From contig CM060731.1 of the NCBI GenBank assembly GCA_030704615.1, positions 59,334,001 through 59,398,000 of the forward strand: a stretch of 64,000 nt of DNA, written 5' to 3'. The position numbers were made by a program, and so were the translations under genes. Source of the stretch: Takakia lepidozioides. Its lineage: Eukaryota; Plantae; Bryophyta. Under the pieces are notes generated by a model, which was not told the DNA's origin, made no database searches, and was given only the letters and a program-made list of their open reading frames with translations. Positions 1 to 64,000 of the stretch are shown here, piece after piece. Positions within the stretch are counted from its first letter, which is position 1, and every line of letters starts with the position of its first letter.

Positions 1-165
1 GGCATACATGTCGACTAGGGTATTGTTCAGAATGACATCCAGTACAATTCCAGCTTTGACGATGTCACCATGGAGCTCTTTGCCCTTTTCCAGGGCTGCC
101 AGGCTCGCACATGCATTGCAAACGCAAACAAACATGGTGTGGTTGGGCTTCACACATCATTTGCT
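1..165 (-). pseudogene. PLS-class PPR fragment
   Basis: Reverse strand encodes ACASLAALEKGKELHGDIVKAGIVLDVILNNTLVDMYA, the same motif set as the PPR arrays at 14338-17120; runs off the window edge. Confidence 0.85.
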
Positions 166-270
166 CATATGTCTCCACAGCATTCCTATCACACACACCC
201 ATGCCACAGGGTAACATCGAAAAAATCACTTCAAATCACGATAGATCCACCCAGCAAGCTTACTTGACTC

Positions 271-3200
271 CTGGAGGATATCTGGACTGTATTAAGGTAA
301 GTCATACTACCGGAGTGAGCCCCTTACAAAGGTAGTTTCTGGTCCCTTTTGTTCCGCCCAAACTGGGCGCAGGGTCTATGGCCACAAGGCTACGGCAAAC
401 AAAGTCTTATGAGTACATCTCTCTCTCTCTCTCAGGTTTGTGCCCACACTGGGGACGTGGCCTGTGGACACAAGGCTACGGCAAACGTCTTGCGAGTACA
501 TTCTCTCTGAGGCCTTGGAGCAATAGTTGCTTTTGGGCTGCTTGCAGAGGGCCCCTATCTATTTCTTGTTTCATTGTCTCTTGTCCCATAAGCTCTATGA
601 GCTTTCTGTGGACGTTATAAAGGTATTGCTTCATTTCATTTCCTTCTCCACGAGTATTCACCTCTTGTAGAGTCTATGTCACATCTTTGGCAAACTGGGA
701 GCTACAACCTCAGTGCTGAAATCAATATTATGTGTTCTGACATGATTTTTCTACCACTCAAGACATCCAATACTCGATTTCCTTTGACCGGATTATACGT
801 CTCTGTGCGCTAGCCTGCGGGACTCAGATGTTCCGCTCATTGATGACATTGCTCACGTATTGGTTTACACTGTGACTAGCAGGGGCTGGGAAACACAGGG
901 ACAAAACCACTCCATTGAATGCATGGTTGCATATGGGATATAATTGACTGTTATAGCCCCTGATTGTCAGTCAAATCAGAGTCTCGGATGAACACAACCC
1001 TATGGTAGTTGTTGCTAGCAAGAAATGACACTCTCATTTACTGGGCGTATACCTGTTCAAGAAGCCAAAACACTATGCCATGGAAATCAATAATTCGCAG
1101 GTAACGGTCCATCCAGCCAGCATCTGCAGGCGCAATTAGATCACACACAGGGGCACTCCACGTGCTGTTGTGACCCAGAAGCTGGATAGTGTCTGCAAGG
1201 CTCGCATTTGCATCTATTTCAATATCTGCACAATCCCACAACATTAGGTTAGTAATCAGACCTGGATGGTTCGTAATTGTAACATATTTAGGTCTACATT
1301 TTGTTGATCATTTCAGTTGTATCCACTTATTTCGACACCTCGGGTACATCCTACAAATGCAAAGGACATATGAGATAGATGTAGATTGAGATAGACATAA
1401 CTAAATGAAATTAGAAATGAAGCAATTTGACATTACTACAAACTGCATGCTAGGGGACCAGGATGCAGGAGAACTTATACCTTTCCACTCGAAAAAGCTT
1501 TTAGACACGTCCACAACTACTCATATCACATACTCATCAAAGACAATGAACCCAGAGAAAACATGACATTTTCTTTTTTAACTCAATTGTCATTGAGCAC
1601 GGTTTCGACTACAAACTAAGCCACATGCACACAATTCGGATTAAGGGTGACCACGTTAGCTGACCATGGTCAGATTCCCATTACTGTCAATCAAGGTCCT
1701 GGCGAAGGCACTCAAATAGATTAAGAATGAAACAGCTCTAGCATTTGGACATCAGAACATACAGAATTGGAAAGGCCACGCGGGAGATTGCCCACCTTTG
1801 CCACGAGGGAGATCGGGGAAAAGACCACATTTTGACTTGATCAAGGGCAGACTTGAGATGTTGGCCAGCAGGCAGTGATCCTGCTCTGCTCTGCTCCACA
1901 GATCCTCCATCTTTTGAGGCGATTGCCATGACTGTACTTGTGACATTTGGTGGAGTAGCTAGAAACTGATTGAAAATGACAAATCATTACCAAATGTTTC
2001 GATACAAAATAAGCAGATCTACGACAAGCATCATAGCTAAGTATATAGCCTAATATGCGCCACACTAGCTAACCAACATAGTGGAGAAAAGAAAAGATTC
2101 AGCTGTCAAGAGACAAGATGGAACTTAAACAAGGCAATGCTAGAGCCTTGTTTGATGCGACTCCGCAGTGCCTTTCCAACATTATCAGCCCAAGAAAATG
2201 GCCCATCAATCCTTGCAACACAACTACTCTCCAATTTGAACCCTGAACCTCTTCCCTCTTGATCACAAACCAACCTCTGTGTAGACATACATAACATGTA
2301 TGCCATGCTACATACATGCCATGGTGATCACGAACCCTAGAAACCCACACTACTTAAACGCTTGAACCTCACTCACCGCGCACAGAGAGCACATCCCGAT
2401 CTTTGGTTTGTCGTTCCTCACCTCCCAGTGCGCGGCCCTCATCAGAAGAGAGACAGAGAAAGGTAGATAGGAGAGATATCCTTGTTGGTTTGCAATATGT
2501 GCAACAGACTGCTCATATTTGTGACATGTCGGGCTGGTCATTGAAGTGGTTATTGGAGTGTCAACGAGGAAGAGGAGAGTGGACGAAGATGATGGTGACG
2601 GCGACAGTCCTTCCCGAACCTGATCAGTCTACCATCCTTAGTTGTGCAATGCTGAGCCAGGGAAGATCTGGATTGGGAAGATTTGGAAGATCTAGTTTAT
2701 AGACGTTTGCAGAATGTTCCTGTTCTTCTACTCCTATCTCCACTCATGAAGGTGGCCTCTGTATGCATCCAAACCACATTTCGTGAATGTATCCTCTTGA
2801 GTCCTTTGAGTCCTGACGATGTCTGTGGAGAGGTGAATGATCAGTTCCTACTCCTCGAATAACCTCTCCACAGACATCGCTAGGACTCAAAGAACTCAAC
2901 GTTCAGTTATTTTTTCACAAATACAGGTCCACACAGAAGGCGAATCTAAACTGAGAGGAGCTACCCCGCAAGCGCTAACGAGCTTTAAACCTGTCAGGAG
3001 CTTTCTGCCCTGTCAGCCATGCGGATTTCTATGTTCTAGATAGCTTCAGTATTGTTGTAGCAAAGCTCTCCTTCATTTTCATTTCTAGTTCTCTAGTCCC
3101 CCCCTGTTATTTCTTGAGATGCTTTGGCTCTGCTATATAGAGCCGGTGGCTCCTGGTGTTCTTAGCTGAGGCCTAGAAGGCTGATAGCTTCCTAGCTCTC

Positions 3201-5455
3201 AGCTTTTTTCATAGCCAAGGTTCATAGCTTGCTGTTATATGTGAACCTGTTGGCAGTAGCAGCCTGCTGAAGTTAGGTCTACCCAATCATTTTTTTTTAC
3301 GACTGCCTCTTGGTCTCATGTTATGGTGAATTTGTCCATAACCTCTATCGCAAAAGTAAAACAACATGAATACATTGACCAGTTACTGACCTCAAATTTT
3401 CACTGTCATCACCTCCATTCACCACCTCCTTTTTGACTAGCTGATGGTCCAGACCCATGAGCTCCCTTGCTGGACTAATTCGTTTGGACACATCAAAGAC
3501 CTTTTAAGGATAGAAAAATGTTTGACCACGCGGTCTCTCTCACAATACATCCCACATGTCTGACAGTGATGTCTTCCATACACTAAAGGTCTACACTCTT
3601 TTACCGCTAGCACCTTCCTTAATACTGTGAGTGAACATGCAGAATGCATCATAGCAGAATAAATACAACCGCATGTACAGTGAAAATAAGGAAGAAGTGC
3701 AAGAGAGCCGAAAGCAAAAATCAGAATGAAGACAAACTAAGGGACAACTAGCCAATGGAATCAGCTATGTGGAAAATTGCTAATTACCAGTAGAACATCA
3801 AATCAAAGATCACACAAAGTGATGAAGGGAGACAACAACTAAGTTGGAACAGTGCTGATCTAGTTGCAGGGATGAAGTAGACCGATCATATGATCAACCA
3901 AGTGCTTGCATATACTATGCATCTGGTAGAAGCAGCAACAAATAGACTGAATTGATGTAATGGATCTCGACCGAAAATGAAGAGAACGAAGACGGACTGT
4001 GCGTACAAGTGATAAAGCTAGAGCCAGAACGTTGGGAAAGAGCCTGCAAGCGGAAGTGGATCAACCAGCGTTAGGAAGAATAGTCACGCAAGAGTTGGGA
4101 CGATGTGACGATGAGCGATTGAAGAAGCCTAAGGGCTCATAGTTGATGCCTAAGTTGCACAATATCAGCGTGACAGGTGATGCTTAATTCTCACATTTCA
4201 GCGGAGTCGATGCGAAGTGATCGGCCGTTTTGCAGACAACTGGGATTGGGTAGAGAGATCAGAGATTTTGCGAGAAGCCTCCGCCCCGCGAAATGGATGC
4301 AATGTGGGAGAACGATTATCGATGTCCAGCGTTTCACAAGCCTAAGCATGCAAAGCGATGCGTTCAGCGGAAGAGCCTGAGCCTACGCAGGAAAGCCCAA
4401 GCCAAGGGAAAGGCCAGCTTGCAAGGTGATCCATGGCGGAAAAACCGAGTTCACATACAACATTCGCAGATCGCACTCCTTCGCTTCAGCCGCCGCTGCT
4501 TCCTCATCACCCCGCCCATCGCTTTGCAAGTGCGCTCTCAACTCCCCTCTGCGATGAGCCTTCACTTAGCCGCTGCCCTCCAGGCTCACCTGCACACCCA
4601 TTTATGTACTGCCCGTTTACGTACTCTAGGGTTTTACTTGCAATTCAGTCCACAATCATCACACTGCCTTCACAACTTGATAATCACCATTTTCAGTTAC
4701 AGTAAGTGAAGTTGTATTTGTTGTTCGGTTGGAGAGCCCGTTTAGTGCCATGGCATCCGCTAAACTGTTAGTCATGCAACTTCCATGTCACTCCACGTCG
4801 CTCCTTCAACTTCCATGTCACTCCCAATCTCAATTTTAATTTTACTGCACTCGGTTTGAACTTTGGCATTGTGTTGCTGATACACAAAATGTGTGTAACT
4901 GCCACGTGTGTGGGCCCAGCGCAGCCGTGCAGTGATGACTCTGATGAGTGAGACCGACATTGATACTTGTGGCAGGCAATGTACTCGTGTTTATGGCACA
5001 TTTAGGGCGCACCTGCAAAGGCTCCAGGTGGGGGTAAAAGGACGGCATGTGCTGTGGTACATTCCAGGATTTGAGTCTGGCATCACTTAAGTACCTGACA
5101 GTTAATGGTAGCCAGAATTTGAACCCAGAACCACCCAGGTGGATTGCAGTGGCCGGCCAACAAACAAAGTACTTGTCAGGGTGGTGGTGTCTGGAGTGTG
5201 CCGCAAGTGCCACCTCCGTACCGACTTAACACACGTCTTTGTCGCTTGGACGATGGGTGTGATGGCAGAGAGACAGCGTGGATGGATGAAATATCAACAT
5301 CCATCCACCCACCATCACCATCACTCTGCCCACCGTGTTGTTGACAACCAAGTATCTAACCAACTTATGGCTCTGTGTGATAGAAACACGCAATGGAGAT
5401 TCCAAGTGACATTATTTTTGGCTGTTAGTTATGGCAAGCCCACCGTAGCATTCAA
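271..5455 (+). repeat. Segmental duplication unit, copy A (about 5.2 kb)
   Basis: Colinear with 55161-61608, with 40644-44307 (partial) and, inverted, with 62830-64000; ORF-track entries 4768..5001, 43620..43853 and 60968..61201 are identical. Confidence 0.9.
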
Positions 5456-5625
5456 CTTAAATTAGTGAGCGCAACTCTTACTTCAAGTTCTGGCCTGGTC
5501 TTTTGTGTATCCCCCTTCGCCCAAAAAAAAGAAAAACAGTATTGGCATGTTTCATCTATTGCAAGCTTGAACCCTAAAGGAAGTCCTTGGAAGTTGGCCT
5601 CTTGAGTTAAAATATGGGTCTGGAG

Positions 5626-6444
5626 CAGTGTTGGGCGGTTCTTGCATTTGTGAAGGAACCTTCGGTTCCGGTTCCACAATTATTTCAAGAGACGGTTCCG
5701 GGTTTTTTTTATTGAGCCGGTTCCGGTCCGGTTCCGGATCCAACTTTTAAACATGGGGGCATTTCCGGTTACCCGTTAGTTGCTGATAAAAACCATCGGT
5801 TCCGGTAAGGTTCCGGTTCTATTTTTAAAATATATTTGTTTAATTTAATTAGATTTAAAATATTTTATCAGTCCGGTAGATTAAATAGTAGTGTATTCAC
5901 ATATTTGAACTAAAATCCAATGATTTTGTTAGGTTTCACTGAACACAAAAAAAAAAAAAAAAAAAAAAAAACTCTAAATAAACTGGTAGAAGAAAATGGG
6001 TAAAATTTTATGGGTTGAAAGTACTATTCAGCTACTTGGCAAGTATTGGCATCTTCAAACATTTTATTAATGAACTTAGCGAGGATATCATGGAGCTGGA
6101 GATTGAACCCAAGATCTCATGGCGCTGAAGCATTGAACATAGAATCTCATGGCCTTCAAGCATTGAACCCAGGATCTCAGGAGCTTGAGAGCATTAAATA
6201 AGTTTTGCCCTGGGCCCACCAGCCCCACCAAGGGGTCAAGAACCTAAACCCTTTTTTTATCCCCTGCGCCCAGTTCTCCAGTTCTCACACCCAGCAAGAA
6301 CCGCGGTTCGGTTCTGCGCGGATCCCCATTGGCAGGTTCCGGGTCAGGTTATGTAGGAATGGGCCCGGTTCCGGTCTGGTTCCGGTTAACCTGAACCTGA
6401 ACCGGCGGTTAACCTGGGTCCCGGCGGGTAACCGCCCAACACTG
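5626..6444. mobile_element. hAT-type MITE
   Basis: TIR CAGTGTTGGGCGGTT/AACCGCCCAACACTG; 8-bp TSD gtctggag/gtatggag; many subterminal GGTTCC/GAACCG motifs; inverted sister copy at 52707-53550; empty site near 39130. Confidence 0.9.
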
Positions 6445-6452
6445 GTATGGAG

Positions 6453-6725
6453 TCTGGAGTGGGTTCATAGATTTTCACCCTTGATCTCTGCCGTTGGGAG
6501 AATCTTGCAGCATCCAGGGATTTGGTTGGATGGGGATGATTCCTCAACCAAAATAGTATGCTTCCCTCTCTCTAATGCAGCTTTTGAAAAAATAAGAGGG
6601 CTGACGTGGGTGAATCTTTGCCCAAGATTACTCCTGTTTTGGGTAAGTTGGACGAGTCTTGTGGGTCTAGCGCCTGTTGACAAGTGCCTCCTATTTGAGG
6701 ACTCATGTTGTGGGTCTACATAACT
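6453..6725. repeat. Dispersed repeat, inverted copy at about 38855-39172
   Basis: ORF-track translations share ...SLEWVHRFSPLISAVGRILQHPGIWLDGDDSSTKIVCFPL... (6205..6723 + versus 38902..39288 -). Confidence 0.8.
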
Positions 6726-9700
6726 TTGAAGATATACTGCACTCTCTGGCTTTAATTCACATTGTTTTTGGGATATTGTGGGGGCATAGCTAACCCACAC
6801 ATCTACTATAGGGTTTCTTGAAAAAGTTCGGAAAAACTTTTCTTCCTTGGGAGGTTGCTTGGAGTTTCACCTTTCATAACCCTATGTAGACCCATACAAA
6901 GCAGTTGCCGATATGGAAAAACCTCATTGAGACCTGCACTTTGGCAAAGTGGTACGCAGTCCACCAATGAATTGGAATATATGAAAATTCACACTGGTCA
7001 AAAGTAATTTTCATTAAGGCCAAGCAAAGGACATCCACCCAAAGTCTTTTGTGCAACAAGGGCTCCATGGTCTTGCACCCTAAGTTAGACTCATTGTCAA
7101 CCAGCCACTGGCATCACGGACCCAAGGAGTATCCCTTTGAGAGTCATGAGGCTGTGTCCTAGAAGTTATAGCATGCTGACACACAGCTCAAAGCACTGTT
7201 CCTTGCATCCAAGGTATCAGAACATGGGTCAGAATGTGGTTTCTTTTGTTGGCAATACCCTCATTCTTTTTCCAGGTATGCGATAAATTCTTCTCACCAG
7301 TAGATGGCAAAATCATTTTGCACAATATATCTTTTGTTGCTTGTAAACTACAGAATTGTGAATTGCAAAGACATTTGTAATCCAGAAACTTCAGCCTGCA
7401 GGGATCTTTGGGTGGCCAGTGTTCAAAGTGTCGTCCAATTTTCCACCAATGCTCTCTATCACCTTGCGCAACCACCTTGAAATCATGTGTCAACTGATGT
7501 CTCAAAAAGGTCTGTTCTCCTTGAAGGGAAGGAACTTCCTATTTTTCTTTTGGTTTGTTGGTGCTCGGTTTTCAAAAGAAACTATGTAAATTGGTTGTAA
7601 CAGCTTTAGATGCAGTATATGCTTTTGCAGGTTCCTACTCTGTCTGTGACATGTGATTGTCTTTGTTTGTCTTGCAATGAAGGTGATCAAAGAAACATAG
7701 GGATACTATTTTGTAGCAATGGAGATGGAGTCAACATTGGTGTTGGCAAGGAAAGCCCAGCACGAACATAGGTGCTGGCAGAGCCTCCCTATACAATGCT
7801 GGCTGTGTTTACCCTACATTGCTTAGGTTTAGTCAAGTGCAGGCAATGGAGATGTTTCAGGGGCCCGCCTAGCAGCCCAAAAGGACAATTTAGTGAAACT
7901 CAGGATTTCATGCACCGTTCCACTTATTGCCAGTGTCATTTGATTGGTGGTGTTACCAACAGATTTCTTCCCGTCTCTACTGTCACAGATTTATACGTCT
8001 TGCTATCTTTCCCTACAGAAATCACACCTGACTCAGACGCGAATCTCTGGATGCCATGACACTCGGTGAATTACATTGATGGCCTGGTATTGCTGTTGAC
8101 AAGGTAAAGGTCTTAAGGGTGCTTGCATGTGCAACAGCCAAATATTGGAGCTGTTCAAGTTCAGCCATGAGCCCAGGTTTGGAGAAACCGGCTTTTTCCA
8201 CGGATATGTCATCTCACACCTGGCACATTCCACGGCTTTTATCATGGGTCTGTAGAGTGAGCCAAGGTGTGGGTCAAAATATGCCCTAACTGTGGGGTGT
8301 CTCACATGTGATCCACACCCGAGGCAAAAACGGTGTGAAAATAGCCATGAGCGTGGCGGGAGTTGGCTTAGTTTACATGGCATGTTACACACGTGTGTGA
8401 AATGGGACCATAGAATTCCACATTGTGGTGTATGGGGAGTTTGAGAATGATGCCCTTGGAAAATGATCATGAGCTTCATGTTCATGTTTAGAAATCTGCA
8501 CAATGGGCTACTAGCAAGTGAAGAATTACCCCCTGCTACACCGCATTTTCAATCTCTACAATATGAAGTCTATAATGCCCTTGGTGAAATGAGCATGGGG
8601 ATCGCATTCAAAGGTGGCCCGCAACCTATGACACAACTAGGACAAACAGGCATAGGCATGATTTACACTTTTTGCCACAAATCACTTGCATCATCCTTAC
8701 ATTGAACTCCTTGTTTATGTGACATGCTTGGACTTTGTCATCTCACACATCAAAGAAAAAACCAGAATATTTTGAAAAAATCCATAGAATTTTAACAAGA
8801 GACCAAAAAGGAAACCCAGGTCTAGGTGGGTAGCATGGTGAGTCTCTATGCAAGGTGATTTATTTTAAATTGTAAGTGGTTTCAACAACTTCATTAGCAA
8901 CTCCACAATTATATTTTAAATTCATGTAAATTGAAATATATAAATTAGTATTAGATAGAAATAGTTGTTTTAACTACTCATGACTATGAACCTTACCCAA
9001 TAAATAAATTAACCAGGGCCTTTGTACCTTGTTATATATATACGTTTTGCACCCTAACATAGCTAAAAATACCTTCACATAATTACATGGACCATATAAT
9101 TATTTTATATAATGTTAGGGTGCAAAACGTTCAAAAACTTCAAAAGTTGGCTCGAATTTAGGGCTACTAGGTCGTGGTGTGCAGGGCTGGGACATAGTGT
9201 TTTTTTGGGGTCCGGTCTTCTTAGTGCCAAGCATCGTGATAGCAGGAACTCGAGGACAATGTGGTGAGGGCACCTTCTTCTTCGACCTATTTCAGCCTGT
9301 TTTGCCCTCTCATCAGACTCGGCCCTGAATTTGCAGCACGGAGCAGAGCTGGCATGAGTTTTACCCTTCATGATGGTGGGACAACAGCCATGAGTTTTCC
9401 AAGGATACGAAGGGTGTGTTCGACGAAATGGCTGCCAAGATGTGGTGTCGTGGAATGCAATGATCGCAGTGTGGTATGAAGGCTTTGGAGACATATGAGG
9501 AAATGATGTCTGACAGGTTGAACAATAACGCAGGCTGTGTTCAATCTTTGCCCACTCAACTGCACCGTGGTGGTTCTCACTGACCAATCCGACATTACCA
9601 GGCTATAGACACAAGCAACACACACAAGAAGTCCTCTTGGATTCATGGTCAGTCAAATCCTCCATGGGTCATGACACAAGGTCGAGGATAATGTGGTGAG

Positions 9701-10559
9701 GGCACTTTCTTCTTCGACCTATTTCAGCCTGTTTTTCCCTCTCATCAGACTCGGCCTTGAATTTGCAGCACGGAGCAGAGCTGTCATGAGTTTCTTCACG
9801 ATGGTGGGACAATCGCAATCGCAAGGTGTGGTTTTTTTTTTAATATAGGATGTAGAGAAGTTTGTCCATCCTACATTAAATGTGGGCTTTTGGCTCCTGT
9901 TAGTACCATGCTTTGGTATTCTTCCTGATGTTTACAAGGTTCTTGGGAGAATCAGCTTGGTCTTAGTAGGCCATGTTTCAATCTTTGCTCGCTCAGCTGC
10001 ACCGTGGTGGTTCTCACGGACCAATCCGACATTACTTGACTGTACAGACACAAGCAGCACACACCAGAGGTTCTTTTGGGTTGGTGATCGGTCATAACCT
10101 CCATGGGTCATGACACAAGGTCAAGTCCACAATGTGGTGAGGGCACCTTCTTCTTCAACCTATTTTTGCCCCCTTTGCCCTCTCATCAGACTCGTCCCTG
10201 AATGTTTGGTGATAAAGCCCTAGTTTGTCTTTTGCTCTTTTAACTCTATAGTATAATTATCAGATGGAGGAGGGTCAAAGATAGCTGAAGGAGCAGGGAT
10301 AGAGAGTGGGTCCAGATTCATCCAAGAGGGCCAGATTTCAAGCACTATGATTTCCTGTGGATCCATTGTTACAAGAAACTTGCATGGGTAGATGGTGAAC
10401 TGGAAGCTACAGCAGCAGCGGCATGTGCAATTGAAAAACTTAGGCACTACTAATGAAGGCAACCTTCTTCAACACATTTCACCCTGTTTTTCCCTCTTAT
10501 CAAAATTGGCCCTAAATTTTCATGTTGAATTCTGCAGGTTACTGGTTGAGTGAACCTTT

Positions 10560-11000
10560 GATAGTTTGCAATGCGTGTGCAAGCCTGGCAGCTCTGGAGA
10601 ACGGCAAAGAGGTCCATGGCGACATTGTCAGAGCTGCAATTGTACCACATGTCATTCTGATCAACAAGTCGTCAAAGCTGGAATTGTACCAGATGTCATC
10701 CAGAACACTGCCCTGGTGGACATGTTTGCCAAATGTGGGTGCATTCAGGATGCAAATGGAGTTTTCCATACTCTGGCTGAAAGAGATGTGGTGTCGTGCA
10801 ACGCGATGCTTGCAGGGTATGCACAACAAGGGCACGAGATGGAGGCTTTGGAGACCTATGAGCAAATGATTGGGAAAAGGTGAAGCCCGACCACATCAGG
10901 TTTGTGTGCGTTTGTAGTGATTGTGCAAGCCTGGCAGCCCTGGAAAAGGGCAAAGAAATGCACGGTTGCATCGCCAAAGCTAGAATTGTACCAGATGTGA
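10560..11000 (+). pseudogene. PLS-class PPR fragment
   Basis: NTALVDMFAKCGCIQDANGVFHTLAERDVVSCNAMLAGYAQQG; frameshifted. Confidence 0.85.
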
Positions 11001-11262
11001 TTCCCTGTGGATCAATAGCTACAAGAAACCTGCATGGGTAGATGATCAACTGAAGGCTGCAGCTGCAACGGCACAGTTGATAAAACCAGACACCTCAACC
11101 ATGACCACAGCTTCTGAAAGAGGATCAAGAGAGGGAGTCCACAATGCCTCTTCTGGAACTTCTGGGCATGTGAAGATACTTTGCGGCAGGCAGACTAACA
11201 GAGGCTCTACAAACTTTAACCAATGAGGCATTTCAGCAAATTCAGGTACGTATGTCTGTCTC

Positions 11263-11830
11263 TTGCTTAAGTGCATCAAGATGGAAGGTCTGGAAGCTGG
11301 AAAGCAGGTGCACACTCACATAATCCAAAGTGGATTCACGCCAAATGTTTTTCTACTCAACACCCTTGTCTCCATGTATGTTAAGTGCGGGAGCATCATG
11401 GAGGCTCACCAAATGTTCAACAGAATGCCTCAACGATCTTTGATCACGTGGAATATAATGTTGGCAGGAGTTACCAAGCATGGGTGTGGTAGGAATGCTT
11501 TGGAGACCTATGAGCAACTGCTGCGTGAAGGGGTGAAGCCCAACCACATCACATTTGTTTGTAATGCATGTGCAAGCCTGGGAGCTCTGGAAAAGGGCAA
11601 AGGGGTCCATGGTGACATCGTCAAATCTGGAATTGTACCCGATGTCATTCTGAACAGTGCCCTGGTGGACTGCATGTATGCCAAATGTGGGTGCATCGAG
11701 GATGCAAAGGAAGTGTTCGATAGTATGGTTGAACGAGATGCGGTGTCGTGGAGTGCGATGATTGCAGGATATGCACAGCAGCGGATGGAGGCTTTGGAGA
11801 CCTATGAGCAATGATGCGGGAAGGGGTGAT
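11263..11830 (+). pseudogene. PLS-class PPR fragment (183-aa ORF)
   Basis: L-S-P motifs: GKQVHTHIIQSGFTPNVFLLNTLVSMYVKCGSIMEAHQMFNRMPQRSLITWNIML; truncated and joined to a PDF half-motif. Confidence 0.88.
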
Positions 11831-12567
11831 TCCCTGTGGAAAAATAGCTCCCAGAAACCTGCATGGGTAGATGGTCAACTGGAAGCCGCAGCAGCAGCGG
11901 CACAATTGATAAAATCAGGCAATGCTAATGAATGCACCTTCTTCAACACATTTCACTCTGTTTTCCCCTCTTATCATAATCGCCCTAAATTTTCATGTTT
12001 CAAGAATTCTGTAAGTTAGCTGGTTGAGTGAACCTTTGATAGTTTGGAATGACTTTGACATGATATTGCCGAAGTGACAATAAGAAAGTATCCAGAAATA
12101 GGTAACAGAGAGGAGAAGCTTTGGAATGAATATTTTTCTGACCCCAGTCAATGGTGGGACAACCGTCTTGGAAGGTAAATGCCTGTGGATTACAGAGTGG
12201 TATATGCACTTGAGAATAGGAACTGGTGTGATAAGTTGAGTTGGGTGTTTGCTGGAACCAATCTAGGCTGCCATTGTCAGCTGCTAACAGATTCATGAGC
12301 GCCAGATGCTTGCATTCATGAATGTGTCTACTGCTGTGGTAGGATCTCTAAATTCCCTAAGATGTCACCATGCACCCCATGAAAAAAGCCACCCGTGGAA
12401 AAAGCCTCCCGTGGACTTTTCCACAGGGCCACCCGAGAGCCAGGCCGTCCACGAGGTGTCCGAAAGCACTAGCCGTTTCTTACACCCACGGCAGGTGTGG
12501 ACTCCGGCTGATTCCACAGCAAAAAGTGTGGAAGAAGCCGTGGAAAAAGCCGGTTTCTCTTCTAGTG

Positions 12568-12710
12568 GGGAGCGACAACTCACAAATCAGGCCCCTTGAT
12601 AGAGAGAGGAGAAAATAACCTCTCACTAACCTTGCCGTAAGGCTTTCCGATGCGACACTGCGCAGGGAAGGGGGAGAAGAGCGTACCACACCCGTCAAGT
12701 AGCATGATTT
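12568..12710 (-). mobile_element. 5'-truncated tRNA-derived SINE
   Basis: Matches the body and tail (...GATTTGTGAGTTGTCGCTCCC) of the fuller copies at 44341-44550 and 62359-62555. Confidence 0.7.
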
Positions 12711-13299
12711 TGTTGAGTTTCCAGTGTATAACATCAGCAACATTAAAAGTTTGAGGGTTATCAAGTATGAATCTCCGCATGGTGTGACATGTGGTGGTTG
12801 CTCATCTATATCACTTGGATCCACATTGAGGTCAAAATCATGAAGACAAAAAAAAAACCCTAAAAACCCTCCACGTGAAAACGGTAAGGGACAAGAGAAC
12901 ACCCAAAAAAATTGTTCTCATGTTCCTTACGTATGTTCCCAATGTCCCAAGCCCAAAGGTTGGTAGGTCCCACCATCATTAAAATAGTATAAACCTCCTT
13001 AATATGACAAAGTAGGGGTCTTGGAGTGTCATAATAAAGGGAGTCATAGTCATATAATAGGGGCAAGAACTACGCTTACCCGACGAGTTTAAGGCAAGCG
13101 TGTGAGGTGGTGGGGCCGCTGGCCTGAGCTCATGGAGGCTCCGGCAGACCACCTATCAAATCTCTTCCCCCATTGTGAAGGTGGGGAGCGCTCCACACCT
13201 CCTGCTCCCTCCTCACGCTCCCCACCTTTAGGACCATGTTCCCAAACATTCTCCAATTTGGCTCCCTTGTTCCCGGTCCAAGATCCTTGCTCCCCATAG

Positions 13300-13670
13300 T
13301 GGGACAAGGTAGCGAGGACCACAAACAGGGGGAGCGAGCCGCATTCCACAGGGCGAGTAGGGGAGCAAGATTAGGAACATGGGAGTGAGCCGCGTTCCAT
13401 AGAGCGAGGAGGGGGAGCGAGCCGCATTCCACATGGCGAATAGGGGAGCGGGGACCGGGAACCGGAGGCGAGAAGGGGAGCAAGATCAGGAACAGGGGAG
13501 TTGTTCCATAGGACGAGGAGGGGAGCGAGGACCGGGAACAGGGGAGCGAGCTGACGTTCCATAAGGCGAGGAGGGGAGCGGGGACCAAGAACAGGGGAGC
13601 GAGGACAAGGGCTAGGGATAGGGGAGCGGGACTGGGAACAAGGAGGGGACAGAGGGAACAGGGGAGTGTA
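13300..13670. repeat. Degenerate G-rich minisatellite (GGGGAGCG/AACAGGGGAG units)
   Basis: Recurrent AGGGGAGC motif at irregular short spacing; explains the low-complexity ORFs 13089-13744. Confidence 0.75.
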
Positions 13671-14337
13671 GCAACGATCTTGGACTTAGGATTATTTTGG
13701 AGTTGAAAAAGTATATTAATCAATCCGATGCGCATCCAATCCAACCAATCAATGTGATTTTACTGCCACGATTTGTACCTCTGACCTCGTCTATGAAACA
13801 CACATCACCTAGCCGCCACGCTACCATCCACTTCTTGCATTGCACATGATTTCCTAATGCTTTAATCTACAACTAGGGCTTTGCGTTGCTCCGCACTACT
13901 AGCGACGAATTCTGAGAACTATGTTCAATTTTTCACAAAAATAGGGCTGGGTCATCCCCATGGTGTTACATGCAGAGATCCCGTGTTTTGTTTTTTTCTG
14001 GAAGAAAAATGGTGGATCTGCATTTCAACATTCAATTTTCACAAGCCGCATCAATCAATAACAACATACCCAAATACCCTTACATTCACTGTATGAACTT
14101 TCAATCATCCACCATGGGATTAGATCTTGGTGGGTTAAGGCTAGCTTTTGACAATATTCATGCAAGTTCATCAAGGGCTCCATCCAAAGCCACACCACGA
14201 GAAACAAACAAACATGTCCAAATTTAAGATGCTGAACAAACTTGTGCACAGGGCTGCCCCTCTCATCAAGCTCATTAAAATTCGTATTCACTTCCATCTT
14301 CAAGCTTTGGAGAAGCTCCACCACCCAAACCCAGAAT

Positions 14338-17120
14338 TATAGCAACACATAAGTCGGGGCATCCTATTCATCCCACTTGATGATAGATGTTGCCACACAT
14401 TCAGCCATCTCCACATTGCCATGGATTCTGCAGGCACCAAGCAAGGCCTTCCACACCACAACATCTGGATTGATTCGCATTTTATTAATCAAGTACCCTG
14501 CCTCATGTAGTTATCCCGCACGTCCAGAAGGTCCACCATATATGCAGCCAAAGTGCTTTACTGGCAGGGTGACACCATGATGTTGACTCAGGGAATCGAA
14601 GTAGCGTCTTCCTTCATTCAGTAGGCCAGTGTGGCTGCATGCAGAGAGAACACATATAAAGGTGATACTGTCCAGCTTCAAGCCATTCTTTTGCATTCCT
14701 TCAAATAGTTGCAGGACCTCCCTATGACAACCATGTTGGGCATATCTTGCGATCATCGGATTCCACGACACCACATTTCATTCAGCCACATTGTCAAATA
14801 CTCCCTCAATGCACCCACATTTCGCATACATGTCCACCAGGGCAGTGTCCAGAATGACATTTGGTACAATTCCAGCTTTTATGATGTCACCACGCACCCT
14901 TTGCCCTTTTCCAGGGCTGCCAGGCTTGCACAAGCATTGCAAACGCACACAAACGTGATGTGGTCGGACTTCACCCCTTACCCATCATTTGCTCATAGGT
15001 CTCCAAGGCCTCCATCCCGCGCCCCTCCTGTGCATATCCTGCAAGCATGGCATTCCATGACACCAAATCTCGTTCAGCCATATTGTTGAACACTTCATCC
15101 GCATCCTTGATGCACCCACATTTGGCATACATGTCCACGAGGGTATTGTTCAGAATCACATCTGGTACAATTCCAGCTTTGGTGATGCAACATAGTGGCG
15201 CCAAAGCTCAAGGCAATGCACCACCGCCTTCATTTTTTTTCTCATGTGTAGGCCACTGTCACACCTCTTTGCCCTTTTCCAGGGCTGCCAGGCTTGCACA
15301 CGAACTGCAAACGCACACAAACGTGATGTGGCTTCACCCCTTCCCCCATCATTTGCTCATAGGTCTCCAAAGCCTCTATCCCACGCCCCTGCTGTGCATA
15401 CCCCTACAAGCATCGCGTTTCACGACACCACATCTCGTTCAGCCATGGTGTTGAAATTAACTCCCTTCGCATCCTTAATGCACCCACATTTGGCATACCT
15501 GTCCACCAAGGCAGTGTTCAGGATGACATTAGGTACAATTCCAGCTTTGCCGATGTCACCACGGACCTCTTTCCCCTTTTCCAGAGCTCCCAGGCTTACA
15601 CACGCATTGCAAACACAAACAAATGTGATGTGGTTGGGCTTCGCCCCTTCGCACAACATTTGCTCCTAGGTCTCCAAAGCCTCCATCCCGCACCCTTGTT
15701 GTGCATATCCTGCAATCATCGCACTCCACGACACCACATCTCGTTCAGCCGTACTGTCGAACACTCCCTTCATACATGTCCACAAGGGTATTGTTCTGAA
15801 TGACATTTTGTACAATTGCAGGTCTGACAATGTACCCACATTTGGCATACCTGTCCACCAGGGCAGTGTTCAGAATGACATCTAGTACAATTCCAGCTTT
15901 GCCGATGTCACCACGGACCTCTTTCCCCTTTTCCAGAGCTCCCAGGCTTGCACACGCATTGCAAACACAAACAAATGTGATGTGGTTGGGCTTCGCCCCT
16001 TCGCGCAACATTTGCTCTTAGATCTCCAAAGAGTCCATCCCGCACCCTTGCTATGCATATCCTGCAATCATCGCACTCCACGACACAACATCTCGTTCAG
16101 CCATACTGTCGAACACTCCCTTCATACATGTCCACAAGGGTATTGTTCTAATTGACATTTTGTACAATTGCAGGTCTGGCAATGCACCCACATTTGGCAT
16201 ACCTGTCCACCAGGGCAGTGTTCAGAATGACATGTAGTACAATTCCAGCTTTGCCGATGTCACCACGGACCTCTTTGCCCTCTTCCAGGGCTGCCAGGCT
16301 TGCACAGGCATTGCAAACGGAAACATTGGGGTTCACCCCTTCCCCCATCATTTGCTCATAGGTGTCCAAAGCCTCCATCCCGCGCCCTTGTTGAGCATAC
16401 ACTGCAGTCATCGCACTCCACGACACCAAATCTCGTTCAGCCATACTGTCAAACACTCCCTCCGCATCTTAAGGGCACCCACATTTTGCATACATGTCCA
16501 CGAGGGTATTGTTGACAATCACATCTGGTACTATTCATGCTTTTGCGATGCAACCATGCACCTCTTTGCCCTTTTCCAGGGCTTCTAGGCTTGCAAACGC
16601 ATAGACGTGATGTGGTCGGGCTTCACCCCTTCCACCATCATTTGCTCATAGGTCTCCAAAGCCTCCATCCCGTGCCCCTGCTGTGCATACCCTGCAAGCA
16701 TCGCGTTCCACAACACCACATTTCATTCAGCTATATTGTTGAACACTGCCTTTGCATCCTCGATGCTCCCACATTTGGCATACATGTCCCACGAGGGCAT
16801 TGTTCAGAATGACATCGGATATAATTCCAGCCCTGACAATGTCGCCATGGGCCTCTTTGCCCTTTTCCACAGCTGCCAAGCTTGCACACACATTGCAAAC
16901 GCAAACGAACGTGATGTGGTTGGGCTTCACCCCTTCCCCCATCATTTGCTCCTAGGTCTTCAAAGCCTCCACCCCACGTCCCTGCTGTGCATACCCTACA
17001 AGCATCGCGCTCCACGACACCACATCTCCTTCAGCCTGCATATTGTTGAAAACTGCCTTTGCATCTTTAATGCACCCACATTTGGCATTTGGGTTCACCC
17101 CTTCGCGCATCATTTGCTCA
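14338..17120 (-). pseudogene. PLS-class PPR gene with E domain (RNA-editing factor type), heavily frameshifted
   Basis: Repeated P-L-S triplets, then ...ITFICVLSACSHTGLLNEGRRYFDSLSQHHGV and WKALLGACRIHGNVEMAE (E1); many stops and internal tandem duplications. Confidence 0.92.
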
Positions 17121-18180
17121 CTCGCCTGTACCTCTGTTTACCAACTTTGAAAGTCTCGAGTCTGAGCCAAACGCCCAGGCCCTTTTGGGGCCTAGTTATT
17201 GGGCAAACCACACACAACAGGTTGATGCTTGTGTAAAGGGATTTCTAGAGGGTCTGGAAAACCTGGATCAATTGTTTATTCCAAGGTAAGTCTTACTACG
17301 GGCGTCGGCCCCTGACAAAGGTAGGTTCTGTCTCTTTGTGTTCCGCCTCAAACTGGGCGCGGAGTCAATGGCCACAAGGCTACGGCTCGCTCCAGCAGAT
17401 ACCGGCCGGGCTGACGAGGGCCCGTATCCTGCACCAAAGTACGGCCCCGGGGGTGCGGATACCAGGGCCGGAGGGCTCAAGTACCGTTGTCGTGGCATTT
17501 AAGGTAGTTACACCCAAATATGAGCAGGTCTTGAAATGGACCCCTATTTTTGGGCCATAAGGTGGGTTCATACACCCCTTAAATGGAGACACTGCATTCA
17601 ATGGGCTAGATTGGATGCACTTATGGGCATCCTCCTCTATATGTAGATTTGTTTCGTGACCATACCCGTACATAATAGTATACGATGTGTAACTAGATTA
17701 GGGCTGCATCTTAATAAAGTTGAGGTTTTGGTGTACACACGTTCTTAACTTAATTAACGTTGTATGAAGGCCCAAGTTGGTCAGATTTGCGGCAGCGTAG
17801 CTACGGCATGAGCCCAGCCCCGTGAGCCTGGGAGCTGAGCTCACGCTTCAAGGAAGCGTGAGCGGCACAAATCTGTTGGAGAAACAGGTCCTATAGGCGA
17901 GGATTGCAAGAAGAGGGCCTATTACCGTGGACAAAACAAAGGGGGCCACCATGCACCATGTCTGTAATGCCTGCACAAAAAGAGGAATATGAAAATATGG
18001 CAGAATTGAGCTCAGAATGATTGACACACTTTATTTCAATTCACAGATAGACGCTTACAATGAATGGCATGTGCATTTGCCCTGGTTCCGTGAACGAAAT
18101 GTATGTGTTTGTCCTAAATGCAAAGTCTTCACACGGTAACCTGGAAACCGTCGTGGGAAGCGGGCATGGCTCGTATGTGT

Positions 18181-21100
18181 TCAAAGAGAATTTGGCGGAG
18201 CCCTACGTAAGGTGTCCCGCTGCAGAAGGGTGATGACTTCTCCGTAGCCTAGTGTGGCTTGGTGAATGAATTGGTCTCTCTTACCGTCGCAACACATAAT
18301 TACAAGGTATATGTAATATTGATGCTTGCAGGGGACCCACTTCCCTCTCATGCCGAGAGCGTCCTCACGCATTGTTACAAAATCCGGACAAGTGCAAGTA
18401 GGGAAATTCCCCACGGTAACCTGATATTCTTTGCCATGAAGAATTGAGCCAATAGACAACACTATGTAAATCCGTCCATACCCCGGGGCAGGGACTTCGG
18501 TGATACGAGCCACCCGAGCTTGCAAAATTCTAGCCGATTCCATCTTGCATTCGTGATCTGCACCCGAAGCGACACGGCGCACTGTTTTTCCATCTCTTTT
18601 TGTTGGGTGGGAGTCGGCACCGGGTGGAGGCATTGCCGAAGCATGTGGCACATCTGTGCCGACAGTGCACAAGGGCACCACCCGGGATCGTGCAAGACAA
18701 AACCCTCCCTCCTCCAGCATGCTTATCTCGGTTGTTGATAGCGACGTCCCAAGTTTCACAGGCCAAATTGCGGGGGGAGGGGGTTTCATTATCACCGAAG
18801 GACGAACTGTTCCCTTGACGCATCGTGCCATATCGTCTGGGTAGAACCAGAACTTGTGGTCCTTTGACTCCCTACTATGATAAGGTCGGAACAACCCTGT
18901 GAATGTTGGAGCTGGAGTCCCCCTGGAGCCTTTGCATATTTTTTATTTGCATTTCTTGAAAGAGGGGGTCCGAATTGCCATGCAAGCAACTCTAGATCCT
19001 GGTGGGGTGCATTCTATATGCCACTCACTATCAATGCAATCAGATTCCTGCACCATGGCCACCACCTCCTCCAATGGGATTCCTGATGCTGTGCTTGCAT
19101 GTTCTGCACCTGCTCCACTGGAGGAGGACCCACCTGGGAAGGGGCTGGCACATGACTTAGTCTGCACTGGAGACACCTTTGGCACAGAGAAATTGACCCT
19201 GTCTGGGCGATAGGAATCTCCATCTGACCCTGGAAGAGTGTTCAATTTCCTTTTGCATGATCCAAATCTTTCCTCGCCTTCCAAATGAGGGAGCCTGGAT
19301 TGCAAAGGGGAGCCTTCAGTGCACCTGTTCAGAGCTCTGGCCATCTTCGATGGGTCTCCGGACCTAGTCGCAGCCCTTAGCATCAACAAAGTTGTACCGG
19401 GGCCCTTGCCTCCACCCCGTCCCATCAGAAAATTGCGGTACCTGGTTTATTGTGTAAGTGCCCGCACCATGTCATCAGCAGTGGCCACATACAAGTCACG
19501 ACCTGCTTTGGTAGATTGCTGCATCCAGGCGTTGTGAACAGTCTCCGCCAAATTACAGGATGGCATGTCGGCCAAGTCCTCCAAGGACATGTCCTGTAGG
19601 AGGCATTGCATGGAAATGTGAGGAACGAAAGGAAATGGAAGAGGTTCTACAAGCGACAATCCAAGAACCCCAAATGAAGAGGCATGATGCAAAATTTGTG
19701 ATTTTGGGATTCAAGAGGCTTACCGCCGTCATGAAAGCTCCCCACTGTCTATATCTGAAGTGCCAGAAAACCAACCAGTCCTCCAACTCCTTCAGGTGGA
19801 TACCAGTAGCAGCACCAGATGAGAACCACCAAGCCCGGATCGCTTGGTAAGTGCTCTCAGCTTCTCCCATTGAGGTGGCATTTTTGTACTTGAGACAGAG
19901 CCTTCTGTGCTCCAACTGAAGGTTAAGGCGAATGCAGCGCTTTGTATGACGTGCCAGAGATTGACTCCAATGGAAGAGGCATGTGCGCTCCTTATTTTCC
20001 ATTGGGACCTTAGGATCCCCCAAACCAAACACGCGCCGCACTGCATTGAAATTTGCCTGTGCACTATCAGCCATGAAGCCCGCAAAATTTGTGTTATGTA
20101 CTCCATTGAGCTGCATGACGGCCAGGAGCGAATTCCACATGAGCATCTGGGATTCAGTGTCCTCCGACTACATATCACAAATTGCTATTGAGAGCACACG
20201 CTGGTACGCTGGATCATACACATGGCACGCCATGGTTGTCCAACCCTTCACTCGTTTGCAGTGATCAAACATCAACCAACATTTAGCCAAATCTCCTCCA
20301 GGTTGCATTCGGCGGACAATGCTCACACCACTGCCTTCGCCCACAGCGGACATCTTGAACAAATACACCTTGGACGAGCCCTAGCCAGGGAAGATACTGT
20401 TTTGAATGAATTCATAGCGACTTCTCCGTTTGAGGTCCATAATGTTGTCCATGAATCCAGCAGTGCCTGTGCCGACTCTGAGTGCATTCACCTGGTTTCG
20501 AATATTGGGAGAGCTCAACACGGAGAAATGGTCCATCACTGCATCAAGCGAATCTGCATCCAGCATTGGTTGTGTCGAATCCCCTTCACCCAGTATGTGT
20601 TTTTCCAGGAAAGCCTTGCTAGCTGCAAACGCTATAGCAGAAGGTGTTGCACAAGGGGCATTGTGGAACTCCTGCTTCAGCAGATTTCTAACGATGTCCA
20701 CGCTATCCCTGCAACTTCCTTTGGACACAGGATGCTCGTGTGCACCCATATGAATGCAGGCACGAGTCATTGTCTTACATCGGTGTGCCACCTGGTACAT
20801 ACGAGCGTGGCACACAGAAACACAGGACGGGGAAAGTTTGCAGAACCTGCACACAAAAGTATTGGTCTTGGGAGGGGCAAGTCCTGGGGTGAAAGGATTC
20901 AGGGGCACACCTTCCCACTCACTTTCGTTTGGTTGAGCGCTGTTTTTCAGGCAAGGGCAAGAAATATTCAGGCACTTGCAATGCCCAACGCAAACCGACC
21001 TTCGAAATTTCAATCCAATGTCGTTGTGGATGTTTGACATTTTTGTCCTGCACCAAGGGTGTCCGTCATGTTTCTTGTCCATGCCCTGCAGAAGCCCAGC

Positions 21101-21735
21101 CAGTCCATTGGAAGACGTGGGAGGGTTGAGCTCAAACAAGATGTCCCCATCAAACTCTGCTGGCACGTATTGAACCCGCTGCACACGAAGGGACTCCCAA
21201 TCAACAAAACGCAGCTCGCTCTTGCACCCAGGCACCCCTGCGAGGGCTTTCAATTTTGGAATGACACTCGTTATCTCTTGCAATTCGGATTCATCCAAGA
21301 ATGGAGTCTGCACTGATAGAGGAATCTCTGAAACATCCTCCGAGGACGAGTCTGAAAAGTCATGAATGTGCTCACCTCTTGTTTCACATGAACTGTGCCC
21401 TTTTGCTGCACGACCGATGCTGCAGTTCCAGGGGTAGTGACTGATCCTGCTGATTGTCTTCTCTCTTTTCCAAGGACACGGTATGTGCCTGGAAGGACTC
21501 TCCACTTCCTTCCACACTCGCCAACCAATGGTTTCTCCAAGTGTCCAGAATCCAAATTCCCATCCTCGTCATACACCTCTTTTTGAACAAGCAGAGAACC
21601 CAATTCCAGTGGGAACACTGTAACCAGCTCATCCTCATGAACAACTGCAAACCCATCGTCGTCTGCAGTGGCAATCAGTGGAAGACTACCTGCATTGGAA
21701 TGAAATCGGGCGAGTCTATCTCGCTCCCTCGACAT
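18181..21735 (-). pseudogene. MULE-type DDE transposase with Cys/His-rich (GCM/WRKY-like) N-terminal domain and C-terminal SWIM zinc finger
   Basis: WLMFDH...; FMADSAQANFNAVRRVF...CLFHW (D and CxxH); CNLAETVHNAW (E); SWIM YQVTVGNFPTCTCPDF...PCKHQYY; split by in-frame stops (20381, 20168, 19447), frameshifts and a probable short intron near 19590-19720. Confidence 0.9.
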
Positions 21736-22698
21736 GTTTTCCTACGTTGACCGAAAGTTGCGATTCAGAATGGAATCCCTGAACTGACAGCCCGCAATTC
21801 TCGAAAGGGGATCCACCACAAAAAAATTGAGGTCAACAAGGGTAGCACTAACCCAAAGGCTACGGGCGATGCATCAAAAGGATGTAGGAATGACATGCAC
21901 TGAACTTCGCAGACAACCACGCTGAGAGACACCAACTAGAAAAATTGTTTTCAAATACAAGAAGCCACAAGAAGCCGTGCTGTTTTTGGATGCAAAACAA
22001 ACCCTGAACATGACATGAAACCATTCTTTCTGGAAAGACGGCAACAACCCTGGAGAGCAGTAAACAGGAAGACCCCGAATGTAATGAGGTTGTGCCGTGC
22101 CAGAAGAGCACAACAGAAACACTGACACTCCAAGAGTCACCTCGCACGGATGTGTGCAACACAAGATCATTTCCGACACAACCCTTTATACCGAATGACC
22201 CCATGGCGACGATGACGGCAAAATGCAAAGCACAGGGTAGGTAGTACGACACACGTGGATGCATATGTGAAGCACAACATTTATGGCGAATCTGCAAGAA
22301 CTGCTCCAAATTGAACTAGCATTAGATTTCTACGGCACTTCCGAATTTGAAACAATGCAAGAAGGCCGCCATGTATTGGCAGGCGTCGAAGTACATCTGA
22401 CATATATCACAAGTACATGCAACGGATGTACATATTTTCTAGCACTTTATTTCTTGAATAATACAAAGACGCCGAAATGGATGAATTCCGTTCGCACACA
22501 ATAACAACACCCGCATCCAAATACGGTTGACAATGTCCAATTTTGATTTTGGTTACATGCAATAGCAACCCTTGTTGCAAACGTCAAACTGGAGAGCTCT
22601 AGAGGCATCGTGGGGAGCCCTTGTTTCCAGCGGAGGAGGAAGAGAAGGAAGTCATTATACTTCACGAGCTCTAGAAACAGGAATAGAGCCAGATATAG

Positions 22699-25600
22699 AA
22701 TGAGGATGGAAAGAGTGGCCGAAGAGGAAAAGGCGGAAGAAGAGGGCAAAGAGGAAAGTATGGCGATGGAAGAGCAGGAATCCGGAGAAGAACAGCAGCC
22801 ATAGTTCCAAGAACAGATGAGGAGGACACTGCATCCGAGGGAGAGGCAGACGCCGAAGATGATGTTGATGCTGGCCTCACGAAGAACCTCATAGTGGAAG
22901 AGAGGATGGGGGAGATGCTCCAGAACATGCGATGCGTGGAGAGCAGTCCGAAGCGCAAAGGGTCCCCGGCGATTGGGGAGTCTTCTAGAGCAGCCAAAAA
23001 AAAAGTACAATCTTTGAAACCCACCTTTGTGCTTCATTGCTGATGTGAACCCAAGTTGAGATTCTATTTCGATATGAACATAGTCTACACACGGCATCTC
23101 TGCCAGGTTGCATCAACCGCGAACAAGAAGCTCAAACAGTGTGCGTTGACGCACACTGTTTGAGCCTTCCATTTTGCTTGCTTGTTGATGTGCCAAACGG
23201 CCAAATTGGGGAACTAGGGCAAGTTCAATCCACCACGAATTGGAAGCTCAAACAGTGTGCGTTGACGCACACTGTTTGAGACCCGCATTTTACTTGGTTG
23301 ATGGTGTACAAAACGGCCAGATAGGGCCACTATGCCCGGTTCAATCCTCCACTATTTGGAAGCTCAACGCACACTGTTTGAGCCCCCCTTATCATTGTTC
23401 TTCTCACAAAAAAATTACCCAGCCAGGGTATCTCTTTGAGGTTCAATCATCAATTTCCTGGTAGCTCCAGCAGTATGCGTCAACGCACACTGTTTGAGCT
23501 CACCTTGTCATTGTTTTTTTCGTTTCAGAATCGGCCACACAGGGCGTGTCTCTGAGGATCAATGAACACTTACCTGGTAGCTCAAAAAGTGTGCGTTGGC
23601 GCACACTGTTTGAGCCCACCTTCTCATTGATTTTTCATCTGAAAATTGGCCACAAACGGCATGTATTTGAGGATCAATCATCACTTACATGGCAGCTCAA
23701 ACAGTGTGCGTCAACGCACACTGTTTGAGCTCACCTTGTCATTGCCTTTTTCGTTTGGAAATCGGCCACATAGGGCATGTCTCTGAGGATCAATGAACAC
23801 TTATCTGGCAGCTCAAACAGTGTGCATTGGCGCACACTGTTTGAGCTCACATTCTCATTATTTTATCATCTGAGAAAAGGCCACAAAGGGCATGTATTTG
23901 AGGATCAATCATCACATTTCTGGCAGCTCAAACAGTGTGCGTCAACGCACACTGTTTGAGCTCACCTTGTCATTGTCTTTGTCATCTGAAAATCGGCCAC
24001 ATAAGGTATGTATTTGAGGATCAATCATCACTTACCTGGCAGCTCAAACAGTGTGCGTCAACGCACACTGTTTGAGCCCACCTTGTCACTGTTTTTTTCC
24101 TGTGAAATTCGGCAATACAGGGCATGTCTCTGAGGATCAATGAACACTTACCTGGCAGCTCAAACAGTGTGCGTCAACGCACACTGTTTGAGCTCACCTT
24201 TTCTTTGTTTTTTTCATCTGAAAATCGGCCACTAAGGGCTTGTCTTTGAGGTTCAATGAACACTTACCTGGCAGCTCAAACAATGTGCGTCAACGCACAC
24301 TGTTTGAGCCCACCTTGTCATTGTTTTTTTCTTGTGAAATTCGGCATCATGGGGCATGTCTTTGAGGTTCAATGCACACTTACCAGGCAGCTCAAACAGT
24401 GTGCATCAACGCACACTATTTGAGCCCACCTTGTCATTGCTTTTTTTCATTTGAATAGGGCCAAATATCATGTTCAAAACACTTGAATTTGGAAGTTGAA
24501 ACATTGTGCGGCAATGCACGGTGTTTTCGGCCCCCACAATGCTTGTTTTCTGGTGCGAAATTTGGCCACACATGGCCTGTCTTCCATGCTCAAACACCAT
24601 CGTTTCATGCCTCACTCTTATATCAATTTGAATGAACAACCCTGCAGGAGAAGATGCAAAGTGTGGCGGAGAAGATCCCTTCGGGGCAGGGGAAGGAGAT
24701 CATTGCTGATGTGGACGATGAGTTCTATGAAAGCAAAGCCGCTGAGATGCTGGGGGGTCAGAAGGTAAACTCTCAGCTTGTGGTGCAAAGTATGCTTGCC
24801 CCGGGTGGGAGGTTGAAGATTCCCCTGTGTAGGATGGTTTCCATGCCCGTCGTTCGTCCACCCCTCATCAAGGACATTCTCAAGCTGGAGGCCGAGTTTG
24901 TTCATGGGTATTTGGATGGATCCGCAGTGTTTTACGTTTGTACTAGGGATTCCAGAGGCAATGAGCTCCTTGTGGATGAGTCAATCGTGGACTCCTGGGA
25001 TCCCATTTGGAGACAGGTGAACGAATCCTTCGAACTTCTTCTCTCCAGGAAACCTTCCACCCAGGCATTCTCAGGGAAGATGTTTCACGTTTGGGATGGG
25101 AACCACCGGTTGCTTGCATGGATGGCTGTCATTGGGAGGCTGCACTCACAGGAGGAAGAGTGGCATTACTCTGTTCGATCGATGGTGCTGGATTGTGAGG
25201 AGAACATGATGGGTCTTCTGACGGCAATGAATGATGTGAACAGGTTGGTTTCTCATTCTACATGTTCCACTTGTAGTTCCGTGGTTCTTTGATTAAAGTC
25301 CTCGAATTTCATTCTGACTTTCAGATATCATTCTGCAGAGGGACGGAGACATCGCATGTCAAAACGAGTCTGGTTCACACACTGTATAGGATACAAAGGA
25401 TCGGGCAGATGCCCTTGACCAACTTCAAGACCATCCTTTCAGCAGAGACGTACAAGAAGTGCGAAAGCTCCAAGACATCGGAAACGTGGTACTCGTTGAC
25501 ACGTGAGGCTTTCATGGAGTACATGTACATGGTGAGATACATCTTCCTTCATCTGCCCTTTCCATATTCCTGCTTCCACATGTTTGTTTCTGTTTGTTTC

Positions 25601-28362
25601 CCTTGCCCTTGGGTTGATGCAACTCTCGTGCATTCCCTTGCAGCAAGACATTGCAGATGCAGGGGAGCGTGGCAAACTGGAATACTACAGGTCAACCCCT
25701 GAGGAGAGAAGGACAACAAAGGGGGTTGAGGGTCACATCCAGAAAGAGATGACCGCTACAAGAAGGACTATAATGAGTGCTTTTGTGAAGCAGTTGAGAA
25801 TTTCCGACCCATCATTCGGATCGCAGTTTCTCCTGGAGATAAAAAAACCATTATAACAAGCCAGGCAAGCCAGAGATGGCCCAGGAGAAGTTGCACAGGT
25901 TGTCTACCGCCGTTGTGTCTTCAGAACAGAAGGTGAAGTGGCTACAGATATGGAACTCCGATCCCACAGTTAGGGATACCCACATGTTCCCCAGGCCGGA
26001 GAAAGAGAAGAAGACCCAGCGTGTCATTCTTGTCAGTGACAATGTGCTGGACACATGGCTTCACAAGGCCACTTACTGGAGCCAGGTGTGATGTCCTTTC
26101 TTGTGTCACTTTCTTTTCTCTTTTCCTGTCCTTCTCTTTCCATTGCCTCTCACATTCGCTGTGATTGTTTTTGGGTTCATTCTGCATTTGAATTGTTTTG
26201 CAGTTGGAAGAAAGGGCATGGTCGGTTCTGCATACTCAGCTGGCTGACTATGGCATCACTATGACAGCACCGAAGGTCTCCTTCGAAGCATACATGAGGA
26301 AATGGAGAGCCACAGTGTCGCACTCTTGTTTCTTTAGAGAGTTCAGCAAGGAGGGTGGCATCAGTCGAACACATGACCTTGACCAGCAAGAAAAAAGAAA
26401 GGAAGCCTGGAAACGATGCCTTTACAGGTGCACACCCTGGGCCGTTCAGGCTACTAAGTGTGCTGTGGTTGCAATGTACTGTGACGCATATAGTTTAAGG
26501 GGGTCTTCCTGGTGTGATGGAAAAGCTGAGAGACAATAATTGCATTGCATAATGAGGCTCTCTGTTCCTGCATGTACATAAAGTTTGTTCTCATGGAAGA
26601 GAATTGCTTAGACAAACATCCAGATTTCGTGGACCTTTGGCTTGTCCCTGCTGGCAACCAGACCATGTTTACTACTGGGATCTTGCATGACTGGGGCCTA
26701 GACCATCTTTCTTCTTGTGGTTGGTATTTGGATTGCCCTCCTTCTGAGACCCCAGCTCCGGAGGTGTCTTTGAGGAGAGAGAATGAGCGTATTGCAGCCA
26801 CTGCCGCAGCAGCCGACCTCGACATTCATGAACGAAATTTGAGGACTCTTGCAGAGAAGGAGCCTCCCGCTCAGGATACCCCGGGTAGAGGTAGAAAGAC
26901 AAAGGGAAAAGATGTTGCTGGTGTTGTGGGGAAAGGAAGGGGTAGAGGGAAGGTGGCACAAGGGCAGGGAAGTGTTGCAGATATTGGCCAAGTGGTGCAT
27001 GTCCAGCAGACTCCACCACATGGTAGGGGATCCGTGAGAAAGAACAAGGGGGTGGTTGATCCCAAGGACCCGTACCATGCAGTGGAACATCCCACGAGGG
27101 TCATTCACCCTACCAGGTTGGAGATGGCCAACGTCGGATTCCTTGCCATGATGGAGTCCAAGAAATCTGATTACAAGGGCGAGCCATCACCAGTGTGGGA
27201 GAGGATTGTGGAGTTCCTCGGCACGATGCGTGTTCTCTTTTGCTTCTTCTCTGCTGTGGGCATGGATCGTTTCAATCCTCTTGAGTATTCCATTGTAATT
27301 TTGTTTGCAGGCTAAAATGACCAAATCCTGGGTGAACGGGAAGGAGAAGCAATATGCAGCCGAACTCATAATCTTGGACATCCCTGATGGGTTGGCAGTC
27401 CCGGATGTCCCTCCATCGGGTGCTTGTCCGGGTTGGAATGCTTTTGATGAGCGCTACTGGCGGTGGGTTTTCTCCTTTTGCAATTTTTTCCTGTCCGATG
27501 CAGGTGTTTTGGTGCTCATACAGTCCACCAACGTTCGCTGTCGACGTGCACTTGCCAGCTATTTGAAAGCCTCGGGCATGAGAGTCGTGAAGAAATGGAA
27601 TTGTGTGAACAACATGTACCTTACGAAGGGGGATCGTCCGGGAGAGATGGTAAATTTGCCTTCTTCTTCCTCTTCTTGGTGGTTCTCGGATGGAGTTGTA
27701 TAGGTCGTTCGAACTCATATGTAGGGGCCTGATTTTTGAAGCTTCTTAGTTCCTTGTGGATGTGCTGTTCGCAGACTCGTTTGTTTGAAGCTGTTTGTCT
27801 CGTCCGAGTGCATCCACCAACGACTCCGGCCGGCATTGCGGAGTTCGCCATCACTCATGGGGGCAAGTTCATAGACGACAGGACATTTCCTCCCACGGAT
27901 GACATGCACCACAACTACGTCGACAACAACATTTGCTTGCGAAGGGGGAATGGGGTTCCTTGGAGAGGGGCGAGGGAGAGGAGCCCGGCTTTCATTCAAA
28001 CGATTGTGGAGTGTTGCACCTACACAGACGCCAGAGTTCTGGATTTGTCAATGGGCACAGGTTCGTCTCTTCAACATTCACATTTCATGAGGTTTGATTG
28101 AGCTTGCACTTTCAGCACTTCCCACCGTTCCAAATGTGTCTTCAATGTCTGCTTCCTTCATTCTATTCCACTGCGGGTGCTTTGTACCACGCTTGCAAGG
28201 CCAGTGCGCGACATCTCTTTGGGATTGAAGGGGATGCTGAGATTTACAAGAACCTCCTGATGGGTTTGGGTGGACACACTTATCAAGTCCTTCCGAAGCC
28301 CCGTCCCGCTGATATTGATACAAAGGAGACTTCCGACAAGGAGCTGGACTCCGACTTTGCCT
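22699..28362 (+). pseudogene. Multi-exon ParB/Srx-like domain plus beta-class N6-adenine/N4-cytosine DNA methyltransferase fusion
   Basis: Predicted exons: 22699-23004, 24648-25243, 25339-25531, 25644-26085, 26204-about 27230, 27311-27649, 27775-28060, 28177-28362. Motifs: ParB VWDGNHRLLAW (VWDGNHR at 25089-25109); motif IV-like LIILDIPDG (DIPD at 27377-27388); FLSDAGVLVL; motif X/I ERSPAFIQTIVECCTYTDARVLDLSMGT|GALYHACKASARHLFGIEGD. Lesions: frameshifts near 25845 and 26530, and acceptor AG>GG at 28175. Confidence 0.8.
23130..24530. repeat. Tandem array of 36-bp palindromes with 116-bp period
   Basis: GCTCAAACAGTGTGCGT(CA/TG)ACGCACACTGTTTGAGC at 23130, 23246, 23362 (half deleted), 23464, 23580, 23695, 23811, 23926, 24042, 24158, 24274, 24390, plus a degenerate copy at about 24495. 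Confidence 0.97.
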
Positions 28363-29711
28363 GTGAGTAAGTTCAACCTGTGGATGCTTGCATTGTTGTT
28401 TCAATATCAAGAATCACTGTTCTTGAGGCAAAGTTCACATGGCAGACATCCTTTTCGTTGGACTTGTGTATTGCATATTGTGTTCTGAATGGGTTTTTGT
28501 CGACATGTGCAGGAGTCCGCATGCTTCCACTTACCCTCCAGGGCTATCACACCTATTTGGACTTCTTTCCAGTCCTCCTCAGTCTTGCGTGCTACCTGTC
28601 TATGCGGAGGCACTCGCAGCAAGCATGACCGTTCATGGCACTCGGAGTCCACCCATCGACGGCCGTGGTAGAAGACGTGGTGTTGGGGCCAGAATCTTTG
28701 TGGATGACATAGCACAGGAGGTCGAGACTGATTCTGATGACTGTGACACTTGATATGAAGTTTTCTTTTGGTTTTATTCGGGGCCAAATTTGAAATGGGA
28801 TGGTTGTGTGTCCTTGTTGTCCTGTTTGCGATGTGTGCGTGGAATGCACATTAATGGGAACAAACTATTGTTGGAGATGGGGGTTGCATGGACTGCCCGG
28901 ATTGTTCCTTCAATCTATTTAGTGTTTTGTGGACCTCACAGACTTGAGTGCATTGCAAAAACAAACAAACGACTTTGGTTCGTGTACAACATTCTCGCAT
29001 CATTTGCTTGTTGGTCTCCAAACCAATCCTGCTAGAAGAATGGTTGGTGAATCCATCACGGTGAAGTCCACCTCATCAAAGAGCGTTCAGGCATTCTCAA
29101 ATCTAATAAGCATCCATGATGCTCCCGCACATACCTGGCATGTTCGCAAGGGTGGTGAGTAAGAAAAGATTTCGCAGGGATCCGCTTTAGATCATGTCAG
29201 TGTGCACCTCCTCACGACGTACCCTCATAAACTTGTGAGGGCTTAGTATGTTGATAACGTCTGCATGGATGCAATGGATACAATGGATGTAACATATCCA
29301 CTCTGCATTCCCGGGAAATGGCTGATCAACCCGCGGAAATAGGTGACACCCACGGAAATAGGCCCTGTATGTATGCTGACGTGGCGTGAGCCTGTGCTGG
29401 GCTCACGGTTTCCTGGGCTCACAAGCTCACGCCTCCAGGCTCACGGAATAGCACCCCCCGATTTGCGGCGATGTAATTTTCATTCAGTGCTGGGCGGCTG
29501 CTCACATTCAAATTCATAGGGGGCATTTGAAACTCGCGCTGAAAATTATGAATCATCTCTAATCTACGCAGCCCCCTCATGGATCGTGCACTGTAGTTAG
29601 GGAGATATGTGTATCGTGGATCAGTTTAGGCTTAGTGCAAACTTAAGATAGTTGCTAGTTTAGTTGCTAGGATTCAAATCAGAGGAGAGACGTGTGTTTG
29701 TTGCAGTACCC

Positions 29712-31261
29712 ATGGACCAAGAATTTAGGCCTTCCCAAGCTTTCTGATTGCTGCCAAACACTGAGGTAGTTGATGAGGGTGACAACACAGTAGAGATTGA
29801 CAGCCAAGCTAGTGACTCTGATCGTGCATACAATGAGCGTTGTGAACATGCAACAAATGAAGGCAGTCAAAGTGAAAATGAGAGTGATCAATATTATCAA
29901 TGGGGCCAAAGGCAGGATTCCAATGTTGAATTTCAAGTTGGTCATGGATCTACAGAAGAGTTTCCACCTGAAGTGGTGATCGAAACAACTACACATGCAA
30001 CAAAAGGACCATCAGATCCAGCTGATTTCAATGTGGAGGGTAATGAAGACGTTCATGCTAGGACGGGAGGGCGACCAAGAAGAGGACCGCGTCCACATAA
30101 AAACGGGAACTAGACTGATGTGCAGCTCCAAGAAACCATGGCAGCTGTTGATCGTGGGGACGACATCAAATCTGCGGCACGGATGTTTGGGGTACCTGCA
30201 ACTAGTCTACGAAACCATTGGTATGGAGTTACTACGACAAGGAAGAGAGGTAGCAAGGGAACGCTAGATGCCAAGGAGGAGGATGAACTAGTGAAGTATA
30301 TTGAAAAAATGCAAGATATTGGTCACCCATTGACACTGACCCAACTCCGTCTCAAGGTAGTAGAACTTACTCAAGAACGGCTCACACCTTTCACACAAGG
30401 GATCCCTCTTGAGAGTGGAAGGGCTAAGGGACTATGTCCTAAAAATGTTCAAACATTCTACGCTAACTTGACAGAAATGTACAACAAGCATAACTATGGG
30501 GTTGACAGGATCTGGAATTGCGACGAGTCAGGGGGCCAAGCTGGGCAAAATGGAGGTGCTGTTGTGCTTGCCAAGGTTGGTTCAAGAGCTGTCCATTCGA
30601 TAACGCCAGATCAACGAGAATGGTTGAGTGTCCTTACATGCATGAACGTTGCAGGAAGTTATATTCCGAATTACTACATTTTCAAAGGTAAAAGATTTCG
30701 TCGCAATTACATTCACAAATGCGAATCTGGTGCTACAATGGCAATGCAAAAGAAGGCATGGATGACAACAATATTATTTCACAAATGGATCTCTCATTTC
30801 TTGGAGTCAGCAAATGCAATGGGCAATGAGATCTCGGTCACAAATAGGCACTTGCTGATCTTGGATGGTCATAACTCGCATGTCACTATAGATGTTGTCA
30901 AACAAGCTACATTAGTAGGACTGGACGTGACTACTCTTCATTCCCACACTTCCCATGCACTCCAGCCTCTTGATGTGGTTGTGTTTAAGCCATTCAAGAC
31001 AACTTTCCGGAAGTACAGAGATGTATGGACCATGGCTCACAAGGGGAGAGGAGCTCTCAAGGAAGATCTGGCCCAATGGGTCTCACTCGCCTTGAAGAAG
31101 GGGCTAACCAACCACAACATTGCAAAGGGGTTCAAGACTACAGGCATTTGGCCACTCAATTCTGAAGCTATGGTGGGAAAGATGGGCCCATCTGAGTGTT
31201 TCTCAAACCAAACAGAAGAGCAGACAGGTCTGCACAGCATGCATCCTACCACTCCAGAACC
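29712..31261 (+). pseudogene. pogo-like transposase (HTH plus DDE_1), 5' part
   Basis: IKSAARMFGVPATSLRNH (HTH), IWNCDESG, LLILDGHNSH, TSHALQPLDVVVFKPFK; stop at 30111-30113; apparent deletion in the CENP-B-type HTH; interrupted by E3. Confidence 0.93.
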
Positions 31262-31914
31262 AGGGGATGCTATTCTGTGAGCAGATCCCGTGAGCAGAAA
31301 TCTGCTCACACTTCAGGATCTGCCCACCTATAACCGCGGACGCCTACTCGACTTAGAAGACCTATTACTGCGCATATTGGCCAGTATTACAAGCTCAGTT
31401 ATGGATGCTGCTGGGATGAATGAGGGATGAATGGCGGATGAATGTCTGTATGATGAATGAGACATGGATGAATGAAATAATACAAAGTTGTTTTGTAGTA
31501 GTAGCTCCGAAATCCCCCGAGCTCCGAAATCCTTTAAACCATGCTAGTCTTGCTTGCAAATCAATTGTGAAAGTGCAGTGTATATTGCCTCCACATTGCT
31601 TTGTGGATTGAGGAGGGGTTACTTGTCATTTTTCCAGATATCCAAGGTTGAGAGAAATGCTCACACCCAAATCTAAAGAAGGCAGAGAGGTGAGGAATTA
31701 AGATGTCGTTGACAACACCTTAATCCCCAGCACCTGCACACACACCGCCTTATCGTCGAGTGCAGCTATGGTGTGAGCCTAGCCGCGTGAGCCCAAGAGC
31801 TCGGCTCACGCTTTGCCCTCTAAGCGTGAGCCCAGGGGTTTAGTGGAGGAAGAAGCAGGCCCCATACCCGAGTCCTCTGTTTAGAGAGGGTCCTATTGTC
31901 GTGGAAGCAGTTAT

Positions 31915-33240
31915 AGCGCTTAAAAAAAGAGGTATAGAAAAAATGGAATGGTCATTGTGAAACTTACTGTGGCTTTCTTATTGAAGAAGAGGTGAAAAAA
32001 AAAGGCTGGGTGAGTCATCATGAATCTTATATAGGGATTCTTGCATGAACAAGAGGCAAGAAAAGTTTGGATGCTCATTGTCAAGCTATCTGACGTTTCC
32101 AATATTTCATCCATGGTGGATGGATGATGGATGGATGAAATATTGAAGGAGAGGTTAAAAATAATGAGGATGGGCAAGAACATGCCCCAAAATATGATCC
32201 CTCATTGTGAAACAGGCAATGGTTTTTGTTAATGTAGATGAGGTGAAAATTAAACAGATGGTCATCTTCAAGCTTATTTAGGCTTTATTTGTAAAGAAGA
32301 TGTGTAACAAAATGAGCGGTTTATTGTGGAACTTGTTCAGGTTTGTGTTATTGAAGATGAGTGGTCATTGTGATTGCTTATTTAGGGTGTGTTTGTGAAG
32401 AAGAGGTAAAAAAAAAAACATTGAGCTATCCTTGTGAAACTTGTTTAGGATTCTGTTATTGAAGAAGAGGTGAAAAAAAAAGTTAAGCTCTATCATTGTC
32501 AAACTTGTTCAAGTTTCTGTTATTGAAGAAGAGGTGAAAAAAGAAATCAGATGGTCATTATGAATGTTTATTTAGGGTTTGTTTGTGAAGAATAAATTGA
32601 GCTCTCATTCTCAAACTTGTTAAGGTTTCTGTTATTGAAGAAGAGGTGAAAAAAATATTAGATGGTCATCATGAATGCTTATTTAGGGTTTGTTTGTGAA
32701 GAAGAGGTGAAAAAAAAAACCAGATGGTCATCATGAATGCTTATTTAGGGAATAAATTAGGGATTGTTTGTGAAGAAGAGATGAAAAAAAAACTTGAGCT
32801 CTACCATTGTCAAACTTCTTCAGGTTTCTGTTATTGAAGAAGAGGTGAAAAAAATTGAGCTCTATCATTGTCAATCTTGTTCAGGTTTCTATTGATGAAA
32901 AAGAAGTGAATAAAAAATTAGATGTCATCATGAATAAATTAGGGTTTGTTTGTGAAGAAGAGGTGAAAAAAAAACTTGAGCTCTATCATTGTCAAACTTC
33001 TTCAGGTTTCTGTTTATTGAAGAAGAGGTGAAAAAAAAAACATATGGTCATCATGAATGCTTATTTAGGGTTTGTTTGTATAGAGGACGTGGAAAACAAA
33101 TGAGCTGTCATTGTGAAACTTGTTCAGGTGCCTGTTATTCAAGAAGAAGTGGAAAAAAAAACAGATGGTCATCATGAAGCTCATTTACGCAATGCTTCTG
33201 TAGAGGCCGTGAAAAAGTAAAATGAGCTTTCATACTGACA
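31915..33240. repeat. A-rich tandem repeat of about 60 bp with two alternating subtypes, inside E2
   Basis: GAAGAAGAGGTGAAAAAAA followed by either ..GATGGTCATCATGAATGCTTATTTAGGG.. or ..GAGCTCTATCATTGTCAAACTTGTTCAGG.. Confidence 0.85.
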
Positions 33241-33491
33241 TTTGTCCATGTTTGGCAGGCCCTCGAACAATTTTTTTTTTTTTTTTTTTTTTTTTTGGCC
33301 CGGGGCAATATTGGGGGTGGGGACAGAAGTGGACTCAATTTTAGAAGCTCGTTAACCAAACCCGATGAAAAAATAAACTATATTTCATAACGAGACATCG
33401 TCTGCTTGTCCAGATTTAAGAACTGTGTATACATGTTCTACAAACAAGGCAGCCCTTTCTGGCATTGCGAAAAATCGCAACATATGCAACA

Positions 33492-34030
33492 CTACTCGAT
33501 ATTGCCAATGTCTCGCTGCAAAAGTGTCCGTACCTCACCAGGACCTAGTGTCGCCTGGTGAATGATTTGGTCTCTTTTGGGATCACAATACATCCTGCGC
33601 AAAAAGATGTAGTAAAGATGCTTGCAGGGAATCCATTTCCCTCTCTTTCCTAGAGCTTCCTCACGCATGCACACGAAGTCGGGACAGGTATACCCCGGAA
33701 AATTTCCCACCGTCACCTGATAGGTCTTGTCGTGCAAAACAGACCCAGATGTGAAGTATAAACCCGTCCATACCCCAGGTGAAGGTACTTCCATAGTTCC
33801 TGTTACCCGAGCCTGAAGTAGTCTGGCCGATTCCACCTTCGCATCGTGATCAGGCCCCGAAGCCACCTCATGCACTGTTTTGCCATGCCTTCTTGTGGGA
33901 TGCGAAGTATCGTCTGGAAGAAGCACCATAGCAGCAAGGCCACCAAGAGTCGACGCCACAGATCGGTGCAGACGAAAGCCGGCGTCCTTCAACTTGCCCA
34001 TCTCTAGTTCCTCAATGATCATCCTGAAAT
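33492..34030 (-). pseudogene. C-terminal (SWIM) remnant of the E2 transposase
   Basis: YQVTVGNFPGYTCPDFVCMREEALGKRGKWIPCKHLYYIF; clearly homologous to, but diverged from, 18181..18894. Confidence 0.92.
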
Positions 34031-34044
34031 CATGATCATGAAAA

Positions 34045-34499
34045 AATTGAGTGTGTTGACGCACTCAGTTCTCGGGGGGGGGGGGGGGGGTTTGGTTTCC
34101 CCCAAAACCCGCCCGGTACCCGAGGTGAAAATCCGGACCCGCACCTGTCGTCGATGATCATGAAGAAATTGAGTGCGTTGACGCACTCAGTTCTCCCGGG
34201 GGGGGGGAGGAGAGGGAACCAATTTATTATTATTATTAATTTATTTGGTTATCATACAATCTGTCACGATGAGATGTCGCCGGGAGCTGGCAAGCTACTT
34301 GAAAGCCTCGGGGATGCGGATTATCAAGACCTAGAACTGTATCAACAGCCTATATCTGACAAAGGGGGATTGCCCAGGGCAGAAGGTGGGTTTCAAATAC
34401 TTCGTTTTTATGCCTTCTCTGTTGAAGTTCCACTGTACTGACTGTTATGAAGTCATGTTGTTCGCACTGCCTGAATTGAGTGCTTCAGCGCACTCAGTT
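34045..34499. repeat. E2 palindromes
   Basis: AATTGAGTG(C/T)GT-TG-ACGCACTCAGTT at 34045-34070 and 34167-34192; degenerate third copy at 34474-34499, inside a predicted MTase intron. Confidence 0.85.
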
Positions 34500-35175
34500 A
34501 TGGCGGTGCATGAGCAATGACTTTGAACCAGTTCCATCCAGAATGGGTCTGCACTCCCACCCAGATGTGCTATGAAACATTCCTCACTAATTATTGTCCT
34601 CTTCATCGCAGACCCGTCTATTTGAGGCCGTCTGTCTCGTGAGGGTACATCCACTGTCGACTTCCACCACAGTGGTGGAGTTCGAGCTTCGGATGATGTT
34701 TCATAAACGAGAGGTTCGATCATGTCGTCGACGACACGCACTACAACTATGTCGACTCCAACGTATGTTTGCGAAAGCCAAATAAAACGCCTTGGAGAGG
34801 GGCCTGTGAAAAAAACCCGGCTTTTATCCAAACGATCATTGAGAGTTGTTCTCGGCCAGGGGCCCGCATCATAGATCTCACTCTCGGCACATGTTTTTCT
34901 TCTTGCCTTTGTCATCGATTTCTTTTCTTCTGCACCTTCTTTACTCAATATTCTAAAACTCTAATTCCTTCAATTTGTCTCTTGCAGGCGCTTCTTACCA
35001 TGCTTGCAAGGCAGATGGCAGACACTTGTTTGATATGGAAGGAGATGGAGATATTTTCAGTGGCCTCCTCGCCGAGTTGCAAGGGCCCGCATCTACCTCC
35101 AATGTCAAGGATGTCACTGCGCAAATTGATATCCTCAACGGTGACGACAAAGACCTGGACAATGACTTTAATGTG
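34240..35175 (+). pseudogene. C-terminal remnant of the E2 methyltransferase
   Basis: ELASYLKASGMRIIKT*NCINSLYLTKGD | TRLFEAVCLVRVHP ... PWRGACEKNPAFIQTIIESCSRPGARIIDLTLGT | GASYHACKADGRHLFDMEGD; same intron positions as in E1. Confidence 0.88.
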
Positions 35176-36286
35176 AGTAAGTTCATTTTCTGTCTATTTG
35201 ATCCCTGTGTATATGCTCTGTCGCGTCCCCTTCTGTTGTCTGATTGTTACCCAAATGGTGCATTTCTGATTGCAGGAATGTGAACGCACTCCCGTGGCCC
35301 CTGTCTTCTATATACTTGAGGGACTTGTGCTGGAGCCCACCTCCTAATTATGTCCTTATCGATTAAGACATTGCTCGTGTGCAAGCAGCTGTGCTTTCTC
35401 CCCTACCTTTGCGTTGGAGTTCCAGGAAGACGCTCAGGCACCTCTTCATAGATGATAGTACAGCAGTTTCAGGTGGTAGCAGTACTTCTAGCAGTTCAGC
35501 AGATTCAGGTGGTAGCAGTAGCAGTGTTGATACCACCTACGGATGTACTTGAGGGCATTCATTTATGGAACATGAGGGGACACACTCTCCGTTTTCCGTT
35601 GCATCACCATTTCTCTTCCCACCATCCGTTGTAATGAGCACGGACTACAATGAAATTCACATCCCTGAATTGAAACATTCTCTCCCCCGCGTCCTGCGAA
35701 TTTGAAAGTGTTTTCATTCTAATCATTACTCTCAAATTCAACAGTGTGCATTCAATAAAAGTTTTTCAACAGAGATGAATATGTGCATAGTCCAGTAGAC
35801 AGTCATTCGACATATGCCATCACACCAATATTTGGTTGGATGGATGGAGGATGAATGTTTTTGGATGGATGAACCCCGATTGGATGTACACTGTGGATGA
35901 ATGTTGCATGCATGGATGGTCCCATGGATGATGTCAGTGCGCAGTATCATGCACAGGGCCGGGATGGCGAGTTTCACTGTCGGGGTTGAGGTGGGTCCCT
36001 AAGGCTAACAAGGGTTAGGGTTTCTGTTTGGGGTTGCAGGGTTAATATGGATAAAGACGTGTTTCTGCGGTAATGGATCCTCTTCCATGGAAATAGACGC
36101 CGCATCTTTCCCCAAAATCATGCCACGTGTCCTGGGCTCACGCCAGGCTCCTGGGCTCCCGTGGCTAGGCTCACACTCTAGCATCCCCCCCTTACCGCCA
36201 AGGCTTGTTCACCACGAGAGTTTTTGGGGTGAATTTTTTTGGGGTTTTTGATTTTTCCATGAATTGTCATATGCCAACTCGTACTG

Positions 36287-37174
36287 GGAATTAAGATGTC
36301 GTTGACGACACCTTAATCCCCAGCACCTGCACACACACCGCCTTACCGCCAAGGCTTGTTCGCCATCAGATTTTTGTGGGTTGAAATTTTTTGGGTGAAT
36401 TTTTTTGGGGTTTTTGGTTTTTCCATGAATTGTCATGTGCCAACTCGTACCAGGAATTAAGATGTCGTTGACGACACCTTAATCCCCAGCACCTGCACAC
36501 ACACCGCCTTACCGCCAAGGCTTGTTCGCCATCAAATTTTTTTGGGTTGAAATTTTTTGGGTGAATTTTTTTGGGGTTTTTGGTTTTTCCATGAATTGTC
36601 ATGTGCCAACTCGTACCGGGAATTAAGATGTCGTTGACAACACCTTAATCCCCAACACCTGCACACACACCGCCTTACCGCCAAGGCTGTTCGCCATCAG
36701 ATTTTTTTGGGTTGAAATTTTTTGGGTGAAATTTTTTGGGGTTTTTGGTTTTTCCATGAATTGTCATGTGCCAACTTGTACTGGGAATTAAGATGTCATT
36801 GATGACACCTTAATCTGGCACATTCGGGGGAAAATATATATATATTTTTTTGTTTTGTTTTTTGAAAACTTGTTGGAATTAAGATGGCGTTGACGACACC
36901 TTAATCTGGCACATTCGGGAAAAAATAAATAAATAAATAAAATAAATTGAAAACTTGCTGGGAATTAAGATGTCGTTGACGACACCTTAATCCCCACCAC
37001 CTGCACACACACCGCCTTACTGCCAAGGTTTCTTCGCCTTGAAAGTTTTTTGGGTTGAAATTTTTTTGGTTAAAGTTTTTGGGAAAAAAAATTCGGGGAT
37101 TTTGGTTTTTCCGTAAGCTGTCATGTGCCAACTCGTACTGGGAATTAAGATGTTGTTGACGACACCTTAATCCC
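36287..37174. repeat. E3 tandem array of 34-bp palindromes (main period 166 bp)
   Basis: GGAATTAAGATGTCGT-TG-ACGACACCTTAATCCC at 36287, 36453, 36619, 36784, 36875, 36961 and 37141; an eighth copy at 31694 is separated from these by the E2 insertion. Confidence 0.95.
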
Positions 37175-37546
37175 GAGCACTTGCACACGCACCATGGTTC
37201 ATTCATGTCGCTCATCTTTCATCCAAAAGTCATCCAACATTCATCCATTCTTTTTTTCATTCATCTCAAAACCCTTCATCCGACAGCTTTTCATCGCACA
37301 TTCGTACCATATGGTCGTCACCCAGCAATGATTCTTCCGTCGGATGGGTTGGAGATTGCGTCCGTGCAGTGTAGTTTCTGTCCACGGCAATAGGCCATCT
37401 TCTTCCCTCGGTTGTAGGCTCCCATTCACTAATCTGCTCACGCTTACAATCTGCTCACGCTTAAGGGATTCTGATCACGTTTACCACTTAAAGCGTGAGC
37501 GTGCTCACGTGAACTTCTCACACGGTAGCTACCCTCCTCCAGAACC

Positions 37547-38220
37547 AGAGGAAGAAGGCCTGGTTTCAGAGCTTCACATGGAAGAGATATTGGGCACTTG
37601 TGTGTCGGATACAACTGAAGACCAACAACCACTACTTTGTGGTGGTTGACAATGAGGACGACCAAGTTCAACCCAATGACGTCGACGACGATGAAGAGGA
37701 GGCAATGGGGGTGAGTCAGGAGCCCATGGAGGTCGACGATGACTCCTCGCTGGTGGTAGGCCAACCATCCCTGCCAAGGCCAAGCTCAATCTCGCGTTTC
37801 CTTACGCTGCCAAAGGCACCTGCACATACAAACAGGAGGGTCAGATTGAATGCCAACGATCCCATCATAGACTATATCAAGTCAATAATCATGACCTTTG
37901 ATGTATATTTAGCATATTTGGAACAAAAAGCTAGACTAAAAGAGGAGGCCATTAAAGCTCGTGAGCGCAAGAAAGAGGAGGCCCTTGGAGCCAAAACCAA
38001 ACGTGCAGCAGAAAAAAAACATTGGAGCTGAGGCTAAGCGGGCCCGCGCTGAGGAACGTCATGCCAAGAAAGCCTTCGACATGTGCTGGTCAGCGAAGGT
38101 CTGTGTAGAGGCAAGGGATAAACTACATGCAGCCATAAAAAACAACATTCCATGGTTGTGGGAAGGAGGAGCAACATGGAGGGAGACTACCACGAAATGG
38201 CGGGAGGACAAGAGCTGTTG
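37547..38220 (+). pseudogene. pogo-like transposase, 3' part
   Basis: Continues the ORF after the E3 TSD; acidic tract, then IIDYIKSIIMT..YL and a K/E/R-rich coiled coil; frameshifted. Confidence 0.75.
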
Positions 38221-40643
38221 CCGGCCAATCGAGGAGATACCTGGGTGCACAAAATGACAGATCAGGGAAGGACCTGGTGTGAGCGACACCATGGGCAGAT
38301 TTATACTATCTATCCGCTTGCTCACATTTTCATTGAGACGAATTTGAGTTGGACACATTTTGGAGTTGAATTTGGGCTGACCGGGCCTCATTAATGTCAG
38401 ACACTTTAATTGGTTTCAACACCATAGGATACCTCTTTAGCTTTAGTGGGCCAGGCTTTGAGGTGTCTTTATGGGCTCTGATAGTTGGTCAATGGAGTTA
38501 AGTTTAGGTGCATAACTCGTGCAAGACATGCCACATACACAATCGTTTTTAGTATAAACTTTTGTCCTTTATAGCCCCCTCTAAGGCTGCTCAGATTTGG
38601 GATGATGTGTACGCGGACTTTGATAATTCATATTAATTAGCCAACTCATTCCAAAATTTTACAATTGATATCACAAACTCATTGTTGAATTGCTAATCTG
38701 CTCTTGTAATTTTGGTTGTTACTGCACCCTTTGAGTGGGCCCCATTGCTTAAATGCTCACATTTGGGTGTAACTACCTTAAGGACACGGTGGGGATGCTC
38801 TTAGACTGTACAAGAGAGCCAATAAAAGCCGGAGATGCAGTATAGCTTCAAGCTAGACCCACAACATGAGTCCGCGGACCACAAATAGGAGGCACTTGTC
38901 ACTAGAGGTGGCACGCACTAGAGGTGGCATGCACTTGCCACCTACCCAAAACGGGAGTAATCTTGGGCAAAGATTCACCCACGTCAGCCCTCTTATTTTT
39001 GGGGAAAAGCTGGATGAGAGGGAAGCATACTATTTTGGTTGAGGAATCATCCCCATCCAACCAAATCTCTGGATGTTGGAAGATTCTCCCAACGGTAGAG
39101 ATTAAGGGTAAAAATCTATGAACCCTCTCCAGACTCCAAACCCATATTTTAACTGAAGAGGCCAACTTCCAGGGACCTGGACGATAAGTCAAAACCCTTG
39201 TAACCACCCAACACCCTGCATACATGTAAGAAACAAGTCCTATTGGGGGGGGGGGGGCTTTCCTATTTTGGGGGGGGGGGTGCACCACTGTTGTGCGGGT
39301 ATATTGATTTCAATATACCCTCAGGATATAAGTAAATTATTTTTGGGTATTTAGAGGGGGGAATTTTGACTGGAATATACTGGGTTTGTTGATGTGGCTC
39401 AAATGGCTGTATGGGTGGCAGTCAGAGGTGGCAAAGGTAGCGCTGATAGCAGGAGCAGCTGGATCGGGGGCAGTGGCAGCAGGGCAGTGGTGGCAGGAGC
39501 CACACCTTGGGGCAGCACCGGCTTCAGGACTTGCTGCAACAGCGTTTGGAGCAATAGCAGCAGTGGGGCCAGAGCAAAATGTACCTGAAGCTGTGGGAGC
39601 GATGGGTGCGAAATTTTGAGGTCCTTACCTCATCTGATTTCTAGAAGCAGGCTAAGGTTCAGGCTGCACATCACTTTGCTCTTGTTGATCACAAGCCTCT
39701 CTTCCAAATAAAGTGTAGCTGGCAGGACATCCTCCCTTCACAAAGAATGGAAGTAAAACAAAGAATTTCTTTGTGGGAACAAGGGGGTTGGGATATTAGC
39801 GGCAGAAGTTTGCTTGCTGTGACAGCTGACGAGAATCCGGCTACAGGGTATACAACCGGTTCCCTATTACGACATCTCTAGTTTGTCTTTGGAGCCACAA
39901 ACAAATTACTTACAAGCAATGTTAGAGGGAAAAAAGAAAAAAAGAGTAGACCCGTCAGAACGCTCCACGCCGACTGTCCGCAAACGATATGGGACTAAAC
40001 TTTTGATGGTATTTTTCACCGAGCGTCCAGTTTCCAGTTACAATGCCTTCACAATCTGAAGAGCTACATCCTGGGGTCGAAAGTCTTACGCTGTGCTTGC
40101 GGTGCTCTGCTGCGGCTCTACGGTCGCCAGCCACGGCTCTGTGCTCGGCCTGCATGTCGGAGTCTATCGAAGGCAGAGGCTTTAGCCAAGCGAGCAGGTT
40201 CTCTTGTGTGGCCGGGGATGCTATCGGATTGTAGGAGCAGGTTCAGACAAGTGCAACCTGATTTTGTGACCTTAGCAAGTGGTCCATAGAGAAGTTGAGA
40301 GAGACAAGGAATTAGTTAGAGCCAGGGGGTGAAGGAAAGAAGGAAATGAAATGATACTCAATAATGTCCGCGAGAAGCTCACAGAGCTGATGGGACAAGA
40401 GGAGGAAATGAAATGATATGGTACTTCATAACGTCAAGAAACAAGAAAGAGAAGGGCAACATACAACCCAAAGGCAACTAAAACTCAAGGGATTGTCTCT
40501 GTGAGAGATTAATTATATGCCGAATAGACAGTTGAATCTCCCACCGAAAGAGCAGGAAAGAAAAGGAAAAAGGAAGAACTAAGAAATCAGGGACATCCTT
40601 CCTGGAACAGTAGACAAAGGCAGCAGGAATAATGAACATGACA

Positions 40644-43600
40644 GCCTTTCCAACGTTATCAGCCCAAGAAAATGCCCCATCAATCCTTGCAACACACCTA
40701 CTCTCCAATTTGAACCCTGAACCTTTACTCTCCTAATCACAAACCAACCTGTGTAGGCATGCATATCATGTATGCCATGCTACATAACATGCCATGGTGG
40801 CTTTGAGCATCACGAACCCTAGAAACCCTCACTACTTAAACGCTTGAACCTCCATCATTGCGCACAGAGAGCACTTCCCGATCTTTGGTTTGTCGTTCCT
40901 CACCTCCCAGTGCGCGGCCCTCATCAGAAGAGAGACAGAGAAAGGTAGATAGGAGAGATATCCTTGTTGGTTTGTAATATGTGCAACAGACTGCTCATAT
41001 TTGTGACATGTCGGGCTGGTCATTGAAGTGGTTATTGGAGTGTGAACGAGGAAGAGAAGAGTGGACGAAGATGATGGTGACGGCGACGGTCCTTCCAGAA
41101 CCTGATCAGACTACCACCCTTAGTTGTGCAATGCTGAGCCAGGGAAGATCTGGATTGGGAAGATCTAGTTTATAGACGTTTGTAGAATGTTCCTGTTCTT
41201 CGACTTGTAGCTCCACTCATGAAGGTGACCTCTGTAGTTCCCTCTATAGTTCGGTTTCGTTCCATATTCTGGACTGCTTGCTCGAGTGTGTGCGAAACGG
41301 CATGGATTGAGGATTCGGCGTCCATTCTGAATCCGGTAGTTGTTCCACTTTTGGGTTAATGGATTGACTATCCCATTATAGTACTCGCCAGTGCCACTGG
41401 AGTATATATTGGATAGTCAATCGATAACCCAAAAGTGGAGTCATTATTGGATAGTCAATCGGATGACCCAAACGTGGAGTCACGGCCATCCAGGCGGCCC
41501 GTATTGTGCAAGTTCGGCATGGGACTACAGTCTCGCCGTTTGTTCGCTTCCCACAGGGCGAAGAACAGGGGAGAATGCATCCAAACCACATTTCGTGAAT
41601 GTATCCTTTTGAGTCCTTTGAGTCCTCGCAATGTCTGTGGAAAGGTGAATGATCAGTTCCTGCTCCTCGAATAACCTCTCCACAGACATCGCTAGGACTC
41701 AAAGAACTCAACGTTCAGTAATTTTTTCACCTATACAGGTCCACACAGAAGGCGAATCTAAACTGAGAGGAGCTACCCCGCAAGCGCTAACGAGCTTTCT
41801 GCCCTGTCAGCCATGCGGATTTCTATGTTCTGATAGCTCCAGGCGCAAAGCTCTCCATTTTCATTTCTAGTTCTCTAGTTCCCCCCTGTTCTTTCTTGAG
41901 ATGCTTTGGCTCTAGCTCTGTTATATTGAGCCGGTGGCTCCTGGTGTTCTTATCTCAGTCCTAGAAGGCTGATAGCTTCTCCTAGCTTTAGTACTCAGCT
42001 GTTTTCATAGCCAAGGTTCATAGCTGGCTGTTATATGTGAACCTGTTGGCAGTAGTAGCCTGCTGAAGTTGGGTCTACCCAAACATTTTTTTTATGACTG
42101 CCTCATGGTCTCATGTTATGGTGAATTTTTCCATAACCTCTATCGATTGCGTTTTGAAGGACTTTGCCCCTTTCCTGTGAAAAGTAAAACAGCATGAATG
42201 CATTGACCAGTTACTGACCTCCAATTTTCACTGTCACCACTGCCTCCATCCACCACCTCCTTTTTGACGAGCTGATGGCCCAGACCCATGAGCTCCCGAC
42301 TGCATTGCTGGACTAAATTCGTTTCAACACATCATAGACGTTTTATGGATAGAAAAATGTTTGACCACAGGGTCTCTCCCACAATACATCCCTCATGTCT
42401 GACAGTTATGTCTTCCATACACTAAAGGTCTGACCTCTTTAAAGACATGAGATTATCGCCAGGACCTTCCTTAACACTGTGAGTGAACATGCAGAATGCA
42501 TCAGAATAGGCAAAACCGCATGTACAGTGAATACCAAGTATGGAAGAAGTGCCAGAGAGCGAAAGCAAAAATCAGAATGAACTAGACAAACTAGGGACAA
42601 CTAGCCAAACAATGGAATCAGCTATGTGGAAAATTGCTAATTACCAGTAGAACGTCAGATCAAAGATCACACAAAGTGATGGAGGGAGACAACAACTAAG
42701 TTTGAACAGTGCTGATCTAGTTGCAGGGATGAAGTAGACCGATAAATTGATCAACCAAGTGCTTGCAAATACTGTGCATCTGGTAGAAGCAATAGCAACA
42801 AATAGAATGAATTCATGTAATGGATCTCGACCGAAAATGAAGAGAACGAAGACGGCCTGTGCGTACAAGTGATAAAACTGGAACCGGAACGTTGGGAAAG
42901 AAGCCTGCAACCGGAACTGGATCAACCGTTAGGAAGAATAACCACGCCAGAGTTGGGACGATGTGATGACGAGAGATTGAAGAAGCCTAAGGGCGCAGAG
43001 AGACAGGTGATGCTTAATTCTCACATTTCAGCGGAGTCGATGCGGTGTGATCGGCGGTTTTGCAGACAACTGGGATGGGGTAGAGAGCTCAGCGATTTTG
43101 CCGAGAAGCCTCCATCCCGCGCAATGGCTGCAATGTGGGATAATGATTATCGATGTCCCGTTTCACAAGCCTAAGCATGCAAAGACGATGCGTTCAGCGG
43201 AAGAGCCTGAATCTACGCAGGAAAGCCCAAGCCAAGGGGAAGGCCAGCTTGCAAGGTGATCCATGGCGAAAAAGCCGAACATGCAACATTCGCAGATCGC
43301 ACTCCTTCGCTTCAGCCGCCGCTGCTTCCTCATCACCCCGCCCATCGCTTTGCAATTCCGCTCTGCGTGTATCACAGCGCTCTCAACTCTCAACTCCCCT
43401 CTGCGATGAGCCTTCACTTAGCCGCTGCCCTCCAGGCTCACCTGCACACCCATTTATGTACTGCCCGTTTACGTACTCTAGGGTTTTACTTGCAATTCAG
43501 TCCACAATCATCACACTGCCTTCACAACTTGATAATCACCATTTTCAGTTACAGTAAGTGAAGTTGTATTTGTTGTTCGGTTGGGGAGCCCGTTTAGTGC

Positions 43601-44307
43601 CATGGCATCCGCTAAACTGTTAGTCATGCAACTTCCATGTCACTCCACGTCGCTCCTTCAACTTCCATGTCACTCCCAATCTCAATTTTAATTTTACTGC
43701 ACTCGGTTTGAACTTTGGCATTGTGTTGCTGATACACAAAATGTGTGTAACTGCCACGTGTGTGGGCCCAGCGCAGCCGTGCAGTGATGACTCTGATGAG
43801 TGAGACCGACATTGATACTTGTGGCAGGCAATGTACTCGTGTTTATGGCACATTTAGGGCGCACCTGCAAAGGCTCCAGGTGGGGGTAAAAGGACGGCAC
43901 GTGCCGTGGTACATTCCAGGATTTGAGTCTGGCATCACTTAAGTACCTGACAGTTAATGGTAGCCAGAATTTGAACCCAGAACCACCCAGGTGGATTGCA
44001 GTGGCCGGCCAACAAACAAAGTACTTGTCAGGGTGGTGGTGTCTGGAGTGTGCCGCACGTGCCACCTCCGTACCGACTTAACACACGTCTTTGTCGCTTG
44101 GACGATGGGTGTGATGGCAGAGAGACAGCGTGGATGGATGAAATATCAACATCCATCCACCCACCATCACCATCACTCTGCCCACCGTGTTGTTGACAAC
44201 CAAGTATCTAACCAACTTATGGCTCTGTGTGATAGAAACACGCAATGGAGATTCCAAGTGACATTATTTTTGGCTGTTAGTTATGGCAAGCCCACCGTAG
44301 CATTCAA
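40644..44307 (+). repeat. Segmental duplication unit, copy B (partial)
   Basis: Colinear with 2170-5455, with about 340 bp extra near 41235-41575. Confidence 0.9.
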
Positions 44308-44340
44308 TTTTTTTCTTTATTTCAATAAACGAAACACCTA

Positions 44341-44550
44341 GGAGCGACAGCTCGCAAATCAGGCCCCTTCATTATACTGTAGTGAGAGGAAAAAATAACC
44401 TCTTCTCGAGTAAACTTGCCGTGAAGGCTTTGGCATGGGGCACCCAAGGGAAGGGGGAGAAGAACAACACACAGCCATCAAGGTATGTAGCAAGATTTGA
44501 CCCCAGAATCATCTGGGTGTCACTGATTGCACTATCCAAGTGAGCTACGA
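44341..44550 (-). mobile_element. tRNA-derived SINE
   Basis: Reverse strand has an A-box-like TAGCTCACTTGG, a B-box-like GGGTCAAATCT and a tail ..GCTGTCGCTCC. Confidence 0.7.
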
Positions 44551-47500
44551 ACTATTGGTACATTCAACTTAGGTGAGCGCAACCCTTACTCAAGTCCGAC
44601 GTCTTTTTGTGTATTCCCATTCGCCAAGCATTAGATGGGGCCCTGGAGTTGAATGCGAGGGAGCTGGTTCAGCCAGCGTGGACCCCCGCCACCCCACGGC
44701 CACCCCCCCTCCGACGCCCGCACACAGCGCGCGACTGCAGCCGCGCGGCACACCCTCCCGTGCCTCATGTCCCGCTGCCAGGACATGAGACGTGCCCTCT
44801 CCCGCATCCCCCATCCCTCCTCCCATCCTGCCCTCATGCATGGCATCGCCCTCCATCCCCCATACATGCCTTCATCCTCCCCGGGCATGCCATTGGAGAA
44901 TACACGTACCAGCTCTCGCTTTCGTTGCTATTGTTGGCATTGGTGTACCGCGTCCCGTCATGCACGTCGATTTTGTGGACAGCACTGGGCAATCCTGCTA
45001 CGATGCAGGATATGGTCGCCGTGTTCAGAGGTTGCAACGCTTGCGCTTCAAACGTTTCTTGCGTGCAGGTCCTTATTATCGCTCCAAAAACAATCAACTT
45101 TGTCCGTTTGTCTTCTCCGGATTTTCATTCTGCTCTTCCTCCAGGTTATACTTTGCGGGTGAGTGAGTTCTGCAATGAGCATCCGAAACCTAATCGTTCT
45201 TTGTTGGTTCTTTCACATATATTGAATGCATAGGTTCACAAATCTGCATATTGTGACTCGGGTCTCATTTTCTCACTACAATAGTTAGCAAAGTGCAGAA
45301 GTGGGCCTGTTTTGCTAGTTTTGGGCACTTCATGCAAGCTTTTACATGTAACTGAGGTGAAGAGTGGGTTTCATATGGAGCTGAGGTGTAGAGTTTGTTA
45401 CTTTGCTGATACTTTCGGGACCTGGGGATACTGGTAAGGCATAAAGCTGCTGACTTTGCAATTTTTGATGTTGTATTACAAGAATTGAAGGTGACCTCGG
45501 GCATCACTTTCCATAATCAATGGCTCACTCCAGGGACGTGCACATATGTTCTATCGTTTTGTTTTCCTTCCAGAATAACTTAGATCACTACTCTGGTCCA
45601 TGATCACTCTCCATATTGACATATTTCATATTATCTGTAGTCCATTCATGATGTTTTGGGGTTTAGGGTTTAGGATAAATGACATGCACACCATTGTTAG
45701 AGGTTTAGGATTGGGTTCAGTTGCAACTATGCATGCAATTACTGTTCGCATCATTTATACCTTGTTGAGGATTTATGCTAGGCATTGGCTGTGTAGGTTT
45801 TCACGCTGCTACAAGTGCTGGCAGACGCAGCAATCACGATGAAGGAAAGCAAAATGATAGAGAACCGGAGGGAATACCGCGAGGCATATGATATTGATGA
45901 AGATGAGTCCCTCATATGCGAGGCCTACACGAGAGCAAGGGTCCATGAACTTGGTGTGTCAAAGCTGAAAAACTCTGTTAAACTCTCTTATAGAAGATGA
46001 TTCAAACATGTAAAGCTGAAAAACTGGCTGCAATTTTTAAAAAGCTGCCAGAAGGTATTAACCACTTGCTTCAGCTTCCTGTGAATCATTGGCAAAAGAA
46101 AGACAACCCCAGAGACAACAAATGATCTGTTCATACAAACTATGTGCACTCCCATTCTTAATTAAATGTACAATTGATTTGTGTCTCCATACGCACCATT
46201 TCCATTATGTGTTCTTTTGAACTCCATCTCATTGATTAGGCACCTATGGTCATCCACTGTCTCTCACAATCCTCCAAAGGTGTATGCTCTCTGGCAGCCA
46301 GCCCATGGAGGTCATTGCAAGAAAATTTGGTGATGGCATTGCTGATGTAATTCCAGGTCGAGCCCCATGGTCACCAGGGACCAAGGGACTAGTAAGCCTT
46401 ACAGACCAACGCAGATAACTGATTTATGTATCACAGCAATTTCCCTGCCAACTACTATAAATCCATGTTATAGATACCAACTCATTTTGAACTCTTTGAG
46501 CCATCGTTGGTGGCCTTTGGAACCAACAGTGATAGTGCATGGTGACTTGCCTCATGCCCAGAACGTGAGTGGCAACAAGAGGTCAAAGCACGATCTTTTT
46601 CATCAAGCCAATGCTTGGACCCTTCAACCCCAGTAACAAACCAGCCCAAGGTAGGGCCAGATGGTTTCAATCACATGTATGTTGGTTGTAGGTTTGGTAC
46701 TCATTTGGGGTTCCAAAATGGGATGAGATTTACCAATAGGGGAGCTTCCTGAAACTGCTTGAAGACATTGGCTATTGGCATGGTGGTCATCCATGACCCA
46801 TTCCCACCAATGTTTGCTAGTGCATTCTCCCTGGAATCTGGCCACATATTCCCCACGTTTCCTGCAACTATCTCATGTGAGACATGAAGTCGTGAATTCT
46901 GCATAGGACTTTCATGGAGGGGATCTCGGTCTGGTGAGAGTTGTGACGTTTGCTGCTTGGATGTCCCCAATACTCTTCCTCTGTTTGTGGGTCATCACCT
47001 CTTCCGTGCTTCTCCGGCTGCAATGAAAGTGTCTGAGACTTTCAAAGGGGATATCTACATAGTGCACACGAATACTTCTCTTGGCCTATCTGTTCAATAA
47101 ATTTTTGTCCAACAACATTTCCACAGCTAATCCAACATCCATTGCCTCACCCACAAACCATAGTTTTTGGTACGATGGAACATCCCGTGATATGCGACAG
47201 CAGAAACAAGCAAGGTGGATTTTGAAGAGAGAAATGAATTTACAGAGTACTTGAGCTCTCATATACATATACTCATCCCCAGTTATTGGACATGCTTGAC
47301 AGCAATGTGGTACAGAGCTTCCAAGTGATAGGGGACAAGATTCAAGTTGTCTAATTCCATGGCTATGAAGAGATCAGAACCTTGGATTTCGACTACTTCA
47401 TTCTTACTGCAAATAGTACATTACCCATGTATTGGGCATATCAAAACCAATTCCGGGCTGGGCATTGCTCTACATGACACTTATCATTTCCAGCAAGTCC

Positions 47501-48229
47501 TTTCAATGAACCTATAAAACAAACAGCAAACGCAACATGGGATGCAAAGAACAATATTTCAATTCTATCAGACAACTCATCTTGGAAATGAAGAGCACAG
47601 TCTGCACACGACATTCACAAGTCAACATGAGTGTACAGGCACTATATGCACATATGCACTCATACTTTTTGTGTGTATTTTCATTCATAGTATGATAACT
47701 TCTAATCTTCATTCATTCCCAATATACATTATGTACGGTTCATTCATCCCAAAGTTGTAGTGGCTCTCCAACTTGTATGTAAAAGCAATCATGCATGCAT
47801 CCATTCCATGATTTTATCAGATGACAATCGCAGGCTCTAGAGCAGCAGTCCATGAGACTGTTGCATGCCAGTCGAAGCCATGAGCAGCCCCACGTATATT
47901 GTTCTTAGGCATCTTCACATCCTTATGAGGATGGAATTCCATAAGTGGCTCTCTCAGGTAGTGACAAAGACATTGTATGCATATCATGAACCCAAGCATA
48001 ATATCTCAGTGGAAGAGAGGAAAACCAGACATGCTACCTTTTGGTCAAATAATTCACTCGAAAACCTTTTATGGGTGCATGATCCCGCCAAAAAAATAGA
48101 TTTAATGTGTCAGTTGAGCCAGTGCAACAAGTCAAAGTTGAGTCCATTACCATCTCTCCCTCCCACATTGAACAATGGGGGTTGACAATCGTACATCCAC
48201 CTACTATAAGGATGGGTATCTAAAATAGC

Positions 48230-50830
48230 TCTGCCCTTGAAACAAATGTGTGTACCCTATGATTGACCTCAATCCAGCTTTTCCCGGCTTATTTCTCACA
48301 CCACTCTCCTCCATTGCTTTTCTCACCTTGGCTACATCACCCCATCTTCCAGCCATAGAATAGACATTTGAAAGCAGCACATACAGTGCAGCATTGTCCG
48401 GTTCTAACTTGAACATGTGACGTGCAGCTTGTTCTGCTAGCGCCACATGGCCATGGATTCTGCAGGTGCCAAGCAAGCCCCCCACACTGAAGCACTAGGG
48501 TTGATTGGCATGTTGCTGATAAAGTCCTCTGCTTCATCCAAAGGCCCTGCACGGCCAAGAAGGTCAACCATGCAGCCATAGTTAACTCTGTTGGTGTGAT
48601 ACCATGAACTTAATTCATAGAAGGGAAATGACAGCCCTCATCTAGTAGGCCCGCATGACTGCATGCAGAGAGGACTCCAATAAAAGTGACGTTGGTTAGT
48701 TTCACCCCTTCCTGTTGCATCCCTTCAAAGAGTTTTATTGCCTCAGTACCGAAACCATGTTGGGCATATCCTACAATCATAGCATTCCATGACACTGTGT
48801 TCTTACCCACTGAGACATTTGACTCAAATCCAGAATTGATCACCATGTGGTCACGAATCTTCCTCCCTTCATGCAAGACTGCTAACTTGGAGCATGCGCT
48901 AAGGATACTAATGACAGTGATCTGGTCAGACTTACACCTTCTCGTTGCATGTGCCAATAGAAATCAAATGTTTGCGCACCACGTCCTTACTGAGATGACC
49001 CTGAAATGATCACACACCATGAGAACACATCTCGTTCGGGCATTTTGTCAAACATTTGGCATGCATTCATAAAACCCCTGCACTTGCAATATATGGTGAC
49101 AAGGGCATTGGCCACCTGGCCAACCGACTCAAGTCCAACCTCAACTATGTTCGCATGAAGCCACTTGCCCTGTTCCAAGGCTAGTGGGCTGGCACATGAA
49201 TTGAGGATGCTCAAATAGGTGATCTCATTTGGCTTCAAGCCTTCTTGTTGCATTCGCTGCCAAAATTCAGTTGCCTTTTGGAATTGCCCTTACTGAGTTA
49301 ATCTTGCGCATCCCTACCACATCCATGCTGAGCATATCCGGCTATCATCGCACTACATGACGTCACATTTCGTTCAGCCATACTGTCAAACACTTGACGT
49401 GCATCCGCTATGCTCCCAGACTTCGCATACATGTCAACAAGGGCATTCTCCAGGATGGTATCTGCCACAATGCCCACCTTGCTGATGTCAGCATGGACCT
49501 CTCTTCCCTTTTCCAAGGTTGCAAGGCTGGCACATGCATTGAGAATGCAACTCACTCCTTCCTGCAGCATTTGCTCATAGATCTCCAAGGCCTCGCTACT
49601 ACACCCATGCTGTGCAAATCCTGAAGTCATGGCGTTCCATGACACCACATCTCTTTGCGCCATACTGTCAAACACTAGACGTGCATCCTTTATACTCCCA
49701 CATTTGGCATACATATTAACCAGGGCAGTCTCTAGAATGGAATCTAGCCCAATTCCAGCTTTCATGATGTCAACATGCACCTCTTTGCTCTTTTCCAGGT
49801 ATCCCAGACTGGCACAGGCATTGAGAATGCAAGTGAATGTGACCCTATCATGCATCACCCCTTCCCATATCATTTGCTCATAGATCTCAAATGCCTCCCT
49901 ACCATATCCATGTTGAGCATATCCTGCTTCATTGCACTCCCTGACACCACATTTTGCTGAGCCATACTGTTAAATACTTGGCGTGCATCATTCATACTCC
50001 CACATTTGGCATACATGTCAACAAAGGCGCTCTCCAGAATAATATCTGGAAGAATTCTGGCCTTATCAACACCAACATGAACCTCTTTGCAATTTTCCAG
50101 GGCTGCCAGACTGGCACATGCATTGAGAGCACAAATGTATGTGACTCTGTCAGGTTTCACCCCTTCCCATCTCATTTTCTCATACATCTCCAAAGCAGCC
50201 TTACCAGACCCATGCTGGGCATATCCTGAGACCATGTCATTCCATGAGACCACATCTCTTTGAGCCATTTTGTCAAACATTTTCCGAGCAGTCTTCAAGC
50301 TCCCACATTTGGCATACATGTTCGCCAAGGCAGTCTCCAGAATGATATATGGTCCAATCCCAACTTTGATGATGTCAGCATATCACCGCATCAATCTTAT
50401 ATCTAATGGCCAGTAGTGGGAACTTTTACTTCTCTTCCTTTGTCGATAATCTCGTGGAGATTCTTGTGGGCGTTTTGAAGTTTCCATCAGATCACATCTT
50501 GCCTGGGCATTTTGTCAAACACTTGGCTTGCACCCACCACATCCCCACACTTGTAGTACATGCTAACAAGGGCAGTGCCCATAAGGAGATCTGACTCAAA
50601 TCCAGCCTTGATGATGCTCGCATGGAGATGCTTGCTCTGTTCCACAGCTGCTGGGCTGCCACAAGCTTTGATGATGTTCATAAAGGTGACCTTGTTGGGC
50701 TTCACGCGTGTTTGTTGCATTCGTTGAAGGTATTCAATTGCCTCTCCGCTATGCCCTTCATTAGCTAGTCCTGCAATCATCACAGTCCATGAAATCACAT
50801 TTTGTGTATGCATATTGTCAAAAACTTGGG
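48230..50830 (-). pseudogene. PLS-class PPR gene with E1/E2 domains, frameshifted
   Basis: Many P-L-S triplets (50487..50939, 49870..50328, 49298..49873, 48987..49253, 48610..48957) ending in [45 protein letters not shown]...KPG; no DYW domain seen. Confidence 0.93.
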
Positions 50831-51026
50831 AGTCCAGCTCCCTCGCATTCAACTCCAGGGCCCATCTAATGCTTGGCTTCCCATTCCCCCCCAAAATGGC
50901 ATGTTTCATCTCTTGCAAGCCTGAACTCTCAAGGAACACCCTAAATCTTAAACCACTCTAACCCTAAATGCCCAATTAGGTTTTTCATCTCACTTGGTTA
51001 GAAGGTTACTGCCGCCATCGTGCCTA

Positions 51027-51770
51027 CCGTCCCTGGACAACCGTTTAGGCATTTTTGTGCCTAATAATAAAATCAATCAATCAGAAAATTAGGCATGTTT
51101 TGAAAACAATTTCTCAAATTAGGCACTTCATGCTATAATTTTTTAGAATTAGGCACATGAGAAGAGAGAACATTTATTTTCTTAAGAATAAAATTACAAA
51201 ATAGACACCCAATGCCCATGGCCCCTTCCAGGCTCCAGCTACCTTTTATTTCCTTTGAAACCCTAAAAATGCCCGTCTTTGTTGTACGCGGTGCTCCAAG
51301 GCTCAAGCTGGTAGAGGCAAGCTCTCCCTTTGCTCTCATACTGTAGGTGAGTTCAATATTGATAGTCCACACTAGTGTAGGCAAGTTGGTACAGGGCTTT
51401 GGTACATTGGTCATTGGGTAGGCACGTTGGTTCAGGGCTTTGATACATTGGTCATTGGATACACTGGTTTTGGTATGCTGGTGCACGGTGAAACCTCTTA
51501 CATAATGGTACTCTTGAGTTGTGGTAGGCTGGTAGGCTAGTTATTTCCGCACGCATATATTTGTATTGATTTTTGTTCAAGGAAATTTTGATCTTATTAC
51601 AAACTTGAACATGAGAAGAGGCTTGCAAGTTTTCTGGTGGAATGTTTGGGAATTAAGCACTTTAGTCCTATAATTTCCCAACAATTAGGCCAAAATCTGA
51701 AAAATTCACAAAATTGATTAGGCACTTTCATTTTGAATTAATTATCGCCTAAACGGTTGTCCAGGGACAG
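51027..51770. mobile_element. Tc1/mariner-type MITE
   Basis: 24-bp TIR CCGTCCCTGGACAACCGTTTAGGC / GCCTAAACGGTTGTCCAGGGACAG (1 mismatch), TA on both sides. Confidence 0.88.
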
Positions 51771-52557
51771 TAAACCTCATGTGTGGAGTGTCTGTTGTGT
51801 GTGTTCCGTTCTATTATTTTCAGGGCTAGCGTTCATCCAAATAGGGCACAGACTATGAATCATCCATGACAAATGGGCACATGCCTGACTATAGGGTTGC
51901 AGTCATAAATGCTAACACTTGTACATGGCCCAAATCTCTCTCTCCTCCAAAAGATGAGGCCACATCCATCCCGTGAAAGATACACATGGTGTATTTCATG
52001 CCCCACCCCCCCCCCCCCCCCAAAAGAGCCAATAGAGAAAATAAGAAAGACTCCCCCCTTACAGGTGCAAACCAATGTTGGGCGGGTATATGAATTACCC
52101 TGATATACCCGCCGGGTATATCAGCGTATATTGATATATATATACCCTGGTGTGGCAAGTTTAGGTACCCGGATGTATACCCTTATATCAGGGTATATTT
52201 TTATGATATACCCTTATCCTTATAATTACCTTACCCTGCATCAAGACGCTCAATATACCCTACTTTCCTGAAGGGTAAATCTAATCAGGGTATATAAGGG
52301 CCTTTATGTGCCTTCATAGCCTTTATGTGCTAGGTCTTTTCTCTTTTTGTTGTGTTGTTAGGGAGCCTTGAGCTATAAGAAAACTACAATCAGAGCTAAA
52401 ACAAATGTTACATATATATCATTCCTTGAATGTTCTATAACTCAAACAATACCTCTTCAGATCTCGCATATATATATATATATATAAAAGAAAACCTGAC
52501 ATCCCACAATTTAGGTCCTTGAGGGGTTTTTATTTATTTATTTATTTAAGGAAATCT

Positions 52558-53612
52558 GGGAGCGACAGCCCACAATTCAGGCCCTTGAGGAGGGGGAAAG
52601 ATTAAACCCCTTTCTTTTATGGGCCATGAGACCTACACGACGATCAACGCCCAAACATACCGTCACACGAACAATCCCACATAGGGGCAGGGCAGCGGGT
52701 TCGAACCAGTGTTGGGCGGTTACCCGCCGGGACCCAGGTTAACCGCCGGTTCAGGTTCAGGTCAGGTTAACCGGACCGGAACCAGGCCCATTTCTCACCT
52801 AACCCAGAACTAAAACCTGCCAATGGGGATCTGCGCAGAACCGAACCGGCGGTTCCTGCTGGGTGTGGGAACCGGAGAACCGAGGCGCATGGGGATAAAA
52901 ACAAGTTCCGGTTCTTGAACCCTTGGTGGGCCTTGGCATAACATGGCATAACCTGGGGAGAGCTGATGGCCCCATGACAAAACTTCGTTAATGCTCTCAA
53001 GCTCCATGAGATCCTGGTAAGGCCACGAGATTCTATGTTCAATGCTTCAGCGCCATGAGATCTTGGGTTCAATCTCCAGGATATCATGGCTAAGTTCATT
53101 AATCAAAATGTTAGAAGATGTCAATACCTGCCACATAGCTGAATAGTAATTTCAACCCATAAAATTTTATCCATTTTCTTCTACCAGTTTATTTTGTTTT
53201 TTTGTTTTTTTTTTTGGTGTTAGTGAAAACTAATAAAATCGTTGGATTTTAGTTCAAATATGTGAATACACTGCTATTTAATCTCCCGGACCGATAAAAT
53301 ATTTTAAATGTAATTAAATTGAACCAATATATTTTTAAAATAGAACCGGAACCTAACCTGGAACCGGTGGTTTTTATCAGCAACTAACCGGTAACCGGAA
53401 CCGCCCCCATGTTTAAAAGTTGGATCCGGAACCGGACCGGAACCGGCTCAATAAAAAAAAAACCGGAACCGGATCCGAAACCGTCTCTTGAAATAATTGT
53501 GGAACCGGAACCGAAGGTTTCTTCACAAATGCAAGAACCGCCCAACACTGGTTCGAACCCCGAACCACCTGAGTGACACACACTATACACTTACCAGCTG
53601 AGCTACCACCCG
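52558..53612 (-). mobile_element. tRNA-derived SINE interrupted by a hAT MITE
   Basis: Head GGGTGGTAGCTCAGCTGGTAAG...GGGGTTCGAACCC once the MITE is removed; tail GGGCCTGAATTGTGGGCTGTCGCTCCC. Confidence 0.75.
52707..53550. mobile_element. hAT-type MITE (inverted sister of 5626-6444)
   Basis: TIR CAGTGTTGGGCGGTT; perfect 8-bp TSD GTTCGAAC (52699-52706, 53551-53558). Confidence 0.93.
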
Positions 53613-55296
53613 ATGTGCTTTTTTTTTAATCTCAAACCTCCTCCATCTTGCATTGGAAATTGACACCAAAATATTATGCAATATCTTATCAATTTTCTCT
53701 TTTACCATAGATTGTTTTTTTTCTTTTTTGTGTTTTGTACATATTGAAGAACATGTGTGAGCCAACGTCCGGGGAGAACCGGCAGCCATTTACATGCTAG
53801 CCGACTGAATTCCAGAATTTCCGAATGAAATATGAAACCTCAGGAAATGGATCCGAGGGAAAAAATGGCCGAAGTGGAAATCAACCGGGTGCCCTACTTT
53901 TAGGAAGGATATTTGCCTTTCCATTTCATTACAGACAGGAAATCTGCCTTAGTTGGCAAGGCCTGGACGGATTCCGGCCCTTCTTATACTACAAAAAATG
54001 GAAATGGCCGTCGAAGTCCACCACATGGCAAAAATCCAACGTGCCAGGCCAGGTTACATCCAAGGAAGGGCGTTTAGGTGAAAAAATATTGAACTCAAAG
54101 AGGGCGGGCCCGCGGGCAAACCCTACTAAGTCTGGACGTTGCTCTCGCAGCCCCAGACCCACGCCTGCTTGCACTCGCTGCCTGCTATCACAGCTCACCT
54201 GTCCACGCGGGTTCAATTCTTGGCCTCCATGTGGTTTGAAGGCATTGACAGGTCCAACTTCTATAAGGATACAATGTTCTTCGCTTGTTTGAATTGCTTA
54301 AAACTGGTTGTGATTATTTATTATTATTATTATTTACTTATTGTTGTGCATTTGACACTTGTGTTGTCAACCGGTTGATATTTATAAGGGCCGGATTTAT
54401 AGCTGAACACAAAATAAATCATTAGGAATATTACCGGTTGTAAAGAAATTATCTCGGAAATTGACCGGGTATAGTTACCACTAAGGGGCAGCAAGCGACT
54501 GCCCAACCCACTTAGCCGATTGCTGCTGGGAATGAGCGGCTACTGGCTGGTTCAACTGAAATTATTTCCCGGACGCTGGTGTGAGTAGTCGCTCCCAGGT
54601 TTCCATTTTGAAAAAAAAAGAAAAAAGAAAAAAGAAGAAGAAAAAAAAAACATCATATATTCTTTAAAACCATTAAATTATATATTAATGGAAATAACTA
54701 TCCATACCCGGAAACTATTCATACCTCAGGGTATATTTTGGCATATATATCCATACCCGGGGTTATACAAAAATCTGAAAAGTTAATTTACCCATACCCG
54801 GAGGGTAAATAAATTTTTGAGATTTCAATTTATCCATACCTGGAGGAGGGTAAATGATTTGTATACACCAGGCACAGGTCTATGCCTACATCCATGACGA
54901 AGTGAAGTCCGGTTCTTTTCAATTGATCCCAAAGCAATTTCACGTTCTTGGAGAATCTATCAGTCTCTGAGTCTTGTCCATTTTCCCCTTCCGACACGGA
55001 CAACTCACATTAGAGAGAGAGAAGGGTCAATGGCCACAAGGCTATGGCAAACAACGTCTTATGAGTACATTTCTCTCTCTCACCTAAAGCCCTGGCACGG
55101 TTGGCGTCTAACTTCGGGGCTGCTCACACACAGCAGATTGATGCTTGTGTGAAGGGCTTGCTGGAGGATCTCTGGAGTGTATCAAGGCAAGTCATACTAC
55201 CGGAGTGAGCCCCTCACAAAGGTAGTTTCTGGTCCCTATTGTTCTGGGCGCAGGGTCTATGGCCACAAGGCTACGGCAAACAAAGTCCTATGAGTA

Positions 55297-55338
<42 letters not shown>

Positions 55339-56571
55339 GTTTGTGCCCAAACTGGGCACGTGGTCTGTGGACACAAGGCTACGGCAAACGTCTTACGAGT
55401 ACATTCTCTCCGAGGCCTTGACTCTTAGTCATCCCTTGAGCAATAGTTGCTTTTGGGCTCCTTGCAGAGGGCCCCTATCTACTTCTTGTTTCATTCTCTC
55501 TTGTCCAAAAAGCTCTATGAGCTTTCTGTGGACGTTATAAAGTATCGCTTCATTTCATTTCCTTCTCCACGAGCTTGTAGAGTCAACGTCACATCTTTGG
55601 CAAACTGGGAGATACAACCTCAGTGCTGAAATCAATATTATGTGTTCTGGCATGATTTTTCTACCACTCAAGACATCCAATACTCGATTTCCTTTGACCG
55701 GATTATACTTCGCTGTGCGCCAGCCTGCGGGAGTTGGAACATTGCTCCCGTATGCAATGGTTTACACTGTGACTAGCAGGGGCCGGGAAACGCAGGGACA
55801 CAACCATTCCATTAAATGCATGGTTGCATATGGGATATTATTGACTGTTATAGCCCCTGATTGTCAGTCAAATCAGACACAACCCTAAGTTGCTAGCAAG
55901 AACTGACACTTTCATTTACTGGGCGTATACCTGTTCAAGAAGCCAAAATATTATGCCATGGAAATCAATAATTCCAAGGTAATGGTCCATCCAGCCAGCA
56001 TCTGCAGGCGCAATCAGATCACACAGGGGGGCACTCCACGTGCTGTTGTGACCCAGAAGCTGGATAGTCTCTACAAGGCTTGCATTTGCATCTTTTTCAG
56101 TATCTGTACAGTCCCACAACATTAGGTTAGTAATCACACCTGGACGGTTCGTAATTGTAACATATTTAAGACAGGTCTACAGTTTGTTGATCATTTCAGT
56201 TGTATCCACCTGTGTCGACACCTTTGGTACATCTTACAAATGCATATGAGATAGAGGTAGATTGAGATAGATATAATTAAATGAAATTAGAAATGAAGCA
56301 ATTTGACATTACTGCAAACTGCCATGCTAGGGGACCAGGATGCAGGAGAACCTGAAAAAAGCTTCTAGACACGTCCGCAACTACTCATATTACACACTCA
56401 TCAAAGACATCGAACCCAGAGAAAACATGACATATCCTCTTTTTTAGTTCAATTATCATTGAGCACGGTTTCGACAACAAACTATCAACTACAAACCAAG
56501 CCACATGCACACAATGCCTGCTATGTGAGAGGATTAATGGTGACGACGTTAGCTGACCAAGGTCAGATTCC

Positions 56572-58110
56572 TTTTTTTTTTTGTTTTTTAATTTTTTTAA
56601 CAGGGGACTTTGCCCTGGAAGCTTTATTTATGTTTATTTTTGGTGGGGAAAAAAGTAAAACCCCTAAAAGTACCATGAAGGCACACACCTTAGACAGTGA
56701 AGGACGAACCGACCTCCTATTGGAGAATTCCAATAAATAGGGCATTATGCCTAATGTAGTGCTGAGTGGTTTTTTGAGTATCTCACCCAGGGAGCTTCTA
56801 GCAAGCAGCAGTCTAAGAGCAGGTGTAGGTTTTGCCAGCAGAGGTAGAGTCCTAGCGAAGAACTTGATGATGACTACTACTCTACTGCTATCGATCTGCT
56901 CTTGGAATGTCAACGGAACTTGAGTCTCGTAGCTGACTTGATGTGGCCCCAGTTAATGTCTCTGTGTGGATGGGTGCCCTGAGCCCCCTCCAGGCGACTG
57001 GTGGGCTAGCAGCCCGGTTGCATTCGCTTGGTGAAGTGGTAGTGCAGATGTGCCCTTGCCTGCCCTAGGACAATCTGAAGTCTGCATACAGGTTGGCTAC
57101 TTGTTGAGGGTGTTTGTCCATTTCTGCACACAATTTCACCCATGCCTTTCTAGCATCAATCTGCAAATCCCAGAATATGCGAGATAATATTGCGGATAGT
57201 GACAGAGTTTCACCAGAGAGTGACCAGGAGCAACGTACTCTCCATAGTTGCCATAGTATAGAAACCCGGAGGCTTTCAAAGACTAGGCAATCAATGGATT
57301 TCTATTTGGAGGAGGTGTCATAGTTTAAAAGTAATCTGAGTGGCATCTGTGGTTGGATATCCCAGATGGTGTAAAAAGCTTTTATGATTCTCCATATTGA
57401 TTCTGGGCCCTGGCATGAGAGGAGGCAATGTTCTAAAGATTCTAGCACTCTTGTGGAGCAGCATGAGCATAAAAGAGCGTCCTGGAATTGAAGCCATTCT
57501 CCCACCTTGAGCACTCTATTCGCAATTTGCCATAGGAATGTAGAAGTTTTTGCAAATTTGGTCTTGCTCCATATGTTGCTCCAAATTGTTTTCCAGTTTT
57601 CATTGGCAAAGCCATAGTCCTGCCATTTAACATTCCACTTGGAGTGGAGAGGGTTAAGTTTGGCCCGTGTTTTGCGGGCTTTTTTTGCTGAGTAGTTGAA
57701 GAAGGGGACTTGGGATCGGCCAAAGGACCATGTCCACTCCTTAGGGTCAAATTGCAGGTCTGCCAACGGCCTTCCTAAAATCCAGATAAAGTTGTTTGCT
57801 GCAAGCCAGATGTGTAGAGGTAAGGTGGGATCAAGTTGAGGGTTCATATCTTTTGTCGGGTACGACCAGCAGCATATCCTAACCAGGGTATGTGGAAAGA
57901 TGGGGTAATCAATGGGTTGCTCACGATTCAGAGACAAAGCCATAGAAACAGGGTCAATATTGAAGGGAAATCTTGTCAGGGTATGATCGGATTTGTGTAG
58001 AACGAAAAGAACAGTTAGCTTATTGTGGCTGATCCCAAGAGTCCAGTAAAGGGATTGGGGATTTGAAGGACCAGTCTGGAGATTCGAGAGCCAAGAGATT
58101 TTGATTCTGG
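56572..58110 (-). mobile_element. 5'-truncated LINE (L1/Tx1-like ORF2 C-terminus with zf-RVT)
   Basis: WKTIWSNIW...STFLWQIANRVL...CSCC...ESLEHCLLSC; T-rich tail at 56572; TSD AGATTCC(T) at 56565 and 58111; absent from copy A (about 1672-1680). Confidence 0.9.
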
Positions 58111-58500
58111 AGATTCCTATTACTGTCAATCAAGGTCCTGGCTAAGGCACTCAAATAGATTAAGAATGAAACAGCTCTAGCATTTGGACAGAGAACATAC
58201 AGAATGGTTGAGGCCACGGGAGATCGCCCAGGATTGCTCAAATGATGGAGATGGGGAAAAGATCACATTTTGACTTGATCAGAGTTGAGATGTTGGCCAG
58301 CAGGTAGTGATCCTGGCAATGCTAGAGCCTTGCTCGATGCGACTCCGCATTGCCTTTCCAACGTTATCAGCCCACGAAAATGGCCGCATCAATCCTTGCA
58401 ACACAACTACTCTCCAATTTGAACCCTGAACCTCTTTTCTTAACCAACCTGTGTAGGCATGCATAACATGTATGCCATGCTACATAACATGCCATGGTGG

Positions 58501-58774
58501 CAGTGTTTTTTTTTTTGCGAAAAATCGCCAAATGTCGACCTCAAAACGTTAAAATGGAATATTCTGTCGTAAATTCCCTGATTTTTCATGGATGAAATCG
58601 CCAAACTTCTACAAGGAAAAAAAAAAAGGATGAATTCGCCAAATGTGGATGATATAAATGGATGCAAGTACATATGAGAATGATTCTATCCAAATTTTCA
58701 ATGGATGAACAGAATATATAGCTATTTCCTGTAGCCACTCGTGCTATTTTTCAAATTTAAGAAAAAAATCACTG
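58501..58774. mobile_element. hAT-type MITE
   Basis: Ends CAGTGTTTTTTT / AAAAAAATCACTG; perfect 8-bp TSD CATGGTGG; empty site in copy B near 40793. Confidence 0.9.
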
Positions 58775-60483
58775 CATGGTGGCTTTGAGCATCACGAACC
58801 CTAGAAACCCACACTACTTAAACGCTTGAACCTCCATCACTGCGCACAGAGAGCACTTCCCGATCTTCGGTTAGTCGTTCCTCACCTCCCCTCGGTTCGC
58901 TTCCCACAGGGAGAAGAACAGGGGAGAATGCATCCAAACCACATTTCGTGAATGTATCCTTTTGAGTCCTTTGAGTCCTCGCAATGTCTGTGGAGAGGGT
59001 GAATGATCAGTTCCTGCTCCTCGAATAACCTCTCCACAGACATCGCTAGGACTCAAAGAACTCAACGTTCAGTTATTTTTCCACATATACAGGTCCACAC
59101 AGAAGGCGAATCTAAACTGAGAGGAGCTACCCCGCAAGCGCTAACGAGCTTTCTGCCCTGTCAGCCATGTGATTTCTATGTTCTAGATAGCTTCAGTATT
59201 GTTGTAGCACAGCTCTCCCTCATTTTCATTTCTATTTCACTAGTTCGCCCCTGTTCTCTCTTGAGATGCTTTGGCTCTGTTATATAGAGCCGGTGGCTCC
59301 TGGTGTTCTTAGCTCAGTCCTAGAAGGTTGATAGCTTCTCCTAGCTTTAGTACTCAGCTTTTTTCATAGGCAAGGTTCATAGCTTGCTGTTATATGTGAA
59401 CCTGTTGGCAGTAGTAGCCTACTAAAGTTGGGTCTACCCAATCATTTGTTTTACGACTGCCTCATGGTCTCATGTTATGGTGAATTTTTCCATAACCTCT
59501 ATCGATTGCGTTTTGAAGGACTCTGCCCCTTTCCTGTGAAAAGTAAACAGCATGAATACATTGACCAGTTACTGACCTCCAATTTTCACTGTCACCACTC
59601 CCTCCATTCACCACCTCCTTTTTGACGAGCTGATGGCCCAGACCCATGAGCTCCCGACTGCATTGCTGGACTAAATTCGTTTCAACACATCATAGACGTT
59701 TTATGGATAGAAAAATGTTTGACCACAGGGTCTCTCTCACAATACATCCCTCATGTCTGACAGTGATGTCTTCCATACACTAAAGGTCTAACCTCTTTTA
59801 AGACATGAGATTATCGCCAGGACCTTCCTTAACACTGTGAGTGAACATGCAGAATGCATCAGAATAGGCAAAATCGCATGTACAGTGAATACCCAATATG
59901 GAAGAAGTGCAAGAGAGCGAAAGCAAAAATCAGAATGAGGACAAACTAGGGACAACTAGCCAAACAATGGAATCAGCTATGTGGAAAATTGCTAATTACC
60001 AGTAGGACATCAGATCAAAGATCACACAAAGTGATGGAGGGAGACAACAACTAAGTTTGAACAGTGCTGATCTAGTTGCAGGGATGAAGTAGACCGATAA
60101 ATTGATCAACCAAGTGCTTGCAAATACTGTGCATCTGGTAGAAGCAATAGCAACAAAAAGAATGAATTCATGTAATGGATCTCGACCGAAAATGAAGAGA
60201 ACGAAGACGGACTGTGCGTACAAGTGATAAAGCTAGAACCAGAATGTTGGAAGAAGCTTGCAACCGGAACTGGATCAACCGTTAGGAAGAATAACCACGC
60301 AAGAGATGGGACGATCCGATGACGAGAGATTGAAGAAGCCTAAGGGCGCATAGTTGATGCCTATTATATCAGCGTGATAGGTGATGCCTACTACGCACAG
60401 AGACAGGTGATGCTTAATTCTCACATTTCAGCGGAGTCGATGCGGTGTGATTGGCGGTTTTGCAGTCAACTAGGATGGGGTAG

Positions 60484-63400
60484 AGAGATCAGCGATTTTG
60501 CCGAGAAGCCTCCGCCCCGCACAACGGCTGCAATGTGGGATAATGATTATCGATGTCCAGCGTTTCACAAGCCTAAGCATGCGAAGCGATGCGTTCAGCG
60601 GGAGAGCCTGAGCCTACGCAGGAAAGCCCAAGCCAAGGGAGGGGCCAGCTTGCAAGGTTATCCTTGGCCAAAAAGCCTCATCACCCTGCCCATCGCTTTG
60701 CAATTCCGCTCTGCGTGTATCACAGCGCTCTCAACTCTCAACTCCCCTCTGCGATGAGCCTTCACTTAGCCGCTGCCCTCCAGGCTCACCTGCACACCCA
60801 TTTATGTACTGCCCGTTTACGTACTCTAGGGTTTTACTTGCAATTCAGTCCACAATCATCACACTGCCTTCACAACTTGATAATCACCATTTTCAGTTAC
60901 AGTAAGTGAAGTTGTATTTGTTGTTCGGTTGGGGAGCCCGTTTAGTGCCATGGCATCCGCTAAACTGTTAGTCATGCAACTTCCATGTCACTCCACGTCG
61001 CTCCTTCAACTTCCATGTCACTCCCAATCTCAATTTTAATTTTACTGCACTCGGTTTGAACTTTGGCATTGTGTTGCTGATACACAAAATGTGTGTAACT
61101 GCCACGTGTGTGGGCCCAGCGCAGCCGTGCAGTGATGACTCTGATGAGTGAGACCGACATTGATACTTGTGGCAGGCAATGTACTCGTGTTTATGGCACA
61201 TTTAGGGCGCACCTGCAAAGGCTCCAGGTGGGGGTAAAAGGACGGCACGTGCCGTGGTACATTCCAGGATTTGAGTCTGGCATCACTTAAGTACCTGACA
61301 GTTAATGGTAGCCAGAATTTGAACCCAGAACCACCCAGGTGGATTGCAGTGGCCGGCCAACAAACAAAGTACTTGTCAGGGTGGTGCTTCTGGAGTGTGC
61401 CCCATGTGCCACCTCCGCACCGACTTAACACGCGTCTTTGTCGCTTGGACGATGGGTGTGATGGCAGAGAGACAGCGTGGATGGATGAAATATCAACATC
61501 CATCCATCCACCATCACCATCACTCTGCCCACCGTGTTGTTGACAACCAAGTATCTAACTACATTGCTTTGTGTGTAGAAACACGCGACGGAGATTCCAA
61601 GTGACATTCTTAAAACAGGGGGATTGTAGCCCTGATTAAACTCTTACTTCAAGTTTGGGGGTCTTTTTGTCCAATCCCCTTCCCAAAGCTTAGCGTCCTG
61701 AACTCCTCAGGGCTCCAGGTTCTAGTTCTTAACTTGATGGCTTAGCTTGCCCTTGGGGCTTGGTTAGGGTGTGACCCAATCTTTCAAAAGATGTAAGCCT
61801 TACGGCCTCCTGTCCTGGTTAATTTTTCCAGGACACCCTTTTAAAAAAATTAAAAAAAGAAGAAGAAGAAAGGGAAACACCTGGGAGCGACAACTCACAA
61901 ATCAGGCTCCTTGATAGAGAGAGGAGAAAATAACCTCTCAGTAACCTCGCCGTAAGGCTTTCCGATGCAACACTGCGCAGGACATGAGGTGTTCCGATTC
62001 ATCAGTCAGCCCTGCATAATCACGATGGCGGCAGTAACCTTCTAACCAGTGACATGAAAAAACCTAATTGGGCATTTAGGGTTAGGGTAATTTAAGATTT
62101 AGGGTGTTCCTTTAGGGGTTTTTTTTATAAATTTATTTAAATGTTAGAGAACAGGGGACAGATTAATTTTATTAATAAAGATGAGGAAAAAATAACCTCA
62201 GATACAACCATAAGGATGAGAAAGGGGGCACTGCCCTCTGACATTTAGGGTTCAAGCTTGCAACAGATGAAACATGCCAATAACATTTGATTTTTCTTTT
62301 TTTCGTTTTTTTTTAATGGGAAGGAAGCCCTTTAGATCATTAATAAAGGTACCAACAGTCAGTAGCTGAGTTGGTATAGTGCACTGAGTGCCATCCGGAT
62401 GACACTGGGGTCAAATCCTGCTACTTGACAGGTGTGGTACGCTCTTCTCCCCCTTCCCTGCGCAGTGTCGCAACGAAAAGCCTTACGGCGAGGTTACTGA
62501 GAGGTTATTTTCTCCTCTCTCTATCAAGGGGCCTGATTTGTGAGTTGTCGCTCCCAGGTGTTTCCCTTTCTTCTTCTTTTTTTTTTAATTTTTTTAAAAG
62601 GGTGTCCTGGAAAAATTAACCAGGACAGGGGGCCGTAAGGCTTACATCTTTTGAAAGATTGGGTCACACCCTAACCAAGCCCCAAGGGCAAGCTAAGCCA
62701 TCAAGTTAAGAACTAGAACCTGGAGCCCTGAGGAGTTCAGGACGCTAAGCTTTGGGAAGGGGATTGGACAAAAAGACCCCCAAACTTGAAGTAAGAGTTT
62801 AATCAGGGCTACAATCCCCCTGTTTTAAGAATGTCACTTGGAATCTCCGTTGCGTGTTTCTACACACAAAGCAATGTAGTTAGATACTTGGTTGTCAACA
62901 ACACGGTGGGCAGAGTGATGGTGATGGTGGGTGGATGGATGTTGATATTTCATCCATCCACGCTGTGTCTCTGCCATCACACCCATCGTCCAAGCGACAA
63001 AGACGTGTGTTAAGTCGGTGCGGAGGTGGCACGTGCGGCACACTCCAGAAGCACCACCCTGACAAGTACTTTGTTTGTTGGCCGGCCACTGCAATCCACC
63101 TGGGTGGTTCTGGGTTCAAATTCTGGCTACCATTAACTGTCAGGTACTTAAGTGATTCCGGACTCAAATCCTGGAATGTACCACAGCACATGCCGTCCTT
63201 TTACCCCCACCTGGAGCCTTTGCAGGTGCGCCCTAAATGTGCCATAAACACGAGTACATTGCCTGCCACAAGTATCAATGTCGGTCTCACTCATCAGTGT
63301 CATCACTGCACGGCTGCGCTGGGCCCACACACGTGGCAGTTACACACATATGTATTGTGTACATACAGCAACACACCAAAAGCTGCCAACGTTCAAACCG

Positions 63401-64000
63401 AGAGCAGTAAAATTAGACTTGAGATTGGGAGTGACATGGAAGTTAAGTTGCAAATGCATGACTGGAAATGATAACAGTTTAGCGGATGCCACACTAAACG
63501 GGCTCCCCAACCGAACAACAATTACAACTTCACTTACTGTAACTGAAAATGGTGATTATCAAGTTGTGAAGGCAGTGTGATGATTGTGGACTGAATTGCA
63601 AGTAAAACCCTAGAGTACGTAAACGGGCAGTACATAAATGGGTGTGCAGGAGCCTGGAGGGCAGCGGCTAAGTGAAGGCTCATCGCAGAGGGGAGTTGAG
63701 AGCTGAGAGCGCAGTGATACACGCAGAGCGCACTTGCAAAGCGATGGGCGGGGTGATGAGGAAGCAGCGGCGGCAGAAGCGAAGGAGTGCGATCTGCGAA
63801 TGTTGCATCTTCGGCTTTTTCGCCATGGATCACCTTGCAAGCTGGCCTTCCCCTTGGCTTGGGATTTCCTGCGTAGGCTCCGCTCTGCCGCTGAACGCAT
63901 CGCTTTGCATGCTTAGGCTTGTGAAACACTGTCGATAATCGTTCTCCCACATTGCATCCATTTCGCGGGGCGGAGGCTTCTCAAAAATCGCTGATTTCTC
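60484..64000. repeat. Large inverted repeat: arms 60484-61980 and 62458-64000+, spacer about 480 bp
   Basis: The right arm is the reverse complement of the left; 61610-61870 occurs only in these two arms and is near-identical between them. Confidence 0.92.
62359..62555 (+). mobile_element. tRNA-derived SINE
   Basis: TAGCTGAGTTGG (A box), GGGTCAAATCC (B box), tail TTGTGAGTTGTCGCTCCC; truncated mirror copy at 61883-61980. Confidence 0.72.

Follow-up and report, generated by a model that had tools for sequence, protein, structure and literature searches.

In Plavaka transposons of Bostrychia, tandem inverted-repeat arrays lie beside the ParB-domain accessory gene PAG3, and binding and modification of the element itself have been proposed (bioRxiv 10.1101/2025.02.11.637652); section 8 of that preprint gives no common core or arm rule, and its supplements may describe the repeats. 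The accessory protein of Ectocarpus Sola1-1_Ec32 joins a ParB-like part to an N4/N6 methyltransferase and is encoded on the strand opposite the transposase, again with self-binding and modification proposed, and the cited part of that paper mentions no palindrome array (PMC12477816). For such ParB-methylase accessory genes of algal transposons the target is proposed and undemonstrated. Few transposon-encoded anti-silencing systems have been tested, to judge from the cited part of the literature, and the main one is VANC of the Mutator-like VANDAL elements of Arabidopsis, whose motifs are of 8-9 bp and non-palindromic (PMC5735166). The cited part of Iyer 2016 describes, for chlorophytes and chytrids, methylases that are fused to ParB-HTH and form a family in a different structural group.

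The elements described here come from a window of 64,000 nucleotides (the whole stretch of DNA that was analysed) of Takakia lepidozioides. They resemble PAG3/Plavaka in having both a ParB-domain accessory gene and adjacent tandem inverted-repeat arrays, whereas the latter has an EnSpm/Plavaka transposase, belongs to a red alga and carries ParB fused to a 2OG oxygenase. With Sola1-1_Ec32, which differs in its Sola transposase and its brown algal host, they share a ParB-like and methyltransferase-like protein encoded on the strand opposite the transposase. The sites differ from those of VANC in being palindromes; the likeness would lie in anti-silencing, by analogy and with no homology claimed, and ParB and methylase folds would here stand in the role of VANC. 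Inverted-repeat arrays beside ParB accessory genes are therefore of a known kind (red-algal Plavaka), and what is new is the CG-N4-CG rule given below together with a non-coding element that keeps the array. Our literature search, in which subscription papers lay mostly outside, met no title or abstract opening on these land-plant elements or on that rule.

Repeats abound in the window, a stretch of eukaryotic DNA whose reading frames are short and in which no tRNA genes were found. An end-motif scan gave three 5' ends and three 3' ends, which delimit the elements E1, E2 and E3 (Table 1). Each is flanked by a target-site duplication of the size seen in Mutator-like (MULE) transposons, about 9-11 bp; that of E2 is 10 bp long with two C-to-T differences. 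The ends consist of short imperfect inverted repeats and GTGAGC/GCTCAC subterminal repeats, with no long TIRs. E3 splits a pogo-like DDE_1 reading frame, and the borders of E2 are supported by other contigs that show different flanks at 31758 and 36191. The coding remnants of E2 are 56-69% identical to E1 in amino acids; since other contigs continue into methylase exon sequence at 34248, longer E2-type elements exist. Similarity between E3 and E1 is confined to a single 29-bp end match, and tblastx of E3 against E1 gave no match, in which sense E3 is non-coding. All three elements are multi-copy in public DNA runs: in run X1, 21,802 contigs match positions 22000-38000, of which 6,924 reach 99% or higher. 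The depth, which does not equal copy number, spans E1, E2 and E3.

Table 1. Elements, genes and palindrome arrays, with positions counted from the first letter of the window
Feature	Position	Strand	Remarks
E1, Mutator-like, full structure	17794..29459	+	broken genes; end motifs shared with E2 and E3
E1 target-site duplication	17784-17793 and 29460-29469		exact, 10 bp
E1 SWIM zinc-finger transposase exon	18184..18600	-	PF04434 E 0.07, under cut-off; motif visible
E1 MULE-type DDE transposase, main exon(s)	19706..21705	-	two in-frame stops in the E1 copy
E1 array	23130..24530	.	11 full 36-bp copies, half copy and degenerate copy; period 115-116 bp
E1 accessory exon 1, putative ParB/Srx-fold domain	24654..25244	+	start of gene; WDGNHR motif; from sequence relatives and model of P0094
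E1 accessory, methyltransferase-like exons	27314..28059	+	motif IV equivalent DIPDG; motif I equivalent DLSMGT
E3, non-coding	31264..37536	-	about 1.8 kb minus E2; opposite orientation to E1
E3 target-site duplication	31252-31263 and 37537-37548		10-12 bp
E3 palindrome left of E2 insertion	31694..31727	.
E2, internally deleted, sister subfamily	31758..36189	+	nested within the array of E3
E2 SWIM remnant	33510-33893
E2 palindromes	34045..34499	.	3 copies; starts 34045, 34167, 34474
E2 methylase remnants	34257-34891
E3 array	36287..37174	.	seven copies; starts 36287, 36453, 36619, 36784, 36875, 36961, 37141

The E1 transposase is 59% identical over 530 aa to protein P0190, whose top Atlas matches are MULE clusters (0.95, 0.92 and 0.92), the first having PF10551 MULE in 61% of its members. 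It also shows the C-x-x-H after the second D and the SWIM finger of MULE transposases; Pfam MULE itself matched neither the E1 exons nor P0190. The array of E1 sits between this gene and a divergent multi-exon accessory gene of predicted ParB and beta-methyltransferase folds.

The sequence-only reading had announced palindromes in all three elements, with a common CGT(TG/CA)ACG core and arms particular to each, and they are present with the arms and at the positions claimed. The centre is TG or CA in 22/22 full copies and never CG or TA. On counting CGTYRACG over the window we found 15 occurrences, against a mean of 0.76 and a maximum of 3 in 100 dinucleotide shuffles, and 13 of the 15 fall inside the E1, E2 and E3 arrays. 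The flanking CG positions are intact in 35 of 44 cases and lost in 9, and 8 of these losses are CG to TG/CA. The arms are element-specific as described, except that E1 and E2 have GTG-CGT..ACG-CAC in common beyond the core. The periods of 116, 122 and 166 bp hold for E1, where the full copies run from 23130 to 24425 with a single 218-bp gap that contains the half copy, and the degenerate copy follows at 24495. They do not hold for the other two: 122 is one interval in E2, whose third copy stands 307 bp onward between two methylase-exon remnants, and E3 (8 copies in total) becomes irregular after three steps of 165-166 (166, 166, 165, 91, 86, 180 between the seven). That E3 is little more than termini and array was borne out by its size and by the tblastx result above. 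Across 11 units of E1, identity to the majority is 97% in the palindrome columns (34 columns) as against 80% in the spacers (80 columns), and the E3 palindrome occurs in contigs with other flanks at a spacing of about 101 bp. The palindrome feature is thus real, and it is probably functional. CpG observed/expected is 0.54 in the E1 array and 0.53 in the window, so that lasting protection of the array finds no support. A CRISPR-like reading was ruled out, as the spacers of one array are homologous to each other.

A ParB-exon profile was run against metagenome contigs and the best 80 of 168 related stretches were kept; it may be noted that many of these loci are closely akin and stem from a small number of metagenomes, so that they cannot count as independent. 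The DNA preceding the ParB exon, to a limit of 2.5 kb, was scanned blind to the core sequence, and a palindrome had to pair in 9 or more of 10 arm positions. Among the 80 loci, 31 held strong palindromes, 59 in all, whereas 20 base shuffles averaged 2.15 and never exceeded 5. CG stands at -4/-3 and +3/+4 from the centre, i.e. as CG-N4-CG, in 31 of the 59 (18 loci), while at other offsets it was seen in 5 (-3), in 0 (-5 to -9) and in 1 (-10). In a looser scan the same arrangement was found in 40/109 upstream palindromes vs 9/181 elsewhere, and the 9 turned out to be downstream copies of the palindrome of their own locus in L033, L040 and L043. Palindromes downstream of the first ParB exon or between methylase exons are present in L025, L033, L040, L043 and E2. 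The divergent layout of transposase, array and ParB gene recurs in L049, L061 and L069, and in L025 by translation resemblance. When 84 of the 93 open stretches in ten long loci were scanned with Pfam, no other transposase came up, so that these loci offer no example of the cassette passing between superfamilies. The 80 loci were chosen by their ParB exon, and in this sample a link of the array with ParB cannot be told apart from one with the transposase.

The strict CGTYRACG of the window is not the rule of the family, and the expectation that the core would be conserved in further subfamilies failed. It occurs 4 times in the 324,712 bases of the 80 loci, once in an upstream palindrome (L001, CGT-TA-ACG), and GTGCGTNNACGCAC had no exact match in 82 loci. 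Most subfamilies have CGG-NN-CCG. A set of 21 arrays was seeded by hand, in part with the help of the CG rule, and limited to those that keep 60% or more of their CG intact; among them position -2 reads G 18 times, C twice and T once. The centre takes 8 of 10 possible classes (AA/TT 6, AT 6, CA/TG 5, GA/TC 4, TA 3, AG/CT 2, CG 2, CC/GG 1). Reverse-complement centre pairs were found in 15 of the 20 arrays having two or more centre types, a count for which no null was computed, and these pairs suggest that the centre may flip as well as decay. A CGT core also suits the arrays of L049 and L058/L059, which are decayed; in L049 the centre is CG in 2/10 copies. A tree groups the CGT-core loci with E1 weakly (89/74), with CGG-type loci in the same group. 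The CGTYRACG core of the window is a lineage trait, which probably arose from CGTCGACG as an unread centre decayed. TG/CA is best taken for a centre that has decayed or flipped and would not be contacted, rather than for a restriction-type GTYRAC site. The CG-N4-CG arrangement is itself a majority rule and not a law, because some loci have palindromes of other geometry (TCG-NN-CGA in L001 and L030, GCT-YR-AGC in L054 and L075; L022 also deviates). Of the 40 loci that have 600 bp or more of upstream DNA, 14 yielded no assignable palindrome of this type, L048 and L068 being among them in spite of more than 8 kb of upstream sequence. Of the proposal that the palindrome is a required cis element, the constraint is supported, but these 14 loci lend no support to "required".

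The arms had further been proposed as a subfamily address that co-evolves with the protein, to be checked by co-phylogeny. Arm distance does correlate, if weakly, with ParB tree distance (Mantel rho 0.26, p 0.0008, n = 34 loci, the tree being built on the ParB exon alone); here too some of the array seeds had been chosen with the help of the CG rule. At ParB distances of 0.15-0.4 arm identity is 0.60 as against 0.40 in the 40-bp flanks and a shuffled baseline of 0.36, and beyond 0.4 it is 0.27-0.46. This comparison of sequences shows arms that are constrained and subfamily-specific, and an address is plausible. The correlation does not show co-evolution, because site and gene lie on linked DNA and are inherited together.

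For exon 1 of the E1 accessory gene we found 562 relatives at E<=0.001, the named ones being from Riccia sorocarpa and Adiantum and the closer ones from metagenome contigs. The exon was not recognised in Pfam, PHROGs or PDB sequence searches, the only PDB sequence match (eL24) being judged spurious, and in an Atlas search of the ParB region all leads were below 0.9 (DUF3723 clusters at 0.82). The structural statements rest on models of the Riccia relatives P0094 and P0157, not of the protein of E1 itself. For P0094 the pLDDT is about 90 over the ParB domain, and the top rows of three structure searches were of the ParB family (ParB, Noc, KorB), with the ParB/Srx N-fold; the N-domain superposes with an rmsd of 2.5 A over 96 residues. 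Residues 166-536 align across truncated ParB and Noc chains with Z 8-9 at a loose rmsd of 6-7 A, a helix-turn-helix match taken from this model, the relative being 40% identical to E1 over 125 query residues. A homodimer prediction for residues 150-630 of P0094 scored 0.00 with its own fold uncertain, and carries no weight either way. The GxxR-type motif WDGNHR is present in 62 of the motif matches. For the accessory protein we thus predict a ParB fold at the N-terminus, after it a helical region whose superposition on the ParB DNA-binding domain is loose, and at the C-terminus a beta-class amino-methyltransferase fold. Its likeness to bacterial ParB/parS, Noc/NBS and KorB/OB lies in the N-fold, the GxxR-type motif, the clustered palindromic sites and the loose DNA-binding-domain match, whereas no ParA partner was seen, the gene is eukaryotic with introns, the sites are of 26-36 bp and a methylase-like domain is fused to the protein.

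The model of P0157 matches the beta-class amino-methyltransferases CcrM, M1.HpyAVI and M.RsrI (Foldseek E 1e-10 to CcrM). The beta-class fold and the motif order IV...I, shared also with rotifer N4CMT and Marchantia DN4MT1, are seen on P0157 and in the family profile, and the E1 exons have the same motifs; PF01555 scores under its curated cut-off. Iyer 2011 is reportedly cited for similar proteins. The family-profile alignment sets the DPPY of CcrM opposite D-[ILMVFY]-P-x-[GN], which reads DIPDG in E1 and DMPTG, DLPTG, DMPSG, DLPSG, DIPTG, DFPIG, DVPFG, DYPEN and DIPEN in relatives. The catalytic [DNS]PP[YFW] was found neither in E1 nor in these relatives, while the first residue, D, is kept in E1 and relatives, the decayed L061, L062 and L076 reading N. 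Methylase catalysis is doubtful because D-x-P-x-G replaces the DPPY/SPPY of the beta class, and we would rate an active methyltransferase enzyme as unlikely though by no means negligible.

With moderate confidence, and by analogy with the bacterial systems, we read the palindromes as parS-like operators for the ParB-fold accessory protein of the same element, which would recognise its own subfamily and keep it active. The protein, encoded by intact elements of the family, would bind the palindrome as a dimer with one half-site per subunit; CG at -4/-3 would be the contact common to subfamilies, the outer arm would give specificity, and the central 2 bp would be left unread and so be free to decay (CG to TG/CA) and to flip. 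The protein would load at tandem sites, both in introns and in the divergent promoter region, and so work against host silencing in the way that VANC serves VANDAL. Having nothing beyond its ends and its array, E3 would borrow the transposase via its ends and the accessory protein via its array. We favour this operator reading because the E1 palindrome is conserved over its spacers, CG-N4-CG is found upstream, the layout recurs, the arms outlast the flanks, the E3 palindrome occurs with other flanks, P0094 aligns to ParB and Noc, and Plavaka offers a precedent. It is weakened by the loci without palindrome, the other geometries, the choice of loci by their ParB exon, the kinship among loci, the partial use of the CG rule in picking seeds, the CpG ratio of the E1 array and the loose helix-turn-helix match. 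A more ambitious version, that Mutator elements of seedless plants carry a parS-like address code read by a ParB-type clamp, with a fused non-canonical methylase that would mark CG or shield it from 5mC and with E3-like elements as parasites, we consider unlikely.

The accessory protein could instead be an active methyltransferase, with the half-site CG or an adjacent base as substrate and the mark blocking host 5mC, which would keep the element on. The fold match to CcrM, the retained first D of motif IV and the fact that the family invariant is a CG pair speak for this, as does Marchantia, where, according to the cited part of the source, CG is the site of 4mC deposition and no 4,5mC was found. 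Yet the aromatic residue of DPPY is missing in E1 and nearly all relatives, and 8 of the 9 lost window CGs fit the pattern of 5mC deamination. A motif-IV D rather than S would indicate an adenine target, and the site has no invariant adenine. We regard this explanation as rather unlikely.

That the palindromes are sites of the transposase (for its N-terminal cysteine-rich domain), serving as an internal enhancer of transposition or transcription with the ParB gene a mere neighbour, appears improbable. The array also adjoins the transposase gene, the non-coding E3 retains ends and array alone, and a preprint, in its cited part, has a Mutator transposase activating cognate copies. However, the copies past the first ParB exon or between methylase exons, noted above for four loci and E2, are far from the ends, and the ends have their own GTGAGC/GCTCAC repeats. 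Also, according to the cited part of the Plavaka preprint, such arrays accompany a ParB gene despite another transposase.

We also weighed the arrays as structural or neutral minisatellites, hairpin-prone, with symmetry repaired by template switching, spread by slippage and no protein reader. Template switching can perfect quasi-palindromes, and the reverse-complement centre pairs include AA/TT, GA/TC and AG/CT, which go beyond deamination and point to inversion between the arms. But a hypermutable CG kept at a fixed distance in otherwise different arms would stay unexplained, as would the constant position beside the accessory gene, and we hold this account to be quite improbable. A restriction-modification-like GTYRAC target common to all subfamilies, as the sequence-only reading had it, fits the three window elements, L001 and the decayed CGT arrays, but is refuted as a family rule by the lone strict core among upstream palindromes, the prevailing G at -2 and the eight centre classes, and is very improbable; at most it might hold as a target particular to one lineage.

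For the operator reading, the site grammar comes down to a fixed CG pair, a free centre and variable arms, and a panel of about 30 pairs of site and ParB exon makes binding, specificity and methyl sensitivity directly testable. That the array is kept in a non-coding element suggests a role in cis. Should the protein act in trans, it could represent a family of natural epigenome editors with sequence specificity. The address-code reading, if true, would give land plants an anti-silencing system that derives from bacteria and is both programmable and nucleotide-gated. A pattern search of viral contigs returned 21 matches with 0 relatives, and prokaryote genomes gave 2 loci, L081 and L082, the latter a 20-residue match. 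L081 has a 4-copy CGG-AT-CCG array whose subfamily and offsets match those of L052; this locus probably represents plant DNA included in a metagenome-assembled genome and does not count as an independent case.

The subterminal GTGAGC/GCTCAC clusters of the three Mutator-like elements are likelier candidates for the transposase sites than the palindrome arrays. Such clusters are common to E1, E2 and E3 and are separate from the arrays; a hairpin was also found at the 5′ end in E1 and E2. At four related loci from metagenome contigs (L025, L033, L040 and L043) the palindrome proper to each element recurs many times 3′ of the first ParB exon of the accessory gene, with 12 copies in L040, and these are likely to be intronic. 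At seven loci (L001, L030, L054, L056, L069, L072 and L075) a second palindrome type, centred on TCG-NN-CGA or GCT-YR-AGC, is present upstream of the ParB exon and is interspersed with the majority CG-N4-CG type inside one array. It may be a site for a different protein. For the accessory-type protein P0156, comparison of residues 165-700 in the Atlas gave a weak likeness (0.82) to fungal clusters of DUF3723, which is probably Starship cargo.

Since contigs from the public DNA runs X1 and X3 jump from 22094 straight into the E1 array (window 22094-23501), we suggest that deletion derivatives of E1 exist, with the breakpoint within the array. E3 splits the frame of a pogo-like DDE_1 transposase, and the nesting is therefore of three levels. 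The second tandem array inside E2 is AT-rich with a strong purine skew and contains no palindromes. The palindrome scan gave no strong palindrome in the dispersed tandem-unit family, which is present in either orientation. The inverted repeat is built from a repeat found again near 4500-5400 and 43300-44200.

Window coordinates of element ends and other repeats
Feature	Window position	Details
Subterminal GTGAGC/GCTCAC regions, E1 ends	17794-17870, 29380-29459	
Subterminal GTGAGC/GCTCAC regions, E2 ends	31758-31835, 36130-36189	
Subterminal GTGAGC/GCTCAC regions, E3 ends	31264-31310, 37430-37536	
Pogo-like DDE_1 transposase frame	30120-31280, 37540-38100	E 5.5e-21
Second tandem array inside E2	32300-33220	units ~60-120 bp
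Dispersed tandem-unit family	1-160, 10670-11670, 14800-17130, 49080-50720	units ~290-350 bp
Inverted repeat	61089-63349	893 bp, 98%; 475 bp separating arms
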